Of a stretch of 64,000 bases of DNA, positions 1-64,000 are shown piece after piece. The translations under genes were made by a program, and so were the position numbers. The number at the start of each line of letters is the position of its first letter. Position 1 is the first letter of the stretch. The DNA is from an uncultured Bacteroidales bacterium (GTDB taxonomy: Bacteria; Bacteroidota; Bacteroidia; Bacteroidales; UBA11471), in contig CANQQA010000003.1 in the NCBI GenBank assembly GCA_947625885.1, positions 64,726-128,725 of the forward strand, in the 5' to 3' direction. The notes below the pieces were generated by a model. The model worked only from the letters and a program-made list of their open reading frames with translations, ran no database searches and was not told the DNA's origin.

Positions 1-638
1 CGGCGCAGGGGAATTTTCTTGCACCACTCGGCTTTCACTTCATCGGGCAGTTTGGCGGTCATGTCGGTGATGATGAAGCCCGGGGCGATGGCGTTGGCGC
101 GAATGCCGCGCGAGCCCAGTTCTTGTGCGATGGATTTTGCCAAGCCTATCATGCCGGCTTTGGAGGCGGAGTAGTTGGCTTGACCGGCATTGCCGTGTAC
201 GCCCACCACCGATGCCATATTGATGATGCTGCCGTTGCGCTGGCGCATCATGATGGGAGTGCAGGCATGAATGAAGTTGAATGCCGATTTCAGATTGACA
301 GCGATGACGGCGTCCCATTGCGACTCGCTCATGCGCATCATCAGACCGTCTTTGGTGATGCCGGCGTTGTTCACCAGAATGTCGATAGAGCCGAAATCGT
401 CTTTTATCTGATTGACCACTTTTTCGGTCTCCTCGAAGTTGGCGGCGTTGGAGGCATAGCCTTTGGCTTTCACGCCGAGAGCGGCTATTTCGGCTTCGGT
501 GGCTTTGCCGTTTTCGTCGATGACCAAGTCGGTGAAAGCGATGTTTGCCCCTTCGCTCGCCAATTTGAGAGCGACTGCTTTGCCTATACCGCGTGCTGCG
601 CCGGTAATCAAAGCTGTTTTTCCTTCAAGTAATTTCAT
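1..638 (-). CDS. fabG: 3-oxoacyl-ACP reductase-type short-chain dehydrogenase (C-terminus cut by window edge)
   Basis: Minus-strand translation from the ATG at 636-638 reads MKLLEGKTALITGAARGIGKAVALKLASEGANIAF...NNAGIT...YSASKAG. These are the SDR TGxxxGIG, NNAG and YxxxK motifs. It is absent from the ORF track because it has no stop inside the window. Confidence 0.85.
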   Translation of the reverse strand, partial: MKLLEGKTALITGAARGIGKAVALKLASEGANIAFTDLVIDENGKATEAEIAALGVKAKGYASNAANFEETEKVVNQIKDDFGSIDILVNNAGITKDGLMMRMSESQWDAVIAVNLKSAFNFIHACTPIMMRQRNGSIINMASVVGVHGNAGQANYSASKAGMIGLAKSIAQELGSRGIRANAIAPGFIITDMTAKLPDEVKAEWCKKIPLR

Positions 639-649
639 GATTTTCTATT

Positions 650-1264
650 TTAGTGTAATTCGTTATTGTTCGTTGCGATTCCCAGACAGGAAAGCGTCAT
701 GTCGGAAATAAATCCTTTCAACTTCGCCGAGTCGAGTCCCATATCGAAGAACGCCCCCCGCAGGTAAGGCAGCTCCACGCCCCGCAGGCAGCAGTGTATG
801 ACCAGCGCCGTAGCGGCTACGGGACGAGCGCGGAAGATGCCGCGCCGCACGCCGTCTTCGATAATGCGCTGCAAAAATTCCACCTCCTGCCGGTCGATGT
901 TTTTGCGGGCGATTTCCACTTTGCGGGCGTCGCGGAAAAATTCGGCTTTGAGCGTCCCGTTGCGCTGTACGATTTCGCGCAGCGCGTCGAAGCGCGCCTG
1001 TATGTACGTGGCGAGTTTTTCGTCGGGCATCAGATTGCGCGCGACGATGTTTTCGAGCCGTGTCACCAGTGTCGAGAGTTCCGACTCGATGACCGCCTGA
1101 TATATTTCCGATTTGCTGCGGAAGTAGGTGTAGAGCGTGCGCCGCCCTTTCCCCGACGAAAGCGCGATATGGTTCATCGTCGTGTTGTCGATGCCCTTTT
1201 GCGCGAAGAGCTGCCGCGCCGCATCGACAATGAGTTTTCGTGTTTTGGAAACAACATTTTTCAT
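650..1264 (-). CDS. TetR/AcrR family transcriptional regulator
   Basis: N-terminal TetR-type HTH (LIVDAARQLFAQKGIDNTTMNHIALSSGKGRRTLYTYFRSKSEIY). The MKNVV start at 1264 is preferred over the ATG at 1273. It lies directly upstream of fabG on the same strand. Confidence 0.85.
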   Translation of the reverse strand: MKNVVSKTRKLIVDAARQLFAQKGIDNTTMNHIALSSGKGRRTLYTYFRSKSEIYQAVIESELSTLVTRLENIVARNLMPDEKLATYIQARFDALREIVQRNGTLKAEFFRDARKVEIARKNIDRQEVEFLQRIIEDGVRRGIFRARPVAATALVIHCCLRGVELPYLRGAFFDMGLDSAKLKGFISDMTLSCLGIATNNNELH

Positions 1265-1327
1265 AATGCACACTTACATTCCTTTGTGCAAAAGTATAAA
1301 ATATCCTTCGATTTATCCAATATTCGG

Positions 1328-1370
1328 AAAAAAAACGCATCGCCCGATGTACATTCTGCATCGGGCGATG
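1328..1370 (-). terminator. Rho-independent terminator, probably the original tRNA-Ser terminator displaced by the prophage
   Basis: Perfect 12-bp inverted repeat catcgcccgatg (1338-1349) / catcgggcgatg (1359-1370). On the minus strand it is followed by a T8 run (A8 at 1328-1335 on the plus strand). It sits about 30 nt beyond the displaced tRNA 3' fragment. Confidence 0.6.
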
Positions 1371-1401
1371 TTGGGAAAATGCGCTCATAATTGGCGCCGT
1401 C

Positions 1402-1415
1402 TGCGGAGTGAGGGG
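1402..1415. repeat. attL core, a duplicated 3' end of tRNA-Ser
   Basis: tgcggagtgagggg is identical to 49080-49093, which covers the last 12 nt of the intact tRNA-Ser plus 2 nt. The GC drop begins immediately to its right. Confidence 0.65.
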
Positions 1416-1532
1416 CACTATACACAACCCGTTCATACAATACCATACACTACCAATTGCCGCAGAAAAAGGGCAAATCAACGATTGAACAATATTTTAT
1501 AATACATTAGAATACCATTCAAATACCATAAA

Positions 1533-1553
1533 TTCGTGTACGAAATCGTGTAC
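1533..1553. repeat. Left copy of a 21-bp direct repeat, candidate integrase arm-type sites
   Basis: ttcgtgtacgaaatcgtgtac is identical to 49026-49046. It contains two TCGTGTAC units and lies just inside attL, next to the integrase stop codon. Confidence 0.5.
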
Positions 1554-1561
1554 CAATATTG

Positions 1562-2839
1562 TCATAATAAATCAAATTTTGTCATTAAACGGGCTTTCAA
1601 TTCATCAACAATTTTTACGTATGGTTTCATTGCCGAAAAATCCGAATGACCAGTCCACTTCATTATTACTTCACTTGGGATTCCAAGCTGCAATGCGGTA
1701 ATGACAAATGTACGTCTACCGCAATGTGTTGTAAGCAATGCCCATTTGGGCAATACTTGTTCCATTCGTTTGTTACCTTGAAAATAAACAATGCGTGTCG
1801 GCGCATCAATTCCGCACACTTGACCGAGATTTTTCAAGTAGACGTTCATTTTTACATTGGAAATTACGGGCAATGCCAAATCGTCTGGAAATTGAATATC
1901 TTTGTACTTATCAAGTATGACTTGCGAATGCTTATTTAATTCAATACGCAATCCGTCATTCGTTTTCTTGGTTACAACCTCAATGAATCCATCTTTGATG
2001 TCGCTTCGTTTTAGCTTTGCAACGTCAGAATATCGAAGCCCCGTGAAGCAAGAAAACAAAAAAACGTCCCGGACACGTTCGAGTGATGATTGTGATGGCA
2101 AAAATTGATGTGTTTCTAAAATCTTTATTTCGTTTTGTGTCAAATATATTATTTCCTTAGAATTGCCATTAATGCCTTTCATTTTTGGTCTGAATGTGTT
2201 ATGGGCGGTTCCGTTGTAATACCCATTGTTTGCCGCCCAACGCAAGAACCAGCGTACAAATGCAAGATGTTTTGCAATGGTCGTATTTCTGAAATCTTTA
2301 TGTTGTAGATACTCAAAGTAACGTTGCATCTTTGCATCGTCAATTTGAGAGAACGACAAAGAGGGGTCAAAATCTTTCAAGTGTTTGCGAATCGCTGCAA
2401 ATTTTTCAAAAGTTGATATAGTCCATTGGTTTTGCCTGCCCATTGTTTCGGTAAAAATATCGAATCCGCGAAACAAGTCGTCGGGTTCATCTGTAATTTG
2501 GCTGTTTGTTTCCAGTTTTCGACCAATTATATCATTGAATAATTCTTTGATTTCGCAAGGTGTCGGGACACGTTTTTCTAACAGTTCAAAGCGAGCAAAG
2601 ATTTCATTCGTTATTGATTTCCATTCATCAATGGTTCGATTGATTTCTGTCGCAGCCTTACAAGATTGAAAGGCGCATTGGTGTTCAATATCCCAATCGG
2701 AAGCATTTATATTATGCCCTGTCGGAAAATCAATTGGCGTTTGCCCGCGCAAAGTTACACGCATACGGATTGCAAGGTTTTTGGAATCACCCTTGACCCT
2801 TTTGTGCAATAAGAATTTTACGCCCCGTTGAATGTGCAT
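1562..2839 (-). CDS. int: Site-specific tyrosine recombinase (phage integrase)
   Basis: 425 aa. The C-terminal catalytic region shows GLRYSDV, HCGRRTF and GHSDFSAMKPYVKI (H-x-x-R and catalytic Tyr context). It is located at the prophage edge next to the att site. Confidence 0.9.
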   Translation of the reverse strand: MHIQRGVKFLLHKRVKGDSKNLAIRMRVTLRGQTPIDFPTGHNINASDWDIEHQCAFQSCKAATEINRTIDEWKSITNEIFARFELLEKRVPTPCEIKELFNDIIGRKLETNSQITDEPDDLFRGFDIFTETMGRQNQWTISTFEKFAAIRKHLKDFDPSLSFSQIDDAKMQRYFEYLQHKDFRNTTIAKHLAFVRWFLRWAANNGYYNGTAHNTFRPKMKGINGNSKEIIYLTQNEIKILETHQFLPSQSSLERVRDVFLFSCFTGLRYSDVAKLKRSDIKDGFIEVVTKKTNDGLRIELNKHSQVILDKYKDIQFPDDLALPVISNVKMNVYLKNLGQVCGIDAPTRIVYFQGNKRMEQVLPKWALLTTHCGRRTFVITALQLGIPSEVIMKWTGHSDFSAMKPYVKIVDELKARLMTKFDLL

Positions 2840-3129
2840 TATTTATCGTTTTTAAGCATTTTACCACGTCCAAGCAACAACCATTCAGCCGATACGCCAA
2901 AGTCCGTGCAGATGCCCGCCAACGCATCAATATCAATCATTTTATATGTCATTTCATTAAATGGCTTTCCCAAGTCATTCTTTATACGTGAATACTTTGT
3001 TCGGTTTAATTTGTGGGCTTCACAAAAACCCTTCAAACCGTTCATCTTACCCAAAGATATTGCCATTTCCAAGGCTTCAAAAAATCGGCGCTGGATTTCA
3101 ATTGCTCGTGGATTGATGGATTTTTTCAT
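2839..3129 (-). CDS. HTH DNA-binding protein (XRE-like), possible excision or immunity regulator
   Basis: 96 aa with the C-terminal GVSAEWLLLGRGKM signature typical of XRE-type HTH proteins. Its stop overlaps the integrase start. Confidence 0.55.
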   Translation of the reverse strand: MKKSINPRAIEIQRRFFEALEMAISLGKMNGLKGFCEAHKLNRTKYSRIKNDLGKPFNEMTYKMIDIDALAGICTDFGVSAEWLLLGRGKMLKNDK

Positions 3130-3575
3130 TGGATTATTCTTTTGACTTTTATTGTTGATGATTGAAGTGGAGTTCGTCCCTTAATATCAAAAGTTGCACG
3201 ATGCAAACCATCATTTATTTCATTGTCAAATTCAACAGAAATATACAAATTCCACCCGCGTTCTTCTTCAACATATATCTGTTGCGATTCGGCAGAATAA
3301 GACCAGACGCCTTTGTGCAAAATTTCCTTTTCACCGCTTTCATCAATAGTATATTGTGCATATTGATTAGAGGCGTCAAATTCATAATACATATTATAAC
3401 CCGTGTTGGATATATCTGTAAAATAATTATCGCTATTAAGATATGCGTATTCAAGCCAAGTTCCCACAATCGTACTTAATTTAATTGGCGGTTCTTCTTC
3501 GTTTGATTTAGAACAACTTGATAATGATAATGCAAATGCGCATATCAATAATACGTTACGAATCATCTTTTCCAT
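3126..3575 (-). CDS. Lipoprotein (prophage moron candidate)
   Basis: Signal peptide plus lipobox, MEKMIRNVLLICAFALSLSSCSK. 149 aa, in the lysogeny-expressed minus-strand block. Confidence 0.7.
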   Translation of the reverse strand: MEKMIRNVLLICAFALSLSSCSKSNEEEPPIKLSTIVGTWLEYAYLNSDNYFTDISNTGYNMYYEFDASNQYAQYTIDESGEKEILHKGVWSYSAESQQIYVEEERGWNLYISVEFDNEINDGLHRATFDIKGRTPLQSSTIKVKRIIQ

Positions 3576-3754
3576 TTTTTCATCTTTTCTTGATATTCAA
3601 CAATCATTTTATCGAACAGGGCTTTATTTACAACGGCGCATTCTTCTCCTTTCAGGCTTGCCAATTCGAGTTCGTCAAAAATTTCTTCGGGCATAACTGA
3701 ATAATAAGATGCGATTCCGTAATAGTCATTGACATTGATTTTTATCGTTTCCAT
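3563..3754 (-). CDS. Hypothetical protein
   Basis: 63-aa ORF packed between the lipoprotein and repressor genes on the same strand. No recognisable motif. Confidence 0.4.
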   Translation of the reverse strand: METIKINVNDYYGIASYYSVMPEEIFDELELASLKGEECAVVNKALFDKMIVEYQEKMKKWKR

Positions 3755-4139
3755 TGTATTTCTCTTTGGTTAAATTTCCGATAATTTCCAACAATTTGTC
3801 GATGTGTTCTTGGGCTTTTGCCAACGACGCTTCTTTCATTGATAGAATTTCCAATAACTTATTCATATCGGTTGGGTTCACTGTTACGTTGTTGCCGTTG
3901 ATATTGTTTCCATTTATGTTTGTTTGTTCGCCACCACCTGCATACCGCTGGGGTTTTAACATCAAATCGCGCAAAATTACGTGTTTTGATTGCGGAATCG
4001 TTGAGCCGGATTCCCAATTTTGAATTGTTCGTGGGTGAACGCCAACCATTTCGGCAAGCTGTTCTTGGGTAATGCCTAATTTTTCACGAATTTTCTTTAT
4101 ATCGAAATCGTTCATAATCAACGAATTGTTTGTTTTCAA
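3726..4139 (-). CDS. XRE-family repressor (CI-like)
   Basis: HTH IREKLGITQEQLAEMVGVHPRTIQNWESG. Divergent from the early plus-strand operon. The C-terminal half is a coiled coil. An alternative start MNDFD lies at 4115. Confidence 0.8.
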   Translation of the reverse strand: MKTNNSLIMNDFDIKKIREKLGITQEQLAEMVGVHPRTIQNWESGSTIPQSKHVILRDLMLKPQRYAGGGEQTNINGNNINGNNVTVNPTDMNKLLEILSMKEASLAKAQEHIDKLLEIIGNLTKEKYNGNDKNQCQ

Positions 4140-4317
4140 TAAAATTTAACACGCAAAATTACGCGAAAACACACAATATGCCGTATATTTGCGCTTGTAA
4201 AGTTTGGCAATGCAAAATTAAAGCACAAACAAACTTTTGCAAATAGCGAAATTACGTCATTTTATTGAAAATGCAAAAAACGATACGAAAAATTGACATT
4301 TTTAATTCTTAAAAAAT
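4140..4317. promoter_or_regulatory. Divergent immunity switch region with repeated boxes
   Basis: 178-bp AT-rich intergenic region between the divergent repressor and early operon. GCAAAATTA occurs at 4153-4161 and 4212-4220, and GCGAAATTA at 4246-4254. GCAATGCAAAAT is at 4207-4218. A TAtaTTTG (Bacteroides -7 type TAnnTTTG) is at 4184-4191 on the plus strand. Confidence 0.45.
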
Positions 4318-4539
4318 ATGAGCAAAGAACTGTTTTCATTTAACAAAGGGTGGTCGAAAGTAAAGAATGGCGACATTCCAGAATGCCGAAAGAAGCTAAT
4401 GGCGGCATTGAACATCAAAACAAGGGCGGCTTTTCTCAACCGCTTGAATGGAGATGTTGAGCCGAAAATTTCGGAAGTTAAGGCAATCGAAAATGTGTTT
4501 GCCGAGTATGGCGTATTAGATGTTTGGGGTGTTGCGTAA
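4318..4539 (+). CDS. Small early protein (Cro-like position)
   Basis: 73 aa, first gene of the rightward early operon. Its stop overlaps the next start (TAATG). Confidence 0.45.
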   Translation: MSKELFSFNKGWSKVKNGDIPECRKKLMAALNIKTRAAFLNRLNGDVEPKISEVKAIENVFAEYGVLDVWGVA

Positions 4540-4931
4540 TGGACGAAGCAAATAACCTTACAAAACGCGAATCCGAAATTGCCGAATTATTCGCTTGGGG
4601 GGCAAGTAAGAAAGACATTGCAAATCGGCTTTTTATTTCGGAACGGACGGTTGAGAATCATACCCGGAATATATATGAAAAAACGGGGTGTTCAAAAGTC
4701 AATGAGTTATCGGCATGGTGGTTTTGCACGACATTCCACATTTCCTTTGATTTGTCGCCGTTCAAACGAAAGGCAATTGCAATAATGCTTCTTATATTGA
4801 CAATGCCGCAAGCATTTGACTTTGATAATGTAGCGGTAAGAACACGCACAAACACTTGCCCAATTGTTCGTACAATTCGAGCAAGAAGAAAAACAGAAAA
4901 CAACAATTCAACTATCTATTTAGCAATGTAG
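4539..4931 (+). CDS. LuxR/GerE-type HTH regulator with C-terminal membrane segment
   Basis: LTKRESEIAELFAWGASKKDIANRLFISERTVENHTRNIYEKTG is a canonical LuxR-type HTH. A hydrophobic stretch RKAIAIMLLILTMPQAF lies near the C-terminus. The track ORF starts at a TTG at 4524, but the ATG at 4539 is preferred. Confidence 0.8.
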   Translation: MDEANNLTKRESEIAELFAWGASKKDIANRLFISERTVENHTRNIYEKTGCSKVNELSAWWFCTTFHISFDLSPFKRKAIAIMLLILTMPQAFDFDNVAVRTRTNTCPIVRTIRARRKTENNNSTIYLAM

Positions 4932-4953
4932 AACAATAAAAAATTTCGCAACA

Positions 4954-5184
4954 ATGAAAAACAACGGATTAATGAAAAAAGTAAGAACGTTCATCGTTGG
5001 AATATTAGGCGGTATCGCATGGATTCTTATATGTAGCGAACCAGTCGAAGAAGAAACATGGTTTCTTGTATTTTTCGCGACAAGGGTGGGTGCTTTACTG
5101 ATTGGGGGTGTCGCATACGCCCTTTTTGTCCGTTGGAAATCCAAAGGCTTATTATTTGAATTTGAAATAGATGATGAAGTTTAA
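4954..5184 (+). CDS. Small membrane protein
   Basis: 76 aa with two hydrophobic helices (FIVGILGGIAWILI and VGALLIGGVAYALFV). Confidence 0.5.
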   Translation: MKNNGLMKKVRTFIVGILGGIAWILICSEPVEEETWFLVFFATRVGALLIGGVAYALFVRWKSKGLLFEFEIDDEV

Positions 5185-5189
5185 CTACA

Positions 5190-5471
5190 ATGATGCAAAT
5201 TGACCCAAATACAAGGATTATTGACCTTACTGTTGGTGAGCTGGTGGAATTGCTTGGCACTATCAAGGAAACGCCGCAAAAAGCCCCGCAAATGCCAGAT
5301 AGGCGGTTGGTTTATGGCATCTTAGGAATCGCAAAACTGTTTAATTGCAGTATGACGACGGCAAACCGAATCAAGGCGAGCGGGCGAATTGATAAGGCAA
5401 TAAAACAACATGGGCGAATCATTGTAGTTGATGCCGACCTTGCTTTGGAATTATACAGTAATAACAAATAA
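5190..5471 (+). CDS. Putative HTH DNA-binding protein (DUF3853-like)
   Basis: 93 aa. GILGIAKLFNCSMTTANRIKASGRIDKAIKQHGRIIVVDADLALEL resembles small Bacteroidetes HTH proteins. This comparison is from memory only. Confidence 0.45.
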   Translation: MMQIDPNTRIIDLTVGELVELLGTIKETPQKAPQMPDRRLVYGILGIAKLFNCSMTTANRIKASGRIDKAIKQHGRIIVVDADLALELYSNNK

Positions 5472-5482
5472 ATATCGCAACA

Positions 5483-7441
5483 ATGAAAAAAATAATTTTG
5501 AAATCCATTACCCTTTGCAACTTCAAGGGCGAAAAGGAAAGGACAACCAATTTCAATGCCGATGTTACAACGATAACAGGTGATAATGGTCTTGGGAAGT
5601 CAAGACACTTCGATGCTTTCATTTGGCTCCTTTTTGGAAAGGACGCGCAAGACCGTAAAGATTATGAAGTGAAAACACGTGTCAATGGTGAAGAATTGCA
5701 CAATGTTGAATGCAGTGTATCTGGTGTTATAGTCGTTGATGGTGAAGAAATATTGTTGAAGCGTGCATTCGTTGAAGATTGGGTAAAGCCTCGTGGGCAA
5801 GTAAAGCGAATATTCAAGGGGAATCACACCGAATGTGAATGGAATGGAACCCCGGTGAATGTTGGCGAATATTCAAAACGCATTGATGCAATCATTGATT
5901 CATCATTGTTTAAGATGATAACCAACCCGGCATTTTTTGTCAATATGAATTGGAAATTGCAGCGCGAACAATTGTTTCAACTTGCCGGGACAATTACAGA
6001 CGCCGAGATTGCTTCACAAAAGCCAGAATTTGCCGCTTTACTTGATAAAATAAGTGGTAAATCATTTGCAGACTTCAAAGCCGAATTGTTGGCACGAAAG
6101 AAGCGATTGAAAGATAACTTGGCGCAAATACAACCAAGGATTGACCAAACATATAAAATGATGCCGGAAAATGAAGATTTCCACGAAATAGAGGTGGAAA
6201 TTGAATCAATCGACAACGAACTTAACAGTATTGATAAGGCAATTTCAGATATTACAATTGCGTTTCGTCGTCAATATGAAGCCGAACAAGCTAAGCGAAA
6301 CAAAATAAACGCCTTGAAGTCTGAATGCGACCAGATAATTTTCAAGGCTAACGAGAAAATACAAACGTCTGTATATGAATCAAATGCCAATCGCCGAAAA
6401 CTTGACAGACAAATAAGAGAGAGTACACGATTGATTGATAGCACGAACAAGGACATTGAGATATGGAATGCCGCGATTGCCAAAATTCAAAGCGAAATCG
6501 AGAAAATCAAAACCGAGCAAGACAACTTGCGAAATAATTGGTTCCTTGAAAATGGCAAGAAGTACACTGGCGAAACTGTTTGCCCGCATTGTGGTCAAGC
6601 GTTGCCCGAAGAAATGATAATAAAAGCCCGTGAGGTGTTTGTAACAGCGCAAACGGAAAAGTGTAATGATATAAGCAATAAAGGAAAGCAGCTTGGCGAA
6701 AAGATTACTTCGCTTAAAGAGCGCATTGCCGAAATTCAACAATACTTAGACAAAGCAATAAAGGACAAAGAAACTTTGAATGCAGACATTGAAGCACTCA
6801 AAGCAAGATTTGTTGAATTTCCTATTATTGATGTTGCAGCCGTTATTCCGGAACAAATACCCGAATGGGTGGAAAAGCAAAAGGAAATTGCCGACATAGA
6901 AGCAACTATTTCAGACAACAATTCAAGTGTGGACACAACACAATTGCAAACGCAAAAGGCTGCCTTGGATAAAAAACGTGGCGAATTGGTTGTACGTCTT
7001 TCCAAAAGGGATATAATCATTCGTTGCGAAAGGGAAATTGCCAATCTTGAAGAAAAGGGAAAGACAATTGCACAACAAATAGCCGACGCAGAGCGCGAAG
7101 AATATACCGTTGAGCAATTTACAAAAGCAAAGGTAGAAGAATGCGAAAACCGCATCAATGCAATGTTCAAGTTCGTATCATTCCGATTATTTGATTATAC
7201 CATTGATGGCAACCCTGTTGAAACTTGCGTTGCAACCATTGGTGGTGTCATTTATGGCAGCGCAAATAAGGCAGGGCAAATGAATGCGGGTCTTGACATA
7301 ATAAACACGTTATGCAGGTTTTATGGCGTTTGCGCCCCAATATTCATTGATAATCGCGAATCCGTCAATAATATTATTGAAACTGAAAGTCAAATTATAA
7401 ACTTAGTCGTGAATCACGACAAATTTTTAACAATTAAATAA
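5483..7441 (+). CDS. SbcC/Rad50-like AAA ATPase with coiled coil and CxxC hook
   Basis: 652 aa. N-terminal Walker A GDNGLGKS, a long central coiled coil containing CPHCGQ (zinc-hook-like CxxC), and a C-terminal ABC-type signature region. Confidence 0.75.
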   Translation: MKKIILKSITLCNFKGEKERTTNFNADVTTITGDNGLGKSRHFDAFIWLLFGKDAQDRKDYEVKTRVNGEELHNVECSVSGVIVVDGEEILLKRAFVEDWVKPRGQVKRIFKGNHTECEWNGTPVNVGEYSKRIDAIIDSSLFKMITNPAFFVNMNWKLQREQLFQLAGTITDAEIASQKPEFAALLDKISGKSFADFKAELLARKKRLKDNLAQIQPRIDQTYKMMPENEDFHEIEVEIESIDNELNSIDKAISDITIAFRRQYEAEQAKRNKINALKSECDQIIFKANEKIQTSVYESNANRRKLDRQIRESTRLIDSTNKDIEIWNAAIAKIQSEIEKIKTEQDNLRNNWFLENGKKYTGETVCPHCGQALPEEMIIKAREVFVTAQTEKCNDISNKGKQLGEKITSLKERIAEIQQYLDKAIKDKETLNADIEALKARFVEFPIIDVAAVIPEQIPEWVEKQKEIADIEATISDNNSSVDTTQLQTQKAALDKKRGELVVRLSKRDIIIRCEREIANLEEKGKTIAQQIADAEREEYTVEQFTKAKVEECENRINAMFKFVSFRLFDYTIDGNPVETCVATIGGVIYGSANKAGQMNAGLDIINTLCRFYGVCAPIFIDNRESVNNIIETESQIINLVVNHDKFLTIK

Positions 7442-7450
7442 TAAGCAACA

Positions 7451-7732
7451 ATGGAAAAAAAAGAAAGCGAATTTACGCTTGCGACAAAAGCATTCGCAAA
7501 TGAAATTGAAAGCCTTACAAAAAAAGATGGCGTGAAACGTGGCATCATCATTATTGCCGGTGAGGATTTAGGCGAAACAACAGCACAAATAATCGCGGTT
7601 GTCGGCGATAGAATGGAAGCCATTTTGGCAATGGCTGAATTTGTAACAAGAAACGAAACAAGAGATTTGTGCCATGAGGGCATCAAGATGGGCGCATTCA
7701 AACAGATATGGGAACATTCAAAAAATAATTAA
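7451..7732 (+). CDS. Hypothetical protein
   Basis: 93-aa ORF in the operon between the ATPase and the RecT-like gene. Confidence 0.45.
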   Translation: MEKKESEFTLATKAFANEIESLTKKDGVKRGIIIIAGEDLGETTAQIIAVVGDRMEAILAMAEFVTRNETRDLCHEGIKMGAFKQIWEHSKNN

Positions 7733-7744
7733 AAGATTAAGAAA

Positions 7745-8629
7745 ATGAACGAAATTCAAAAAACAAATGGTGGCGCAATGACAGCCGTTGTGCCGCAACA
7801 AAATCAAGTAGGGTTTAACTTCTTCGACCCGGTACAATTTGACACAATACAACGTATCTGCAAGATGTTTGCAAATTCAGAACTTGTGCCGGATATGTAT
7901 AAAGTTTCTGATAAGAACTCTATCGAAAAGGCGATGGCAAATTGTATGATTGCCATCGAGGTTGCACAACGCATTGGCGCAAGCCCCTTAATGGTAATGC
8001 AAAATATGGCGCCGATTTACGGCAAGCCGTCTTGGTCGTCAAAGTTTCTTGTTGCGACCGTAAACACTTGTGGTCGATTCAACCCGCTGCAATATCGTTT
8101 TGTGGAAAAAGGTATGTTGGGAATGGTTGATTACGTCGAATATGTTTATGACAATACAACGAAAAGAAAAAATGCCGTAACAAAACAATTTGACGGCAGA
8201 AAAACAATGGATATTGAATGCGTTGCATTCACAACAGCAAAAGGGTCGGACAAAGTGTTGGAGAGTTCACCCGTTTCTGTACGCCTTGCAATTCAAGAGG
8301 GGTGGTACACAAAAAATGGTTCTAAATGGCAGACGATGACACGTCAAATGTTGATGTATCGCGCAGCTTCATTTTGGACAAGTGCTTATGCACCAGAATT
8401 GTCAATGGGTATGCGCACTGTTGAAGAAATGCAAGACATTCAAGATGCCGATTATCAAGAAGTTGTCGAAAATACAGCCGCGGAAGAAAAAGCAGAAAGA
8501 GCCAACAAGGTAAATATCGGTTCAGATATTGCCGATACAGACACTTCAAACAGTGAAACCCCAAACAACGAATCGGTAGAAACAAAAACTGAAACAGCGA
8601 AAGAAGAACAAAAAATACCGGGATTCTAA
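7745..8629 (+). CDS. RecT-like single-strand annealing protein
   Basis: 294 aa. The core AQRIGASPLMVMQNMAPIYGKPSWSSKFLVA resembles the RecT family pattern. It has an acidic C-terminal tail and a recombination-module context. Confidence 0.55.
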   Translation: MNEIQKTNGGAMTAVVPQQNQVGFNFFDPVQFDTIQRICKMFANSELVPDMYKVSDKNSIEKAMANCMIAIEVAQRIGASPLMVMQNMAPIYGKPSWSSKFLVATVNTCGRFNPLQYRFVEKGMLGMVDYVEYVYDNTTKRKNAVTKQFDGRKTMDIECVAFTTAKGSDKVLESSPVSVRLAIQEGWYTKNGSKWQTMTRQMLMYRAASFWTSAYAPELSMGMRTVEEMQDIQDADYQEVVENTAAEEKAERANKVNIGSDIADTDTSNSETPNNESVETKTETAKEEQKIPGF

Positions 8630-8650
8630 CAATCAAAATCCGAAAGGTTT

Positions 8651-9403
8651 ATGGAGTTGAAAATTTTGGGTTCAAGTTCAAATGGTAATTGTTATATGCT
8701 TGACAACGGCAAAGACTGTTTGATGATTGAATGCGGTGTTGCTTTCAAAGAAGTGCAAAAAGCCGTGAATTTCGACATTTCACGCATTTGCGGTGTTATT
8801 ATATCGCACGAACACGGCGACCACGCCAAACACGTTCAAAAGTGCCTTGATTCACGCATTCCGATATATGCTTCACATGGCACACTTGATTCGCTTGGGG
8901 TTGAAACCGCGAATGTGCCGAATTTGGTGCGCCCAATGAGTGAGTTGAAAATACATCAAATTGGTAAATTTAAGGTGCAGCCATTCAAAACCCAACATGA
9001 CGCCAATGAACCTTTCGGATTTCTTATCTATCACCCAGAATGCGGCAAGGTCTTGTTCGCTACCGATACATATTACTTGCATTACACATTTGATGGATTG
9101 AACAACATCTTGATAGAGTGTAATTATCGCCAAGACATATTGGATTCCAATGTTGAATCGGGCAAGATACACCCGGCAATGAGGGCAAGAACAATGAAAA
9201 GCCATTGCAGCTTTGACACTTGCCGGGAAATATTGCTTGCAAACGATTTGTCGAAAGTGAACAACATTGTGTTGATTCATATTTCAGACGGCAACGCCAA
9301 TGCGGGCGAGTTCAAGCAAGGAATCGTTGAAGCCACGGGAAAGACCGTTCACATTGCAGAAAGGGGAATGACAATCAAGAATTTTAATGTATCACCATTT
9401 TAA
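8651..9403 (+). CDS. Metallo-beta-lactamase fold hydrolase (probable recombination nuclease)
   Basis: HEHGDH motif (ISHEHGDHAKH) and downstream His/Asp residues. 250 aa, follows the RecT-like gene. Confidence 0.8.
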   Translation: MELKILGSSSNGNCYMLDNGKDCLMIECGVAFKEVQKAVNFDISRICGVIISHEHGDHAKHVQKCLDSRIPIYASHGTLDSLGVETANVPNLVRPMSELKIHQIGKFKVQPFKTQHDANEPFGFLIYHPECGKVLFATDTYYLHYTFDGLNNILIECNYRQDILDSNVESGKIHPAMRARTMKSHCSFDTCREILLANDLSKVNNIVLIHISDGNANAGEFKQGIVEATGKTVHIAERGMTIKNFNVSPF

Positions 9404-9412
9404 TTTATAACA

Positions 9413-10027
9413 ATGAAGAAATTTATATTGATTCAAAACGGCAAAGATGAGCCGATTGGAAAGTATAACACCAAGGCTGAAGCCTCCGACACTGTGGAAT
9501 ACATCATTGAAAAAAACAATGTTGGTTTACATTCGAGCGACGACCTATATTTGACAGTGTTTGACTTCAAAATAGAAGAATCAGAGGTCGAAGAAATCAA
9601 CGAAGTTGTTGCTAATTTTGACAATGCCAGATTTTACCTTAATATCAAGCCAAATGCGGATTTCACCTTTCCGAAAAAAATTTCTGGAAGCATTCTTGCA
9701 GACATTCGGCGTTTGGTTCGGGACGTAAACCCAAATCACATCAAAGCACTTATAGCCCTTAACGAGTTGTTCACCATTGCAGAGGCATGGAATAAGGCGG
9801 ATAACTTTGTTCCAGATTTCGGAAATACAAGTCAATACAAGTATTTCCCTTGGTTTGTATATAACAAGGGGGCTGCGGGGTTCGTTTGTGCGGCTGCGAA
9901 TGCTGCGGCGTCGTATACGAATGCGTCTGTCGGCTCTCGGCTTTGCTTCAAAACAGCGGAACGCGCGGAGCAATTCGGAAAGCAATTTGAGCCATTGTAT
10001 AATCAAGTTTTCTTACTTGGCAAATAA
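9413..10027 (+). CDS. Remote DGR target protein (carries VR2)
   Basis: 204 aa with no signal peptide. The C-terminal GAAGFVCAAANAAASYTNASVGSRLCF is encoded by a 76-bp copy of the TR, with mismatches only at TR adenines. Confidence 0.8.
   Translation: MKKFILIQNGKDEPIGKYNTKAEASDTVEYIIEKNNVGLHSSDDLYLTVFDFKIEESEVEEINEVVANFDNARFYLNIKPNADFTFPKKISGSILADIRRLVRDVNPNHIKALIALNELFTIAEAWNKADNFVPDFGNTSQYKYFPWFVYNKGAAGFVCAAANAAASYTNASVGSRLCFKTAERAEQFGKQFEPLYNQVFLLGK
9873..9948 (+). repeat. DGR variable repeat 2 (VR2)
   Basis: Gap-free alignment to TR positions 41-116 (45090-45165). By hand count there are 62 identities and 14 mismatches, all at TR adenines. It has the same 3' boundary (tgctt) and the same codon phase as VR1. 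Confidence 0.85.
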
Positions 10028-10044
10028 ATGTATCACTATAAAAC
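10027..10044 (+). promoter_or_regulatory. Recurrent phage motif copy 1 (aatgtatcactataaaac)
   Basis: Identical to the copy at 19982-19999. It overlaps the stop of the upstream gene and ends 7 nt before the ATG at 10052. Confidence 0.6.
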
Positions 10045-10051
10045 TTTTATT

Positions 10052-10483
10052 ATGGAAAAACAACTTGGACATGAATATCAAAATCTTGCACAACGTGAAG
10101 CATTCCTTAAAGACAATTGTGATGCTTGCGAACAAAAAGGTTATATGAAACCATACACCATGCAAGAATTGCAAGGACACAAAGAGAAACTTGCCAATGT
10201 TTCGATTGAGATTGCCGAAATAGAAGCAGAAAAGAAACGGATTGAATCCGACTTCAAGGGGCGCTTGAAACCCTTGAAAGAATCAAGGGCGATAATGGTT
10301 TCAAACATCAAGTCAAAGGCTGAATACGTGAACGAAGTGTGTTACCGCTTCACAGACCAAGAAACCAAGGAAACCGGGTATTACAACAAAGAGGGCATTT
10401 TGGTTGAATGCCGTCCGGCAACGGCTGATGAACTACAACCAAACATCTTTTCGATGGCGAGAAAGACAGGAACAAACGATTAA
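10052..10483 (+). CDS. Hypothetical coiled-coil protein
   Basis: The ORF track starts at 10028 (MYHYKTFIM...), but that ATG lies inside the recurrent motif. The ATG at 10052 (MEKQLGH) is preferred. Confidence 0.5.
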   Translation: MEKQLGHEYQNLAQREAFLKDNCDACEQKGYMKPYTMQELQGHKEKLANVSIEIAEIEAEKKRIESDFKGRLKPLKESRAIMVSNIKSKAEYVNEVCYRFTDQETKETGYYNKEGILVECRPATADELQPNIFSMARKTGTND

Positions 10484-10502
10484 CTTTTAATTTTTGAAGA
10501 AT

Positions 10503-11243
10503 ATGCAAAACGAAAAAATGCAAATCAATCTTGCGCCCGGAATTACAACCGCAGAAGTAATCTTGCGTGAGGGTGCAGCACCCAAGACACTTGACCCGAA
10601 AGCACCCGTAAAAACCGACCTGAAAGGTGTTATCGGTTGCGTTGTTGAGTACCTAACAAAGCGAATCAATGTTGGTCAGTTCGCCCAAAAGGATTCCCAC
10701 ATTCTTATCGACCGCGACAATGTGGAAATCACCTTGATAACCAACGAATCGGACGAATACACACGTGGAAAGGTTGTCGGCAAATTGAGTTACAACCCGA
10801 AATTCATTGAGTTTGGAATCAACCGCAACAAGGTATGGACACCGACAGAACTTGGTTTGTTTATCAAGATGAACCGTGCATTCTTTTCAGACCGCCAAAC
10901 CAATATGGCGTTGGTTTCAACCTTGATGAACTTTACCGCCACCGTGAACAACAAGATTGAACGTGCAATTGCCGAAAATGGCAATCGTACCGACAATTTC
11001 GCCCAAGTGGTCAATTCCAACTTGCCAGATTCATTCACTATTCAAATGCCGATTTTCAAGGGAATGCCAGCCGAAACAATCGAGGTCGAAATCTTTGCAC
11101 AGGTGAACGGGCGTGAAGTTGCATTCGTGCTTCTTTCGCCGGGCGCACAAGCAACACTTGAAGATTTACGCAACAAGGTGATTGATGATGAAATTGCAAA
11201 AATCAAAGAAATTGCACCCGAAATCGCAATCATTGAAATTTAG
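10503..11243 (+). CDS. Hypothetical protein
   Basis: The track ORF begins at a TTG at 10494. The first ATG is at 10503 (MQNEKMQ). No motif recognised. Confidence 0.5.
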   Translation: MQNEKMQINLAPGITTAEVILREGAAPKTLDPKAPVKTDLKGVIGCVVEYLTKRINVGQFAQKDSHILIDRDNVEITLITNESDEYTRGKVVGKLSYNPKFIEFGINRNKVWTPTELGLFIKMNRAFFSDRQTNMALVSTLMNFTATVNNKIERAIAENGNRTDNFAQVVNSNLPDSFTIQMPIFKGMPAETIEVEIFAQVNGREVAFVLLSPGAQATLEDLRNKVIDDEIAKIKEIAPEIAIIEI

Positions 11244-11301
11244 TGTATAATATCCAACCGACTTTCCATTTGGTTGGTCGGTTGGAATAACACTCTCAAC
11301 A

Positions 11302-12012
11302 ATGAAAGATACATTCTATTTTTCGCACGATTATAACGCACGAAGCGACCCCAAATTGCAAGATGTATTGATAACACACGGTGTTGCTGGCTTGGGTGTG
11401 TATTGGTGTATCATCGAACAAATGTACGAACAAGGTGGCGTGTTGCCTTTGAAATCATGCAAAAGCATTGCATTTGCATTGCACGTGGAAAGCAAGGTTG
11501 TTGAAAGCATCGTGAATGACTTTGAATTGTTCGTGAATGACGGCGAAAACTTTTGGTCTGAATCGGTAAAAAAACGTCTTGTAAAGATTTTGGACATTGC
11601 AGAAAAGCGCAAAGCGGCTGCCGCAAAAAGATGGCAATCAACGCAATTGCATAAAAACGACAACAAATGCAATGCAAATGCAGAGCAAATGCAATGCAAC
11701 TCGATGCAAAATAAAATAAAAGAAAATAAAATAAATAATAATATAAAAGAGAATATAAAAGAGAAAAGCGGAAGCCGCTTTTCACCGCCAACGATTGATG
11801 AAATAAGAAATTATATCATTGATAAGGGTTATTCCTTTGATGCTGAAAGTTTCTTTGATTTTTACGAAAGCAAGGGTTGGTTCGTGGGAAAAAATAAAAT
11901 GAAAGATTGGAAAGCTGCCGTCAGAAATTGGGCAAGAGGCGAAGAAGAACGCCAAGTAAAGCAGCGCCGAAAGGCTGTTTCAACAAACAATGTAAATGAT
12001 ATATGGAAATAG
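11302..12012 (+). CDS. Replication organiser/initiator-like protein (DUF4373-like N-terminus, phage replisome-organiser-like C-terminus)
   Basis: N-terminus is MKDTFYFSHDYNARSDPKLQDVLITHGVAGLGVYWCIIEQMYEQGG. C-terminus is IDEIRNYIIDKGYSFDAESFFDFYESKGWFVGKNKMKDWKAAVRNWA. The low-complexity linker is encoded by the iteron and AT-rich block. Confidence 0.6.
   Translation: MKDTFYFSHDYNARSDPKLQDVLITHGVAGLGVYWCIIEQMYEQGGVLPLKSCKSIAFALHVESKVVESIVNDFELFVNDGENFWSESVKKRLVKILDIAEKRKAAAAKRWQSTQLHKNDNKCNANAEQMQCNSMQNKIKENKINNNIKENIKEKSGSRFSPPTIDEIRNYIIDKGYSFDAESFFDFYESKGWFVGKNKMKDWKAAVRNWARGEEERQVKQRRKAVSTNNVNDIWK
11643..11768. promoter_or_regulatory. Candidate phage replication origin (iterons plus AT-rich block) inside the organiser gene
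   Basis: caaatgcaatgcaa occurs at 11664-11677 and again at 11686-11699, 22 bp apart. There are six ATGCA(A/G) units in about 45 bp. An inverted 15-bp copy (tgcatttgcattgca) is at 11469-11483. A nearly C-free AT-rich tract follows at 11707-11768. Confidence 0.4.
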
Positions 12013-12716
12013 ACTTAACAAAGGCATTGGAAATGGTCAAGGAACGTGGGTTGTTTCAAGGAATCACACGGTTCAAAAATCGTGATGATTATGACTTGAA
12101 AGAATCCTTGCAACTTGTAGAAGCCATCGGCAAAAAGCGAAATCCAAAATTCGTGATTGACGATGAAAATCGCTTCGTCTATGAAAACATTGTAAAATGG
12201 CTGCATTGCGATATGACAATGAAAGCAATTCACCCAGAAACGAAACATGAGGTTTCTGGCGATATGAAAAAAGGTATTTATATCGCTGGAAACACAGGTT
12301 CTGGCAAGTCTTGGTGCATGGAAGTGATGTTGGCTTATGCCTGCTTGTTTAACTTCAAAATAAAGTTCGGTATTGAAGATGCACGGATTTGGTGGCGAAT
12401 CGTAAGGGCTGATGAAATCGTAGCGAGGTTCATCGAAACAACTTCAATTGATGAATATAAGAAAACAAAAATTCTTTGTATTCAAGATTTGGGCAGTGAA
12501 CCACTTGAAGCGGTATCTATGGGAAACCGAATGAACGTATTGCGCACATTGCTCGAATACCGTGGCGACCAGTCAGACAATTTGACAATGATAACATCAA
12601 ACATTCCTATATGCCATAAATCATTGACAGAAAATTATGATGATAGGGTTAAAAGTCGATTGGTGGAAATGTGTAATTATTTTGAAATCAAGGGTAAAGA
12701 CAGAAGAAAACTTTAA
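12003..12716 (+). CDS. DnaC/IstB-like AAA+ helicase loader
   Basis: Walker A GNTGSGKSW and Walker B-like ILCIQDLG. 237 aa, overlaps the end of the organiser gene. Confidence 0.7.
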   Translation: MEIDLTKALEMVKERGLFQGITRFKNRDDYDLKESLQLVEAIGKKRNPKFVIDDENRFVYENIVKWLHCDMTMKAIHPETKHEVSGDMKKGIYIAGNTGSGKSWCMEVMLAYACLFNFKIKFGIEDARIWWRIVRADEIVARFIETTSIDEYKKTKILCIQDLGSEPLEAVSMGNRMNVLRTLLEYRGDQSDNLTMITSNIPICHKSLTENYDDRVKSRLVEMCNYFEIKGKDRRKL

Positions 12717-12734
12717 CAACCAAAAAATTGCAAA

Positions 12735-13322
12735 ATGAAAATTTATATATCTGGTAAAGTAACAGGTTTGCCGTATGACTATGTTAAAGATAAGTTCAAT
12801 AGTGTAGAAGAATTATTGACTGAAATTGGCTTTGAAGTGGTGAACCCTTTGAACAATGGTCTTGACAAAGATGATATGTGGGAAAAACATATTTGCAAAT
12901 GTATTGAAATGTTATTGCCTTGTGATGCTATCTATATGATGAACAATTGGGTCGATTCAATAGGTGCTTCAATCGAATATGATATTGCAAATAGAACATC
13001 AAAGTATATCTGGTTTGAATCTAATGTTCTACGCAACAACACTATCTTAACAAGGATTCATAACGCAATTCACGAAGTGATGGGTTTGAAGATAGAAGAT
13101 TATATCGTCAAGTCGCGAAAACGTGATGGATTTTTTGCAAGAATGATTCTTGTTTACCATTGTAGGAGAGAGAAGATGCGTTTGGCGGATATTGCTGCGT
13201 ATGTGAAACGCGACCATTCAACAGTGCTTCATTTGTTGAAGAAATATCAAGACGATTTCACCTACAATTCAGATTTTAGGAATTTGGCAACAAGAGTGAA
13301 TGATATATTGAATAAAAAATAA
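12735..13322 (+). CDS. Fusion of a DUF4406 (nucleoside deoxyribosyltransferase-like) domain with a DnaA domain IV-like HTH
   Basis: N-terminus is MKIYISGKVTGLPYDYVKDKFNSVEELLTEIGFEVVNPL...CDAIYMMNNWVDSIGASIEYDIA. C-terminus is RKRDGFFARMILVYHCRREKMRLADIAAYVKRDHSTVLHLLKKY. Confidence 0.55.
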   Translation: MKIYISGKVTGLPYDYVKDKFNSVEELLTEIGFEVVNPLNNGLDKDDMWEKHICKCIEMLLPCDAIYMMNNWVDSIGASIEYDIANRTSKYIWFESNVLRNNTILTRIHNAIHEVMGLKIEDYIVKSRKRDGFFARMILVYHCRREKMRLADIAAYVKRDHSTVLHLLKKYQDDFTYNSDFRNLATRVNDILNKK

Positions 13323-14386
13323 TGCACAAGTTTGATTTCCGTTGGACATTAAAAGATGCAAACTTCACAAAAGACAAAGGAGTTGTATTTTCGTGTTTCG
13401 CTGGTGGTGGCGGGTCGTCAATGGGATATAAATTAGCCGGATATGACGTTATTGGTTGTAATGAGATAGACCAAAGAATGATGTACGTATATTGTCAGAA
13501 TAACAACCCAAAGTTTCCTTTCCTTGAACCGATACAGACGTTCAAGGAAAGAGCGGACTTACCAACAGAATTGTTCAATCTTGATATTTTGGACGGTTCG
13601 CCACCCTGTTCTACATTTTCAATCGCTGGAAGTCGTGAATATTATTGGGGTAAGATGAAACATTTTCGCGAGGGGCAGGCGAAACAGGTGTTGGACACGT
13701 TGTTTTTTGACTTCATTGACCTTGCTAAAAAACTAAAACCGAAAGTTGTTGTTGCCGAAAATGTCAAAGGGTTATTGTTGGGTAAAGCAAAAGACTACGT
13801 AAGGCGAATTTATGAATGCTTCAACGATGCTGGGTATTATTGCCAGCATTTTGTTCTTGACGCACAAAATATGGGCGTCCCTCAAAGGCGTGAACGGGTG
13901 TTTTTTGTGTGCTTACGAAAAGACCTTGCCATGCCATTGTTGGAACGTGTATCATTATTTGAAAGAAAACCACGAATGAAGATGTGTTTTAACGAAATAC
14001 CTATTCTTTTTTGCGATGTTGCCGATTATTCCGGTCGAGAAATAACGTCAAATGTAATTCGCGCGTTATGGGACAACCGAAAGTATGGAGATTCAGACCA
14101 AGGAGATACAAACCAAAGATTGTATGGTAAAAGGTCTGATTTCAACCAATCATACGTTTACAGAGATAGAATTTGCCCAACTTTGCCGAGTAAAGAAACG
14201 AGCTTGATACATTTTGACCGACCGCAATTTCTTGGAAAAAGTGAAGTGTGTTGCATTTCATCATTTCCGCAAGATTATAATTTTTGCGGTCAATTGCCAC
14301 ATTATGTGTGCGGAATGAGCGTTCCGCCAATTATGATGGCGCAAGTGGCAAATCAAATTTGGGAACAATGGTTATCAAAATTATAG
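13322..14386 (+). CDS. dcm: DNA (cytosine-5)-methyltransferase
   Basis: Motif I FSCFAGGGGSSMG, motif IV GSPPCSTFS, motif VI ENVKGLL and motif VIII QRRERVFF. No restriction enzyme gene is adjacent. Confidence 0.9.
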   Translation: MHKFDFRWTLKDANFTKDKGVVFSCFAGGGGSSMGYKLAGYDVIGCNEIDQRMMYVYCQNNNPKFPFLEPIQTFKERADLPTELFNLDILDGSPPCSTFSIAGSREYYWGKMKHFREGQAKQVLDTLFFDFIDLAKKLKPKVVVAENVKGLLLGKAKDYVRRIYECFNDAGYYCQHFVLDAQNMGVPQRRERVFFVCLRKDLAMPLLERVSLFERKPRMKMCFNEIPILFCDVADYSGREITSNVIRALWDNRKYGDSDQGDTNQRLYGKRSDFNQSYVYRDRICPTLPSKETSLIHFDRPQFLGKSEVCCISSFPQDYNFCGQLPHYVCGMSVPPIMMAQVANQIWEQWLSKL

Positions 14387-14391
14387 AATTT

Positions 14392-14409
14392 AATGTGTTA
14401 TTATAAAAC
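14392..14409 (+). promoter_or_regulatory. Recurrent phage motif copy (aatgtgttattataaaac)
   Basis: Variant of the 18-nt motif, ending 9 nt before the ATG at 14419. Its internal ATG opens a 9-codon mini-ORF (MCYYKTEMR) whose TGA overlaps the downstream ATG. Confidence 0.5.
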
Positions 14410-14418
14410 AGAAATGCG

Positions 14419-14991
14419 ATGAAATTAGTATTTTATGACCTTGAAACAACGGGGACAAATCCCGGAAAAAACGGCATTCACCAAATATCTGGGCAAATAG
14501 TGATTGATGGTGTTGTGAAAGAATCATTCGACTTTCATGTTCAACCTAATCCCAAAGCAATAATCGAAGATGAAGCATTGAAAGTTGCGGGCGTTACCCG
14601 CGAACAAGTAATTGCATACCCGCCAATGCGCGATGTGTATAACAAATTTGTTTCGATGCTTGGAAAGTATGTTGATAAGTTCAACAAAAAAGATAAATTC
14701 TTTTTGGTTGGATATAACAACGCAGCTTTCGACAACCAATTTTTACGGGGATTCTTCTTGCAAAATGGCGATAATTATTTTGGTTCTTGGTTTTGGTCGA
14801 ACACTATTGACGTGATGGTTCTTGCAACGGCGTTTCTTTCGACCCGTCGCCATGATATGGAAAACTTCAAATTGTCCACCGTTGCAAAAACACTTGGAAT
14901 CGAGGTAAAAGATGATTCCTTGCACAATGCGATGTACGATATTGAATTGACGAAAGCAATTTTTGATATTGTAACCAATGGCAAGGGGTAA
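14419..14991 (+). CDS. DEDDh 3'-5' exonuclease (DnaQ-like)
   Basis: ExoI FYDLETTG, ExoII GYNNAAFD and ExoIII HNAMYDIEL. Confidence 0.8.
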   Translation: MKLVFYDLETTGTNPGKNGIHQISGQIVIDGVVKESFDFHVQPNPKAIIEDEALKVAGVTREQVIAYPPMRDVYNKFVSMLGKYVDKFNKKDKFFLVGYNNAAFDNQFLRGFFLQNGDNYFGSWFWSNTIDVMVLATAFLSTRRHDMENFKLSTVAKTLGIEVKDDSLHNAMYDIELTKAIFDIVTNGKG

Positions 14992-15271
14992 AACGACAAC
15001 CAAGCCGTGCTTTTCCAATGGTACGGAGTTTATGGCGTGGCAAGACCGAAATTGTTGCCGTTGTGTCAAGGCGGTTTGGTTCAATGAAAAGAAAAACGAT
15101 TTCCCGGCTTACCGATGTGCGGTGCAAGGGCAAATCGAGGGGCAAGCCGCCGGACTGTATGAGGTCAGCGAAAGAACCTATAATGCAACCCAACAAAATG
15201 ATTGCCCATATATCAAGATGGAAAGAACGAAGCCAAGAAAGAAAAGCGATGGTTCACCGTCCTTGTTTTGA
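14978..15271 (+). CDS. Hypothetical Cys-rich protein
   Basis: 97 aa with a CCRC cluster. In the operon. Confidence 0.4.
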   Translation: MARGKTTTKPCFSNGTEFMAWQDRNCCRCVKAVWFNEKKNDFPAYRCAVQGQIEGQAAGLYEVSERTYNATQQNDCPYIKMERTKPRKKSDGSPSLF

Positions 15272-15304
15272 GAAAAACCTTGTAGAACATAAATTTTTCA
15301 AGAA

Positions 15305-15829
15305 ATGAACTTTAATGATTTAGCGAACAAAGCACATACCAACGCCGTGAATCACGGATTTTGGAAATGTGAATTGAGCATCGAACATTACTTGATGCTT
15401 GTAATAAGTGAGGTTGGCGAACTTGTTTCGGCAGACAGAAACGGACGACACGCCGATATTGACCGATTTGTTGAAGATGACAAACAGCCTCCCGACGGTC
15501 GTTTTGAAGATTGGATAAAAGACACGGTTGAAGATGAATTTGCAGACATTGTAATTCGCTTGCTTGACCTTGCCGGGGCGTTGGGTATTGATTTGAGTAA
15601 AACGAATCATTACGATTATCTTTTTTGTAATTCCTGTTTTACCGAAATCGCCTTTGCTTTATGCAAGTGTCTTACCAGATTCGATATAAGAATTGAAACT
15701 CGTATTCGATTCGGCATTTATTACGTTAAGAGTTGGGCGGAATCCCTCAATATTGATTTGGATTGGCATATCGACAAAAAAATGAAATACAATGAAAGTC
15801 GCCCGATTCTACACGGGAAACGTTATTAA
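15305..15829 (+). CDS. MazG-like nucleotide pyrophosphohydrolase
   Basis: ISEVGELVSA and EDEFADIVIRLLDLAG motifs typical of all-alpha NTP-PPases. Confidence 0.6.
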   Translation: MNFNDLANKAHTNAVNHGFWKCELSIEHYLMLVISEVGELVSADRNGRHADIDRFVEDDKQPPDGRFEDWIKDTVEDEFADIVIRLLDLAGALGIDLSKTNHYDYLFCNSCFTEIAFALCKCLTRFDIRIETRIRFGIYYVKSWAESLNIDLDWHIDKKMKYNESRPILHGKRY

Positions 15830-15875
15830 ACAAATGTAATGCAATTGCATAAATGGTTCAAAAAAAATAAATATT

Positions 15876-16268
15876 ATGTTACAGTTAGAAGTAATTGGAA
15901 ATCTTGGCAATGATGCCGAAATTAAAGAGTTTGGCGGCAAGAAGTATGTTTCAATGAATGTCGCACATTCGGAAAAGCGAAAAGATGGTGGCGAAACCAC
16001 CGTTTGGGTGTCGGTTCTTTGGTATGGTGAGGGTGGCGGACTATTCCAATACCTGAAAAAGGGCACAAAGGTATTCTTGCGTGGTCGCATTTCGGTAAAA
16101 GCATATTTAGACAAACAAAATCAACCGCAATGTTCCGTGAATATGTATGCCACCGAAGTAACTTTGTGTGGCGCAAAAACCGAGAACAACGCCAATGCGC
16201 AGGAACAGCCAACCAATGTTGCGCCAACAGCTGCACAGACACGGGGTGAAGATGATTTACCATTTTAA
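15876..16268 (+). CDS. ssb: Single-stranded DNA-binding protein
   Basis: OB-fold N-terminus (LEVIGNLGNDAEIKEF...VWVSVLWYG) and an acidic C-terminal tip DDLPF. A 13-bp box gcaattgcataaa (15841-15853) lies upstream and also occurs at 11643-11655. Confidence 0.85.
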   Translation: MLQLEVIGNLGNDAEIKEFGGKKYVSMNVAHSEKRKDGGETTVWVSVLWYGEGGGLFQYLKKGTKVFLRGRISVKAYLDKQNQPQCSVNMYATEVTLCGAKTENNANAQEQPTNVAPTAAQTRGEDDLPF

Positions 16269-16281
16269 TTCTTGATACATT

Positions 16282-16773
16282 ATGCCAAGGTTTGACAACA
16301 TCATTGCCATTGACCCAGATAAGGAAAAATCGGGCGTGGCGTTCCTAAAACCGTCTACAAGACAACTTGAAGTTACAAACTTGACATTTCCATTGTTGCT
16401 TGACTATCTGCAACACGCCAAAATGGTTCAAGAAGAAAAACAAGAATCCTTGATTGTAGTCGTTGAGGCTGGGTGGATTGTGAGAAAGTCCAATTTCCAC
16501 GAAGCGCAAGGACACAGGGCGGAAAAAATCGCAAAGGACGTTGGGGCAAATCACGAAACTGGGCGAAAAATTATTGAAATGTGCAAGCATTATGGAATCA
16601 ACGTCGTGCAACACCCACCATTGATTAAGTGTTGGAAAGGTAATGACAGAAAGATTACACATGAAGAATTGGCGTCATTTACCGGTTTGAGTGGTCGGAC
16701 AAATCAAGATTCCCGCGACGCAGCTTTGCTTGCTTGGGTGTTTGCAAACTTACCTATAAGGGTGAATGTTTGA
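16282..16773 (+). CDS. Possible RuvC-fold Holliday junction resolvase
   Basis: N-terminal IIAIDPDKEKSGVAFL resembles the first catalytic Asp strand of RNase H/RuvC-fold resolvases. Context is replication and recombination. Weak call. Confidence 0.35.
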   Translation: MPRFDNIIAIDPDKEKSGVAFLKPSTRQLEVTNLTFPLLLDYLQHAKMVQEEKQESLIVVVEAGWIVRKSNFHEAQGHRAEKIAKDVGANHETGRKIIEMCKHYGINVVQHPPLIKCWKGNDRKITHEELASFTGLSGRTNQDSRDAALLAWVFANLPIRVNV

Positions 16774-16805
16774 TAACTTTTTCCTATCTTTTTTTGTTAA
16801 GGTGT

Positions 16806-16823
16806 GTTTTATAGTGATTCACC
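16806..16823 (-). promoter_or_regulatory. Recurrent phage motif copy in opposite orientation (ggtgaatcactataaaac on the minus strand)
   Basis: This is the only copy not co-oriented with a downstream gene. It lies in the 16774-16858 gap, 35 nt before the ATG at 16859 on the other strand. Confidence 0.45.
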
Positions 16824-16858
16824 TCTTAACTTTGCGATTTCATCGCAAAACAGTAAAT

Positions 16859-17422
16859 ATGAAACCAATTGATTTTTCACAATCCACAAAAGTGTTGCAA
16901 AAACCGTCCACAATGACTGACAGTGAATGTCAATCATTGCACGTATGGAATGATGGCAAACAATGTGTATCATGTTGGAAAGCATCATTCAAGGAAAGAT
17001 TGAATATTTTATTTACGGGGATAGTTTGGTTGGGCGTGTTTTCTGGCAAGACACAACCGCCCGTTTTCGTGTCTGGCGAAGAAGTCTTTGAAAATTCGAC
17101 GTTAAAAGCCCGAATTTTGACGTTTGTTGCCGAAATTAAGGAGAAGTTCATTGACGTATGGGAAAATGTCAAGGAAGCCGCAAAACAGACCGACAAACGC
17201 AAATATTTTATTGTCGGTTTGACAATATCCATTGTTTTGGGGTCTTTGCTTGGTTGGCTGTTCGGATTTACAATCGGAATACTTGCCAAAATTTTCAAGG
17301 ATTTGTTGGATTCAAAAGGAAATGAAATGGTTGAGGTGATGGACATTGTATTTATGATGTTCGGTGCAGCTTGCGCAATTCCATTTTCTATTCTGTTTTA
17401 TTATTTCTTGATTTTGCGATGA
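16859..17422 (+). CDS. Membrane protein
   Basis: The MKPIDF start is preferred over the track start at 16766. C-terminal hydrophobic helices are YFIVGLTISIVLGSLLGWLFGFTIGILA and FMMFGAACAIPFSILFYYFLIL. The stop overlaps the next start (ATGA). Confidence 0.5.
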   Translation: MKPIDFSQSTKVLQKPSTMTDSECQSLHVWNDGKQCVSCWKASFKERLNILFTGIVWLGVFSGKTQPPVFVSGEEVFENSTLKARILTFVAEIKEKFIDVWENVKEAAKQTDKRKYFIVGLTISIVLGSLLGWLFGFTIGILAKIFKDLLDSKGNEMVEVMDIVFMMFGAACAIPFSILFYYFLILR

Positions 17423-17964
17423 AAAAGGTTGTTGAGGTAAACATTGATTCGTTGATTCCCGATGATAAAAATTTCAATAGGGGAACGGAGTATGGCGACC
17501 ACCTTATGGACGAATCATTGCGAAAATTCGGGCTTGGGCGTTCGGTTTTACTTGATAAGAACGACCGCATTATTGCCGGAAACAAAACCGTCGAAAAGGC
17601 TGCCGAACTTGGATTTGAAAATGCCATTATTGTAGAAACGGACGGAAAGACCCTTGTTGCGGTTCGGCGAAATGACATCGACTTGGATTCGGCAAAAGGT
17701 CGGGAATTTGCACTTGCTGACAATGCAACAAGCAAAGCGAACATTTGCTTTGACACCGACTTGATAATGCAAGAAGCAGAAATATACGACTTTGACCCCG
17801 AAGATTGGGGCGTTACAATGGAACAACCCGAAGAAGAACAACCCGAAGATGGCAAAAAGGTGATTGACACACGATTGATTGTTGAGTGTAGCGATGTTTC
17901 CAAATTGTCGTTGTTATACAGCGAGTTACAAGATAGGGGCTTTAAGTGTGAGTTGAAGAAATAA
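17419..17964 (+). CDS. ParB/sulfiredoxin-domain protein
   Basis: VVEVNIDSLIPDDKNFNRG...SVLLDKNDRIIAGNKTVEKAAELG is a ParB N-terminal-type motif. It has the typical position upstream of terS. Confidence 0.65.
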   Translation: MKKVVEVNIDSLIPDDKNFNRGTEYGDHLMDESLRKFGLGRSVLLDKNDRIIAGNKTVEKAAELGFENAIIVETDGKTLVAVRRNDIDLDSAKGREFALADNATSKANICFDTDLIMQEAEIYDFDPEDWGVTMEQPEEEQPEDGKKVIDTRLIVECSDVSKLSLLYSELQDRGFKCELKK

Positions 17965-18006
17965 GTGATAATTGTAACAAAATCAACCTAAAAAAGAGTA
18001 TTGACA

Positions 18007-18513
18007 ATGGCAAAGTTCAGTAAAAAAACGGTGGAAAAGATTGTTGGGCTTATCAAGTCCGACACATACACCATTGCCGAAATTTGCCGCCAAGTTGGAA
18101 TAACGCCGAAAACATACCATCAATGGGTGAACGACTACCCAGATTTTGCCGAAGCTATCGAAGATGCAAAGGACGAAAGAATGCAAACGATGGTGATTGA
18201 GGCGAAAAAATCCTTGATGAAAAAGATACAAGGTTATGATGTAACTGAAACAAAGGTTGTAACCATTCCCGGTACAAAAAAGGACGAAAATGGCAATCCG
18301 AAACCCATAATCAAGGAACAAACGACCAGCAAAAAGCACATTCAACCAGACACGGCGGCGATTATATTCGCATTGACTAATGGCGACCCAGAGCATTGGC
18401 GAAATAGACAATCAAACGAAATAACAGGCAAGGACGGTAAAGACTTGTTCGCTGGCAAAACAGATGAAGAATTGGACAATGAGATTGCAGAATTGAAGCG
18501 CAAATTGGAGTGA
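18007..18513 (+). CDS. terS: Terminase small subunit
   Basis: HTH YTIAEICRQVGITPKTYHQWVNDYPDFAEAIEDAKDE. Its stop overlaps the terL start (TGATG). The track start at 18001 is a TTG. Confidence 0.7.
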   Translation: MAKFSKKTVEKIVGLIKSDTYTIAEICRQVGITPKTYHQWVNDYPDFAEAIEDAKDERMQTMVIEAKKSLMKKIQGYDVTETKVVTIPGTKKDENGNPKPIIKEQTTSKKHIQPDTAAIIFALTNGDPEHWRNRQSNEITGKDGKDLFAGKTDEELDNEIAELKRKLE

Positions 18514-19982
18514 TGAATAAAAAGGCGGACAAAATAAAGTTGTGCAAGGCGTTGAAAGAAAGGCTTATTCGTGAAAGTCGTTCTGATTTGTTGCGTTTTA
18601 CCCTTTCAACAATGCCGACATTTCGTCCGGCAGACTTTCACCGCCGATATTATCAAGTCTTGACCGATTTTGCAGATGGCAAGATTCGCAAACTTATGGT
18701 CTTTATGCCCCCGCAGCACGGTAAAAGCGAGGGTTCAACAAGGCGTTTACCCGCATTCCTATTAGGCAAGAATCCAGACAAAAAGTTGGCAATTGTGTCG
18801 TATAATGCGCCAAAGGCAAGGAAGTTTAATCGAGAAATACAACGTATCATTGACACCAAAGAATATCACGATATATTTCCGAACACCGCACTGAACACTT
18901 CAAATGTTACAACGGTGGCGGGTTCTTGGTTGCGAAATGCTGATGAATGCGAAATTGTTGGTTATCGTGGCGGATTCAAGACGGTTGGTGTTGGTGGTGC
19001 TTTGACGGGTGAACCCGTAGATATTTTGATAATGGACGACATTTATAAGGACGCAAAAACGGCTTGGTCGCCCGTTGTTCGTGAAAGTGTTGTCGATTGG
19101 TACGATACAGTTGCCGAAACCAGACTTCATAACGATTCGCAACAATTGATTGTGTTCACCAGATGGCACGAAGATGACTTGGCGGGAACGTTGTTGCGCC
19201 AACAAGGTGTTTATGACCCAGAAACAAACACAGATGGTTGGGTTGTCGTGATATACAAGGCTATCAAAGAGGGAAAACCGACAGAGTACGACCCACGCCA
19301 AGAGGGTGAAGCCCTTTGGAGTGAACGCCATAATTTGAGCAAGTTGCAGTCGATACGAAAGAGAAATCCGCAAGTGTTTGAATCTTTGTACCAGCAAGAC
19401 CCGCAGCCTCGTTCTGGGTTGATGTACGAAAGTGGATTTGTGGAATATTCGATTCGCCCGGCAACAAAATATGTCAAGCGAAAGTGTTATGTGGACACAG
19501 CCGATACGGGAGCAGATTATTTGTGCGCAATCGTATATGACGAAACAGATGTTGGGAACTACATTGTCGATGTTCTTTACACCACTCGCCCCGTTGAATA
19601 TACCGAACCAGCCCTTGCAAAGATGCTTACCAAACACCAAGTTGCGGAATGTGTTGTGGAAGCAAACAATGGCGGGCGATTGTTCAAGAACAATGTTGAA
19701 CGGCAATGCAGATTGATGGGCAATGCCAAGACAAAGTTTTCGTCTTTTCACCAATCCGAGAACAAAGACACGCGCATTTATCAAAATTCTGCAATGGTGC
19801 AGAATCTTACGTTTATGCCGCAAGGTTGGAAAAACTTATTTCCAGATTTCTCAAAGGCGATATGTAGTTACTTGAAAGCTGGACAAAATGAACATGATGA
19901 CGCCCCAGATGCTTTGACTGGAACAATAGAAAAACGAACAAACCACAAAAAATCGGACGTGGCAAGTCTTTTTGGGTATTAA
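18513..19982 (+). CDS. terL: Terminase large subunit
   Basis: Walker A-like FMPPQHGKSE and Walker B ILIMDD. C-terminal nuclease residues are VDTADTGADY and NEHDDAPDAL. Confidence 0.85.
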   Translation: MNKKADKIKLCKALKERLIRESRSDLLRFTLSTMPTFRPADFHRRYYQVLTDFADGKIRKLMVFMPPQHGKSEGSTRRLPAFLLGKNPDKKLAIVSYNAPKARKFNREIQRIIDTKEYHDIFPNTALNTSNVTTVAGSWLRNADECEIVGYRGGFKTVGVGGALTGEPVDILIMDDIYKDAKTAWSPVVRESVVDWYDTVAETRLHNDSQQLIVFTRWHEDDLAGTLLRQQGVYDPETNTDGWVVVIYKAIKEGKPTEYDPRQEGEALWSERHNLSKLQSIRKRNPQVFESLYQQDPQPRSGLMYESGFVEYSIRPATKYVKRKCYVDTADTGADYLCAIVYDETDVGNYIVDVLYTTRPVEYTEPALAKMLTKHQVAECVVEANNGGRLFKNNVERQCRLMGNAKTKFSSFHQSENKDTRIYQNSAMVQNLTFMPQGWKNLFPDFSKAICSYLKAGQNEHDDAPDALTGTIEKRTNHKKSDVASLFGY

Positions 19983-19999
19983 ATGTATCACTATAAAAC
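19982..19999 (+). promoter_or_regulatory. Recurrent phage motif copy (aatgtatcactataaaac)
   Basis: Identical to copy 1. It overlaps the terL stop and ends 7 nt before the ATG at 20007. Confidence 0.6.
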
Positions 20000-20006
20000 A
20001 GGTATT

Positions 20007-21467
20007 ATGACTATTAAAGAAATTTTCGGAAAGGCAACGGATAATGATGTGATTGCAGAATTAAAGCTCCACCGTTACACACCGCAGCCCGATGTGGAAG
20101 CCGCGAGAAAAGCGTTGAATCCGGAGTTACACGGCATCAACGACCCTATTACTCGACCAGACAAAAAAGTAAAGGTCGATTCGGATAATGATGCTGATTC
20201 GGCGCAACGGGTTATATCCGTCGATGGCGAATCGGTAAATTATAGAACCGAAAAGGTGGCAAGGGTTTCACTTGCCATTCAAAGGCTTATAATCAACCGT
20301 GCTGTATCGTTTTGCTTCGGCAATCCGCCAGAATATAATTCAACTCCTATCAACGATGTTGAAAGAAGCATTGTGAAAGCTGTTAATCACATTTTGTATG
20401 ACGTCAAAAGCAATTCTTTGAATCGCAAAATTGGGCGTTCAATATTTGGATTTAAGGAGTGTGCAGAGTATTGGTACACTGTTGATAAGGAACACACAAA
20501 ATATGGATTCAACGCAAAGCACAAATTGCGCTGCGCTATCTTTTCGCCCGAATTTGACGATAAACTTTACCCGTATTTTGATGAAACAGGTGATATGCTC
20601 GCTTTTTCGCGTGCATTTAGCCGTAAGATTTTGAAAAGCGCCATTGATTACTTTGAAACATTCACGGCAGATGAACATTGGTTGTGGGCAAATGGCGCAA
20701 ATGGTTATGAAGTCGTGCCCGGTTATCCAAAGCCTATTGCAATCGGTAAAATACCCGTTGTGTATGGCTATCAATCAAAGTTTGAAACCGAGGACGTGAA
20801 CAAATTGATTGACCGTCTGGAAACTCTTTTGTCAAATTTTGCAGACACAAATGATTATCATGCAAGTCCAAAGATTTTTGTTACCGGGCAAATTAATGGG
20901 TGGTCGAAAAAGGGCGAATCTGGCTCTGTAATTGAGGGCGAAGATGGTGCAACCATGCAATATGTATCTTGGCAATCCGCGCCGGAAGCTGTCAAGTTAG
21001 AGATTGAAACCCTGTTAAAGATGATTTATACAATCACACAAACGCCCGACATTTCTTTCGATTCTGTCAAGGGGCTTGGAGCAATAAGCGGTATTGCCTT
21101 GAAGCTGTTGTTTATGGACGCACATTTGAAAGTTCAGGATAAGCGCGAAATTTTCGATGAATATCTGCAACGTCGCGTGAACATCATTTTGGCATACATC
21201 GGGAAAATGAACACCGCTTGGGAAAAGGATTGTGAAAACATCGTGATTGAACCAGAACTTGTGCCGTATATGCTAACGAATGAACTTGACGACTTGAATT
21301 ATTGGCTTACCGCAAACGGAAACAAACCGGTTATTTCGCAAGAAGAATCTATTGAACGCGCCGGAATTTCTAAGGACGTGAACATGACGGTGCAGAAAAT
21401 AAAAGAGCAAACCGCAAGCGAAAATTCATTCATAATTGGAGAGCCTCAAATTGATGGTGATGCGTAA
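20007..21467 (+). CDS. Portal protein
   Basis: About 486 aa, immediately after terL, with size and position typical of SPP1-type portals. The track start at 19983 lies inside the motif. Confidence 0.7.
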   Translation: MTIKEIFGKATDNDVIAELKLHRYTPQPDVEAARKALNPELHGINDPITRPDKKVKVDSDNDADSAQRVISVDGESVNYRTEKVARVSLAIQRLIINRAVSFCFGNPPEYNSTPINDVERSIVKAVNHILYDVKSNSLNRKIGRSIFGFKECAEYWYTVDKEHTKYGFNAKHKLRCAIFSPEFDDKLYPYFDETGDMLAFSRAFSRKILKSAIDYFETFTADEHWLWANGANGYEVVPGYPKPIAIGKIPVVYGYQSKFETEDVNKLIDRLETLLSNFADTNDYHASPKIFVTGQINGWSKKGESGSVIEGEDGATMQYVSWQSAPEAVKLEIETLLKMIYTITQTPDISFDSVKGLGAISGIALKLLFMDAHLKVQDKREIFDEYLQRRVNIILAYIGKMNTAWEKDCENIVIEPELVPYMLTNELDDLNYWLTANGNKPVISQEESIERAGISKDVNMTVQKIKEQTASENSFIIGEPQIDGDA

Positions 21468-21738
21468 GGTATTGTTTGCAATCTTGATGGTGCTTTGTCT
21501 TGCAAGCTGCAAGGAAAACACGATAAGTGGGTATGTTGTTGGGAAAGAATTTGTACCGGCACATACTTACACCCAATACAATGTAGTGTTGAAGATGCCG
21601 CAAACAAGGCGTGTTCCAGACCAATTTATTATGTGGGTGGCTGATTCGTGCGGTGTTCGCCGTTGCCACGTTGATAAAACCACGTTTACCCGAATTAAAA
21701 ACGGTCAGTTCGTAACTTATGGCAAAAAAGAAGATTGA
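21454..21738 (+). CDS. Small lipoprotein
   Basis: MVMRKVLFAILMVLCLASCKEN is a signal peptide plus lipobox Cys. Confidence 0.5.
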   Translation: MVMRKVLFAILMVLCLASCKENTISGYVVGKEFVPAHTYTQYNVVLKMPQTRRVPDQFIMWVADSCGVRRCHVDKTTFTRIKNGQFVTYGKKED

Positions 21739-21922
21739 AGAAATATCTAAGTTGAGGTGTCGTGATTGTGCCAATTCATACGATTGGAGCGACAGGGCAC
21801 ATGATGGACATTTGATATTGTGCCGATGTAAACTTGATAAAAAAACGGAATACGGAAAATGGTGCAAGATGTTGTCCGACTACGTTTGTGAACACTTCAA
21901 GATTCGACCGAAAGGGAATTGA
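21719..21922 (+). CDS. Small Cys-rich (zinc-ribbon-like) protein
   Basis: 67 aa with CRDC...CRC...C pairs. Confidence 0.4.
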   Translation: MAKKKIEEISKLRCRDCANSYDWSDRAHDGHLILCRCKLDKKTEYGKWCKMLSDYVCEHFKIRPKGN

Positions 21923-21925
21923 TTT

Positions 21926-24328
21926 ATGGCAAAGAAAAGGCAGAAAACAACGCGGTTTTCGATTCAATCATACGATTCCGCACATTACAGGCAAACGGAG
22001 CAATACACCAAAGCTGTTGAAGCCTTATTTGACCGAGCCACCGCCGAAGTTTCAAAGGCAGCGGCAAAAGGCACATACAACCCAGATAAGCCATTTTCTT
22101 TTGATGATTACCCCGGTGTAAAGTCCGTTATGCAAGATGTAACCGAACAACTTGCAAGCAGAATGATAACGGTTATTGAAACGGGTTCAAAAAAACAGTG
22201 GTTGTTCGCTTGCAAGAAGAACGATGGCTTTATTGATTCGATAATGGAAACGTCAAAGTTGAGCAAGGCGATGTTGCAAAAGATGCAAGACCGAAACTTG
22301 GACGCATTACAGACATTCCAGCGGCGCAAGGTCGATGGAATGAACCTTTCGCAAAGGGTTTGGAAATATGTCGGTCAATACAAAGAGCAACTGGAATCTG
22401 CCCTTGATGTTGGATTGGGCGATGGTCGAAGTGCCGACCAACTTTCACGTGATGTCCGGAAAAACCTCAAAGAACCGAACCGATTATTTCGCCGTGTGCG
22501 AGATAAACGCGGAAACCTTGTATTGTCGAAAGCCGCAAAAGCCTTTCACCCCGGACAGGGAGTTTACCGTTCGTCGTACAAGAATGCAATGCGTTTGACG
22601 CGCTCCGAAATAAACATGGCATATAGAGAAAGCGACTTTTTGCGCTGGCAATCACTTGATTTCGTTGTTGGCTTTGAGATACACCGAAGTAATCACGAAC
22701 CATTGTGTAAATGCGACATTTGCCAACAATTGGTCGGTCGTTACCCAAAGACATTCAAGTTCAAAGGGTGGCACCCGCAATGTATGTGTTATGCCGTGCC
22801 TATATTGATGGACGAAGAAACCTTTGATGAAAATGAATTGGGCAACCTCAAAGCGGCATTGCGAGGAACGCAATACAAGAAATTGGAAGCGAAGAATATA
22901 GTTTCCGATGTGCCAGATGGATTCAAAGCATGGGTAAAAGACCATATAGATGCGCAAAAGAAATGGGGCTCGACGCCTTATTTTATTAAAGACAATTTCA
23001 AAAATGGCAAGTTGTCCGATGGATTGAAGATTGCATTGCCAACCATTGAATCACCGATTGACCCGATACAACAACAACTTGATGCGTTAAATGTGCAAAT
23101 TGTCCAAGCAAGGCAACAAGCCGCCAAGTGGGGATTATCCGTACAACTCACAATGCTTAACAAGTACGTTTCAGAAAGGGATATTGCTGGCGTGCGTATA
23201 AGAATAGCAACCATTCAATCAAAAGCGAAGATGATGGAACAAGCCGATGCGGATATTCGCCGCAAGTGTTCCGAATGGGGGTTGTCCACATACATTCTCG
23301 ATGAAGCAATGCGCAATCCAGATACAAAGAACATTTTGGAAAAAATGACTGAATTGGAAAATAGGTGCTTCAACGCTGAAAAAGAATACAATCAATTCAT
23401 TGCAAATGCCACAAATGCAATACAGGAAGCGCGAAAATACAAAATTGATGTTTTGGAAATGTTTAATTATGTTGCCACAATTACGAGCGATAAGCGCGAA
23501 TGGGTGATGGGCAAAAGTTCGTATAAACAGGCATTGCAAGATTTGTTGGATAAGATACGCAAAAGTGGTGGTGGCGATTCACCACACAAAGCAATACGAA
23601 CATCATACACAGCAAGTTCCGAACTTGACGACACTTTCAAGGTTATCAACTCCGAGTTTACCACCGAAAAGTGGTTTGAACACGGCGATTGTGTTTTGTC
23701 CGCAACGAAGAAAAGTGATGTAAACGGTTATACGTATATGGACGGGCGAATTTTCTTGAAAACTGAAAGACTTGAATACGTAAAATCCGCAATGGCTAAA
23801 ATCGGAAGTGGCAAATCAAATGAAATCACCTTTGAAGAAGCTGATGCAATGGCAACATTTTGGCACGAAATCACACACAACCGTAATGTTCCGGGCAATA
23901 TGAAAACAACAAAAGCGCAAACCAAAGTTATGGAAATGATGAACGAGTTTGTGGCACGAAAGACATTGCCGGAATTTTACGCAAAATTGGGTTGTGCCAA
24001 TACGCCACACCCGGAGTTCATCAACAATCGAAATTCAACGGGTTACAACCGCCGTGTGCTTATGTATGATTTTGTCATTTCAAAACTTGGTCTTGACCCG
24101 GCAAAAGTTCTTGCATCGGCGCGAAAGTATCTTTTTAGATTGGATTACACACAACAGGAAACAACCGCAATACAAGCATTGTTGGACGGTGGAATGGATA
24201 AGTTCATTCGTTTAGATGGTAAACCGATAGGAAAAGCCCAAATGAAAAAGATTGTTGCTTTATGCCGTAGTGGTGCAGGTGAGCAAACAATTGAAAACTA
24301 TATGCGAAAAGAGGGCATTATAAAATAA
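21926..24328 (+). CDS. MuF/SPP1 gp7-like head protein with a long C-terminal extension carrying HExxH
   Basis: MuF-type region RSEINMAYRESDFLRWQ...CKCDICQQL...WHPQCMCYAVPI lies in the first ~300 aa. A coiled coil follows, then FWHEITHN (HEITH at 23864-23878) with a downstream EMMNEF. Confidence 0.75.
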   Translation: MAKKRQKTTRFSIQSYDSAHYRQTEQYTKAVEALFDRATAEVSKAAAKGTYNPDKPFSFDDYPGVKSVMQDVTEQLASRMITVIETGSKKQWLFACKKNDGFIDSIMETSKLSKAMLQKMQDRNLDALQTFQRRKVDGMNLSQRVWKYVGQYKEQLESALDVGLGDGRSADQLSRDVRKNLKEPNRLFRRVRDKRGNLVLSKAAKAFHPGQGVYRSSYKNAMRLTRSEINMAYRESDFLRWQSLDFVVGFEIHRSNHEPLCKCDICQQLVGRYPKTFKFKGWHPQCMCYAVPILMDEETFDENELGNLKAALRGTQYKKLEAKNIVSDVPDGFKAWVKDHIDAQKKWGSTPYFIKDNFKNGKLSDGLKIALPTIESPIDPIQQQLDALNVQIVQARQQAAKWGLSVQLTMLNKYVSERDIAGVRIRIATIQSKAKMMEQADADIRRKCSEWGLSTYILDEAMRNPDTKNILEKMTELENRCFNAEKEYNQFIANATNAIQEARKYKIDVLEMFNYVATITSDKREWVMGKSSYKQALQDLLDKIRKSGGGDSPHKAIRTSYTASSELDDTFKVINSEFTTEKWFEHGDCVLSATKKSDVNGYTYMDGRIFLKTERLEYVKSAMAKIGSGKSNEITFEEADAMATFWHEITHNRNVPGNMKTTKAQTKVMEMMNEFVARKTLPEFYAKLGCANTPHPEFINNRNSTGYNRRVLMYDFVISKLGLDPAKVLASARKYLFRLDYTQQETTAIQALLDGGMDKFIRLDGKPIGKAQMKKIVALCRSGAGEQTIENYMRKEGIIK

Positions 24329-24329
24329 T

Positions 24330-24359
24330 AAAGTGGGGGGCTTCACGCCCCCCCACTTT
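24330..24359. terminator. Bidirectional hairpin terminator between convergent genes
   Basis: aaagtgggggg (24330-24340) pairs with ccccccacttt (24349-24359) around an 8-nt loop. It sits between the + gene ending at 24328 and the - gene ending at 24358. Confidence 0.7.
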
Positions 24360-24588
24360 ATTCGTTGTTCTCCGCTTCAAGTTCTTTTTTGTATTGCTTT
24401 TCGACGGCTTGCAACAAATCTTTGTTGTTAGTCAATTCCGCAAACTCAATGAGTACGTGAGCATTATAAAGCGGATATTCTTTCAAATCGCGAAAGAAAT
24501 CTTCTTTCGACACGACCAAATCTGCAATTATTTGTTCATCGTTGCAGAAATCAAAGATGGTCTTTTCTTTCAAATTGGTGTAGTCCAT
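24358..24588 (-). CDS. Hypothetical protein (inverted cassette)
   Basis: 76-aa acidic ORF, last gene of the minus-strand cassette. Confidence 0.45.
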   Translation of the reverse strand: MDYTNLKEKTIFDFCNDEQIIADLVVSKEDFFRDLKEYPLYNAHVLIEFAELTNNKDLLQAVEKQYKKELEAENNE

Positions 24589-24594
24589 AATTGT

Positions 24595-24822
24595 TTATTT
24601 TGATGGTTTACGATTCGTTTTCTTTCGGTGGATTGTTCCCCTGTAAATGATGCACTTGTTGTTGCGATATGGCTTTGATTCGGTTATTCCATACGCCCAC
24701 AATCGAGATTTCGACACGCCCAATTCAAGATGATTGAATGTGTCGAAAATCGCGGCAATAGAACCGAAATAATGGTGGTTGTCGTCGCCGAAGCAAACGT
24801 GATATATGGTTGTTCCGTTCAT
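24595..24822 (-). CDS. Hypothetical protein (inverted cassette)
   Basis: 75-aa ORF with a basic C-terminus, tightly packed. Confidence 0.45.
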   Translation of the reverse strand: MNGTTIYHVCFGDDNHHYFGSIAAIFDTFNHLELGVSKSRLWAYGITESKPYRNNKCIIYRGTIHRKKTNRKPSK

Positions 24823-24890
24823 ATTACAATTGCATTTCTTATGGCATCAATTGGTGATTTTGCTGCATTTGGCGAAATCTACCCCTTTGG

Positions 24891-25163
24891 TCATAACACA
24901 TATATTTTTCGTTTACTCATTTCATCGCGGAATTTACTATACGCCGCGTTGTATGATTCGCCGCTGGATTCTGCCAACATGATAAACCCAGCTCGACCGT
25001 CGTTTTTGATGATGATTTTTCCGATAACTCTGACTGATTCAAAATATCCGCCGGCACACTTCATTACCGCTTCTATCTGTTCGCTCGCTGCAAATCTGTT
25101 TTCCGCGTTTATTGCTACTTTTATCTGATTTTTCATATTGCTGCCTCTTTCTTTATTTTCCAT
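24891..25163 (-). CDS. Hypothetical protein (inverted cassette)
   Basis: The MENKERG start at 25163 is preferred because it lies 5 nt after the upstream stop. The track start is 25193. Confidence 0.4.
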   Translation of the reverse strand: MENKERGSNMKNQIKVAINAENRFAASEQIEAVMKCAGGYFESVRVIGKIIIKNDGRAGFIMLAESSGESYNAAYSKFRDEMSKRKIYVL

Positions 25164-25167
25164 TGTC

Positions 25168-25719
25168 TTATATATTAAAATCAAACCATTCACGGGGAGA
25201 ATTGAACGCAGCCTTTTTCACTTGCCGATAAAAAGCCTTATTCAATTTGCGTATCCTTGCCAAACATTCGTGTGGATTCCAACGGAAGTCTGGCATCATT
25301 TCGTTGTTCGCGGCATAAATACCGCCTTGTTTTGGTTCAAAATGTCCAAAGGCAACCAAGTTCCCATCTTTGATGAAAACAACTTCCTTGATGTGTTTGT
25401 TGAGCTTGTGGCGGTATGTTAAGGACGTGCAAGTGTTGTAATACTCAACAATCTTGTGTTGCCGTTCCATCGCTTCTTGCAGCTTGGTTGCCTTATTCTT
25501 TCGGAAGTCCCACATATTTTTGGCAACTTGATGCCGAAGTTCCGCTACATTGATAGGTTCGCTTCCGATTGCCATATCATACGGAAATGTGCCGTTGGCA
25601 AACATTCTTACAGCACGAACAAAGTTCTCTTTGTCCACCACTTTGTCGTGAAGTTCATTCACGAAATCAACACGTAAACCATACTTGGCTGCGAGTGCTT
25701 CAAAATTCATCTTTTCCAT
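25168..25719 (-). CDS. Hypothetical protein (inverted cassette)
   Basis: 183-aa ORF. No motif recognised. Confidence 0.5.
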   Translation of the reverse strand: MEKMNFEALAAKYGLRVDFVNELHDKVVDKENFVRAVRMFANGTFPYDMAIGSEPINVAELRHQVAKNMWDFRKNKATKLQEAMERQHKIVEYYNTCTSLTYRHKLNKHIKEVVFIKDGNLVAFGHFEPKQGGIYAANNEMMPDFRWNPHECLARIRKLNKAFYRQVKKAAFNSPREWFDFNI

Positions 25720-25734
25720 GCAAATGTAACAAAT

Positions 25735-25989
25735 TTATTTAATATAACTATTATTTTTTTGTTGTTTAGTTTTATTCGGTGTGATTAAAAGTGTATGGGC
25801 TGCCAAACTTAATGCACGGGCATTGAAGTCGTGCTTCAAGGCAATTTCTTCTTGCCCGTCATTGTCGGCTTTTGTTGATGTCAAAAGTTCCATGTCCATT
25901 ATCCGTGCTATTGTCTTGAACATTCGTTTTGATGCTTCATACAATCGGCGATTATATTCGTCGTCAGTCATTGTGTTGATTGCTTTCAT
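25735..25989 (-). CDS. Hypothetical protein (inverted cassette)
   Basis: 84-aa ORF. No motif recognised. Confidence 0.45.
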   Translation of the reverse strand: MKAINTMTDDEYNRRLYEASKRMFKTIARIMDMELLTSTKADNDGQEEIALKHDFNARALSLAAHTLLITPNKTKQQKNNSYIK

Positions 25990-25998
25990 ATTCGCTGT

Positions 25999-26952
25999 TT
26001 AATTGTTATTTATACCAATAATATACAAGCAATTCTTTTCCGGAAGCAGTTTGTTTACACCATCAAGGGTTGCGCCTGTTGTCAAGATGTCATCAAACAC
26101 AATGATGTTATGTTCTTTAATATCAACGTGCAATGCGAATTGTGGGTTGATGCGTTGTCTTGTCTTTGCGGTTATTGCATCATTGTAAAATGGGATTCCC
26201 AGCTTTTTAGCAATCACCAAACAAACGCTTTCGGCAAAGTTCGTTTCCTTGTGGCGGCGTTTGGGCGTCGTGAGCAACGCCCAATCATCATTGTGGCGCA
26301 ATCCAACCACACGGCGAATAACATTCAAGGCGGCATCTGCAAACAATCCAACATTGGAGAAATCCGCCTTAATGGTGGATAATGGATAACCTTGTTCGCT
26401 TTTCTTGAAGCAGGAAATGAAAGAAAAATCACGTTTTGGGTGCCAGCCGATGCAATCTTTCAAATCGCACACGCTTTCTTGGGAGTTGGCGGCAGAGTTC
26501 CACCCTGCACGTTTCTTTTCTTGCGGTTGTTCCTCAAATTGCGGTTCCTCAAATTGCGAAATGTCAATTGCCCATTCTTGGAGTTCTACGGCGTCCCACC
26601 CATCAAGAAGTGCTTTGTAATCCCAATCACCGAAATCCCCATTGTCCTTGATGATATAGTTTCGGAGTTTTTCAACTGGCGTTTCCTTTGGGATAATGAT
26701 GCAAGGAACATCATCGAATCCAAGCCGCCTCAATGCTTGTAAACGCATATTTCCGCCGACAGTGATATACTTGCCATCTGCAATCGGATAAACGAGCAGC
26801 CCACGCAATTGCAACATTTCGGGGTCTTGTTTAATGCTTTCAACCAGCTTATCAAGTTTTGCGGGGTTTGTGATACGCGGATTCGGGGGCAAGCCCGGAA
26901 CTTGCCCCGTGTTGTTCTCAATCCGCATGATTGGAATGTTTGTTGTTATCAT
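25999..26952 (-). CDS. ParB-N domain fused to a ComF-like phosphoribosyltransferase domain
   Basis: N-terminus LLVYPIADGKYITVGGNMRLQALRRLGFDDVPCIII is ParB/Srx type. The C-terminal PRPP-binding loop is HNIIVFDDILTTGATLDGV. An acidic linker lies between them. Confidence 0.75.
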   Translation of the reverse strand: MITTNIPIMRIENNTGQVPGLPPNPRITNPAKLDKLVESIKQDPEMLQLRGLLVYPIADGKYITVGGNMRLQALRRLGFDDVPCIIIPKETPVEKLRNYIIKDNGDFGDWDYKALLDGWDAVELQEWAIDISQFEEPQFEEQPQEKKRAGWNSAANSQESVCDLKDCIGWHPKRDFSFISCFKKSEQGYPLSTIKADFSNVGLFADAALNVIRRVVGLRHNDDWALLTTPKRRHKETNFAESVCLVIAKKLGIPFYNDAITAKTRQRINPQFALHVDIKEHNIIVFDDILTTGATLDGVNKLLPEKNCLYIIGINNN

Positions 26953-27293
26953 ATCGAAATAATTAAAGTTTTTACGCCTTTCTTGTTTGCATAATCAATG
27001 GTGTATTTCGTGCCTTTTGATGTGCCATTCCAAAATGCAACGACCATATCGGAATTATCCACAATTTCACGGTTGCGTATGAATGTTGCCCCACGCCCGT
27101 TCTTTGCATAATCTGGGCGAAATTCAATGAGTTCAAGCTCATGTTGCCTTGCATATTGTGCAGCGAGAGAATCAATGCCCTTTGCCCCGCCGGAAATAAT
27201 TGCATCACACGAATGCAAGGTTATGTGCCTTTCAAGTTCTTCTGCAAAAGAAATATTGCCAAGTTCACGTGAACCAACGATTGCGATTTTCAT
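26949..27293 (-). CDS. DprA-like SLOG domain protein (DUF2493-like)
   Basis: MKIAIVGSRE...IISGGAKGIDSLAAQYA...GATFIRNREIV...VVAFWNGTSKGT matches the stand-alone SLOG/DUF2493 pattern. It overlaps the ParB-PRTase start. Confidence 0.7.
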   Translation of the reverse strand: MKIAIVGSRELGNISFAEELERHITLHSCDAIISGGAKGIDSLAAQYARQHELELIEFRPDYAKNGRGATFIRNREIVDNSDMVVAFWNGTSKGTKYTIDYANKKGVKTLIISI

Positions 27294-27301
27294 TGTTGTG
27301 C

Positions 27302-27319
27302 GTTTTATAGTAATACATT
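27302..27319 (-). promoter_or_regulatory. Recurrent phage motif copy (aatgtattactataaaac on the minus strand)
   Basis: Ends 8 nt upstream of the minus-strand ATG at 27293 (SLOG gene). Confidence 0.55.
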
Positions 27320-27327
27320 TTTTTTGA

Positions 27328-27597
27328 CTAAAATAATTTATATGTAGTTGTGAATGAACATTCTTCTATATCACCACGTGTTTCATACTTACCCGTTTCC
27401 ACAAGTTTTGTAATGGCTGCAATGGGGATTAATACGCCCAATCCTTTACCTTTGGATTGGAACACCCATACAGATGTTCCGGATTTAACCATGTAACCGA
27501 TTTTGAAATAATCGTTTGTCCCATTAAACCCATTATAATATGAAATATTCTTACCCATAATGGCTTGTTTGATATATTGCATTGTAATTGCTGCCAT
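27328..27597 (-). CDS. Hypothetical protein (inverted cassette)
   Basis: 89-aa ORF. Confidence 0.45.
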   Translation of the reverse strand: MAAITMQYIKQAIMGKNISYYNGFNGTNDYFKIGYMVKSGTSVWVFQSKGKGLGVLIPIAAITKLVETGKYETRGDIEECSFTTTYKLF

Positions 27598-27608
27598 CGT
27601 AGAACGTT

Positions 27609-27944
27609 TTAATCATTTGAAATTGGTTTGGTTGGAATGCTGTTCAAAGCCGTAATGATGTCATTTTTATATGACCACCTTTTGGCTAAAATAATGCCGC
27701 GAAAGGCATTTGATTTGACAATGCCCCATTTCTCCACAACTGAAAATTCGTTGTTGTCAAAAGGGTTGTCATATACTCTCCATTTAGCGAATCTTTCAAA
27801 GTGTGTTACCCATACAGATGAGCCGGAAAGGCGGTTTGAATGCCTTTGCCCGCATAAACGTATTGATGATGTCAATTCAACACACAGTTTTGTTGGTGTT
27901 GATTCTATGATTTTGAATTTTTGGATTATTGCTTGTTTCTTCAT
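27609..27944 (-). CDS. Hypothetical protein (inverted cassette)
   Basis: 111-aa ORF. Confidence 0.45.
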   Translation of the reverse strand: MKKQAIIQKFKIIESTPTKLCVELTSSIRLCGQRHSNRLSGSSVWVTHFERFAKWRVYDNPFDNNEFSVVEKWGIVKSNAFRGIILAKRWSYKNDIITALNSIPTKPISND

Positions 27945-27992
27945 TGTTGCGATTTTTTTTGATTGGTTGTTTCGTTTTTAGAATGCCCAACA

Positions 27993-28220
27993 TTATTCCC
28001 AGTATGCGACTGCGTAGACCTCTTTATTGCTATCTTCATCAATCACGTATATAGCGTATGTTTCTCCGCTCCAACTTTCAAGCTCTCTCGGACACGGGAA
28101 AGCCGAACAATCGGCGCTTCGGTATTCTATGCGGCAATTGCCGCCATAATAATTTACAAAATCGTTTACCATTTCTTCTGCCTCGCTGTATGTGTAGGCA
28201 CTTTCTCTTTTTGTTTTCAT
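27993..28220 (-). CDS. Hypothetical protein (first gene of the inverted cassette)
   Basis: 75-aa acidic ORF. Confidence 0.45.
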   Translation of the reverse strand: MKTKRESAYTYSEAEEMVNDFVNYYGGNCRIEYRSADCSAFPCPRELESWSGETYAIYVIDEDSNKEVYAVAYWE

Positions 28221-28254
28221 TTTTCTTTTTGTTTTAAGCTGTTATTGTTAGCGT

Positions 28255-28272
28255 GTTTTATAGTAACACACC
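28255..28272 (-). promoter_or_regulatory. Recurrent phage motif copy (ggtgtgttactataaaac on the minus strand)
   Basis: Ends 34 nt upstream of the minus-strand ATG at 28220. Confidence 0.5.
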
Positions 28273-28376
28273 GCAAATATAATAGTTATATTTAATATAA
28301 CAAACTTTTTCGGCAAAAAATGCACTTGCAATGCAAAATGTTGATAAGTTAAGCACAAATAGACTTGCATATATCA

Positions 28377-28394
28377 TTTGTATCACTATAAAAC
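28377..28394 (+). promoter_or_regulatory. Recurrent phage motif copy (tttgtatcactataaaac)
   Basis: Ends 44 nt upstream of the ATG at 28439. It lies between the candidate -33 and -7 boxes. Confidence 0.55.
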
Positions 28395-28438
28395 ATTATA
28401 TTTTTGTGATGATTTGTTGAACATAAATTTTCAAAAAA

Positions 28439-29131
28439 ATGAAAGAAACGATTTTGGCACTACTGATTGCGAAGTTTTCAGGCGTGCGAAAGGACGGATT
28501 GGCGGTGCTGGCACGTTCCCTTGCGTTACAGTGCGCAACCGAAGATGATGCGAAAGCCCTTGTTGAAAAAATCACCGATGCGCAAGTGAATGAATACGTC
28601 AAGGACTATCGCACCGAAGTGGATAAAGAAGTGTCCAACAGTAACAAGACATTTGAATCGAACTTGCGAAAGAAGTACAACTTCGTTGAGCGGCAAACGG
28701 AACCCGGCAACGAGCCACAACGCGAAGATATGGACAGCGTCCGCAAGATTGTGAAAGAGGCTGTTGCGGAAGCGGTAACGCCACTTCAAGAAAGATTGTC
28801 AAGTTACGAACAAGGCAACATTGAGAAAACAAGGCTTCAAACATTGAACGAAAAATTGGCTGATTGCAAGGACGAAACTTTCAAGGCGCAAACATTGAAA
28901 GATTTTTCCCGCATGAAGTTCGATACGGACAATGACTTCAATGAATACTTGAACGAAAAGGTTGCGGACATTGCAACGGCAAATCAAAATGTTGCCAATG
29001 CAAAATTGAGTAATTCTGGCGGAATACCGCTGTTTTCACAAAAAGAGGAAAGCGGTGTGTCCAAAGGTGTTGCCGATTTCTTGGCAAACCAAAAAACCGA
29101 TAACAACCCGTTATCTGGTAAAGAACTCTAA
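28439..29131 (+). CDS. Probable capsid scaffolding protein
   Basis: 230 aa, acidic and coiled-coil rich, two genes upstream of the major capsid gene. Confidence 0.5.
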   Translation: MKETILALLIAKFSGVRKDGLAVLARSLALQCATEDDAKALVEKITDAQVNEYVKDYRTEVDKEVSNSNKTFESNLRKKYNFVERQTEPGNEPQREDMDSVRKIVKEAVAEAVTPLQERLSSYEQGNIEKTRLQTLNEKLADCKDETFKAQTLKDFSRMKFDTDNDFNEYLNEKVADIATANQNVANAKLSNSGGIPLFSQKEESGVSKGVADFLANQKTDNNPLSGKEL

Positions 29132-29154
29132 GTAAAACAAAAAAAGTCAAAACA

Positions 29155-29721
29155 ATGTCATTGATAATCAAAAGAAAAAAAGACAATCGCGTTGTGAAGT
29201 GTATTCTTCACCGCGTGGCGGACATACCCGGCGGCGTAACTGTATCGGTTGCCAACTTGGGTGGGTCGGCATTGTTTGAGGGTACACCTATTGGCAAGGG
29301 TTCAAACGGTCTTTATACGGTATGTAAGACCGCACAGGTAATCACCGAAGCAGCGGCAGAAGCGACAACTTATGAGGTGGCAAAAGGACACCACTTCAAG
29401 GTAGGCGACAGATTTGCGACTGCGGCTTGTAACGGTCAAGTGATTACAGCCATTGACAAAACAGACGCCTCAAAAGATGTTATAACCGTCGAAGCAACGC
29501 TTGGCGCAAAGGTTAATGCCGGCACTTGCGCATTTGAATCAAGTGGAGCCAACAAAACACTGAAAGTTACACCCGTGGCAATCGCTGGTACAAACTCCGA
29601 TGTGGAAAATGGCGACAACTTGTTTGTTGATGCGTGGGTTATCGGTGTCGTAAATGCCGCAACAACCCCGCCCGTATCTGATGCCCACAAAGCGGCATTA
29701 AAGACAATCGCTTATGTTTAA
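29155..29721 (+). CDS. Head-associated protein (decoration-like position)
   Basis: 188 aa, Gly/Ala/Thr-rich, between the scaffold and major capsid genes. Function inferred from position only. Confidence 0.35.
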   Translation: MSLIIKRKKDNRVVKCILHRVADIPGGVTVSVANLGGSALFEGTPIGKGSNGLYTVCKTAQVITEAAAEATTYEVAKGHHFKVGDRFATAACNGQVITAIDKTDASKDVITVEATLGAKVNAGTCAFESSGANKTLKVTPVAIAGTNSDVENGDNLFVDAWVIGVVNAATTPPVSDAHKAALKTIAYV

Positions 29722-29741
29722 CCCATAAAAAATAAACCAAT

Positions 29742-30845
29742 ATGCAAAAATCATTAATGGTTGGGTTGAATGAAAAGGACATGGAAGCCGTAATTCACTC
29801 TTACGACCTCAAAGATTACTATTATCCAACCCTTTTCCCCCTCAAAGAAACAAATTTCTTGACGTGGAAAATGCTTGAAGCGCAATCGGGCTTGAAGATT
29901 GCAGCAGACCTTGTTTCAAGGGGTGCGACAATTCCTAAAAAGACACGTGAAGCGATTTCGCGCATTCAAGGTGATATACCCAAAATATCAATCGCGCGAG
30001 AGAAAAACGAAGATGAATTGACCGAATACGACATAATGGTGGCAATGTCGAGTACTAACCCCGACTTGAAAGCCCTTGTCGAATTTTGGGCAGAAGATAC
30101 CAAGTTTTGTTGGGACGGCGTGGCAGCCCGTGCGGAATGGATTGCCTTACGGCAAATTTCGCTCGGACAGGTCAGATTCACCAATTCAAACAACGCCGCG
30201 GTCGTTACGGAATACAACGTCGATTATTTGATTCCGTCGGAACAGAAAATTGGCGTGTCCACGTCATACACAAGCGGGACTGGCGCAAAACCCCTTTCGG
30301 TTGATATTCCGAAAGCACTCAAACTTGGTAAAAAGTTGGGCGCATCGTACAAATTCGCATTTATGAACGTGGACACTTTCGAGAAGTTTGCTTCGCAAGA
30401 AGAAGTCTTGAAAAAATGTTCGTCTTACATTCAGAATGTATCTGGTGTTCAAGATGCACCCGACCTTACAACCGTGAACGCCTATCTTGCCAAGAAGAAA
30501 GAGCTTTACCGCGGCTTGCAGATTATTGTAATCGACCAAGAGATTACGATTGAACTTGCCGATGGTTCGCGCCAAACCTCAAATCCATTCGAGGACGATG
30601 TAATTCTTTTCAGCGAGAGCAAGGTTCTTGGAAGCACATATTGGAAAAAACCTATTGATGCAAAGAAGATGCCCGGCAGCGTCGCCGATAAGGTTATGCA
30701 CGGACACACTTTGGTCAAGAAGTATTCCGAAGAATCGCCGGTTAAAGAAGTTACCGAGGGAATTGCAAACCTTTTCCCAGCATGGAATCTTGCCGGTCGA
30801 AGTGTGTTGATGCAGACAAATGACACCGGCTGGAACAAGAACTAA
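29742..30845 (+). CDS. Major capsid protein
   Basis: 367 aa, with size and position typical of HK97-fold / major capsid protein E-like proteins. Followed by a strong terminator. Confidence 0.75.
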   Translation: MQKSLMVGLNEKDMEAVIHSYDLKDYYYPTLFPLKETNFLTWKMLEAQSGLKIAADLVSRGATIPKKTREAISRIQGDIPKISIAREKNEDELTEYDIMVAMSSTNPDLKALVEFWAEDTKFCWDGVAARAEWIALRQISLGQVRFTNSNNAAVVTEYNVDYLIPSEQKIGVSTSYTSGTGAKPLSVDIPKALKLGKKLGASYKFAFMNVDTFEKFASQEEVLKKCSSYIQNVSGVQDAPDLTTVNAYLAKKKELYRGLQIIVIDQEITIELADGSRQTSNPFEDDVILFSESKVLGSTYWKKPIDAKKMPGSVADKVMHGHTLVKKYSEESPVKEVTEGIANLFPAWNLAGRSVLMQTNDTGWNKN

Positions 30846-30850
30846 TATTT

Positions 30851-30887
30851 GACCTTTGGGGCAATTGCTGCGCCCCAAAGGTCTTTT
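30851..30887 (+). terminator. Rho-independent terminator after the major capsid gene
   Basis: gacctttggggc (30851-30862) pairs with gccccaaaggtc (30872-30883) and is followed by tttt. Confidence 0.7.
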
Positions 30888-30902
30888 GCAAGACAATATG
30901 TT

Positions 30903-31217
30903 ATGACGAACAAAGAGTATTTGACCAAATCATTAAACGGGCTTAACGTAAGCGAAGATGATATTGATATTATCTTGGTGAAAGGTGGGCTTGGTGCCGA
31001 TGATACGGTGGACACAAAATCTTGCGATGTATCTGTTTACAATCGAATGTCGGTTGTTCTAAAAGGTATGTTGCAAAACGTGTCCGAGGGTGGTTATTCC
31101 ATTTCGTGGAATATGGAAGCCGTAAAAATGTATTATTCGGCACTATGTAATGAATTGGGAAAAGAAAACGTGTTGGTCGCACGCCCTAAAATTCGTAACC
31201 GTTCAAATATTTGGTGA
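30903..31217 (+). CDS. Head-tail connector-region protein
   Basis: MTNKEYL start. Called from position only. Confidence 0.4.
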   Translation: MTNKEYLTKSLNGLNVSEDDIDIILVKGGLGADDTVDTKSCDVSVYNRMSVVLKGMLQNVSEGGYSISWNMEAVKMYYSALCNELGKENVLVARPKIRNRSNIW

Positions 31218-31219
31218 TT

Positions 31220-31555
31220 ATGGAATTGGTGAAACAATACCCGCATTTTCTTTTCATCGAAGAAGCTACCGAATCCGTGCAAGATTCGCAAGGTAATTGG
31301 ACGGAATGCACACAATTGCGCAAATTCATTTCAATGTGTCGCGAGGAATCCGACGGGAAAGGTACCGAATACCAAGTTGCAGGTGGTGAATACATCAAGG
31401 CGACATCTGTTATTCAGTTGCCAATCACTTGCCCAAAGGTGGACAAAGGCACAAAGGTGATAGTTGCAAATGACCATGATTGTAACGACATACGCATTGC
31501 CGGTATATGTTTGAACTTTGACCCAGCGCAGCTTCATTCAAGATTATGGGTATAA
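31220..31555 (+). CDS. Head-tail adaptor-region protein
   Basis: The ATG at 31220 (MELVKQ) is preferred over the TTG at 31211. Called from position only. Confidence 0.4.
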   Translation: MELVKQYPHFLFIEEATESVQDSQGNWTECTQLRKFISMCREESDGKGTEYQVAGGEYIKATSVIQLPITCPKVDKGTKVIVANDHDCNDIRIAGICLNFDPAQLHSRLWV

Positions 31556-32013
31556 AAGCGAACTTCACCAAAGACGATGTAAGAAAACAATTCGATGCTT
31601 TTCTTGACATGGTCGAGCAAAAGCAAATCGAGAGGTTGCAAAGGCTTGGTGAAATGTGCTTGATAGAAGCACGCAACAACAAAGGTTATATGGTTCAGAC
31701 GGGGGCATTGCTTTCGTCCACTGGTTATGAAGTCTTTGTTGATGGTGTTGCAATACATTCACAATTTGATGTGGCAAGCGGCGCGGAAAGCGAAGCAGCG
31801 GCAAGGGGTATAAAAACTGGGCAATCAATTGCCGAAAAGGTTGGCAAGGAAACTACGGGTGTTGCCCTTGTTGTGGTTGCTGGTATGAATTACGCGGCTT
31901 ATGTCGAAGCAAAAGGGTATAACGTATTGTCGAGTGCAGAACATCTTGCAGAGCGGGAATTACCCCGAATGCTGGAAAAACTGATTACAAACATCAAACG
32001 TGCGGCGGAATAA
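31546..32013 (+). CDS. Head closure / neck-region protein
   Basis: 155 aa, with overlapping starts and stops in the neck-gene run. Confidence 0.4.
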   Translation: MGIKANFTKDDVRKQFDAFLDMVEQKQIERLQRLGEMCLIEARNNKGYMVQTGALLSSTGYEVFVDGVAIHSQFDVASGAESEAAARGIKTGQSIAEKVGKETTGVALVVVAGMNYAAYVEAKGYNVLSSAEHLAERELPRMLEKLITNIKRAAE

Positions 32014-32417
32014 TGAAAACCACATTTGACACTGATGGAATCTTGTTTGACTTGTTGAATGGAAAGATGACCAACAAAGGTGGTTGTTATGTCGGTGATG
32101 ATAGACCAGAAAATTCAACAAGTGAAGATGTTGTTGTAAATACTATTGATTTGACGCAAGATTGTTTGCCTCAAATTGGTACGTCCAACATCAACATTTA
32201 TGTTCAAGACACAAGCAAGAAAATCAACGGTAAAATGCAGATTTCAGCAAATCGCACACGATTGAAATCTTTGGCAAAAGAAGCATTAGAACTTGTAAGA
32301 AATGCGAATCTTGAAGGCTTAATGATTATTCCCGGCAACATGACAATTATGTACGAGCCAAATACGAAGCAACATTTCGCCAACATTCGCATTGATTGGA
32401 ACATTCAAATCGAATAA
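32013..32417 (+). CDS. Tail completion-region protein
   Basis: 134 aa. Called from position only. Confidence 0.4.
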   Translation: MKTTFDTDGILFDLLNGKMTNKGGCYVGDDRPENSTSEDVVVNTIDLTQDCLPQIGTSNINIYVQDTSKKINGKMQISANRTRLKSLAKEALELVRNANLEGLMIIPGNMTIMYEPNTKQHFANIRIDWNIQIE

Positions 32418-32433
32418 TTTTAATTTATATAGT

Positions 32434-32934
32434 ATGGACAGAACATCATTAATCACGCTTGGGCTTTGCGAAATCAAAGTCGGTGCTGCCGCACCCGATG
32501 GAACAATGCCCGCAGAAATGAACAAGATTGGCAAGACTTATCAAGACACTTGCAAGATTGCGCAAGATGCCGCAGAGGTAACGGAGCATTACGAAGAGGG
32601 TATGGCAGCTCCGGAAGTTCGCAAAAAGAAACGAAAAATCCCCCGTCTTACATTCTCCATTATGGACGCAAATGTGGACGACCTTGTTTCATACGTTGGC
32701 GGTGAAAAACTTGAAGATGAATCTTGGGGCTATAACGGCGACGAAGTAGTTGCAAACAAGGCAATCCGTGTGATTACCGAAAAGGGGCTTGACTTCGACA
32801 TTCCGAATGGCGACATTGAAGCGGTAATCAACGCCGATATGTCGTCAAAGGGAATTTTCCTTGTGGATTTCACTGTTACCCCAATGGCTGTGTCGAAAGG
32901 AAAAGCCTTGAAAGGTGTACCCAAGAAAGGCTAA
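32434..32934 (+). CDS. Probable major tail protein
   Basis: 166 aa from the ATG at 32434. It is the last gene before the chaperone and tape measure genes and is followed by a terminator hairpin. Confidence 0.5.
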   Translation: MDRTSLITLGLCEIKVGAAAPDGTMPAEMNKIGKTYQDTCKIAQDAAEVTEHYEEGMAAPEVRKKKRKIPRLTFSIMDANVDDLVSYVGGEKLEDESWGYNGDEVVANKAIRVITEKGLDFDIPNGDIEAVINADMSSKGIFLVDFTVTPMAVSKGKALKGVPKKG

Positions 32935-32953
32935 TCGGGGTGCATTAACGTAA

Positions 32954-32988
32954 GAAGCCCCCGGAATGTTTCAGTTTTCGGGGGCTTC
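32954..32988 (+). terminator. Hairpin terminator/attenuator after the major tail gene
   Basis: gaagcccccg (32954-32963) pairs with cgggggcttc (32979-32988). Confidence 0.6.
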
Positions 32989-33009
32989 AATTATTTAATA
33001 TCAACTGGT

Positions 33010-33579
33010 ATGGACGACGATAAGAAGAAACTTGAACAAGAACGTGCGGAGCTTAACACATTGATTGGTAAGGGTGTGTCATTTGAGGTAAAAGACACCG
33101 AATTTGATGTGGAACGGCGGTTCTTTGGAATTGTTAAGAAATACAAGCCACGTGAGGTAACAAGAACATTCAAAATTGAAGAAATGACGCTTGCCACACT
33201 TGACCGTATTTCAGTAGAAACAATCGAATTTGCAATTGATGAAAAGGCAATGAAATCGGCAGATTCAATGCAACGTGCAAGAAGTCTTGCCCGTGAACAT
33301 TCCATTCGTTGTGCAAGGGTTGTTGCTATCGCAGTTCTTGGTGAAGATAGATTGGTTCCTATTCACGGTAAAGGGGTAACAAGGTGGGTTGAAGATACAA
33401 AACGGCTTGACGAATTAACGGCATTGTTCGCAAGAAAAATAAAACCATCGGTACTATACAAACTTTACGTCATTGTGAATGCAATGAGCAATTTGGGGGA
33501 TTTTATGAACTCTATTCGATTGATGCAACAAGAAAGAACCACAATGCCGATTCGGATAGAGAAAACCAACAAGGATTAA
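33010..33579 (+). CDS. Tail assembly chaperone (G-like)
   Basis: 189 aa, immediately upstream of the tape measure gene. An overlapping -1-frame extension is present. Confidence 0.6.
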   Translation: MDDDKKKLEQERAELNTLIGKGVSFEVKDTEFDVERRFFGIVKKYKPREVTRTFKIEEMTLATLDRISVETIEFAIDEKAMKSADSMQRARSLAREHSIRCARVVAIAVLGEDRLVPIHGKGVTRWVEDTKRLDELTALFARKIKPSVLYKLYVIVNAMSNLGDFMNSIRLMQQERTTMPIRIEKTNKD

Positions 33580-33782
33580 ACAGTCCTTATGGTCGTCGAG
33601 GGGCTATATGTCAGCACTTCGGGTGGACTTATGATTACTTGTTACATGGCATTACGTGGTCGGTTGTTCAACGTATGATGATTGATGCCCCAAGTTATGA
33701 TTTAGACAATGGGGTTGAAGAAATCAAATTAACAGAGAACAACGGGGAACAAATATTGAATTACGTAAACAGTATGATGTAA
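33411..33782 (+). other. ATG-less -1-frame extension of the chaperone gene (GT-like programmed frameshift product)
   Basis: The -1 frame relative to 33010..33579 is open from 33411 to a TAA at 33780-33782, one nt before the tape measure ATG. The 33580-33782 gap is otherwise non-coding. An A-rich run gaaaaataaaac lies at 33434-33445. Confidence 0.5.
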
Positions 33783-33783
33783 T

Positions 33784-36700
33784 ATGGCAGAAATTAACGG
33801 CGGTTCTTTGTCATTCAAGTCCGAAATGGACAACAACCAATTGAATGCGGCGATTGACGAAACATTGCGACGTGTTCAAGGCTTTTCCGATGCTGTTGTT
33901 GGAAGTGGCGACGTGATGGATAACACAACGCAAGAAATGATTGCCCAAGTTCGTTCGGCGCTTGCGAAGATTGGTGATGCTTGCGATGAACACGAACAAG
34001 CACTTGACCGTTTGGGGCAAGAATATGACCGTTTGGGGCAAGAAATGGGTCGTGCCTTTGCAAGTGGGCGTGATGATGAATTTCGTGCATTACAGGAAAG
34101 AAGAAACGCCATACAAGGCGAAATAACGGTTCGCAAGCAATTATTAAACGAATTACACGAGCAATCCAACGTGCTTGAAAGTGAAGCTGCCAAGTTGGAA
34201 GAATCGGCAAGGCAAGCGGAAGAAGCGGCAAACAAGCACGTTTCGTTGCGTAGTAGAATCAAAGAGCTACGCGAAGAAATGGCATTGTATCGCGAAGCGT
34301 ATGGCGACCAGACAGAAGATTACAAAAAGATGGCTGCCGAATTGGGGCGTTTGCAAGATATTCAAGGGGACATTCAAGCGCAAGGAAAGATTTTTGCAAA
34401 TGATGAAGCCCAATTTCAAGGTATTATCACTGGATTAAGTGGCGTCGCAGGCGGATTTACGGCAGCACAAGGGGCGATGGCATTGTTTACGGGCGAAAAC
34501 GAAAATCTGCAAAAGGTGATGTTGAAAGTTCAATCCTTGATGTCTATAACAATGGGGTTGCAGCAAACCGCCCAAGCCCTAAACAAGGATTCGGCTTTTC
34601 GACTTGTAACACTTAACCGACTTAAAGAGTGGTGGAACAAACTTTTGGCTGTCGGCCGTGGCGAACAAATTGCGGCAACCGCCGCAACCGTTGCCGGAAC
34701 AACGGCAAATATAGGTCTTGCCGGGGCTTTTCGTATGGTTGGGGCAGCAATAAAATCAATCCCTGTTTTTGGTTGGGTTCTTACTGGAATTTCGGCTCTT
34801 ATTGCCCTTGTTACCCATTTTGTTAGCAAGGCGCGAGAAGCCAAAAAGGCGCAAGAAGAATGGTATAAATCCATTGCAGAAAATTCCTACAAACCAATTG
34901 CAAAGATTGAAGAATTGTCATTAAAGTGGAACGCACTTAGTGATGATTTTGAAGCAAAGAGAAAGTTCATTGAGCAAAACAAGAAAGCATTTGACGAATT
35001 GGGTGTTTCAATCAATGGGGTTACAGATGCAGAAAATATACTTAACAAAAACAAAGGCGCATTCATTCAGGCACAAATAGATAAGGCAAAAGCAATGCTT
35101 CTTGTTCAACAAGCCCAAGACAAAGTGAAAACCTTGATGGAAAAGGAACAAGAATATAATGCGATGCCGGATAAGGTTAGAGAAAGTGTAATGGTGGGCA
35201 TATCACCGGGTAATGAAGCTCCCGTTTATGAACAAGTTTGGGTTGTGAACAAAGCCAAGGAAGAAGTCGGAAAGAGCATTAAAGCATTGCGCGACGAAAT
35301 CACGCAAGGTTTTGAAGATGCGTCAATAGCCGAATCCGCAGGATTCAACGCATTAAAACAAGCCGGAATTGAAGCAACAGAAACTTATGCCGACGGAACA
35401 CTTGGGGCAATCGAACAAGCCATTCAAAGGGAACAAGCAACATTAAAGTCCATTACCAATAACGCCGATTATGAAGATGCCTTGAAAAGAATTTCGGACT
35501 TGCAGAAACAAGCCGAAGCAATCACGGGAAAAGGGACTACGGGTAGCAATGTGGGCGACAAAAAAGACCTGTTCTTGGAAAAATTGAACGCCAGAAAAGC
35601 CGAATACCAACGATTCGCAAAGTGGTTAAATTCGGGTGATGCGATATTGGTTCAATCGGCGAACAAGGAATTTGAGGGTCTTTTGAAAGAGGGTTCGACA
35701 TATATTGATTATTTGAAGAATCAACGCGACCAAATCTTATCCATTGATGTTGCCAACCGTACCAAGGCGCAAAATAAACAGTTGCGACAACTCAACGATG
35801 CTATTGCCGAAGAAACCAAACAAACGGTTTTGGAAGCGTTCAACACCGAGTTGAACGAACAATTGACCAATGCCAAAACGACCCTTGAAATGCTAAAAAT
35901 AATTGAGCAAAAGCGCAAGGAGTTGGCGAATGACGGAACGGAGTTGGACACGGCAAAAGGCAAGACCCTTGATGATGCAGAGAAAAATGCCAAAGAACAA
36001 TTGGTTGAAGAAACCCAAGAACTGTTGGAGAATTATGCTTCATACGCCAAGCAAAAGGGGCTTATAGATGAAGCATACAACCGAGATTATGAAGCGTTGA
36101 TGGCGAGGCGAAAGCAAACAACAGACGAAGCGGCGAAAGCCGAAATTGATGCAGCCATTGCCAACAGAAAGAAGAAACGTGATGATGATGTGAACAATAT
36201 TGGTGGTGTTGATTACAATGCCTTATTGTCCGAGTATGGCACGTTTGAGCAACGCAAGCAAGCAATTATCGACGAATACGAAGAAAAGCGAAAGGCGGCA
36301 CAAGCGGTTGGCAACGCAGAAATGGTGGAAGCCCTGAACAAAGCACAAGCCGAAGCCCTTTCAAAATTTGCGCTTGATGAATTGCAAGCACACCCTGACT
36401 GGGAATTGATGTTTGGCGACCTTGACGAAATAAGCACGCGAAAACTTCAAGAATTGATTGATAAAATCAACGGTCTTGATGGCGTATATCTTGGCATCGA
36501 ATTTGACCCAAAAGACCTTGAAGTTTTGAAAGACAAAGTCGAGGCAATGAAAAGCGAAATAAAAGAACGCAACCCGTTCAAATCGCTTGTTTCTTCGATT
36601 AAGGATTACGGTAAAGCGGCAAACGATGAAAGCAAGAAAAAGGCTTTGACCAATATGTTTGAAAGTGCAAGCGGTGCAATCGACCTTATCGGTGGGACAC

Positions 36701-37788
36701 TTGACGCAGTAACAAACGGGTTGGAGAAGATGGGCGTTACAATGGACGACGAAACCAAAGCAATAATGGGTGATATTGGCGGAATACTTGACGGCGCAAG
36801 TCAAATCGCAAGTGGTATTGCAACGGGAAATCCTTTGTCCATCATTCAAGGTTCGATAGGGTTGCTTACGTCTGCATTCGACCTTTTCAACACGAAAGAC
36901 AGACAGGCGGAAAGGCAAATAAAGAAGCATCAAGAAGCCATCGCGAAACTTGAAAAAGAATACACGCAATTGTCGTGGGCTATTGACAAAGCGCTTGGCG
37001 GCGATGTATATAAGAACCAACAATCCGCCATTCGCAACATGAAAGAGCAACAAGAACATTTGCGAGAATCTTGGAATGCCGAAATTTCAAAGAAAAAGAC
37101 CGATTGGGATAAAGTGGACGATTTCAAAGAACAATATGCTGAATTGGAGCGCCAAATTACAGATATGTACGATGAAATTTCTAACGACCTTTTACAGGTA
37201 ACGGCAAAAGACTTTGCCACTCAATTGTCTGATAGCTTAACAACGGCATTTAAGTCGGGCGAAGATTCGGCAAAGGCATTTGAAGATACGGTAAATGCGG
37301 TATTGCAAAACGTTGTCGTGAACCAATTGAAGAAGAAGTTTTTGGAACAACAACTTCAAGGCGCACTTGACCAATTAGAGGGTGCGATGGGTTATTGGAA
37401 TGGCGATGATTTTGTTTTCACCGGATTGACAGACGCGGAAATTGCATCGTTCAAGGCAAGGGTTCAAACAGCCGCCAACAACTACGAACAAGCATTAAGC
37501 GTTTATTCGGACTTGTTCAAGGATATGAACATTGAAGAATCTGATGATTCATTGACGGGGGCAGTCAAGGGTGTTTCAGAGGAAACCGCAAGCATTGTTG
37601 CCGGGCAAATGAATGCAATCCGCATCAATCAACTTGAAGCAACCAACATTTTACGACAACAGTTGCAGACGTTGAACGCAATTGCCACAAATACGTCATA
37701 CAACCGATATTTGGCAAGGATTGAAAGAATTATTACAATACTTGAAACCTATTCTGGCGATTCTTTAAGGTCAAAGGGTTTATCGTAG
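33784..37788 (+). CDS. Tail tape measure protein
   Basis: 1334 aa, coiled-coil rich, with a hydrophobic central segment (AATAATVAGTTANIGLAGAFRMVGAAIKSIPVFGWVLTGISALIALV). Confidence 0.9.
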   Translation: MAEINGGSLSFKSEMDNNQLNAAIDETLRRVQGFSDAVVGSGDVMDNTTQEMIAQVRSALAKIGDACDEHEQALDRLGQEYDRLGQEMGRAFASGRDDEFRALQERRNAIQGEITVRKQLLNELHEQSNVLESEAAKLEESARQAEEAANKHVSLRSRIKELREEMALYREAYGDQTEDYKKMAAELGRLQDIQGDIQAQGKIFANDEAQFQGIITGLSGVAGGFTAAQGAMALFTGENENLQKVMLKVQSLMSITMGLQQTAQALNKDSAFRLVTLNRLKEWWNKLLAVGRGEQIAATAATVAGTTANIGLAGAFRMVGAAIKSIPVFGWVLTGISALIALVTHFVSKAREAKKAQEEWYKSIAENSYKPIAKIEELSLKWNALSDDFEAKRKFIEQNKKAFDELGVSINGVTDAENILNKNKGAFIQAQIDKAKAMLLVQQAQDKVKTLMEKEQEYNAMPDKVRESVMVGISPGNEAPVYEQVWVVNKAKEEVGKSIKALRDEITQGFEDASIAESAGFNALKQAGIEATETYADGTLGAIEQAIQREQATLKSITNNADYEDALKRISDLQKQAEAITGKGTTGSNVGDKKDLFLEKLNARKAEYQRFAKWLNSGDAILVQSANKEFEGLLKEGSTYIDYLKNQRDQILSIDVANRTKAQNKQLRQLNDAIAEETKQTVLEAFNTELNEQLTNAKTTLEMLKIIEQKRKELANDGTELDTAKGKTLDDAEKNAKEQLVEETQELLENYASYAKQKGLIDEAYNRDYEALMARRKQTTDEAAKAEIDAAIANRKKKRDDDVNNIGGVDYNALLSEYGTFEQRKQAIIDEYEEKRKAAQAVGNAEMVEALNKAQAEALSKFALDELQAHPDWELMFGDLDEISTRKLQELIDKINGLDGVYLGIEFDPKDLEVLKDKVEAMKSEIKERNPFKSLVSSIKDYGKAANDESKKKALTNMFESASGAIDLIGGTLDAVTNGLEKMGVTMDDETKAIMGDIGGILDGASQIASGIATGNPLSIIQGSIGLLTSAFDLFNTKDRQAERQIKKHQEAIAKLEKEYTQLSWAIDKALGGDVYKNQQSAIRNMKEQQEHLRESWNAEISKKKTDWDKVDDFKEQYAELERQITDMYDEISNDLLQVTAKDFATQLSDSLTTAFKSGEDSAKAFEDTVNAVLQNVVVNQLKKKFLEQQLQGALDQLEGAMGYWNGDDFVFTGLTDAEIASFKARVQTAANNYEQALSVYSDLFKDMNIEESDDSLTGAVKGVSEETASIVAGQMNAIRINQLEATNILRQQLQTLNAIATNTSYNRYLARIERIITILETYSGDSLRSKGLS

Positions 37789-37793
37789 CAAAA

Positions 37794-37811
37794 TGTGTTT
37801 CACTATAAAAC
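37794..37811 (+). promoter_or_regulatory. Recurrent phage motif copy (tgtgtttcactataaaac)
   Basis: Lies between the tape measure stop and the next gene, ending 6 nt before the ATG at 37818. Confidence 0.55.
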
Positions 37812-37817
37812 GGAAAT

Positions 37818-38327
37818 ATGAAACTATCGAAAGAACTTGCAAGACAGGCAAAAGTCAAGGGTATTTGCGCCCCTTGGCACGCCCAATTGCTAAAATTACA
37901 AGACAAAGAAGCAATGGTCGATATGTACTTGAAAGGTATTGACTTTTGCTTGGCGAATGATTATCCGTCAAACGACTTCATAAGGGAGCATTTCAAAGGA
38001 GTTATGGAAGCGCAAGGGGTTTTCCTCGACGACAATATAAAAGTCGAAAATAAGCCAAAATGTGTGTGTTTGGGGGCAACAACTGGGCGCATTGATGTGA
38101 ACGGGTTTGAAGTGTGCGAGGTTTTCGCCAAGCACAATGCCGAAGTGAACGTGATTGCAAAGGACAATGCGTTTGTGATGATAGATATTTTTGATGATGC
38201 CATTGTGGCTGTTCACGCAAGCGACCGTGCAAAAGTTTGTGTAAACCATTATGGTGGGTCTATAACAAGAAATACAATGGGTGATGCCATTGTGAAGATA
38301 CGAGAAAAGAACAAAAAAACTTATTGA
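37818..38327 (+). CDS. Hypothetical tail-region protein
   Basis: 169 aa. No motif recognised. Confidence 0.45.
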   Translation: MKLSKELARQAKVKGICAPWHAQLLKLQDKEAMVDMYLKGIDFCLANDYPSNDFIREHFKGVMEAQGVFLDDNIKVENKPKCVCLGATTGRIDVNGFEVCEVFAKHNAEVNVIAKDNAFVMIDIFDDAIVAVHASDRAKVCVNHYGGSITRNTMGDAIVKIREKNKKTY

Positions 38328-38328
38328 T

Positions 38329-39534
38329 ATGAATGCAAATAATATAATTTTTCAAATGCCTTTTGATGAAAGCGACGGTTCGACTGTTGCTTTCGATTAC
38401 AGCCAAAACCGCGCAGATGGCGCAATTGTAGGTGCAAAGTTTGTCGCTGGAAAGAACGGTAATGCTATTTCATTTGGCGGTTCGGACACGTGTACGGTTT
38501 CAAAGACGGTATTATCAAATATGAACGTCGAATTTTCAATGACAATGTGGGTTCAAGGTCGGGAAATTGAATGCGGTTCGCCACAAAAGATGATTTGGGT
38601 TCTCAACTTTTCAGGTCTAAACAATTATGTCGAAGTCCCAATTGAAATGACGCCCGGTACATGGTATTATTTGGCAATAACAAGACGTGGGACGGCATAC
38701 AATTTTTACGTAAATACATCATTGGTAAAACAGTTGTCTTTGTCCGGTACTTTGCTTGGAATTTCTGTATGTCAAGACTATTACGGCGGCGAATATGGAT
38801 TTGGGTTACTCGACGATGTAAAGATTTACAATATTGCATTGTCGCAATCGGAGCTTATCAACGAATTAACGTCAAGCAAGCAACAAGCATATTTGTTGGA
38901 CGGTGTAGACTTCAAACAATATGGCGTGTTTGTATCTGGTTCGGACGGTATTATGAATCGACCGAAGTTGAAAGCACCCACCACATTGAATTGGGATAAT
39001 TATCACGGTGAAAGTGTAGACTTGGCGCATAAGTTTTATGAAGCACGGGAAATCACGTTGTCTTGCTTTATAAAAGCTGATTCAAAGATGGATTTCATCA
39101 AGAAGATAACCACGTTTGAACAACAGTTCGACAAAGTAGGGACAAATAGACTTGTGATTGACGTTCACCCGGTGAAACCATTGATTTATGAAGTCTATTG
39201 CAAAGATGCGATAGAAATTTCAAAAGAATGGAATGACAAACTGATGGTTGGAACATTCAAATTAAAATTGGTTGAGCCGGAACCCGTAAAGAAAGTATTG
39301 AAGCACATTCGGGTTAGTGATGCGACAAAGAGGTGTTCAATTACATTAACAAGTGCCAAGTATTTGAACATTTATTGGGGTGATGGTAACGTCGATTACG
39401 ATGTAAGCGGTGAAAACCGTACAATTACACATGATTATGATGTAAACGGTGATTATTTCCCCGTGATAACGGGCTGCATTGATGAAATTTCTTTATTTAC
39501 TACAAACGCAATTGTGGTATGGGAGCAAATCTAA
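38329..39534 (+). CDS. LamG/concanavalin-like domain fused to a distal-tail-protein-position domain
   Basis: N-terminal NGNAISFGG...WYYLAITRRGTAYNFYVN...DDVKIYNIALSQSEL is a LamG-type pattern. The C-terminal half occupies the Dit position after the tape measure. Confidence 0.55.
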   Translation: MNANNIIFQMPFDESDGSTVAFDYSQNRADGAIVGAKFVAGKNGNAISFGGSDTCTVSKTVLSNMNVEFSMTMWVQGREIECGSPQKMIWVLNFSGLNNYVEVPIEMTPGTWYYLAITRRGTAYNFYVNTSLVKQLSLSGTLLGISVCQDYYGGEYGFGLLDDVKIYNIALSQSELINELTSSKQQAYLLDGVDFKQYGVFVSGSDGIMNRPKLKAPTTLNWDNYHGESVDLAHKFYEAREITLSCFIKADSKMDFIKKITTFEQQFDKVGTNRLVIDVHPVKPLIYEVYCKDAIEISKEWNDKLMVGTFKLKLVEPEPVKKVLKHIRVSDATKRCSITLTSAKYLNIYWGDGNVDYDVSGENRTITHDYDVNGDYFPVITGCIDEISLFTTNAIVVWEQI

Positions 39535-42500
39535 CAAATATTATTATTACGCAACCAAACGGGAACCGTGTGCCTATGCAAAATAGGCGCACGGCAACCA
39601 TGGTTGTGTCTGCAAAGCAGAATCGGGCATTGAATGCAGAAGATACGGTGGACATTACCGTTGAATCGTCTTTTCCGCAAACATATAACATTGGCGATAA
39701 AATCACCGTGTTTGGAAGCGATTATAAGTTGAACCGCTTGCCGGCTGTTAAGAAAACAGGAATGCACCAATTCCAATATACCTTGCAATTCGAGGGGGTG
39801 CAATATGACTTGTTCCGTGTAATATACGACTTGACTATTGACACGACAAACAACCAATTGCAAGATATACAAGGCGACAGCTTGACAGGGAATTTACGGC
39901 GATTTATGACCGTTCTTATTGCCAACGCAAACCGTGTTTTCCCAAACAAGTGGGCATTGGGCGTTTGCCCCGAAACAATTGGTGATAAGACATTGACATT
40001 CGGAGAATCGGACAATTGCTTATCGGTGCTTCAAAACCTTTGCGATAAATCCAATTTCAATGTTGAATTTGACATTGTGCAAAATGGCGGGGTTTACACC
40101 GTCAATCTTTATGAACGTGTCGGACAAACATTGCCTTTCTTGTTTGAATTTGGAAAAGGACGTGGATTGTATGAATTGCACCGTGAAAATGTTTCTTCAT
40201 CAAACATTGTTACACGGTTGAAAGTATATGGTTCTACCGAAAATATTACTTCAAAATATCGTGCCGACCGTCTTTGTTTACCGGGTAAGACAAAGGGACA
40301 ATCATATATTGAAAAGCCCGAAATGGTAGCCAAATATGGTATTTTTGAGAGCCGCAAAAACTTTGACGATATAAAGCCCACATTTACCGGGTCGATAGAA
40401 TCAAAGGTTGATGAATTTTCGTTCACCGATACCAAATTCCCATTCGACTTGAACGCAACAGATGCAAGCGGTGAAACACTGTATCTTATCAATGGTGTTG
40501 CAGCAAAGATTCATTTCAACACGGGTAATCTTGCCGGATATGATTTCGAGGTAAAAAGTTACGACCACGCAACGCATAAGTTCACGTTGTTAAAGACGAC
40601 CGACGACCGCGGCGATGTGTTCCCGTCCGAAAAATTTTCGGCATTTCAATTTGCGAAAGGTGATGAATATAAGGTTCTTGATATTGCCTATTCGCAAGAA
40701 ATAGAAGCACAGGCAGAGGCAAAATTAGAAGAAGCCGGAAATAAGTATTACGACCAAAATTGCCAACCAAAAGTGCAATACGGGTTGAGTGTAACCGAAG
40801 CACATTTGAAGAAGTTTTACGGAACAGATGATTCGGTAACAAACATCTTTGCGCCCGGTGATTTCTTGCACATTGTTGATGCAGACATTGATGTGGACAA
40901 AGCAATTCGCATTAAATCATTTTCGCGCAATATCCTTTCCCCATACGATTACACATTGACCATTTCGGACATTACAACCAACGCAACTATTACTAACCGT
41001 GTAATTTCCGAATTGTTGGAACTTGACAAAATTGCTACCATTAATAATTTGAAAGACCCAACACGCGCCCGCGCAAATTGGCGGTCAAGTCGCGAAGTTT
41101 TGAACATGGTCTTTGACCCAGATGGCGATTATTATACCGATAAGATAAAACCAAATTCCATTGACACATTGGCATTGGCTGTTGGGGCTAAATCCATGCA
41201 ATTCGGATTGACAAATACGGTGTTTCAACCGAATTTTCAAAGCAACGCCAATGTGGTGAAATGGAAAGGCGGCGTCTTGACGCATTACACCATAAACGAA
41301 GAAGCTGCGGTATCTTGGGTTATGGCAGACGGTCAAACCACGCTGAATAATAATGCCCCATATTATTTGTATGCTAAATGTGAAAGAAATGGGAATGCGG
41401 GTGCATTCATTTTTACAGAATCACAAATAAGGGTTGATAAAGACGCAAATTATTATCATTTCTTGGTTGGTACATTGTCAAGCATTGACCCAGAATTGGG
41501 AGCGCGCGCCCTCGCTTTGACGTATGGTTTTTCAATGATAAACGGGGGCTTCATCAAGACCGGGCGCATTGAATCGGCTGACGGGATAACATACTTTGAC
41601 TTGGCAAACGGCGAGATAGGCGGGAATATAAAGATAAAATCGGGCTCGGCAGGACTTCATAACTTTGACGAATGGGGCGTACTGAATGGGCAGATTGAAG
41701 CCATTGAGAAATCCGTTGATGATGTAGACAAGTCCGTTGATAGCTTGAACGAGTACGTGGACGGGGCTTTTGCCGACGGCATCATTACCGAAGTCGAGGC
41801 AAGGGCAATCGAAAAATACATCAACACGGTAAACAACACGAAAGCCGCCGTAGAGGCTACCTACAACAAGTTGTACGAAAACCCTTATTTGTCTGGGCAG
41901 GCAGTCAAAAACTCTCTTAGCGTTGCAAAAACCACTTTATCTACGGCTATTGAAAATCTCCTTAAAGCAATAAACACAGCTATTTCTGACGGAAAGACGA
42001 CTGTTGCAGAAAAGAATGATGTTGATAGCAAGTTTGCAACGTTCAATTCTGCGTTATCAATGTTCAATAACTACGTAGAACTTGCAAATAAAACCATTCA
42101 AGATGTCTTAAAAGGCTATTCAGATGATTGCTTTGCAGAGTTGGGCGTACTGAATGGGCAGATTGAAGCGCAAGTTTCAAGGGTTGATAATATACAGAAT
42201 ACGATAGATACGGCTGGTTGGATAACAACGGCAGACGGAAACAAGTTGTACGCCTCGAAGAACAATATAATATCATTTATCAACCAATCCGCTGAAAGTA
42301 TAACAATTAATGCGTCGAAGATAAATTTGAGCGGGGTCGTTTCGGTCAGTTCGTTTAACTCGGCGATAACAACATTTACAGCAGAACTTAACAAAAAAGT
42401 AAATTCGAGTTCTCTTGGGGATTGGGCATACAAGAGCGGATTAATTGAATCCGCCATGCTTGGCGAAACAATCATCGTCGGCGGCTTCCTAAATACCGAC

Positions 42501-42974
42501 TACATAAAGGTGAAGAGTATAGAAGCAGAGGGGGCTAAGATAGGCAGCTTTGTAGTCAATAAAGGACGGTTGGATTGGCGGGGCTACGGGTATCTGTTAA
42601 GCACACCCGGAACTTTGACGTTGGGAATGGCGGAAGAAAGTGATGCAATCGTTGAAACAAAGTTTAACGCAAGTATTGCGAAGTTCGGGGTTTCATCTAT
42701 CGGTACGGCACCCGGTGGAGCTTGCATATACGCATCGTCTAACACCTCGCAGAAAAAACCCGTAGCAAGTAATACCTATGCCGGATACTTCGACGGCGAT
42801 GTAGAAGTAAACGGCAATGTTTATTGCGAAACATTGCTGGCTAATGAAATAGGTACATCTTGGTCACTTGATGGAAACGGAACTTACACCTACAAGAAAG
42901 GGATAAATAAAACTATCCAACTTGTAGGAGGGCTTGCAATGCAATTTGCCAATGGCATACTAATATCTGCGTAA
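39519..42974 (+). CDS. Tail tip / host-specificity protein (Tal-like)
   Basis: 1151 aa in the position after Dit. Its coiled-coil C-terminal part contains a perfect 27-bp internal direct repeat. Confidence 0.65.
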   Translation: MGANLTNIIITQPNGNRVPMQNRRTATMVVSAKQNRALNAEDTVDITVESSFPQTYNIGDKITVFGSDYKLNRLPAVKKTGMHQFQYTLQFEGVQYDLFRVIYDLTIDTTNNQLQDIQGDSLTGNLRRFMTVLIANANRVFPNKWALGVCPETIGDKTLTFGESDNCLSVLQNLCDKSNFNVEFDIVQNGGVYTVNLYERVGQTLPFLFEFGKGRGLYELHRENVSSSNIVTRLKVYGSTENITSKYRADRLCLPGKTKGQSYIEKPEMVAKYGIFESRKNFDDIKPTFTGSIESKVDEFSFTDTKFPFDLNATDASGETLYLINGVAAKIHFNTGNLAGYDFEVKSYDHATHKFTLLKTTDDRGDVFPSEKFSAFQFAKGDEYKVLDIAYSQEIEAQAEAKLEEAGNKYYDQNCQPKVQYGLSVTEAHLKKFYGTDDSVTNIFAPGDFLHIVDADIDVDKAIRIKSFSRNILSPYDYTLTISDITTNATITNRVISELLELDKIATINNLKDPTRARANWRSSREVLNMVFDPDGDYYTDKIKPNSIDTLALAVGAKSMQFGLTNTVFQPNFQSNANVVKWKGGVLTHYTINEEAAVSWVMADGQTTLNNNAPYYLYAKCERNGNAGAFIFTESQIRVDKDANYYHFLVGTLSSIDPELGARALALTYGFSMINGGFIKTGRIESADGITYFDLANGEIGGNIKIKSGSAGLHNFDEWGVLNGQIEAIEKSVDDVDKSVDSLNEYVDGAFADGIITEVEARAIEKYINTVNNTKAAVEATYNKLYENPYLSGQAVKNSLSVAKTTLSTAIENLLKAINTAISDGKTTVAEKNDVDSKFATFNSALSMFNNYVELANKTIQDVLKGYSDDCFAELGVLNGQIEAQVSRVDNIQNTIDTAGWITTADGNKLYASKNNIISFINQSAESITINASKINLSGVVSVSSFNSAITTFTAELNKKVNSSSLGDWAYKSGLIESAMLGETIIVGGFLNTDYIKVKSIEAEGAKIGSFVVNKGRLDWRGYGYLLSTPGTLTLGMAEESDAIVETKFNASIAKFGVSSIGTAPGGACIYASSNTSQKKPVASNTYAGYFDGDVEVNGNVYCETLLANEIGTSWSLDGNGTYTYKKGINKTIQLVGGLAMQFANGILISA

Positions 42975-42999
42975 TAATCAACAAAAAAACAAAAGAGCT

Positions 43000-43287
43000 A
43001 TGAAAGTAGATTTTAACAAGAAATTCAAGGATTTCAAAGGACAGGAAACAAATGTGGTAATCGCGGACAAAGTGGCAGAGGCACTATATTCTGCCGGCGC
43101 GACGCCAGAGTGTGCAATCAAGAACGATAACAAGTTCCGAGCTTACAAGTTGTGCCAGAAGATAATCAACTCGGACGGGGCTATCGAAATCGAGAGCGAG
43201 GACGCCACGCTGATAAAGAGCGTATGCGCCAACTTCCTCACGGCGGGGGCTTACGGGCAGGTACACGAAATAATAGAGGGAGTATGA
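43000..43287 (+). CDS. Hypothetical protein
   Basis: 95-aa ORF. Confidence 0.45.
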   Translation: MKVDFNKKFKDFKGQETNVVIADKVAEALYSAGATPECAIKNDNKFRAYKLCQKIINSDGAIEIESEDATLIKSVCANFLTAGAYGQVHEIIEGV

Positions 43288-43390
43288 CGTCGGCATTCTC
43301 CACAACCCAATAAGTTATGATTGATTTATCAACAAATGGGTTATTATAACACACAACAAAGTAGTTTTGTGTAACTTATAAATATTGAAA

Positions 43391-43666
43391 ATGGGTACAA
43401 CAAGAAGTGGCGAACAAGTTTCCGCGCAAATTGGCAAGATTGGAGTTATTGACGGATTGAGCGATAAAAACTTTATGTTGAATGACGGTCAATGCTTCAA
43501 CATCAAGAATGATGGAACACAACCCGTTACACTATCGGTGCAGCTTGCCAGAATGAAAGATGGCGATTTCATCGAAACACAGTTTGAGTGTGGGTGGAAT
43601 CCCGAAATTGTTAAGGCAGTGAAACAAACTTCATTGTCGGGTATTAACTTAAAATGGGGCTATTGA
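43391..43666 (+). CDS. Hypothetical protein immediately upstream of DGR target 1
   Basis: The ATG at 43391 is preferred over the TTG at 43385. A TAgtTTTG box lies at 43362-43369 upstream. Confidence 0.45.
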   Translation: MGTTRSGEQVSAQIGKIGVIDGLSDKNFMLNDGQCFNIKNDGTQPVTLSVQLARMKDGDFIETQFECGWNPEIVKAVKQTSLSGINLKWGY

Positions 43667-43667
43667 T

Positions 43668-44966
43668 ATGGGCTTAATTATTGGAGTAGGTGGCGCAAAG
43701 CCAACCTTTGCTTATGATTATTATTACGGAATCGAATGGGATTCGACAGTTTCAAATCCAAAGCCAAGCAGAATTGGTAAAATGGAATTGCACAAAACCT
43801 TGCCCGTTCAATCGTTGATGCGCCGTTGCATCTTGGCAGATGATGGCACAGTGAAATACTATCTTCACGCAAACGATTCGACAAAGCGCGACAATGGCGC
43901 TGCGGCAAACCTTACGGGCGCAGATGGGCAATATATGGTCGAGATACCGGAAGTTTATGTGCGCTTTGAAACAGACGGAACAAAAAACCGTGCATTGATT
44001 TCGACAACTGAATTACCCGGATTCCATCTTTGGAAAAAGGATTATATTTCGGCGGTAGAAGCAACCGTTCAACGTTCAACAACAAAATTGGCTTCGGTAG
44101 TAAATAATAGTACAGATTATCGCGGCGGAAATAACGATGCAAACCGCGACGGGAAAAACACAACCCAGCTCGGTATGCCCGCCACGCAAATATCACTAAC
44201 AACATTCCGTGATTATGCGCGCAAACGCGGTGCAAAGTGGAATTGCAATGTGTACCAAACACACAGAAAAATGTGGTGGTTGTATGCTATTGAATATGCT
44301 AATTTCAATTGCCAAGATGCGTTTAATGCGGCATTGACCAATGACGGTTACAAGCAAGGCGGTTTGGGTAATGGTGTAACCACATGGGATTGGACACAGT
44401 GGTCAAACTTTAACGGTAACTACCCTTTTGTGCCTTGCGGTACAACGAACAGTCTTGGCAATCATTCTGGGGCAGTTGATTATACGATTAAAAATGCAGA
44501 GGGTGGAGATTTGAAAACATTTTCCGTACCCTCGTATAGGGGTGTTGAAAACCCATTTGGACACATTTGGAAGTGGACGGACGGTTGCAAATGTTTGATT
44601 CAGTCGGACGAAAATGGCGGGTTATCCGAGTTTTATGTTTGTGATAATCCGGCAAATTTCACAAGTTCCGGAACGACAAATTATCAACTCCGAGGCGTTT
44701 TGCCAAGAAAAGAAGGTTATGTCAAATCCATGGTTCTTGGCGAAGATGGCGATATTATGCCGCTTGAAATTGGTGCTGGTTCAACCACATACTTTTGCGA
44801 TTACTTTTATACAAGTATTCCCGCAAGTGGTGTAAGTGAACGTGGCGTGTTGTTCGGCGGTGATGCGGATAATGGTGCGTATGCGGGGTTCGTTTTTGCG
44901 TCTACGCATCTTGCGGCGTCGGATACGTATGCGAATGTCGGCTCTCGGCTTTGCTTTTTACCGTAA
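43668..44966 (+). CDS. DGR target protein 1 (tail fibre / receptor-binding candidate with C-terminal VR)
   Basis: 432 aa. Its last 39 full codons before ..LP-stop are VR1, ending NVGSRLCF as expected for a C-type-lectin-fold-like variable C-terminus. Confidence 0.85.
   Translation: MGLIIGVGGAKPTFAYDYYYGIEWDSTVSNPKPSRIGKMELHKTLPVQSLMRRCILADDGTVKYYLHANDSTKRDNGAAANLTGADGQYMVEIPEVYVRFETDGTKNRALISTTELPGFHLWKKDYISAVEATVQRSTTKLASVVNNSTDYRGGNNDANRDGKNTTQLGMPATQISLTTFRDYARKRGAKWNCNVYQTHRKMWWLYAIEYANFNCQDAFNAALTNDGYKQGGLGNGVTTWDWTQWSNFNGNYPFVPCGTTNSLGNHSGAVDYTIKNAEGGDLKTFSVPSYRGVENPFGHIWKWTDGCKCLIQSDENGGLSEFYVCDNPANFTSSGTTNYQLRGVLPRKEGYVKSMVLGEDGDIMPLEIGAGSTTYFCDYFYTSIPASGVSERGVLFGGDADNGAYAGFVFASTHLAASDTYANVGSRLCFLP
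44841..44956 (+). repeat. DGR variable repeat 1 (VR1)
   Basis: 116-bp gap-free match to the TR with 16 mismatches, all at TR adenines (hand alignment). Confidence 0.9.
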
Positions 44967-45049
44967 ATCGAAACGGCGTGAAACGCCAAATCGACAATAA
45001 GGGTGAATGATGAAAATTTGATGGTTGAATGAAAAAGGTTGTCCGATGT

Positions 45050-45165
45050 CGTGGCGTGTTGTTCAGCGGTAATGCGAATAATGGTGCGAATGCAGGGTTC
45101 GTTTATGCGAATACGAATAATGCGGCGTCGAATACGAATGCGAATATCGGCTCTCAGCTATGCTT
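45050..45165 (+). repeat. DGR template repeat (TR), non-coding
   Basis: Adenine-rich copy of VR1 and VR2, with ten AAT codons in the targets' reading frame. It lies 167 nt upstream of the RT gene. Confidence 0.9.
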
Positions 45166-45332
45166 GTAAAAATATAGTTGCATATCGGAAACCTTGCCAC
45201 AAAAACGACCCAATCGGGTTGAATGAGTTGGAAATATCCAACGGCAAAAAATAAAATGTGTAGAACGGTTTTGGTAGGGGAAGCACCCGAAAAATCCTAA
45301 TATACAAGCAAATTTGTGTTATGGCAATATAA

Positions 45333-46361
45333 ATGAAACGAATTGGCAATATATTTGACAAAGTGATTTCGCTTGAAAATTTACGCCTTGCAGACGAAAA
45401 GGCAAGGAAAGGAAAAACGAAGTCTTACGGTGTTATGTTTCACGATAAAAATCGCGAAGCCAATTTACTTGCTTTGCACGAAAGTTTGAAAAATGGAACA
45501 TTCAAAACATCGAAGTATCACATATTCACGATTTACGAGCCGAAAGAACGTCGTATTTATCGGTTGCCATATTACCCTGACCGCATATTGCATCACGCCA
45601 TAATGAATGTTCTTGAACCAATATGGGTTTCGGTATTTACAAAAGACACATATTCTTGCATAAAGAATCGGGGAATCCATAAGTGTGCAAGAAGCGTGAA
45701 ACAATCGTTGAAGCAAGACCCGGACGGAACGCGATATTGTCTGAAAATAGACATTCGCAAATTTTACCCGTCAATCAACCATGAAATTTTGAAAAAGGTT
45801 GTGCGAAGAAAAATAAAAGATGAACGCCTTTTTGCGCTGCTTAACGAAATCATTGATTCGGTTGATGGTGTGCCAATTGGAAATTATCTTTCGCAATATT
45901 TTGCCAACCTTTTCTTGGCATATTTCGACCACTGGTTGAAAGAAAAAAAACGTGTAAAGTATTACTGGCGTTATGCCGACGATATTGTTATTCTTGCACC
46001 AAATAAGGACTTTTTGCACGAATTGTTGCACGAAATTCGTGCTTATTTGCGAAACAACCTGAAATTGGCTGTCAAGCGTAATTACCAAGTCTTTCCCGTA
46101 GATTCACGGGGAATTGATTTCTTGGGATATGTCTTTTATCATTCCCACACCCTTTTGCGAAAATCAATCAAACAAAAACTTTGTCGCCGGGTGGCAAGGT
46201 TGAATAAACGAAAGATTGGCGCAACAAAAGAATACTACAAACAACAAATTTGTAGTTGGTGGGGGTGGTGCAAGTATTGTGATTCTACCAATTTAATAAA
46301 CAAACTTTCAAAAACATTTCCGTATGAAATTAAATTCAATCGAAGCAAATGCGCATTATGA
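45333..46361 (+). CDS. DGR-type reverse transcriptase
   Basis: 342 aa with IGNYLSQYF (the DGR-typical [I/L]GxxxSQ motif) and RYADDIVIL (YADD catalytic box). It is adjacent to the TR. Confidence 0.9.
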   Translation: MKRIGNIFDKVISLENLRLADEKARKGKTKSYGVMFHDKNREANLLALHESLKNGTFKTSKYHIFTIYEPKERRIYRLPYYPDRILHHAIMNVLEPIWVSVFTKDTYSCIKNRGIHKCARSVKQSLKQDPDGTRYCLKIDIRKFYPSINHEILKKVVRRKIKDERLFALLNEIIDSVDGVPIGNYLSQYFANLFLAYFDHWLKEKKRVKYYWRYADDIVILAPNKDFLHELLHEIRAYLRNNLKLAVKRNYQVFPVDSRGIDFLGYVFYHSHTLLRKSIKQKLCRRVARLNKRKIGATKEYYKQQICSWWGWCKYCDSTNLINKLSKTFPYEIKFNRSKCAL

Positions 46362-46362
46362 C

Positions 46363-46710
46363 ATGGCGCACGGGAAGCCCGAAATTTTGGAAAAAGATAA
46401 TGACGGTTCTTATTTGTACCGTTTCAACATCGAACCAGAAATGGGCATTCCTTATGGTGGTGAAAAAGAAGTTCAAATCGGTTGGAAATGCTACGAGGTA
46501 CGCACATTCAACAAGCCGACAAAATCGAACTTGAAAAAAGTCATCATACGTTCAGTACTTGACGAAACGGCAGAATTTGACCTTGTAAATTCGTACAACA
46601 AACACATCTTGGGCGTTGTCGTTGATAAAAATGCGGTTGCAGCATACAAGGAATATTTGCAATTTACCGAGGATTTGGACGGGTTATTGGTAAACACATT
46701 GTCGAACTAA
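46363..46710 (+). CDS. Hypothetical protein downstream of the RT
   Basis: The ATG at 46363 lies 1 nt after the RT stop codon (TGA 46359-46361). The track start at 46324 overlaps the RT. It is not obviously Avd-like. Confidence 0.45.
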   Translation: MAHGKPEILEKDNDGSYLYRFNIEPEMGIPYGGEKEVQIGWKCYEVRTFNKPTKSNLKKVIIRSVLDETAEFDLVNSYNKHILGVVVDKNAVAAYKEYLQFTEDLDGLLVNTLSN

Positions 46711-46723
46711 AATCAACCAAACC

Positions 46724-47140
46724 ATGGCAAAGTTTTGTGAACTTGGCGTTGAATCGGACGTGATTATTGGCAAGGGAATCGAGATTGAAGAATTGTTCGG
46801 TCGTCGAATCTTGATTGAAAAGACAATCATTCAGCCAACAAAATATCCGGGTAAGAATGCTTCGGGTTTGAGAATGCAAATGCAAGTTGTACTTGCAACA
46901 TTCAATGAATTGCCAGACAAATACGGTGATTATTATACAAAAAACCAAGATGGCGTACCGCTTGGCGAAAGACGCTCTTGTTTTACGGGTTCGGACATAT
47001 TGATTTCGGCGATTCAGAAAGCCGAAAGCAATTTACCTGTTATAAACAAGTCAAGAAGCGAAAATGGGTTGCCGTATTTGTCTTTATACCCGATGGACAC
47101 AACGATTGTCAAGGTTGGAAAATGCTTTCAATTTACTTAA
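46724..47140 (+). CDS. Hypothetical protein
   Basis: 138-aa ORF. Confidence 0.45.
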   Translation: MAKFCELGVESDVIIGKGIEIEELFGRRILIEKTIIQPTKYPGKNASGLRMQMQVVLATFNELPDKYGDYYTKNQDGVPLGERRSCFTGSDILISAIQKAESNLPVINKSRSENGLPYLSLYPMDTTIVKVGKCFQFT

Positions 47141-47141
47141 A

Positions 47142-47747
47142 ATGGAATATATACCAGCTATCATTACAGCAATCGGCGTTATTATCACAGCATGGTTTGC
47201 ATACAATCAAAAGACGAAAGACAAAATGACGGACTTGAAGATTGAGCAAATTCGCGCGGAAAATGCCGAAAAGAAGAAAAGGCGTGCCGATAATTCCGCA
47301 ATCGTACACGGGGAGTTGTGGGAAGCATTACACATATTACACGCCGACCGCGTTTATATAGTACAACCACACCCGCTCGGTAATGAATCAATGATAAGTG
47401 TTTATTTTGAATCTAAACGAAAGGGCGTGGAATCAATGAAACCAAAGATTCAACACCTTAAAATGTGTGAGTGTGCCACATTTTGTGCGGACATGGCGAA
47501 AAATCTTTATATGTTTTTTGACGACATTGATGCACAAGTAAAAGACAGGTATGCAAAATCGCTTCTTTCTGCGTGCGGAACAAGCAAGGTTGCCATCAAA
47601 CGATTAAGCGACAACACACACGATTGGGTTGGGTCTATCTTTTGCGAGTTCACACACGATGTTACGGTGAATGAAAGTGAAGTTCGCGCAACGCTTCACG
47701 ACGTGGCAATGAACATTCAATATCTTTTGCCGGAATATAGAGATTAA
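47142..47747 (+). CDS. N-terminally membrane-anchored protein (holin-position, atypically large)
   Basis: MEYIPAIITAIGVIITAWFAY is a TM helix, followed by a ~175-aa soluble domain. It lies directly upstream of the endolysin gene. Confidence 0.45.
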   Translation: MEYIPAIITAIGVIITAWFAYNQKTKDKMTDLKIEQIRAENAEKKKRRADNSAIVHGELWEALHILHADRVYIVQPHPLGNESMISVYFESKRKGVESMKPKIQHLKMCECATFCADMAKNLYMFFDDIDAQVKDRYAKSLLSACGTSKVAIKRLSDNTHDWVGSIFCEFTHDVTVNESEVRATLHDVAMNIQYLLPEYRD

Positions 47748-47750
47748 TTT

Positions 47751-48329
47751 ATGGCAAGCGTTGAAATTTTATTGCCGTTCATCTTGAAGTGGGAACGTGG
47801 TTTTGTAAACGACCCGGCAGACGCTGGTGGCGCGACGAATAAGGGCGTAACCATTGCAACTTGGCAAAATGTCGGTTATGACAAAGATGGCGACGGTGAT
47901 ATTGATGTGCTTGACTTGAAGTTGCTTTCAGATGCAGACGTGATGAATCGGGTTTTGAAGCCACATTATTGGAACCGCTGGAAAGCCGACCAGATACATT
48001 CACAAAATGTTGCAAACATCTTAGTTGATTGGGTGTGGTGTTCCGGCAAACACGGAATTGTCATTCCGCAAAGGGTGCTTGGTGTTGAGCCGGACGGAAT
48101 TGTCGGTAACAAAACGTTGTCGGCGGTGAACTTCGCAGACCCTTACAAATTGTTTGAAGCCCTATTCGATGCCCGAGTTGATTTCTTGAACGACATTACC
48201 AATGCAAGCATTGCTAAGTTTGAAAGGAAAATTGGACGCAAAGCGACAGAAAAAGAGTTGTTGGAATACACGAATAAACGCTTCTTGAAAGGTTGGTTGA
48301 ATCGCTTAAATTCGATTCGCACGCTATAA
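47751..48329 (+). CDS. Endolysin (GH108-type muramidase with PG_binding_3-like C-terminus)
   Basis: [24 protein letters not shown] is the GH108 signature, with [12 protein letters not shown] in the C-terminal part. An EF-hand/dockerin-like loop [12 protein letters not shown] is encoded at 47880-47915. Confidence 0.8.
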
Positions 48330-48344
48330 AATGATGATGAGAGT

Positions 48345-48884
48345 ATGAAAAAGATAATTATTATTGCAGCGCTGCTTTTATTGCTCGTGTCTTGCGGTGC
48401 GACCAAAAAGACAATGCAAACAAATGAAATGCACATTGATAGTTTGGCGGCTTCCAAGTCAATGAGCGAGCAAGTGGAAAAGATTGTGGACACAACACGA
48501 ACGGAGCATGGAAAAATTACTATCACCGAGATTGATTTTTTTCAATCGCCAATAATCGAGCCAAATGCCCGTGCCGATTTGACAAATTTTGGAAATGTTC
48601 AAGGGGTTGTAAAGTCCATAAGACAAACGGTGATTGAATCAAACGTTGAGGAAAAGGGAGAAAGCAACGAATCACGCGAAAGCAACGAATCCGATAATGT
48701 AGCAACCGTTACCAAGATAATGGAATGTACCGATAAACAGCAAGAACCCGCCAAAGACCCTTATCGTTGGCGGTACATATTTTTCATTTCCTTGTTTGCT
48801 GGCGGTGTGTTGTTGTATTTGAAAAGAATGCCCGTATGCAATTGGATAAAGAAAATACTTCAAGGATTCTTGAAGATTTTATAA
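48345..48884 (+). CDS. Candidate unimolecular spanin
   Basis: N-terminal lipoprotein signal MKKIIIIAALLLLLVSCG plus a C-terminal TM helix YIFFISLFAGGVLLYL. It is the gene directly after the endolysin. Confidence 0.55.
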   Translation: MKKIIIIAALLLLLVSCGATKKTMQTNEMHIDSLAASKSMSEQVEKIVDTTRTEHGKITITEIDFFQSPIIEPNARADLTNFGNVQGVVKSIRQTVIESNVEEKGESNESRESNESDNVATVTKIMECTDKQQEPAKDPYRWRYIFFISLFAGGVLLYLKRMPVCNWIKKILQGFLKIL

Positions 48885-48939
48885 ATTATTCCTATATTTG
48901 CTCCACATTGTTGCGAAAGCCTCGGTGCAACTCCGGGGT

Positions 48940-48980
48940 ACAATGTCGAATCCCGGCAAGAAGCCGGGATTCATTGTTTT
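48940..48980 (+). terminator. Hairpin terminator at the end of the lysis operon
   Basis: gaatcccggc (48948-48957) pairs with gccgggattc (48963-48972). The stem is extended by acaat/attgt and followed by ttt. Confidence 0.5.
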
Positions 48981-49025
48981 CAAATGGTAATAAAAAACGT
49001 CCAAAATCGTGTTGAATTTGGACGT

Positions 49026-49046
49026 TTCGTGTACGAAATCGTGTAC
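49026..49046. repeat. Right copy of the 21-bp direct repeat, candidate integrase arm-type sites
   Basis: Identical to 1533-1553. A third degenerate unit aatcgtgtt lies at 49005-49013. Confidence 0.5.
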
Positions 49047-49079
49047 GTAATTTATAAATTGCTAATTTTCAATGTTTAT

Positions 49080-49093
49080 TGCGGAGTGAGGGG
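49080..49093. repeat. attR core
   Basis: tgcggagtgagggg is identical to 1402-1415 and overlaps the tRNA-Ser 3' end. Confidence 0.65.
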
Positions 49094-49169
49094 GATTCGA
49101 ACCCCCGAACCGGTTTTGCCGATTACACGCTTTCCAGGCGTGCCTCTTCAACCGCTCGAGCATCACTCC
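49082..49169 (-). tRNA. tRNA-Ser (anticodon GGA)
   Basis: The minus strand reads GGAGTGA..CACGC-CTGGAAA-GCGTG..long variable arm..GGGGG-TTCGAAT-CCCCC-TCACTCC-G. It has a 7-bp acceptor stem, an anticodon loop with GGA, a class II variable arm, a canonical T-loop and no encoded CCA. Confidence 0.9.
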
Positions 49170-49491
49170 AATGGTTTGCCTTTGAAAATCGGGTGCAAAT
49201 ATAGAAATTTTTATTTGCATTCCGCCTACATTTCCTTTTTTATTTTGTTCTCTTTGGATTTTTTCCCGCAGCGGCACGGCGCCGCATCGGGCAATCGGAC
49301 AAAATGGCAGTGCCAGCCCCGATGCCTAATCGGAAGTTTTTGTGCCGATTAACATTCCGGTGGTTTTCCGGTAGTGCCGTTTTGTCATATTAACCGATTG
49401 ATAAACAGACGAATTGGCACGTTTTCGGCATGGCATTTTCTTTGCGGATAGAAAAGCAAAATTAAGTTGAAAAAAGAAAGGAGAACGATAT

Positions 49492-52080
49492 ATGAACTTC
49501 AACAATTTCACCATCAAGTCGCAAGAAGCCGTGCAGAAAGCGGTGGAGTTGGCGCGCGGGCAGAGCCAGCAAGCCATCGAGCCGTCGCATCTGCTGCGGG
49601 GTGCCATGGAGGCGGGCGAGAGCGTTGTTTCCTACCTGTTCCAAAAGTCGGGGGTAAACGTGGCGATGCTGAAATCGGCGCTCGACCGCGACATCGCGTC
49701 GCTGCCGCGTGTGAGCGGTGGTGAGCCGTATCTCAGTCAGGACAGCGAAAAGGCGTTGCAGAAAGCCGTCGATTATTCGTCGGGATTGGGCGATCGCTTT
49801 GTGCCGCTCGAAGCCGTCGTCATGGCGATATTGCAGACCAAATGCCGCGCATCGGTGCTGATGCAGGACGCCGGCATATCCGAAAAAGAGCTGGGCGCCG
49901 CCATTGCGGAGCTGCGCAAGGGGCAGAGCGTGAAAGAAGCGTCGGCCGAAGACACCTACGACTCGCTGAGCAAGTATGCCATCAATCTGAACGAGCGCGC
50001 CCGCTCGGGCAAGCTCGACCCCGTCATCGGGCGCGACGAGGAAATACGCCGCGTCTTGCAGATATTGAGCCGCCGCACCAAGAACAACCCCATACTCATC
50101 GGCGAACCCGGTACCGGAAAAACGGCTATCGCCGAAGGGCTGGCGCACCGTATCGTGCGGGGCGACGTGCCCGAAAACCTGAAATCGAAACAGATTTTTT
50201 CGCTCGACATGGGCGCGCTGATTGCCGGCGCAAAATACAAAGGCGAGTTCGAGGAGCGGCTCAAAGCCGTTGTCAATGAAGTGATAAAAGCCGACGGCGA
50301 AATCATTTTGTTCATCGACGAAATACACACTTTGGTGGGTGCCGGCAAGGGCGAGGGCGCCATGGACGCCGCCAACATTCTGAAGCCTGCGCTGGCGCGG
50401 GGCGAGCTGCGCGCTATCGGCGCCACCACGCTCGACGAATACCAAAAGTATTTCGAGAAAGACAAGGCGCTCGAACGGCGTTTCCAAATCGTCATGGTCG
50501 ATGAGCCCGACGAGTTGAGCACCATTTCCATACTGCGCGGACTGAAAGAGCGCTACGAAAACCACCACAAGGTGCGTATCAAAGACGACGCTATCATCGC
50601 CGCCGTGCGCCTGTCGGAGCGGTACATCACCGACCGTTTCCTGCCCGACAAGGCGATAGACCTGATGGACGAAGCCGCCGCCAAACTGCGCCTCGAAGTC
50701 GATTCGGTGCCGCAGGAACTCGACGAAATATCCCGCCGCATCAAGCAGCTGGAAATCGAACGCGAAGCCATCAAGCGCGAAAACGATACGGCGAAAATCG
50801 AATCGTTGGGAAAAGAAATCGCCGACCTCAAAGAGGAGGAGAGCCGCTACAAAGCGCAGTGGAAAGCCGAGAAAGAGCTGCACGAAAAAATACAGCAGAA
50901 CAAAATCGACATCGAAAACCTGCGCTTCGAAGCCGACCGCGCCGAGCGCGAAGGCAACTACGAAAAAGTGGCGGAAATACGCTACGGTAAAATCCGCGCC
51001 AAAGAAGACGAAATAAAGGCGGTGCAGGAGCAGCTGCGCCAACATCAGGGCGGCAGCGCCTTGATAAAGGAGGAAGTCGATGCCGACGACATTGCCGACG
51101 TCGTGTCGCGCTGGACGGGAATCCCCGTGAAGAAGATGATGCAGAGCGAAAAAGAAAAACTGCTGCACCTCGAAGAGGAGCTGCACCGCCGTGTCGTGGG
51201 ACAGGACGAGGCCATACGCGCCGTTGCCGACGCCGTGCGCCGCAGCCGCGCCGGACTGAGCGACCCGCGCCGTCCCATCGGTTCGTTCATCTTCTTGGGA
51301 ACGACCGGTGTCGGAAAGACCGAGCTGGCGAAAGCCTTGGCGGAATATCTGTTCGACGACGAGAACATGATGACCCGTATCGACATGAGCGAGTATCAGG
51401 ACAAGTTCAGCGTAACCCGCCTCATCGGGTCGCCTCCCGGATACGTCGGCTACGAAGAGGGCGGACAGCTCACCGAAGCCATACGCCGCAAACCCTATTC
51501 CGTCGTGCTGTTCGATGAAATCGAAAAAGCGCACCCCGATATCTTCAATATCCTGTTGCAGGTGCTCGACGACGGGCGGCTTACCGACAACAAAGGACGG
51601 CTGGTGAATTTCAAGAACACGATCATTATCATGACCTCCAACATGGGTTCGCAGCTCATACGCGAAAACTTCGAGCATATCGACGCTGCGAACAAAGAGG
51701 AGATTATCGAACGGACGAAAACGCAGGTCTTGGAGCTGCTCAAACAGAGCATACGCCCCGAGTTCCTCAACCGTATCGACGAAACGATTATGTTCACGCC
51801 GCTCGACAAGGACGAAATCCGCGAAATCGTTTCGATGCAGCTTCGCGGCATAGCCAAGATGTTGGAGGCGAACGACGTGAAACTCGACGTTTCGCCGGCG
51901 GCGCTCGACTTCATCGCCCGCGAGGGCTACGACCCACAGTTCGGTGCGCGCCCCGTCAAACGGGTTATTCACCGCTACGTGCTCAACCAGCTGTCGAAAG
52001 ACCTGTTGGCGCAAAAGGTCGATAAGAGCCGTCCTATCGTCATCGACGCCGATGCTACCGGACTGGTATTCCGCAACTGA
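49492..52080 (+). CDS. clpB: ATP-dependent chaperone ClpB
   Basis: 862 aa with two AAA+ modules ([15 protein letters not shown] and [15 protein letters not shown]), a middle coiled coil and an N-terminal Clp repeat. Confidence 0.95.
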
Positions 52081-52304
52081 AACTCTGCTGTGGCACAAGC
52101 CTTGGTATGAATAAGAAAGCAGGGCGTATCCCAATGCGGGTGCGCCTTGCTCTGTTTTATGACATAGGTATCGAATTTCGAATAGCAATGGTTTTAGAGC
52201 GATTAAAGTCCGATTCCGAAATAAAGGACAAAAGAAAACAAGTAGAAAACTTTTTGCATTCCGCAGTTTGCACTATCTTTGCGCCGGTTTTTGATAAGGG
52301 ATTA

Positions 52305-53231
52305 ATGAAAAACGGGGACCATTCGTGGAAAGGGCATGTAGCGCTGCTTGCCGCCAACATTATTTGGGGTCTGAATGCGCCGATAGGCAAAGAGGCGCTG
52401 CTCTCGCTTTCGGCAAACGCCGTTACCGCATACCGTATGCTCGGGGCGTGCGCCGCCTTTTGGATATTGTCTCTTTTTCTCCCGCACGAACATGTGTCCC
52501 GTCGCGACAAGATACGGTTCATTTTCGCGGCGCTTTTGGGCATCACGTTCAATCAGGGCATGTTCATTTACGGACTTTCGCTCACATCGCCCATTGATGC
52601 TTCTATCATCACCTCCACGCCGCCTATCATCACCATGATATTGGCAGCCTTGTTCCTGCGCGAACCGATTACATGGAAAAAAGTCATCGGCATCGCACTC
52701 GGCATATCGGGCGCGCTGATACTTATCGCGGGCAATGCCGCCCACGCCTCCGGCGGTAATGGCAGCAGTACGCTGGGCAACCTGCTCTGTTTCTTGGCGC
52801 AGGTAAGTTTCTGCATCTATCTCACGCTGTTCAAAGGACTTATATCGCGCTACTCGCCCGTAACCGTAAGCAAATGGCTTTTTCTTTTCGCCTCGATTTT
52901 CTTTCTGCCCGTTTCGGCGCACGACATCGTGGCGGTCGATTACCTCGCCATGCCTTTTTCGCTTTGGTGGCGCGTACTCTACATCGTGTTCGGAGCCACG
53001 TTCCTGTCGTATCTCTTTATGACGACGGGGCAGCACCTGCTGCGCCCCACCATCATCAGTATGTACAACTATGCCCAGCCCGTTGTGGCGACCGTCGTTT
53101 CGGTGGCGATGGGGTTGAGCGTTTTCGGCGTGAAAAGCGGTATGGCGGTGCTGCTTATCTTTGCCGGCGTCTATTTCGTTACGCAGAGCAAGTCGCGCGC
53201 CCAGCTCGACAGCGAGCGAAGTGCCGCGTGA
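52305..53231 (+). CDS. EamA/DMT family transporter
   Basis: About 10 hydrophobic helices in an EamA-like repeat pattern. The ATG at 52305 is preferred over the track start at 52107. Confidence 0.75.
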   Translation: MKNGDHSWKGHVALLAANIIWGLNAPIGKEALLSLSANAVTAYRMLGACAAFWILSLFLPHEHVSRRDKIRFIFAALLGITFNQGMFIYGLSLTSPIDASIITSTPPIITMILAALFLREPITWKKVIGIALGISGALILIAGNAAHASGGNGSSTLGNLLCFLAQVSFCIYLTLFKGLISRYSPVTVSKWLFLFASIFFLPVSAHDIVAVDYLAMPFSLWWRVLYIVFGATFLSYLFMTTGQHLLRPTIISMYNYAQPVVATVVSVAMGLSVFGVKSGMAVLLIFAGVYFVTQSKSRAQLDSERSAA

Positions 53232-53335
53232 TTTTTCCGCCCGCCGGCACGCTTCCCGAATAAAAAAGTTTCCGCAGCGTTTGTATATGCCGTGCGACTT
53301 GCGTATCTTTACCGTCGGAAATAAACTCTACGACT

Positions 53336-53656
53336 ATGTTCCCGAAAAAAGACGATTTGTTTGAATACGACGAAGATGCGTCGGTAGCCTTTATCCGCAG
53401 AAAAAATCCGTCGCTCGCCCTTACCGACGACGAGATAAATTATATCATCGACTTGGTGTACGACTATTACGAGTCGCGCGGATTGCTCGACGAAAACACC
53501 GAACAAGAGGTGGACATCGTCGACGACGAACTCACGGAGTATGTGGCTGCCCAAGCCCGCAAGGAGGCGATATACACGCTCGCCGACGATGATATTGCCA
53601 CCGTCGTGCAGGGCGAATTGGATTATTGCGAATCGCTCGGAATTTTTGAAAACTGA
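53336..53656 (+). CDS. Hypothetical acidic protein
   Basis: 106-aa ORF, strongly acidic. Confidence 0.5.
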   Translation: MFPKKDDLFEYDEDASVAFIRRKNPSLALTDDEINYIIDLVYDYYESRGLLDENTEQEVDIVDDELTEYVAAQARKEAIYTLADDDIATVVQGELDYCESLGIFEN

Positions 53657-53662
53657 CAACCG

Positions 53663-54271
53663 ATGCGCCGCCCGTTCTTTTATCCGGTTCTTACCCTTTT
53701 GCTCTGCCTCCTGCCCATGACGGCACAGGGGCAGAAAACGAATGTGCCTTTCGCCGCTCCGCCGGCGTCGGCTGTGAGTAAATATATAGCGCAGCTTACG
53801 CTTACCCCCAAGACCAAACCCGCCGTGCGGGCGCGTATGCAGCAGGAAATCGAGCGGCTGACGTCGCTCTGCACGGGCGAAGTCGTTGCCGTGCGCGACA
53901 GCGTGATAGCCTGCGTTATCGTGCCGTCCGCCCGTCTTTTTGCCGGTGGCGGCACGGCGGTAAGCGATGCCGGCAAAATTTTGCTGGAAAAACTTCTGCC
54001 TCCGGCTCCGACCGCCTGCCGCATCGTCGTGGCGGTGCATACCGACGACACGGGTACGCCCGACTACTTGCAGCAGCTTTCCGACCGGCGCGCCGAGTCG
54101 GTTGCCGCCTTTTTCGCTGCCGCCGGTACCGAAGTCGCCGCATTGGGTCGGGGAGCCGGCGAGCCGCTTGCACGGAACGACACCTACCGCGGGCGCGAAA
54201 CCAACCGCCGCACCGAAATCTATTTCATTCCCGCCGATGCGAAGGCGCGCCGTGCGGCACGCCGTAGGTAA
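53663..54271 (+). CDS. OmpA-family protein
   Basis: Signal peptide plus C-terminal OmpA-like motifs (HTDDTGTPDYLQQLSDRRAESV...NRRTEIYF). Confidence 0.75.
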   Translation: MRRPFFYPVLTLLLCLLPMTAQGQKTNVPFAAPPASAVSKYIAQLTLTPKTKPAVRARMQQEIERLTSLCTGEVVAVRDSVIACVIVPSARLFAGGGTAVSDAGKILLEKLLPPAPTACRIVVAVHTDDTGTPDYLQQLSDRRAESVAAFFAAAGTEVAALGRGAGEPLARNDTYRGRETNRRTEIYFIPADAKARRAARRR

Positions 54272-54362
54272 TGCCGCGAAAAATAATTCCCGTTCGGAAA
54301 AAATCTTGACACATCTTTTTGTACCTTTGCACTCCGAATGAAGATGAAAATATAAAAACGAT

Positions 54363-55844
54363 ATGGCAACAGAATTGAAAGACCTGACCAAACGCAGCGA
54401 AAACTATTCGCAGTGGTATAACGACTTGGTGGTGAAAGCCGATTTGGCGGAGCAGTCTGCCGTGCGCGGCTGCATGGTGATAAAGCCTTACGGATACGCA
54501 ATATGGGAAAAAATGCAGCGGCAGCTCGACGATATGTTCAAGGAAACGGGACACGTCAATGCCTATTTCCCGCTGCTCATTCCGAAATCGTTTCTGAGCC
54601 GCGAAGCCGAACACGTGGAAGGTTTTGCCAAAGAGTGCGCCGTGGTAACCCACTATCGCCTGAAAACCGCCTCCGACGGCTCCGGCGTCGTGGTCGATCC
54701 CGCCGCCCGCCTCGAAGAAGAGTTGATTATCCGCCCCACATCGGAAACCATTATATGGAGTACATATAAGAATTGGATACAGTCGTACCGCGACCTCCCC
54801 ATACTCTGCAACCAGTGGGCAAACGTCATGCGCTGGGAAATGCGCACCCGACTTTTCCTGCGCACCGCCGAATTTCTTTGGCAGGAGGGGCACACCGCCC
54901 ATGCCACCCGCGAAGAGGCGGAAGCCGAAGCCGTGAAGATGCTCAATGTCTATGCCGACTTTGCCGAAAACTACATGGCGATGCCGGTAATCAAAGGCGT
55001 GAAGTCGGCGAACGAACGTTTTGCCGGCGCCGTCGAGACTTACACCATCGAAGCCCTGATGCAGGACGGCAAGGCGTTGCAGTCGGGCACGTCGCACTTC
55101 TTGGGACAGAATTTCGCCAAGGCTTTCGATGTGCAGTTCGTCAATAAAGACAACCAGCCCGAATACGTGTGGGCGACCTCGTGGGGCGTATCGACCCGCC
55201 TGATGGGCGCGCTCATCATGTCGCACTCCGACGACAACGGTCTTGTGCTGCCGCCGAAGTTGGCGCCGATACAGGTCGTCATCGTGCCTATCTATAAAAA
55301 TGCCGAGCAGCTGGCGAAAATCGACGAAAAAGTCGCCGGCATCGTTGCCCGCCTCAAAGAGCTGGGCATATCGGTGAAATACGATAATGCCGAAAACAAA
55401 CGTCCGGGATTCAAATTCGCCGATTACGAACTGAAAGGCGTTCCCGTGCGCTTAGTTATGGGCGGACGCGATCTCGAAAACAACACCATCGAGGTGATGC
55501 GCCGCGATACGCTCGAAAAAGAGACCCGCACCTGCGACAACATCGAACAGTATGTCAAGGAGCTGCTCGCCGACATACAGAAAAACATCTACCGGAAAGC
55601 CTTCGATTTCCGCGCCGCCAACATTTTCAAAGTCGATACCTACGACGAGTTCAAGGAGCAAATCGAAAAAGGCGGATTCATCTTGGCGCACTGGGACGGC
55701 ACGCCCGAAACCGAAGAGCGCATCAAGGACGAAACCAAAGCCACCATACGCTGCATACCGTTGGAGGGCGACACCACGCCGGGTAAATGTATGGTAACCG
55801 GCAAGCCGTCGGCTCGCCGCGTACTCTTCGCCCGCGCGTATTGA
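54363..55844 (+). CDS. proS: Proline--tRNA ligase
   Basis: 493 aa. The N-terminus [20 protein letters not shown]...[16 protein letters not shown] is typical of archaeal/eukaryote-like ProRS, with class II motifs. Confidence 0.95.
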
Positions 55845-55868
55845 TAGACATGCTCTGCCGAAAAACGA

Positions 55869-55900
55869 ACAGCCCCGAAAGAAACCTTTCGGGGCTGTTT
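55869..55900 (+). terminator. Terminator after proS
   Basis: acagccccgaaag pairs with ctttcggggctgt around a 4-nt loop, followed by tt. Confidence 0.65.
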
Positions 55901-55920
55901 GCATGATGCAAGGCTATCAA

Positions 55921-55953
55921 AAAAAAGCCACCCGACCGTCGGTCGGGTGGCTT
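55921..55953 (-). terminator. Terminator of the minus-strand T9SS-cargo gene
   Basis: The aagccacccgacc/ggtcgggtggctt hairpin is followed on the minus strand by T6. Confidence 0.65.
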
Positions 55954-55993
55954 CGAGAAAAATATCGATTAAGGAAATATCCCCTTGATCTTT

Positions 55994-57307
55994 TTATTTG
56001 ACGATGATTTTGCCGTTATCCACCTGTTTGCCGTTTTCGGTGAGGGTGAATATGTAAGTACCGGCATGGAGTCGGCGTGCGCTTACGGCAATGCGGGTGG
56101 CATCGGGAGCGACGGTACGCTGTTCCACCGTGCGACCGGTAGCGTCGCTTATCGAGAGGGTGCGCACGGCATTATTGGCAGACGGTTCGAACTCGATGGT
56201 GATTTCATCGGAAGGACGGGCAATGGTGGGGAACATCTTCATGCCGACAGGCATGGCGACTTTCTGCAACGAGCTGCTGCTCCCTTTGTCGATGCGGTAG
56301 TAACAGTCCCAGTCATCTACCAAGTAAAATTTACCCTTGAATAAATGGAGAAAAGCATAGGTATAATCATCCCAACTGTAATTGTCACCAATATCATTGA
56401 GTTTTATAGATCCCAATGTCGTACCGTTTTCGGAAACGATTTCCCATGAATCGCTTACTGCCCGATAGTTTGTATATCTATGATCTATTTCTCCGTCGCC
56501 GTCCTCGTCGGTTTCACTCGGTTCTCCGGCTTTGACGACATATTTTACCACAAGAAATTCATAATCGGCATCGTCGTTGAAAAGCGTTTGCGATAGGAAT
56601 GTCATACTTTCATAACTCTCTACTGGAAGATCCGTATCATCAAGTATCGGTTTTACATCGACGACTTCTTTTTCATCTGTTGTATATACATTAGCTTTCT
56701 CTTTCTTCCACTCGCCGGTATAACTGGCTTTATAATTGACACTTACCCCATACAGTTTTCCTCCTTCCAAACAGTAATAGAATGTCGGATAATTTTTATC
56801 GGGGATTTCGCCGGGTTGGAAGTAGCTGATGATAAAATAGGTGCGACCGCCGTTGGTATAAGTGGAATCTATATCATAATAAGAATAAGCATCGGACTCG
56901 AAATAACTGTTGCAATCGTCGATGGTCAGTTGATACTCTTCGGGCAAAGATATACCTTTATCATAAGCAAGATACACCAATACGCGATATGAATAGTCAT
57001 AAGCAGAAGTATCGGTTGGGGTAATCACCGGTGTGCGGTATTCTACCAAACTATACTCTTCCAGCTTGCCGCCGGTGGGAGCCGGAATTTCGTGAACGAC
57101 TTTGAAATCATCGTCCAAAATGGAGTATGACACCACGTGGTCGTGTTCGTCGTCATCATAAATTTTGGCATAAAATTTTGCTCCGTCGTAAGAATAGATT
57201 TTCGGCATGAGTTCAAAGTTCCCGGATATTACCGGAGTGATACTCTGCGCCGAAGCGACAGCCATGCCGCCTATAAGCAGGGCGACTGAAAATAAAAACT
57301 TTTTCAT
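55994..57307 (-). CDS. Secreted protein with T9SS C-terminal sorting domain
   Basis: Signal peptide MKKFLFSVALLIGGMAVASAQ. The C-terminal ~80 aa (FPTIARPSDEITIEF...LHAGTYIFTLTENGKQVDNGKIIVK) fit the Por secretion tail pattern. Confidence 0.7.
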   Translation of the reverse strand: MKKFLFSVALLIGGMAVASAQSITPVISGNFELMPKIYSYDGAKFYAKIYDDDEHDHVVSYSILDDDFKVVHEIPAPTGGKLEEYSLVEYRTPVITPTDTSAYDYSYRVLVYLAYDKGISLPEEYQLTIDDCNSYFESDAYSYYDIDSTYTNGGRTYFIISYFQPGEIPDKNYPTFYYCLEGGKLYGVSVNYKASYTGEWKKEKANVYTTDEKEVVDVKPILDDTDLPVESYESMTFLSQTLFNDDADYEFLVVKYVVKAGEPSETDEDGDGEIDHRYTNYRAVSDSWEIVSENGTTLGSIKLNDIGDNYSWDDYTYAFLHLFKGKFYLVDDWDCYYRIDKGSSSSLQKVAMPVGMKMFPTIARPSDEITIEFEPSANNAVRTLSISDATGRTVEQRTVAPDATRIAVSARRLHAGTYIFTLTENGKQVDNGKIIVK

Positions 57308-57481
57308 GTTGTTTCTTATTAAATTGGTATATAAAAGTTGTATATCCGAAATTTTTGAGCTACATTTGCACTCGCAAAGTTTCAAGTTAATTTTTAATTA
57401 TCCAAATTTTTTTGGAGAAAATTTGAGGAAAAAAGAAAAAATCCGATTTTTTAGTCCGGCTTGCGAATAAAATAAGAAAAT

Positions 57482-57512
57482 GCGCCCGAAAGTTTTCACG
57501 ACTTTCGGGCGC
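57482..57512 (-). terminator. Hairpin terminator downstream of the pectinesterase gene
   Basis: 12-bp stem gcgcccgaaagt/actttcgggcgc, flanked by T-runs on both strands. Confidence 0.6.
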
Positions 57513-57538
57513 TTTGTTTTTCCGAATAGAGCGGTGCA

Positions 57539-59113
57539 TCACTGTTCGGGATTCCACTCCAAAATCTGTGCGGGCGAACGGTAAAGGTCGAGAAGGGCGG
57601 CATCGTCGGGCAGCGTGAGTTGTCTCGACAGGTTGTGCCGGCGGCTCACATCGACGGGGCGACCCTCTTTGTCGGTGCTGTTGTATTCCAAGAAACGCAG
57701 GTGGTGCGTCTCTCCGTGTATATCCACCCAACCCTCCGGCGATATGTTTTCGAGCGTGCAATCTATCAACACGGCTTCGGCGTAGGGATAGCCGTTTACG
57801 CCCTTGTTCACCGGCGAGCGGGCTATCGCCGCATTTCCATGCGTGCCCACGAAGCGGCAGTTATTGAAAATGTTTCCGTGATTGGCTTCGGTGTTGCGTA
57901 TTCACATGAAGGGTCCCGGACTTATCAGCAGGCAGTTTTTGAAAAACGACGGTCCGCGACCGAGTATCATGTCGCCGCCGCCGTCGATGATGCAGTCTTC
58001 GAGATATACGGAGCCGTTGATTTGCAGGGCGTCGCCCGAGCCGATGACTTTGACGTTGCGCAGGTAGTTGCGTGCCCCCATGATTAAAAGCCCCTCCGCC
58101 TGTCCGTGCAGGTCGGTTTTGATAGTCAGGTCTTCAAAGCGGAGGTCGTAGCAGTTGTCGGCTGCAAACGCGGCGCGGCGCGACGGAAACGTACCCGGCC
58201 ATTCGTTGGTTTTTACATTGATGGGGTGGGGGTTGAAAGTTTCGTTGTTGGCATAGTGTACCACCGTCTTTTCCCGACTTTCGCCGCGCAGCAGCACGTG
58301 CTGTTTGTTGCGGAAGTAGACGAGTTCTTCGTAATCGCCGTTTTTGATAAACACTTCCCAATTTTCTTGGCTGAAATCGGGAATGAAATCCATCGCCCCC
58401 TGCACCGTGCAGAAGTCGCCGCTGCCGTCGCCGCTTACGACGAGCCGGCGTTGGTCGGCGGCAGGAGCGTTTTTACGGGTGGAGAAGCGCCACGCCTTTT
58501 CGCCGTAGATGCCGGCAAATATCTCGCCCTCGATGCCGAAAGCCTCGCGGTCGATAGTAACGTAATACTCCTTGCCGTATTCGAGCAGATTGTGGTGCGG
58601 GTACAGCGTAACGCGATTGTCGTGCGCTATGGCGGGATAGAAGTGGAACCCGTCGGTGAAGTGTCCGATAATGGTGAGCTGATACGGACCGGTGGTGTCG
58701 CGCACCGCCGTGCCCGACGGTGTGCCGGGCACCGTGTTGGCGTTGGTGCGGTCGGTCGATTCATACACATACGGCACAGCCGTGTAGGTGGCTTTCTGTT
58801 TCCGTATCGTGTCGGGTTGCGTGGGACCGGCGGGTATGCTCAGGTCGAGCGAATCGACGAGCTGTCCGCTGCCGGCTTCGTAGATGCGTATCATGCCTTT
58901 GTCGTTCACGGTTACAGGGGCATTGAATACTAATGTGAGGTGCGTGTCGGGGGCGACCCCTTTGGCACGGTTGGCGGGGAACAGCCGGCAATGGGCGGTT
59001 GTCGCCTCCGCCGGTGTGCTTGCTCCCGACGTGGCGTCGGTCGCCGCATTTTGTCCGGTGAGGCTGCCTGTCGCACCCGACAGCAGCAAAAGGGAGAATA
59101 AGAGTTTCTTCAT
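57539..59113 (-). pseudogene. Pectinesterase (CE8-like) interrupted by an in-frame TGA
   Basis: Track ORFs 57902..59137 and 57539..57850 are in the same frame. They are joined by ...SPGPFM-TGA-IRNTEANHGNIFNNCRFVGTHG..., with the TGA at 57902-57904. CE8-like motifs GSGDALQ and GGGDMILG are present, with a signal peptide MKKLLFSLLLLSG. Confidence 0.6.
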
Positions 59114-59210
59114 GGTAATCTTACAGTTAGACCACAAATCTATAAAATATCTTTTGAATGAAAAAGAAAAATTGCGGAAAAAGAATTATCTTTAACCCCG
59201 TGTAAACGAC

Positions 59211-60503
59211 ATGAAAAATCCTTCGCTGAAATCGGGCTTTCGAGCACTGGCGCCGCTGGCGGTATTCTTGGGCGTATATCTGGTGGCGTCCGTGTGGATT
59301 AATGATTTCTACGCCGTACCCATTACGGTGGCGTTCATCATCGCCTCGGCGGTGGCTGTCGCCCTGACATCGGGCATACCGCTTGCCGAGCGCATAGCCC
59401 GTTTCTCCGAAGGCGCTGCCGACAAGAATATTCTTATAATGATATGGATATTCGTGCTGGCGGGAGCTTTTGCGCAGTCGGCAAAAGCGATGGGCGCTAT
59501 CGACGCCACCGTGCAGCTCACGCTCCTGCTGCTGCCCGAACACTTTCTGCTCGTGGGAATTTTCATCGCCGCCTGTTTCGTTTCGCTTTCGGTAGGTACG
59601 TCGGTGGGCACGATTGTCGCGCTCGTGCCTGTCGTGGCGGGACTGGCTGAAAAAACGGGCATCGACCCCGCTTTCATGACCGCCGTAGTCGTGGGCGGCG
59701 CATTCTTCGGCGACAACCTGTCGTTCATTTCCGACACCACCATTGCGGCGACCCGCACGCAGGAGTGCGAGATGCGCGACAAATTCCGCGTGAATATTCT
59801 TATCGTTTTGCCGGCAGCCCTGCTTCTGTTGGTCTATTATACCGTAACGGGTTACTCTCTCGAACTGAATGCCGTCGATACTGCGCCGGTGGAGTGGGTG
59901 CGCGTGCTGCCCTATCTCGTGGTGCTGTTTACGGCGTTGGCGGGCATGAATGTTATGGCGGTCTTGGCGCTGGGCATACTCTCGGCGGCGGTGGTCGGAT
60001 TATTTTCTGGCGGGTACGGCATTTTCGACTGCCTGAAAGCGATGGGCGAGGGCATTACCGGTATGGGAGAGCTGATTATCGTTACCCTGCTGGCGGGCGG
60101 TATGCTCGAATTGATACGCTACAACGGCGGTATGGACTTCATCATTTCCCGTCTGACGGCGCACGTGTCGTCGAAACGCTGGGCGGAGGCAAGTATCGCC
60201 GCACTGGTGTCGCTGGCGAATCTCTGTACCGCCAACAACACGATAGCCATTATCACCACCGGTTCCATAGCCCGCGACATCAGCCGCCGCTTCGGCATCG
60301 ACCCGCGCAAGACGGCGAGCATACTCGATACGTTTTCGTGCGTCGTGCAGGGGTTGATACCTTACGGGGCGCAGCTGCTTATCGCTTCGGCATTGACGCA
60401 GCTTTCACCGCTCGCGATTATCCGTTACCTTTATTATCCGCTTTTGGTGGCGGTGTGTGCATCGGCGGCGATTTTCTTCCGTTACCCCCGCCGCTATTCC
60501 TGA
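59211..60503 (+). CDS. nhaC: NhaC-family Na+/H+ antiporter-like membrane protein
   Basis: 430-aa polytopic membrane protein. The family call rests on overall resemblance from memory. Confidence 0.65.
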   Translation: MKNPSLKSGFRALAPLAVFLGVYLVASVWINDFYAVPITVAFIIASAVAVALTSGIPLAERIARFSEGAADKNILIMIWIFVLAGAFAQSAKAMGAIDATVQLTLLLLPEHFLLVGIFIAACFVSLSVGTSVGTIVALVPVVAGLAEKTGIDPAFMTAVVVGGAFFGDNLSFISDTTIAATRTQECEMRDKFRVNILIVLPAALLLLVYYTVTGYSLELNAVDTAPVEWVRVLPYLVVLFTALAGMNVMAVLALGILSAAVVGLFSGGYGIFDCLKAMGEGITGMGELIIVTLLAGGMLELIRYNGGMDFIISRLTAHVSSKRWAEASIAALVSLANLCTANNTIAIITTGSIARDISRRFGIDPRKTASILDTFSCVVQGLIPYGAQLLIASALTQLSPLAIIRYLYYPLLVAVCASAAIFFRYPRRYS

Positions 60504-60640
60504 TTTTCGGAAACTCCTTGCAGAGGCTTGTTCCGACCCTTTCGTCAATAAAAACGAACCTATATTTAATAGAAATTCCTATAAATTTATTCCGGATATT
60601 TTTGTAACTTTGCACATTCATTTAATTTGATGTGTCCGGC

Positions 60641-61129
60641 ATGAACGACGATTCGCGTGTGCGCCCTCCATTCTTTCCGCTCTTTATAGCCACCGGCTTC
60701 GGCGCGGGCTATTCGCCCGTAGCGCCCGGTACGGCAGGCGCGCTGGCGGCGGTGCTGCTGTGGGCAGTCGCCGCTCTGTTCGTGCCGTTTGCCGTGTTGC
60801 AGGCGACGTTGGCTGCTGTCGTAGTGCTGTTTACGGCGTTGGGCGTATGGTCGGGCACGGTGATGGAACGCTATTGGGGCGAAGACCCGTCGAAGGTCGT
60901 CGTAGATGAAATGGTGGGCGTGTGGATTCCCCTGCTCGCCGTACCCGAAAATTACGGGCTTTTCTATGCCCTTGCGGCATTTGTGCTTTTCCGCTTTTTC
61001 GACATCGTGAAGCCGCTCGGCGTGCGCCGCATGGAACGCTTCAAGGGCGGGTGGGGCATTATGGCGGACGATATTCTGGCGGGTGTGTACAGTGCAATAT
61101 TGCTGGTCGCCGCCCGTTTGATATGGTGA
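60641..61129 (+). CDS. pgpA: Phosphatidylglycerophosphatase A family protein
   Basis: GFGAGYSPVAPGTAGA, DEMVG, FRFFDIVKP and GGWGIMADD motifs. The ATG at 60641 is preferred over the GTG at 60632. Confidence 0.8.
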   Translation: MNDDSRVRPPFFPLFIATGFGAGYSPVAPGTAGALAAVLLWAVAALFVPFAVLQATLAAVVVLFTALGVWSGTVMERYWGEDPSKVVVDEMVGVWIPLLAVPENYGLFYALAAFVLFRFFDIVKPLGVRRMERFKGGWGIMADDILAGVYSAILLVAARLIW

Positions 61130-61133
61130 TGAG

Positions 61134-61610
61134 ATGACGAAACGTACAGGCATACAGTTGTTGAAAGCGCTTTTCTCCGCGCAGTTGTCAGGGTTGGTCG
61201 ATTTTCTGACCTCCTTTCTGTTGGCAAATGTTTGTCATCTCTATTACGTGGCATCGACATTTCTCGGGGCGCTAACCGGTGGCGTGTTCAACTGCTGCCT
61301 CAATTACCGGTGGGTATTCCGCGCCGCCGGCTGTTCCAAAGCCCTCGTGGCGATAAAGTACGCCATGGTGTGGGCGGGCAGTATTTTTTTCAACACCTAC
61401 GGAACGTATCTGCTCACCGAAGTTATGATGCGCACGGCGTGGGCAGCCTCGTTAAGCGCATACGGTGCGACCAACCTTTTTCTCTTGCCGAAAATCATTG
61501 TCGCCCTCTTGGTGTCCCTGTTCTGGAATTTCCTGCTGCAACGCAATTTCGTCTATCGGAACACGGCGTTCGACACGTTCATTCTCTTACATTGTCATCA
61601 TTCAAAATAG
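61134..61610 (+). CDS. GtrA-like membrane protein
   Basis: 158 aa with four hydrophobic helices and a C-terminal NFLLQRNFVY, typical of GtrA-like proteins. Confidence 0.65.
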   Translation: MTKRTGIQLLKALFSAQLSGLVDFLTSFLLANVCHLYYVASTFLGALTGGVFNCCLNYRWVFRAAGCSKALVAIKYAMVWAGSIFFNTYGTYLLTEVMMRTAWAASLSAYGATNLFLLPKIIVALLVSLFWNFLLQRNFVYRNTAFDTFILLHCHHSK

Positions 61611-61616
61611 ACCGAT

Positions 61617-62273
61617 ATGAAATACAGAGATTTTCTGCAAAAACTCATTTATAAAGTCATCGACCCCGTTGTCAAGGGTATGATAAAAGTCGGCATCACG
61701 CCCAACTTCATCACGACGACAGGTCTGCTGCTGAACATCGTGGCGGCTGCGATTTTCATTTATGCCGGATATACCGGTGCCGATGCCCTCCGGTATGTAG
61801 GCATCGGCGGCGGAGTGGTGCTGTTTGCCGGGCTGTTCGACATGCTCGACGGTCGGGTGGCGCGTGTGGGCAACATGGTATCGCGCTTCGGCGCTTTTTA
61901 TGATTCGGTGCTCGACCGGTACAGCGAGCTGTTCACCCTCTTCGGCATCATCTTTTTCCTGATGCTCAAAGGATATGTGCTGTGGGCGATTGTCGCTTTC
62001 GTGGCGTTGATAGGCTCTATCATGGTAAGCTACGTGCGGGCGCGAGCCGAAGGGTTAGGACTCGATTGCAAAGTGGGCTTGATGCAGCGCCCCGAGCGTG
62101 TCGTACTCACCGCGCTCGGTGCCATTTTCTGCGGCGTGTTTGCTCATATCGAGGCGTTCGACCCTGTGCTTATCTTAGCGGTGCCGCTGGCGCTTATCTC
62201 TCTGCTGGCTAACGCGACGGCTTTCGTGCGCATTGCCCATTGCCACAGATTGTTAAATGATAAAAAACAGTGA
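61617..62273 (+). CDS. CDP-alcohol phosphatidyltransferase
   Basis: DMLDGRVAR...[11 protein letters not shown] matches the D-G-x2-A-R...D-x3-D family motif. Confidence 0.85.
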
Positions 62274-63211
62274 TGATGCGTTATCGTTATACACCTCCTT
62301 CCCGTAAAGAGACGACGGTACTGCTTATTGCCGTAGCGGTATCATTGACTTTTACCGGCATATTCATCGGGTTGCGACCCGAACATATCTTTCTTTGGTC
62401 GCTTTATTGCGCCTTGTTTTTTGCGACGTCGTACACCCGCAAGCTGGCGGTAGCTTTGCTGCCGTTTGCCATTTTTGCAGTTTCTTACGACTGGTTGCGC
62501 GTCTATCCCAATTATCAGGTGAATGCTATCGACGTAGCCGGTCTTTACGGGGCGGAGTTGCAGGGTTTCGGCGTTACCGTCGAGGGTGTGCGAATGACCC
62601 TCTGCGAATATTTCGCGCAGCACCATTGTGCCGTGCTCGATTTCATGGCAGGAATTTTTTATCTCTGCTGGGTGCCGGTGCCGATACTTTTCGGACTAAT
62701 GCTATACATACAGGGGCGTCGTGAGTTGGCATTACGCTTTGCCGTCGTATTCTTGTTGGTCAATCTCATCGGCTTTGCCGGCTACTACATTCACCCTGCC
62801 GCCCCGCCGTGGTATGTCATGGAATACGGATTCGAACCGCTGCTCGGTACTCCCGGCAGCGTGGCAGGGTTGGGACGTTTCGACGAACTTTTGGGCGTGA
62901 ATGTTTTTTCTTCCATGTACACCCGCAACGCCAATGTATTCGCTGCCTTTCCTTCACTGCATTCCGCTTATGTAACGGTGGCATTTGCTTATGCTGTTAT
63001 GGGGCGTTGTAACAAATGGATTGTCGCCTTGCTTGCATTTATCATGGTCGGAATATGGTTTACGGCAGTCTATTCGGGACACCATTATATGATAGATGTA
63101 TTGGGCGGTATCGCTTGTACGGTAATAGGAATCCTGCTCTTTGAACAAGGGTTGATGCGCATTCCAGCTTTTCGCCGTTTCTTTGCACGTTACGTCGCTT
63201 ACGTGTCGTAA
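62273..63211 (+). CDS. PAP2-superfamily membrane protein (inositol phosphorylceramide synthase-like)
   Basis: PSLHSAY and SGHHYMIDVLGG are PAP2 C2/C3-type motifs. Multi-pass membrane protein. The start overlaps the upstream stop (TGATG). Confidence 0.65.
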   Translation: MMRYRYTPPSRKETTVLLIAVAVSLTFTGIFIGLRPEHIFLWSLYCALFFATSYTRKLAVALLPFAIFAVSYDWLRVYPNYQVNAIDVAGLYGAELQGFGVTVEGVRMTLCEYFAQHHCAVLDFMAGIFYLCWVPVPILFGLMLYIQGRRELALRFAVVFLLVNLIGFAGYYIHPAAPPWYVMEYGFEPLLGTPGSVAGLGRFDELLGVNVFSSMYTRNANVFAAFPSLHSAYVTVAFAYAVMGRCNKWIVALLAFIMVGIWFTAVYSGHHYMIDVLGGIACTVIGILLFEQGLMRIPAFRRFFARYVAYVS

Positions 63212-63228
63212 TCGTTGGCGGATAAAAT

Positions 63229-63266
63229 AAAACAGGGTCGGCAAAATTTTTTGCCGACCCTGTTTT
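63229..63266. terminator. Bidirectional terminator between convergent genes
   Basis: 14-bp stem cagggtcggcaaaa/ttttgccgaccctg with A and T runs on each side. Confidence 0.7.
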
Positions 63267-63281
63267 GCATATAGGAACGAA

Positions 63282-64000
63282 TTATTTGTTCAGTGCGGTA
63301 GCCACATCGACGGCGCAGGCTACGGTGCAGCCCACCATCGGGTTGTTGCCGATGCCGAGAAATCCCATCATTTCCACGTGAGCGGGAACGGAGGACGAAC
63401 CGGCAAACTGGGCGTCGCTGTGCATACGTCCCATCGTGTCTGTCATACCGTAGGAAGCGGGACCGGCAGCCATGTTGTCGGGGTGCAGGGTACGACCCGT
63501 ACCGCCGCCCGAAGCAACGGAGAAATAGGGTTTTCCGGCGAGAATGCGCTCTTTCTTGTACGTACCGGCTACGGGGTGCTGGAAGCGGGTGGGGTTGGTG
63601 GAGTTGCCCGTAATGGAAACTTCCACGCCTTCGTGCCACATGATGGCGACACCTTCGCGCACGTCGTCGGCGCCGTAGCATTTTACTTTGGCGCGCGGTC
63701 CGTCGGAGTAAGCGATTTCACGAACGATTTTGAGTTCACCCGTATAGTAGTCGAATTGCGTCTGTACGTAGGTAAAACCGTTGATGCGCGAAATGATTTG
63801 GGCGGCATCTTTTCCCAAACCGTTCAAGATGCAGCGCAGCGGTTCTTTGCGCACCTTGTCGGCTTTGGCGGCGATTTTTATGGCGCCTTCGGCAGCGGCG
63901 AACGATTCGTGTCCGGCGAGGAAAGCGAAGCATTTCGTCTCTTCGCGGAGCAGACGGGCGGCGAGATTGCCGTGTCCCAGTCCCACTTTGCGGTCGTCGG
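63282..64000 (-). CDS. GGGtGRT-motif family protein (function unknown), N-terminus beyond the window
   Basis: The reading frame is open to the window edge. The C-terminal part contains SGGGTGRTLHPDN, the name-giving motif of the uncharacterised GGGtGRT family. The family assignment is from memory. Confidence 0.55.
   Translation of the reverse strand, partial: DDRKVGLGHGNLAARLLREETKCFAFLAGHESFAAAEGAIKIAAKADKVRKEPLRCILNGLGKDAAQIISRINGFTYVQTQFDYYTGELKIVREIAYSDGPRAKVKCYGADDVREGVAIMWHEGVEVSITGNSTNPTRFQHPVAGTYKKERILAGKPYFSVASGGGTGRTLHPDNMAAGPASYGMTDTMGRMHSDAQFAGSSSVPAHVEMMGFLGIGNNPMVGCTVACAVDVATALNK

Follow-up and report, generated by a model that had tools for sequence, protein, structure and literature searches.

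A gene pair in a prophage of gut Bacteroidales joins a 317-aa ParB-phosphoribosyltransferase (PRTase) fusion to a 114-aa DprA-like SLOG protein, and it is tentatively explained as a phage-borne "PRTase + DprA-like SLOG" module made from different parts, a DNA-tethered PRPP-dependent effector whose role would probably be conflict-related. The pairing of a PRTase with a DprA-like protein is itself known, since ShosTA and PsyrTA/RqlHI, which are toxin-antitoxin and anti-phage systems, are characterised by it (PMC11961720, PMC12961424, Millman preprint), and in this respect the sequence-only reading, which gave no assigned function for the combination, has to be corrected. For the phage variant, with its ParB-N fusion and mini-SLOG, no description was found in the literature searched. 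The features of the pair are listed below, with positions in the window (the whole stretch of 64,000 nucleotides analysed).

25999..26952, minus strand: ParB-PRTase fusion gene (317 aa), with a ParB/sulfiredoxin N-domain, an acidic linker and a PRTase
26949..27293, minus strand: mini-SLOG gene (114 aa), YAcAr/DUF2493 family with a DprA-like Rossmann core
26949..26952, minus strand: ATGA stop/start overlap (4 nt) of the SLOG and ParB-PRTase genes
26563..26952, minus strand: predicted ParB/sulfiredoxin-type N-domain (residues 1-130; profiles, alignment to Spo0J, fold matches)
26479..26562, minus strand: acidic low-complexity linker (residues 131-158; sequence, with pLDDT <50 for residues 132-157)
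25999..26478, minus strand: type I PRTase domain (residues 159-317, plus the stop codon; profiles and AlphaFold/Foldseek)
26068..26094, minus strand: PRPP loop D287-D288-ILTTGAT, with an intact DDILTTGAT

The 317-aa start, and hence the gene overlap, is supported because the first eight residues are conserved in homologues lacking an internal Met and the AlphaFold model has a confident beta-strand at residues 3-7, although a gene caller picked a 309-aa start instead in two near-identical contigs. The 4-nt overlap and all the motifs first quoted for the two proteins were confirmed in the translations: GGNMRLQALRRLG lies at residues 66-78 and IIVFDDILTTGATLDG at residues 282-297 of the 317-aa protein, and GGAKGID, RNREIV and FWNGTSKGT are found in the 114-aa one. 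The ATGA is kept in the closest lineage (loci L001-L018 and L170) and absent in the others, so that the translational coupling initially proposed holds for the closest phages but not elsewhere, where the genes are convergent or in reverse order.

The C-terminal domain has a type I PRTase fold with an N-terminal beta-hairpin. Its PRPP loop is of the form DDxxTTG(T/A)T, and its PPi loop, the basic P230-x-RRHK-x-x-NF, is long. Its match to the Pfam Pribosyltran family (E=2e-3) is below the gathering cut-off and the fold is corroborated by the AlphaFold model, which, with the intact loop, bears out the assignment of a PRPP-binding PRTase. The residues C162, K195, F204, P230, R232, R233, H234, R267, E280, D287, D288, T291, G293 and T295 are invariant, and neither the PRPP loop nor the basic loop varies in 28-35 diverse homologues. 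The family comprises 157 clusters at 50% identity (E<=1e-30). From sequence and model, the 317-aa protein is probably PRPP-binding and PRPP-consuming.

The further label of "ComF type" survives only in part. ComFC is the top PRTase structure for this domain (7p0h, E=7e-6 in Foldseek), but the best NCBIfam matches, comF/GntX, are far under the cut-off (TIGR00201, 23.9 vs 233.55 bits, over residues 261-307 only), generic PRTases rank above ComFC (E=0.82) in a PDB sequence-profile search, and the 4-Cys zinc finger is absent (only C162 is invariant in 35 homologues, the other cysteines not being conserved). Orthology to ComFC was rejected on the missing zinc finger and the low family score. The looser analogy with ComFC and DprA is reasonable, since the best structural matches of the two proteins are ComFC (among PRTases) and DprA/ShosA, and a physical interaction of ComFC with DprA is documented for two species (PMC9005727).

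The N-domain is, by sequence and predicted structure, a ParB/Srx fold, as the sequence-only reading held. The Pfam ParB_N match is below the cut-off (E=3e-4, 21.1 bits vs a gathering score of 26.3), and corroboration comes from PHROG ParB families (down to 1e-36, PHROG 498 among the matches), from the family profile of the domain, which matches Helicobacter pylori Spo0J at 5e-7, and from the AlphaFold model of the 317-aa protein (pLDDT 83.5), whose N-domain matches Noc, ParB-CTP, sulfiredoxin and SbnI with E of about 1e-6 in Foldseek. Profile searches, suggested earlier as a way of refuting these assignments, left the C-domain a PRTase and the N-domain ParB-like. The domain carries the motifs NPR (residues 24-26), GGNMR (66-70, in the register of the ParB GERR) and KDN (102-104, in the register of the box III EN). 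In the nucleotide box, GGNMRLxA aligns with the ParB GERRxRA with the Glu and first Arg replaced and one Arg kept, and in box III, KDNxxF aligns with ENxxR with the acidic-Asn pair kept. Nucleotide binding by this domain is uncertain, because the motif is GGNMR and not GERR; some homologues carry AGHTR or GNKST in its place. Beyond the N-domain, which ends at about residue 130, come the linker and the PRTase, without an HTH centromere-binding domain or a C-terminal dimerisation domain, and searches of the cassette that holds the pair found no ParA partner. The N-domain is 46.6% identical to that of a neighbouring ParB-N6/N4 DNA methyltransferase in locus L023. The acidic linker described earlier was confirmed; it is predicted disordered over residues 132-157 (AlphaFold pLDDT) and varies in sequence and length among homologues.

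The 114-aa protein scores above the gathering cut-off for YAcAr (PF10686, E=6.5e-12, 45.5 bits vs 28.2) and contains the motifs of this SLOG family (GxR, GGxxGxD, RN and GxSxGT), here GSR (residues 7-9), GGAxGxD (35-41), RN (73-74) and WxGxSxGT (88-95), all invariant among the partner SLOGs. It also matches DNA_processg_A (PF02481, E=1.3e-8, 34.7 bits vs a cut-off of 29.6), although over profile positions 46-99 of 212 only. Its AlphaFold model, run with database homologues, has a pLDDT of 95 and contains the five-stranded core only. The top Foldseek matches are H. pylori DprA, Streptococcus pneumoniae DprA and ShosA (8zva), with TM of about 0.72-0.80; ShosA, within the top three, has a TM of 0.72 on the query and 0.29 on the target. 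The SLOG/DUF2493 assignment is thus upheld by the Pfam score and by the DprA/ShosA folds. Orthology to DprA was rejected (TIGR00732, 25 bits vs a cut-off of 191; partial PF02481 coverage; 114 aa without the full Rossmann/SAM/DML1 architecture). Missing is the C-terminal half of the Rossmann domain, which in DprA makes the contacts to RecA and within the dimer, and the protein is, as judged from sequence and model, a minimal Rossmann module. In databases its homologues are named "SLOG family protein" or "DUF2493", and they are also found alone, in phage replication modules and on bacterial chromosomes. One chromosomal SLOG of Ruminococcaceae was considered together with the next, 309-aa gene as a free-standing two-gene island and rejected, the 309-aa protein not being a ParB-PRTase.

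The two genes are linked well beyond this window. In a set of 164 related loci, ParB-PRTase fusions recur and a SLOG gene adjoins them in four arrangements, in lineages as distant as 28% identity. The SLOG gene precedes and overlaps the fusion gene, converges on it with overlapping 3' ends, follows it in the same direction (Bacteroidales), or follows it in Clostridia (28-29% identity). This adjacency exceeds chance, because it recurs in four arrangements across lineages, and the linkage is independent of arrangement, which supports the functional link first suggested by the overlap. At the level of clusters (60% identity), the SLOG tracks the ParB fusion and not the stand-alone PRTases (Fisher p about 0.02): seven clusters have the fusion with SLOG, four the fusion without it, two a solo PRTase with SLOG and twelve a solo PRTase without it (p=0.017), and both solo clusters with SLOG lie near a contig start (in L086 the ORF runs to the edge and L049 has a frameshifted match). 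In phages with 62%-identical TerL, one slot holds either SDR-PRT-TerS or SDR-ParB-PRT-SLOG-TerS, so that ParB-N and SLOG are gained or lost together. A split ParB|PRT version of the fusion also exists. It is extremely improbable that the two genes have nothing to do with each other and merely share a variable accessory region, their pairing being without functional meaning: each family does occur alone (solo PRTases, SLOGs without PRTase) and the rest of the cassette is variable, but the adjacency survives inversion, changes of order and phylum boundaries, the association with the ParB fusion is significant among clusters, and the PRTase + DprA-like pairing has independent precedents in ShosTA, PsyrTA and the YpsA-PRTase pairs. 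The link is nevertheless not a strict one; the SLOG is missing in four fusion lineages and in all of the about 100 stand-alone PRTases, and the persistence of the catalytic motif in these many SLOG-less relatives argues against the SLOG being an obligatory antitoxin. The family is abundant among human and animal gut Bacteroidales prophages. Among 50,697 INPHARED records of cultured phages none carries the ParB-PRTase fusion, and only its ParB-N part finds matches.

In the window, the pair is located in an accessory cassette with the following features.

24358..28220, minus strand: ten-gene accessory cassette, between a MuF-like head gene and scaffold/capsid genes
28274..28304, minus strand: Bacteroidetes-type promoter motif TTTG-N19-TAtaTTTG upstream of the cassette (consensus match only)
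28377..28406, plus strand: second Bacteroidetes-type promoter motif, facing the scaffold gene (consensus match only)
24327..24362, both strands: bidirectional terminator-like hairpin (14-bp stem) at the convergence of the cassette and the MuF gene

The ParB-PRTase/SLOG pair is the conserved core of this cassette and the remaining genes are variable: no third conserved component was found, the other eight genes being without a Pfam match (one has a PHROG match) and common to close relatives only. The inverted cassette is retained in phages with a major capsid protein 78-100% identical. Since a scan for sigma-70 promoters was uninformative (16 found vs 11.4 expected), the Bacteroidetes-type motif was searched for, and it has six matches in the window vs 2.9 expected, two of them inside the 218-nt gap upstream of the cassette. 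The cassette is best read, from these signals, as self-transcribed with its own promoter-like and terminator-like elements, antisense to the head genes, and a conflict-related role appears the most likely one for this reason. In most other lineages the PRTase gene runs in the same direction as the packaging/head genes around it, with TerS immediately downstream or with a protease or capsid gene as neighbour, and this placement points to a late or virion-associated function and not to a lysogen-expressed moron. Two further observations weigh against the effector explanation: sequence likeness to ShosT and ComF is mostly limited to the generic PRPP loop, and in one lineage the pair is convergent, which is unusual for toxin-antitoxin genes.

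The head-module placement, which persists in three or more phage groups with genes for TerS/TerL, portal, MuF, protease and capsid as neighbours, also speaks for a rather unlikely alternative, that of a module handling the phage's own DNA. The ParB-PRTase would bind and protect (ss)DNA that enters the cell, is being replicated or awaits packaging, PRPP or a nucleotide would be a regulatory ligand only, and the mini-DprA would hand the DNA to a recombinase; the protein may be virion-delivered, or a late one acting at DNA entry or packaging. The best structural match of the PRTase, ComFC, shares the N-terminal beta-hairpin that extends the sheet, binds ssDNA and does not need its PRPP site for the cytoplasmic step, and the best match of the small protein is DprA. 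The phage of the window encodes a RecT-type recombinase, which such a mediator could serve. However, the zinc finger, the membrane link and a ComEC/ComFA partner are all absent, the mini-SLOG lacks the DprA regions outside the core, the pair is antisense to the late operon in the window, and most PRTase-bearing phages have neither ParB-N nor SLOG. Moreover, the strict conservation of the catalytic DD pair and the basic loop suggests catalysis rather than ligand sensing.

An unlikely alternative is a nucleotide or DNA modification pathway, in which the PRTase would join PRPP to a base-like acceptor to give an unusual nucleotide, or act on DNA itself, the product being elaborated by SDR, radical-SAM-like and methyltransferase enzymes, targeted to DNA by ParB-N and bound or processed as a nucleotide by the SLOG, and would protect from restriction. 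The neighbourhoods provide candidates: the PRTase gene, in its solo as in its ParB-fused form, is overlapped at its 5' end by an SDR NAD-epimerase/dehydratase gene in 49 of the 164 loci, several lineages have tandem ParB-methyltransferase paralogues, a SAM synthetase and a C5-MTase close by, a radical-SAM gene is near the pair in locus L016, and the ParB-N domain is interchangeable between methyltransferase and PRTase. The slot just before the terminase is often occupied by phage DNA-modifying genes, which counts in the same direction. These neighbour sets, however, vary between lineages, so that no fixed pathway emerges; the window has no SDR gene, no base-biosynthesis genes are recognisable in the cassette and no acceptor can be inferred. 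A SLOG acting as a LOG-like "eraser" hydrolase that removes a phosphoribosyl adduct is not supported. LOG phosphoribohydrolases have their catalytic Glu within a PGGxGTxxE motif, and the mini-SLOGs have T, I, M or C at the corresponding place, three residues behind GT, where no acidic residue is conserved; a phosphoribohydrolase is unlikely because of the absence of this Glu, which is a further point against the pathway.

A more radical version, a long shot with a very small chance, is that the ParB-type domain brings the PRTase to DNA and that PRPP phosphoribosylates the DNA itself (at a base nitrogen or an end), producing a new modification or lesion. It would be analogous to the ADP-ribosylation of thymidine by DarT, with the mini-DprA recognising modified or exposed ssDNA, and, if true, it could explain both the missing small-molecule acceptor for ShosT and the genotoxicity of ShosT and RqlH.

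A counter-defence role is distinctly unlikely. Here the SLOG protein would soak up immune signals made from nucleotides or ADPR, or would imitate a DprA-like antitoxin of the host, while the PRTase would restore or divert PRPP- or NAD-related pools depleted by host defences. A part in NAD+/ADPR signalling has been predicted for phage YAcAr SLOG domains (PMC7824862), the structural matches of the mini-SLOG include the 3'cADPR-bound SLOG domain of ThsA, host PRTase effectors deplete PRPP, and solo SLOG homologues occupy phage replication modules and bacterial chromosomes. On the other hand, ThsA is a weaker match than the ssDNA-binding DprA and ShosA, the SLOG co-varies with a DNA-type ParB domain, and searches of the cassette found no NAD-pathway genes nearby.

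The favoured explanation, the DNA-tethered effector, places the pair in a class of two-gene modules that includes ComFC-DprA, ShosT-ShosA and RqlH-RqlI. The ParB/Srx N-domain, of a kind that phages fuse to DNA methyltransferases, would hold or regulate the PRTase on DNA, where PRPP would be turned over, and the 114-aa mini-DprA would bind ssDNA or a nucleotide, working on the same DNA substrate and buffering or channelling the consequences of the PRTase activity, possibly a toxic one. DNA targeting is favoured by the likeness of the N-domain to that of the adjacent methyltransferase, by the methyltransferase and SAM synthetase genes near the pair in several lineages and by the split ParB|PRT version. 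The pair would then exclude superinfecting phages or kill them abortively, or take over host nucleotide or DNA metabolism, and would not take part in virion assembly. PRTase-domain effectors (ShosT, PsyrT/RqlH, retron PRTases and ComFC-like proteins) are emerging as a recurrent weapon in phage-host conflicts, and the family is a natural experiment, in which one small PRTase core occurs solo or fused to a ParB module, with or without a mini-DprA partner. This modularity (the core solo, the core ParB-fused, the SLOG accompanying ParB) is an argument for DNA as the place where the PRTase does its chemistry. Given its abundance in gut Bacteroidales prophages, the family may influence phage-phage competition in the gut, and its proteins, small (about 170 aa and 114 aa) and probably soluble, are suited to the identification of the acceptor.

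Among the systems known, ShosTA is a type IV toxin-antitoxin and abortive-infection system composed of a PRTase toxin, ShosT (424 aa, with an N-terminal pyrophosphatase-like hydrolase domain and a PRTase domain of about 260 aa), and a DprA-like antitoxin, ShosA (>300 aa, combining a SAM domain with a Rossmann domain of nine strands). The toxicity of ShosT requires the PRTase DD pair and PRPP binding, while ShosA requires ssDNA binding and does not bind ShosT; the system is also present on prophages and satellites (Rousset 2022, as reported in a citing paper). The phage pair likewise places the gene of a PRPP-binding PRTase next to that of a DprA-like SLOG as one unit, and PADLOC finds paired matches, the large protein matching ShosT/PsyrT and the small protein ShosA/PsyrA. 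It differs in its ParB/Srx N-domain, in its shorter PRTase (about 160 aa), in its 114-aa five-stranded partner and in the dispensability of the SLOG in many relatives. The ShosT HMM covers 40 of 237 positions (157-196, at residues 267-305 of the fusion) and that of ShosA 53 of 303 (117-169), and ShosT is absent from the PDB sequence matches and from the best 50 fold matches of the fusion.

PsyrTA/RqlHI, in which the genotoxic RqlH is restrained by RqlI, is similar in having a PRTase fused to a DNA-acting N-module beside a DprA-like gene, and by analogy the logic of a DNA-targeted PRTase restrained by a SLOG may be shared. The PsyrT HMM aligns over nearly the entire PRTase domain (residues 180-312, E=6e-4, positions 533-677 of 689) and the PsyrA HMM matches the mini-SLOG with E=3e-7. 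The fusion, however, has no helicase domain (PsyrT has a RecQ-like SF2 helicase in place of the ParB/Srx module), is 317 aa long vs about 690 aa, has a far smaller partner and is found in a phage head/packaging context instead of a chromosomal defence island. Membership of ShosTA or PsyrTA was rejected on the architecture mismatch and the partial HMM coverage. Another PRTase, that of Retron-Eco11, depletes PRPP.

ComFC, which binds ssDNA and PRPP, interacts with DprA and can dispense with its PRPP site in the cytoplasmic step (PMC9005727), has a comparable PRPP loop (DDIITTGTT vs DDILTTGAT in the fusion), a long PPi loop, two N-terminal strands extending the sheet and a DprA-type partner, whereas the fusion is phage-encoded and lacks both the 4-Cys zinc finger and the competence machinery. 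Phage PRTases were placed in a separate "enigmatic" clade by Iyer, Burroughs, Anand, de Souza and Aravind (2017); SLOG-PRTase pairs have been discussed by the Aravind group, YpsA-PRTase pairs being a further precedent. Compared by description only, these invasive-element PRTases are also phage/prophage-restricted, solo or fused, with the DD motif and the conserved loop Arg shared with ComFC, and are encoded among late/head genes adjoining MuF. They are MuF fusions or solo proteins mainly from Proteobacteria and Verrucomicrobia, whereas the family described here belongs to Bacteroidales and Clostridia and is distinguished by the ParB-N fusion and the link to a mini-SLOG. Finally, the phage ParB-DNA methyltransferase fusions have an N-domain of the same subfamily (up to 46.6% identity, with GGNMR and KDNxxFGxxD in common) and occur as tandem paralogues within the same loci as the ParB-PRTase, from which they differ in their catalytic C-domain, an N6/N4 methyltransferase in place of the PRTase.

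The pair is composed of two minus-strand genes:

26949..27293, minus strand: SLOG gene (114 aa, mini-SLOG or mini-DprA)
25999..26952, minus strand: ParB-PRTase fusion gene (317 aa)

The stop codon of the SLOG gene overlaps the start codon of the ParB-PRTase gene (ATGA), and every motif quoted in the sequence-only reading was found in these two ORFs. A 309-aa start was picked by a gene caller for the fusion in two near-identical contigs; the 317-aa start is taken as real, because its first 8 residues are conserved in homologues without the internal Met and because the predicted model places a confident beta-strand at residues 3-7.

Fold and motifs are intact in all three domains (SLOG, ParB-N and PRTase). 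The 317-aa protein matches Pfam ParB_N and Pribosyltran, both below threshold, as well as the PHROG ParB, nuclease and ParB-methyltransferase families (down to 1e-36), and PDB sequence searches with it find sulfiredoxin and Spo0J. Its AlphaFold model (pLDDT 83.5) contains two domains and a disordered acidic linker (residues 132-157): an N-domain whose fold matches Noc, CTP-bound ParB, sulfiredoxin and SbnI/SerK (E about 1e-6), and a C-domain with a PRTase fold, for which H. pylori ComFC ranks first (7e-6) and generic PRTases lie near 3e-4. When aligned to Spo0J, NPR, GGNMR and KDN are in register with ParB box I, GERR and the EN of box III; neither an HTH nor a dimerisation domain is present in the protein. 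The PRPP loop (D287, D288, T291, G293, T295) and a basic loop of the PRTase domain (P230-x-RRHK-x-x-NF) are invariant among homologues. The label of ComF type, given to this domain from sequence, is only modestly supported: comF/GntX are its best NCBIfam matches, although far under the cut-off, and a PDB profile search puts generic PRTases before ComFC. The four-Cys zinc finger of ComF is absent from the fusion's PRTase.

The 114-aa protein scores over the Pfam gathering score with YAcAr (PF10686, 45.5 bits) and DNA_processg_A (PF02481, 34.7 bits, covering the N-terminal quarter of the profile only). Its AlphaFold model is a five-stranded Rossmann core (pLDDT 95), and the closest solved folds are H. 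pylori DprA, S. pneumoniae DprA and E. coli ShosA (TM 0.72-0.80, query), ThsA-SLOG and DNPH1 being poorer matches. GSR, GGAxGxD, RN and WxGxSxGT are kept in the partner SLOGs of all lineages. LOG hydrolases carry a catalytic Glu at the corresponding motif position, and the partner SLOGs have no conserved acidic residue there. A 55% identical mini-SLOG is present in a Ruminococcaceae chromosome (loci L168/L169, 3663..5338), between the asd and spoIIIA genes, where it adjoins a divergent XRE-type HTH gene, with a 309-aa acyltransferase-like gene downstream; no PRTase lies beside it and, therefore, the mini-SLOG works elsewhere too.

Among 1.84 billion representatives, the PRTase core family comprises 157 clusters (50% identity, E<=1e-30) and just 649 matches at E<=0.001; it is therefore well separated from other PRTases. 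It has two main forms, solo PRTases of 170-230 aa and ParB-N-bearing proteins of 290-340 aa. Bacteroidales (Prevotellaceae, Muribaculaceae, Bacteroides) make up the overwhelming majority of its hosts, next to some Clostridia, and INPHARED contains no cultured phage with the ParB-PRTase fusion. The commonest solo type (about 219 aa; 5218..9439 in L081, a Muribaculaceae contig) is encoded between ClpP-like prohead protease plus capsid genes and the terminase, adjoining conserved genes of 192-207 aa and about 242 aa; an ArdA anti-restriction gene lies near the L081 member. In 164 fetched loci (L-numbers) scanned with iterated HMMs, the SLOG gene directly adjoins the ParB-PRTase gene in four arrangements:

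SLOG upstream, ATGA overlap: window lineage
SLOG convergent, 3' ends overlapping: L019-L023, L085, L088
SLOG downstream, co-directional: L026-L035, L037
SLOG downstream, Clostridia, 28-29% identity: L125, L126

SLOG is linked to ParB-PRTase whatever the gene arrangement, and the pair is real and conserved. Four fusion lineages lack SLOG, as do solo PRTases except at two loci where the PRTase is near the contig start: in L086 the ORF, possibly a truncated fusion, comes within 11 nt of the contig edge, and L049 has a frameshifted PRTase match. Counted as 60%-identity clusters, fusions with and without SLOG number 7 and 4, versus 2 and 12 for solo PRTases (Fisher p=0.017). In phages with a 62%-identical TerL, one and the same slot is filled by either SDR-PRT-TerS or SDR-ParB-PRT-SLOG-TerS, so that the ParB-N domain and SLOG were gained or lost together. 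The pair could be read as a strict toxin-antitoxin system, but this is counted against by the dispensability of SLOG in many relatives with an intact catalytic motif, by the convergent genes of one lineage and by the late or packaging contexts of others, in which the PRTase gene is co-directional with packaging or head genes.

The window is a temperate phage, encoding also a RecT-like protein, a DnaC-like loader, a DNA MTase and head genes (portal, MuF-like protein, scaffold, capsid). It appears to be prophage plus host flank, with higher-GC host DNA from about 48-49 kb, where GC passes from about 0.39-0.43 (1..49000) to 0.52-0.54 (49000..64000).

1562..2839, minus strand: integrase
17371..17964, plus strand: second, stand-alone ParB-like gene (197 aa, PHROG 620/498)
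21926..24328, plus strand: MuF-like head protein (800 aa)
24327..24362: hairpin, perfect 14-bp stem with 7 G-C pairs, T-runs on both strands
24358..28220, minus strand: ten-gene cassette holding the pair, between the MuF and scaffold genes
28221..28438: AT-rich divergent gap (218 nt) before the cassette
28304..28274, minus strand: Bacteroidetes-type promoter motif (TTTG-N17-21-TAnnTTTG), consensus match only
28377..28406, plus strand: same promoter motif, consensus match only

The second ParB-like gene directly precedes TerS/TerL (18001..19982) and is only a distant relative of the fusion N-domain. The hairpin closes the cassette exactly where it converges with the MuF gene, and is likely a bidirectional terminator. 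The two motifs in the gap, whose consensus comes from Bacteroides promoter studies, are divergent; the whole window holds 6 such motifs versus 2.9 expected. The inverted cassette is kept in phages with a 78-100% identical capsid protein. Of its genes, the pair recurs together with one of 183 aa and one of 75 aa, and no others; past close relatives, a third cassette partner is not shared. The MuF-like protein has no Pfam match; its C-terminus, with an HExxH motif (FWHEITHN) and acidic residues after it, resembles the tail of 'polyvalent' injected proteins, a zincin metallopeptidase. Over the MuF part, one of the PHROG families matched is annotated 'Bxa ADP-ribosyl transferase'.

In the early region (5483..9403, plus strand), consecutive genes for a 652-aa protein of SbcC/AAA-like type, a RecT-like annealing protein and a metallo-hydrolase make up a complete recombination module of the phage; in principle, this module could be served by a DprA-like mediator. 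A rival explanation is that the pair handles the phage's own DNA in a ComFC/DprA-like manner, possibly after delivery by the virion.

The ParB-N domain of the fusion is of the kind that phages join to DNA methyltransferases. A ParB-N6/N4 MTase neighbouring the pair in L023 has an N-domain 46.6% identical to that of the window's fusion, sharing the GGNMR and KDNxxFG motifs; the ParB-N module interchanges between MTase and PRTase. In L120 and L122 the fusion is split into adjacent ParB and PRT genes with a stop/start overlap. These two loci also show a local expansion of ParB paralogues, with five consecutive separate genes at 5246..9373 (in order, ParB, PRTase, two more ParB genes and a fifth of about 450 aa that has a ParB domain). 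Neighbours in other lineages include ParB-MTase paralogues, SAM synthetase and a C5-MTase, and an SDR-family gene (NAD-dependent epimerase/dehydratase-like) abuts or overlaps the PRTase 5' end in 49 of the 164 loci, next to solo and ParB-fused PRTases alike:

L047 5199..5993; L085 5083..5985; and 47 further loci: SDR-family gene

In Bacteroides-type phages a 305-aa gene without Pfam match comes before it. This recurrent neighbour hints at sugar or nucleotide chemistry and, with the MTase genes, suggests a nucleotide or DNA modification pathway as an alternative; the SDR gene is absent from the window.

The reading that we tentatively prefer, short of an even chance, is that of a PRPP-using PRTase placed on DNA and modulated by a mini-DprA in a conflict role. 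The PRTase would bind PRPP and probably turn it over, the ParB-N domain would place or regulate it on DNA, and on that same substrate the mini-DprA would bind ssDNA or a nucleotide, modulating the outcome. The effect would be disruption of nucleotide pools or DNA metabolism in phage-phage or phage-host conflict, proposed because of the analogy with ShosT, RqlH and retron effectors. Counter-defence is a further rival, and direct phosphoribosylation of DNA by the PRTase, the most unusual reading, is of low probability.

PADLOC gives paired matches, in which the large protein hits ShosT/PsyrT and the small protein ShosA/PsyrA; by architecture, the pair belongs to none of ShosT, ShosA, PsyrT, ComFC or DprA. 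The idea that it handles or modifies phage DNA or a nucleotide-derived signal was partly supported, but had missed the closest known systems, ShosTA and the PsyrTA/RqlHI pairing. ShosTA acts in abortive infection and is a toxin-antitoxin system of type IV. ShosT (a PPase-like domain plus PRTase) binds PRPP and is toxic only with its DD pair, and no acceptor for it is known; ShosA (a SAM domain plus DprA fold) binds ssDNA and RecA but not ShosT (PMC11961720, PMC12961424). The natural variants described here (solo, ParB-fused, with or without SLOG or SDR) make this acceptor question of conflict PRTases experimentally approachable. PsyrTA/RqlHI consists of a RecQ-like helicase-PRTase and its DprA-like restraint, and a retron PRTase effector depletes PRPP (PMC12746101). 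Iyer et al. 2017 (PMC5512222) treat phage and plasmid PRTases as a distinct 'enigmatic' clade, solo or MuF-fused; among the papers searched, theirs alone covers ParB, PRTase and DprA together, and its passages on these do not describe the ParB-PRTase fusion. ComFC is a DprA interactor that binds both ssDNA and PRPP (PMC9005727), and one branch of the YpsA SLOG proteins is paired with PRTases (PMC6459960). The principle of pairing a PRTase with a DprA-like protein is, therefore, already known from ShosTA, PsyrTA/RqlHI, ComFC-DprA and YpsA-PRTase.

Follow-up and report, generated by a model that had tools for sequence, protein, structure and literature searches.

The locus at 44841-46361 of this stretch raises the question of whether a reverse transcriptase (RT) gene and the pair of near-identical repeats beside it form a working diversity-generating retroelement (DGR) and, if so, which proteins that element diversifies. 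We analyzed the whole 64,000-nucleotide stretch of DNA, here called the window. A first-pass annotation had interpreted the locus as a phage-borne DGR with adenine-only differences between its template repeat (TR) and variable repeat (VR), and it had named two outcomes that would count against this, namely affinity of the RT with group II intron or retron RTs and population variation that was absent or spread over non-adenine positions. Both were pursued, neither contradicts the interpretation, and our results support it. That account was correct in what it described; it omitted a remote second target, the absence of Avd, a structured RNA in the spacer, and the fixed nature of four of the mismatches. 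Our own reading is that the locus is a functional DGR with two targets, to which we assign a probability of about 0.93.

The carrier is a temperate siphovirus-like prophage of an uncultured Bacteroidales bacterium. It occupies positions 1533-49046 on the plus strand (~47.5 kb, with the exact ends approximate) and is visible in the GC profile at ~41% GC versus ~55% GC for the host. A 21-nt direct repeat, TTCGTGTACGAAATCGTGTAC, is present at 1533 and at 49026; a tyrosine integrase gene lies at 1562-2839 (minus strand) and a tRNA-Ser gene at 49081-49169 (minus strand). Genes for terminase, portal, major head, tape measure, and lysin were all found. DGRs in gut Bacteroidales prophages are abundant, and their diversification of tail proteins is well understood. 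The present system is of this known kind and ordinary as such; the noteworthy part is its second target.

Repeats and reverse transcriptase

Target gene 1 (43668-44966, plus strand) encodes a 432-aa tail-module protein (phrog_5302, "tail protein"; PHROG E 7.6e-131) and follows the genes for the tape measure and a 1151-aa tail protein. VR1 forms the 3' end of this gene (44841-44956, plus strand; 116 nt; codons 392-430 of 432) and aligns without gaps to the noncoding TR (45050-45165, plus strand; 116 nt), with homology ending at both repeat boundaries. All 16 mismatches fall on adenines of the TR, which holds 28 of them in its 116 nt (hypergeometric P 1.8e-12), and ten in-frame AAT codons are found in the TR. 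On recomputation, every coordinate and count that had been annotated for VR1 and TR was reproduced, including the C-terminal placement of VR1, the AAT codons, and the peptides encoded by both repeats. A 46-aa ORF (45029-45169) that overlaps the TR is probably spurious.

A second recipient lies 35 kb upstream of the TR. Target gene 2 (9413-10027, plus strand) encodes a 204-aa protein (phrog_11581) within the recombination/replication module, and its VR2 (9874-9948, plus strand; 75 nt; codons 155-179 of 204) matches TR offsets 41-115. Here too, each of the 13 mismatches is on a TR adenine (P 2e-10). The two target proteins share only the 33-residue VR segment. Both VRs are thus inside the coding sequence of their targets, and the noncoding TR is near the RT gene.

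The RT (45333-46361, plus strand; 342 aa; RVT_1 E 3e-20) begins 167 nt downstream of the TR end and carries IGNYLSQ and YADD motifs, as had been annotated. The first of these corresponds to the DGR RT signature [I/V/L]GxxxSQ, which replaces QGxxxSP (PMC7826257), and the second to YxDD. The best PDB match was the BPP-1 DGR enzyme bRT (8ub7), homologous over the full length (E 2e-49 across residues 2-326). The RT also conserves the residues that align with Arg74 and Ile181 of bRT, both of which promote adenine mutagenesis in that enzyme (PMC7826257).

We considered that the RT could instead be a retron, group II intron, or defense RT (DRT/Abi) and the repeat an unrelated duplication. Several phage records do label homologues "retron-type," and the best NCBIfam E-value belongs to a group II intron RT/maturase model (122.9 bits). 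That score is far below the 300-bit cut-off of the model, the group II, retron, and DRT models of NCBIfam all stayed far under their cut-offs, and NCBIfam returned no competing DGR RT model. By sequence scores, BPP-1 bRT outranks group II intron RTs (~1e-19) and retron-type RTs (~1e-18 to 1e-19) by some 30 orders of magnitude, so the affinity that would have spoken against a DGR-type RT did not appear. The window yielded no group II intron RNA, retron RNA, or msr/msd element, and the IGNYLSQ motif stands where these RTs would have QGxxxSP. An unrelated duplication would also not place 16 of 16 and 13 of 13 mismatches on the adenines of one copy. We regard this explanation as scarcely credible and take the RT to be of the DGR type.

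Variation between samples

Close siblings of the prophage were reached solely through exact-protein look-ups. An exact scan with the TR pattern, each A replaced by N, gave 0 matches in the GTDB species representatives and IMG/VR, and megablast of 43600-46800 against GenBank phages returned no matches. The look-up with the portal protein led to one 4-kb contig only, and no record was found for the 151-aa and 180-aa ORFs, probably owing to other start codons being called in the records.

At least 24 contigs encode an RT protein of 100% identity. Among the contigs that share this RT, VR1 occurs in at least six alleles, which differ at 12-17 TR-adenine sites and 0-2 other sites, and only a few single nucleotide polymorphisms (SNPs) are present in the flanking kilobases. 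The TR is identical in three sibling lineages (L001, L003, and L009) and has the single change A15G in two others (L002 and L004), with VR1 distinct in every lineage. The seven protein alleles of target 1 each have 0-2 substitutions outside the VR. The same restriction holds at the second target. In sibling contigs L010 and L011, 10-12 differences at TR-adenine sites fall within 9888-9929 and one site differs elsewhere in target gene 2. The VR2 alleles differ only at TR-adenine sites, and among the protein alleles P0002-P0006 the variation is confined to the VR, with a single residue of P0006 as the exception. In six phage contigs with both loci, VR1 and VR2 each follow the TR sequence of their own phage, and ~55 related IMG/VR loci share the VR-TR-RT layout, almost all of their mismatches falling on TR adenines. 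The VRs are therefore hypervariable at TR-adenine positions between samples while the TR is constant, which agrees with the adenine-restricted population variation that the first-pass annotation had anticipated. Given that contigs with an identical RT differ in VR1 almost only at TR-adenine sites, with near-constant TR and flanks, we conclude that the DGR is active, on a comparison of assemblies from different samples and not of reads within one population.

Two siblings have an unusual TR. In L005, 56 nt of the TR (45081-45136) are missing. In L006, VR1 has 17 differences in 116 nt compared to 3 in the other ~4.7 kb (aberrant TR copy excluded), and the TR carries seven substitutions found in its own VR1. 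We set this "variable TR" aside as a probable assembly chimera, since the seven changes are a subset of those in its own VR1 and the coverage is low (~3x); conversion of the TR by the VR is the less probable explanation.

The element could alternatively be decayed or currently inactive, with the TR/VR pattern a fossil and the sample alleles old lineages. The truncated TR of L005 and the aberrant TR of L006 would fit such a history, as would the failure to find Avd (below) and the fact that the alleles come from between samples instead of reads within a population. What argues against it is an RT ORF that is intact, retains its catalytic motifs, and is unchanged across so many contigs. Since VR1 differs at 12-17 sites where the RT is identical and the flanks nearly so, many recent adenine-specific changes would be required, and the same applies to VR2. 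The TR, the spacer RNA, and the hairpin described below are also conserved family-wide with compensatory changes. We consider an inactive element unlikely. More unlikely still is that the VRs vary through homologous recombination or gene conversion among related phages, as in tail-gene mosaicism, and not through reverse transcription. Tail-fiber tips are classic hot spots of recombination and the alleles do come from different samples, but the changes are single-base, involve all three alternative bases, and occur only at TR-adenine positions, with the interleaved non-adenine positions identical, and an unrelated protein encoded 35 kb away varies at these sites too. An active DGR is the reading we carry forward.

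Spacer RNA, possible recipient marks, and candidate accessory genes

By the model established for BPP-1, from which we take the cDNA intermediate, self-priming from the spacer, and the route of cDNA integration, an RNA containing the TR and the structured spacer (~45190-45315) would be copied to cDNA by the RT, with misincorporation opposite template adenines during synthesis. The cDNA would then replace the homologous stretch in two recipients, VR1 of the tail-module protein and VR2 of the early-module protein, in a transfer that would run one way, from TR to VR. From the ten AAT codons together with TAT, two ACG, and ATC codons, we infer a capacity of ~1e14 VR1 peptides and ~3e9 VR2 peptides.

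The spacer between TR and RT contains a strongly covarying structured RNA that is related to the Rfam motif RT-17 (RF03020; 45190-45315, plus strand). In the window, the match covers the full model at 29.5 bits (E ~1e-3), short of the gathering score of 40.4, and the first stem-loop contains an extra 41 nt. At the same spacer position, relatives L115 (44 bits) and L091 (40.4 bits) both reach the gathering score. The helices pair 45195-45198 with 45243-45246, 45207-45211 with 45216-45220, 45227-45231 with 45238-45242, 45267-45272 with 45292-45297, and 45277-45279 with 45286-45288. Compensatory changes were observed in 14 of 22 pairs, and 97.7% of the alignment cells were paired versus 83.9% in shuffles, none of which (0/500) reached the observed value. 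The spacer RNA in BPP-1 is of the RT-10 type. Through this locus, the orphan motif RT-17 is linked to the spacer between TR and RT in a clade of DGRs.

Two features may mark the VRs as recipients. The first is a fixed difference at the 3' ends, which read CGGCTTTGCTT in both VRs and CAGCTATGCTT in the TR; it is family-wide, with 48 of 48 alleles at each of two sites, and would resemble the IMH versus IMH* distinction of BPP-1. The 14-bp block of G and C only that characterizes the BPP-1 IMH is absent here. The second concerns VR1 only and is a hairpin just downstream, GGCGT-GAA-ACGCC (44975-44987, plus strand), flanked by AAATCGA repeats (44968-44994). The first-pass annotation had pointed out this GAA-loop hairpin and the lack of a counterpart after the TR, and both the position and the absence of a comparable hairpin after the TR held up. 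Taken alone, the hairpin does not exceed shuffled sequence in stability (z = -1.27). The evidence for it lies in relatives, where a GC-rich stem, 4-6 bp long and capped by a GAA, GTAA, GTA, or ATA loop, follows VR1 in 23 of 40 distinct sequences compared to 3 of 40 after the TR, with covarying stems of nine different sequences. This enrichment near the VR agrees with the hairpin known from BPP-1 and further phage DGRs (PMC3240598), which have stems of 7-10 bp and 4-nt GRNA loops, compared to 5 bp and a 3-nt GAA loop here. After VR2, a weak possible hairpin, GCG-GAA-CGC (9956-9964, plus strand), can be read from the sequence without support from folding, and a weak 3-bp candidate appears in only one of six relatives.

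At four of the 16 VR1 mismatches, practically every allele of the phage family has one and the same substitution (TR offsets 15, 44, 106, and 110; VR1 positions 44856, 44885, 44947, and 44951). As read from the aligned alleles, these are fixed TR/VR differences and not random samples of mutagenesis, leaving ~12 mismatches of this VR1 allele at hypervariable sites. Three of these offsets, 15, 44, and 106, are adenines in CAG context. Such adenines are G in the VRs in 149 of 150 cases, as fixed CAG-to-CGG sites. For bRT, C misincorporation is the commonest error overall and misincorporation averages ~30% (PMC12875486). We considered RT context bias as a cause of the fixed sites and rejected it, because at ~30% misincorporation A should often be kept, which does not explain 149 of 150 G. 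This sharp division, with some adenines hypervariable and the CAG adenines invariably G in the VRs, is relevant to what sets the limits of retrohoming.

The element resembles the BPP-1 DGR (mtd-avd-TR-brt) in its TR/VR pair with adenine-specific differences and in the placement of VR at the 3' end of a tail-module gene. It differs in its codons (AAT here, AAC in BPP-1), in having a second target, and in lacking the avd gene that BPP-1 has between mtd and TR. Pfam scans of ~48 prophage ORFs gave no match to PF05635 (Avd), BPP-1 Avd had no match among the six-frame ORFs, and other known accessory proteins were likewise not found in the ORFs scanned. In BPP-1, Avd is needed for cDNA synthesis, and the mechanism here can therefore not simply be that of BPP-1. 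The missing Avd leaves the assignment as a DGR intact and distinguishes this element from the BPP-1 type; in a survey of DGRs, avd was absent from 26% (~74% have it), so that the gene is not strictly defining (PMC5758913). By layout (target-TR-RT) and Bacteroidales host, the element is like the Avd-less DGRs of architecture A, with a TR-RT core ("Lineage 3" of Wu et al. 2018, PMC5758913), and as in these, no avd, HRDC, MSL, or CH1 gene is present. The closest RTs in the phage collection, at 57-61% identity, are from crAss-like phages such as cr55_1 (Crassvirales, Suoliviridae), where the layout is as in the window, with a phrog_5302 tail protein, the RT, and then a phrog_11557 ORF overlapping the RT end. 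The backbone is entirely different, given that cr55_1 has a ~98-kb crAss-like genome and the carrier here is a 47-kb temperate prophage.

Two ORFs downstream of the RT were considered as accessory genes. The first, orf128 (46324-46710, plus strand; phrog_11557), encodes a 128-aa acidic protein (pI 5.2), overlaps the RT 3' end, and is present in 76 of 80 related loci. It is homologous to the overlapping ORF of cr55_1 (E 1e-7), where it adjoins the RT, but the homologue in cr50_1 lies ~2.7 kb from the RT, and we downgraded orf128 for this reason. The second, orf138 (46724-47140, plus strand; 138 aa; pI 7.6), is present in 79 of 80 related loci. It matches, over its full length, a ~98-aa ORF directly after the RT in eight distant cassettes that sit in a different genomic module (profile-profile probability 97.8%, E 8.6e-13). 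This conservation suggests orf138 as the candidate accessory gene of this Avd-less clade, and it may play an accessory role in place of Avd. The CH1 proteins of Wu et al. are acidic, with 160-169 aa and a pI of 4.7 (PMC5758913); neither orf128 nor orf138 fits in size and pI, and CH1 was rejected as the identity of the downstream ORFs.

A tail protein and an early-module protein as targets

Searches with target 1 gave no Pfam match and no PDB match by sequence or profile, and it has no detectable similarity to Mtd, the BPP-1 target. Its AF2 model was discarded (pLDDT 29.6, from a shallow alignment of 75-97% identity), and target 1 thus has no usable model in which to look for a C-type lectin fold. 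Diversification of this tail protein would likely change tropism. The AF2 model of the 204-aa protein has a pLDDT of 93.9 and had no match among PDB folds at E < 0.6, and a C-type lectin fold was demonstrated for neither target; against BFVD it had two matches at E <= 0.001, both to uncharacterized phage proteins. PDB sequence and profile searches with target 2 gave nothing meaningful. The protein belongs to phrog_11581, a large family of small proteins in phages with 1082 clusters at 50% identity. By eye, no signal peptide is visible at the N-terminus of the 204-aa protein.

Nonadjacent second targets within one prophage are common in a survey of DGRs (PMC5758913). In the two-target phages Bacteroides uniformis "Bacuni" (PMC8143477), tentaclin (PMC10743442), and Toutatisvirus (bioRxiv 10.1101/2024.10.15.618418), one TR serves an adjacent and a distant target in the same phage genome, as it does here. 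Both targets of those phages are described as C-type lectin/adhesin-like receptor-binding or surface proteins. For Bacuni and Toutatisvirus, an Avd gene has also been reported, in contrast to the window, where none was found. The distant target here differs from theirs in being a small protein among recombination/replication genes, with a model that has no known-fold match. Its gene neighbors encode an SbcC-like protein, a RecT-like protein, an MBL-fold hydrolase, a replication initiator, and a DnaC-like loader. More distant phages have a complete DGR cassette whose only targets are two tandem members of the phrog_11581 family, and this cassette has exonuclease/SSB genes on one side and replication-initiator genes on the other.

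In lambda-type phages, Gam-like inhibitors are encoded at this gene position. Since target gene 2 sits at the corresponding place, one possibility, on the reading that the 204-aa protein acts inside the cell, is that it is a hypervariable binder that neutralizes variable host defense or nuclease proteins. Our broader proposal is tentative and, in our estimate, rather doubtful: that these phages use the DGR to diversify an intracellular early protein and not a receptor-binding protein, with the ~98-138-aa ORF invariably found after the RT as a new accessory factor replacing Avd.

In summary, a single DGR without Avd has two targets, a tail protein and a small early-module protein of unrecognized fold, and relatives dedicate a whole DGR to the latter. 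If the 204-aa protein does act inside the cell, targeted hypermutation by phages would extend beyond host recognition.

TR/VR1 repeat, reverse transcriptase and prophage setting

The first-pass annotation read the region behind the tail genes as a diversity-generating retroelement (DGR), and both that observation and its interpretation are correct. VR1 (44841-44956; codons 392-430 of the 432-aa ORF 43668-44966) and the intergenic TR (45050-45165) form a 116-nt ungapped direct repeat at a distance of 209 nt, which was the sole long repeat in that half of the window in our repeat search and whose homology stops abruptly at both flanks. All 16 mismatches fall on a TR adenine (16/16), as claimed, and given that the TR contains 28 A in 116 nt, the chance of this is 1.8e-12. 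The ten in-frame AAT codons of the TR were confirmed, as was the RT ORF (45333-46361), which starts 167 nt past the TR and carries the motifs IGNYLSQ and YADD. A 46-aa ORF (45029-45169) that spans the TR is annotated as a gene in public records of sibling contigs, and is the TR read in the target frame, hence probably not a real gene.

The RT is of the DGR type, as had been proposed. [quoted passage not shown] The NCBIfam group II, retron and DRT models all scored far under their own cut-offs, no DGR model was returned among the NCBIfam matches, and an Rfam search of the window was negative for group II intron and retron RNAs. Equivalents of Arg74 and Ile181 of bRT are conserved in the alignment; both residues favor adenine mutagenesis in bRT, and the DGR signature [I/V/L]GxxxSQ begins with Ile181 (PMC7826257). 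The nearest RTs among GenBank phages are those of crAss-like phages (57-61% identity).

The GC profile places the prophage from ~1.5 kb to 49.05 kb (~47.5 kb, 41% GC) within host DNA of ~55% GC. A tyrosine integrase (1562-2839, minus strand) lies at its left end, and two direct repeats are candidate att cores: a 14-mer (1402-1415 and 49080-49093) that copies the 3' end of a tRNA-Ser (49081-49169), and a 21-mer (1533-1553 and 49026-49046) ~35 nt beyond the tRNA-Ser. Regulators are followed by a recombination/replication module (SbcC-like, RecT-like, MBL hydrolase, replication initiator, DnaC-like loader, C5 methylase, exonuclease and SSB), then by packaging and head genes and a tail module with the tape measure (33784-37788) and a 1151-aa tail protein (39519-42974). 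The gene of the latter contains a 39-nt direct repeat (41663-41701/42131-42169, 90% identical, 468 nt apart), which points to duplication of a coiled-coil segment within the protein. The DGR is placed after the tail module and is followed by a lysin (47751-48329). No GTDB species representative has a ClpB more than 82% identical to that of the host; the best match is from an uncultured 'Porphyromonadaceae' gut MAG, and the host is therefore an uncultured Bacteroidales species.

Target 1, the protein that ends in VR1, belongs to phrog_5302, 'tail protein' (E 7.6e-131), as does the protein adjoining the RT in the crAss-like phage cr55_1. It had no Pfam or PDB match, and AF2 gave no usable model. 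By its sequence, its VR peptide RGVLFGG...GSRLCF looks similar to the C-type lectin VR class.

Spacer RNA and accessory genes

RNAalifold on 37 TR-RT spacers gave a structure of 22 pairs, 14 of them with compensatory changes, in which 97.7% of cells pair compared with 83.9% in shuffles; each covariation measure exceeded all 500 shuffles and all slid controls. The Rfam family RT-17 (RF03020) spans 45190-45315 end to end at 29.5 bits, which is under its 40.4-bit threshold because the window sequence adds two hairpins (41 nt) to the first loop of the model, and the homologous spacers of two IMG/VR contigs (L115 and L091) meet that threshold. RT-17 appears to be the equivalent spacer RNA for this clade; by analogy with BPP-1, it would be expected to bind the RT and supply the priming site.

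Pfam scans of ~48 prophage ORFs gave no match to PF05635 (Avd), and a search of six-frame ORFs with BPP-1 Avd gave nothing. Given that 26% of DGRs are without avd, and that one lineage lacks it altogether (PMC5758913), the missing Avd is within known variation. Downstream of the RT, the 138-aa orf138 (46724-47140) is homologous along its entire length (hhalign E 8.6e-13, probability 97.8%) to the ~98-aa ORF that comes immediately after the RT of eight distant cassettes, which occupy another genomic module. Being linked to the RT in two contexts, orf138 is a candidate accessory gene and a possible Avd substitute. The case for orf128 (46324-46710; phrog_11557, pI 5.2), which shares 38 nt with the 3' end of the RT gene, is weak: its homologue in cr55_1 likewise overlaps the RT end, but that in cr50_1 is 2.7 kb away from the RT.

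Variation between samples and fixed sites

The annotation had proposed a population test of VR variation, which we carried out by comparing assemblies of different samples. The window RT protein is 100% identical on at least 24 public contigs, and in the nine of these that were fetched the TR is identical or differs by one base. Between lineages, VR1 shows 12-17 differences at TR-A positions and 0-2 at non-A positions, and the rest of each sibling contig (3-12 kb) has 3-113 SNPs only, mostly in host DNA. In the sibling contig L006, for instance, 17 differences fall within the 116 nt of VR1, against 3 in ~4.7 kb outside VR1 and an aberrant TR copy. Seven target 1 protein sequences carry six distinct VR alleles and 0-2 substitutions outside the VR. 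Variation is thus concentrated on TR-A sites with the TR near-constant, and this comparison of assemblies supports the view that the element is active. The aberrant TR of the low-coverage L006 (897-1012) has 7 substitutions, all common to its own VR1, and probably arose by chimeric assembly of TR and VR reads. In L005 (2935-2944), window positions 45081-45136 of the TR (56 nt) are missing, and L007 and L008 start inside the TR at 45132, as is typical of assembly breaks at repeats.

At least 591 IMG/VR loci encode related RTs. About 55 of 80 fetched loci (68-92% identity) show the same order of VR, ~90-nt gap, TR, ~150-185-nt spacer and RT, with VR/TR mismatches almost all on TR-A.

In every lineage the VR ends in ...TCTCGGCTTTGCTT and the TR in ...TCTCAGCTATGCTT or a variant also differing at non-A bases. 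Across 57 distinct VR1 alleles the two VR 3'-end sites are G in 48/48 and T in 48/48, and one of the two changes is synonymous (CTA/CTT). This difference fits the distinction between IMH and IMH*, the VR and TR 3'-end elements of BPP-1, in which cDNA information passes only upstream of the 3' boundary (PMC3240598); a like boundary effect was reported for Bacteroides DGRs (bioRxiv 10.1101/2024.11.15.621889).

The hairpin GGCGT-GAA-ACGCC (44975-44987), claimed to follow VR1 and to have no counterpart after the TR, is present as described, and by itself is not significant (z = -1.27). Among 40 distinct relatives' sequences, 23 have a GC-rich 4-6-bp stem with a GAA, GTAA, GTA or ATA loop at most 50 nt past VR1, compared with 3/40 after the TR; the stem occurs in nine different sequences. 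These hairpins resemble the hairpin/cruciform required for target recognition in BPP-1 (7-10-bp GC stems, GRNA loops, 4-34 bp from the VR; PMC3240598), although the window one is shorter. At the second variable repeat, VR2 (9874-9948), there is at best a 3-bp GCG-GAA-CGC, and none was present there in 5/6 relatives checked.

TR adenines in AAT, GAA, TAA, TAT and TAC contexts are kept as A in ~23-72% of alleles and are otherwise replaced by other bases. A mutational density of roughly 50% is reported for other DGRs, which matches the non-CAG adenines here. The three CAG-context adenines (offsets 15, 44 and 106 from the TR start) are G in 149/150 allele-sites throughout the phage family, a count drawn from lineages whose RTs share only 68-92% identity with that of the window. 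One sibling allele has T (Cys) at offset 15. The CTA adenine (offset 110) is the one found as T in all 48. These fixed sites lie at TR 45065, 45094, 45156 and 45160, VR1 44856, 44885, 44947 and 44951, and VR2 9877, 9939 and 9943. Given that offsets 15 and 106 are at the VR1 limits and offset 44 is at the 5' limit of VR2, a boundary effect fits these; within VR1, offset 44 is internal, with variable sites on either side and a synonymous change (GCA/GCG). Selection on the protein cannot explain the fixed sites, given that two of the four changes are synonymous, and from the published context effects of bRT, complete conversion would not be expected (PMC12875486). In the distant small-target cassettes, too, the mutable core is bordered by the same CAG(TR)/CGG(VR) pairs. 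A C-5 cytosine DNA methylase (13322-14386; PF00145, E 1e-45) is encoded in the prophage, and CpG-type methylation or T:G repair could conceivably have to do with the fixed CAG/CGG differences.

A remote second target and its family

The whole window was scanned with the TR, with A and non-A mismatches scored apart, and one further copy was found: VR2, matching TR offsets 41-115, in which 13/13 mismatches fall on TR adenines (P 2e-10). The 204-aa ORF of phrog_11581 that carries it (target 2; 9413-10027) is 35 kb upstream of the TR, with an MBL-fold hydrolase on one side and genes leading to the replication initiator on the other. VR2 is followed by 26 residues and thus falls short of the extreme C-terminus, and the two targets have only the 33-residue VR segment in common (hhalign). 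Relative to the window, two sibling contigs (L010 and L011) have 10-12 TR-A differences within 9888-9929 and a single site elsewhere in the gene, and five more target 2 protein alleles are the same outside the VR save for one residue in one of them (P0006). In the six fetched contigs with both loci, VR1 and VR2 both track their own phage's TR, lineage-specific non-A differences included; dual targeting has therefore been conserved, with each VR staying matched to its TR. The element is a new member of a well-known kind of system, the DGRs, and its Avd-less target-TR-RT architecture and non-adjacent second target are both documented variations (PMC5758913).

The MBL-fold hydrolase just upstream of target 2 (8651-9403) has a weak precomputed match to the anti-Pycsar Apyc1 family (PF23023). 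Our Pfam scan returned generic Lactamase_B families only, and the protein may be no more than a nuclease that works with the RecT-like protein.

The AF2 model of target 2 (pLDDT 93.9; 114 diverse sequences) has a small N-terminal alpha/beta domain, long helices, the VR on a beta-hairpin and loop, and two C-terminal helices. No signal peptide is seen by eye at its N-terminus. Foldseek found no PDB fold match at E below 0.6, and the two BFVD matches with E <=0.001 are both uncharacterized phage proteins. At 90% identity the large family falls into 3940 clusters, and at 50% into 1082; in its alignments the protein is almost invariant outside a hypervariable patch of 13-17 residues.

Nine more distant IMG/VR contigs (L115-L129), with RTs 54-63% identical to that of the window, carry two tandem phrog_11581 paralogues directly upstream of TR and RT, and both paralogues bear VRs whose TR differences are mainly on adenines. 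The cassette of L115 (2303-4604), for example, consists of the two targets, TR, RT-17 RNA, RT and the ~98-aa ORF, and lies between genes for an exonuclease and SSB and a gene for a replication initiator/DnaD-like loader; that of L123 comes after an MBL hydrolase, itself after a RecT-like protein. No tail-gene target was found within the ~2.5-kb flanks examined. We found no paper describing the family in the literature searched, an absence that proves nothing, and large surveys acknowledge that remote targets escape their own pipelines and describe viral targets as mostly tail proteins (PMC8144416). Given that these cassettes lie among early genes, the phrog_11581 family is a recurrent, dedicated DGR target encoded amid early DNA-metabolism genes, and it is in this second target and its family that the value of follow-up lies.
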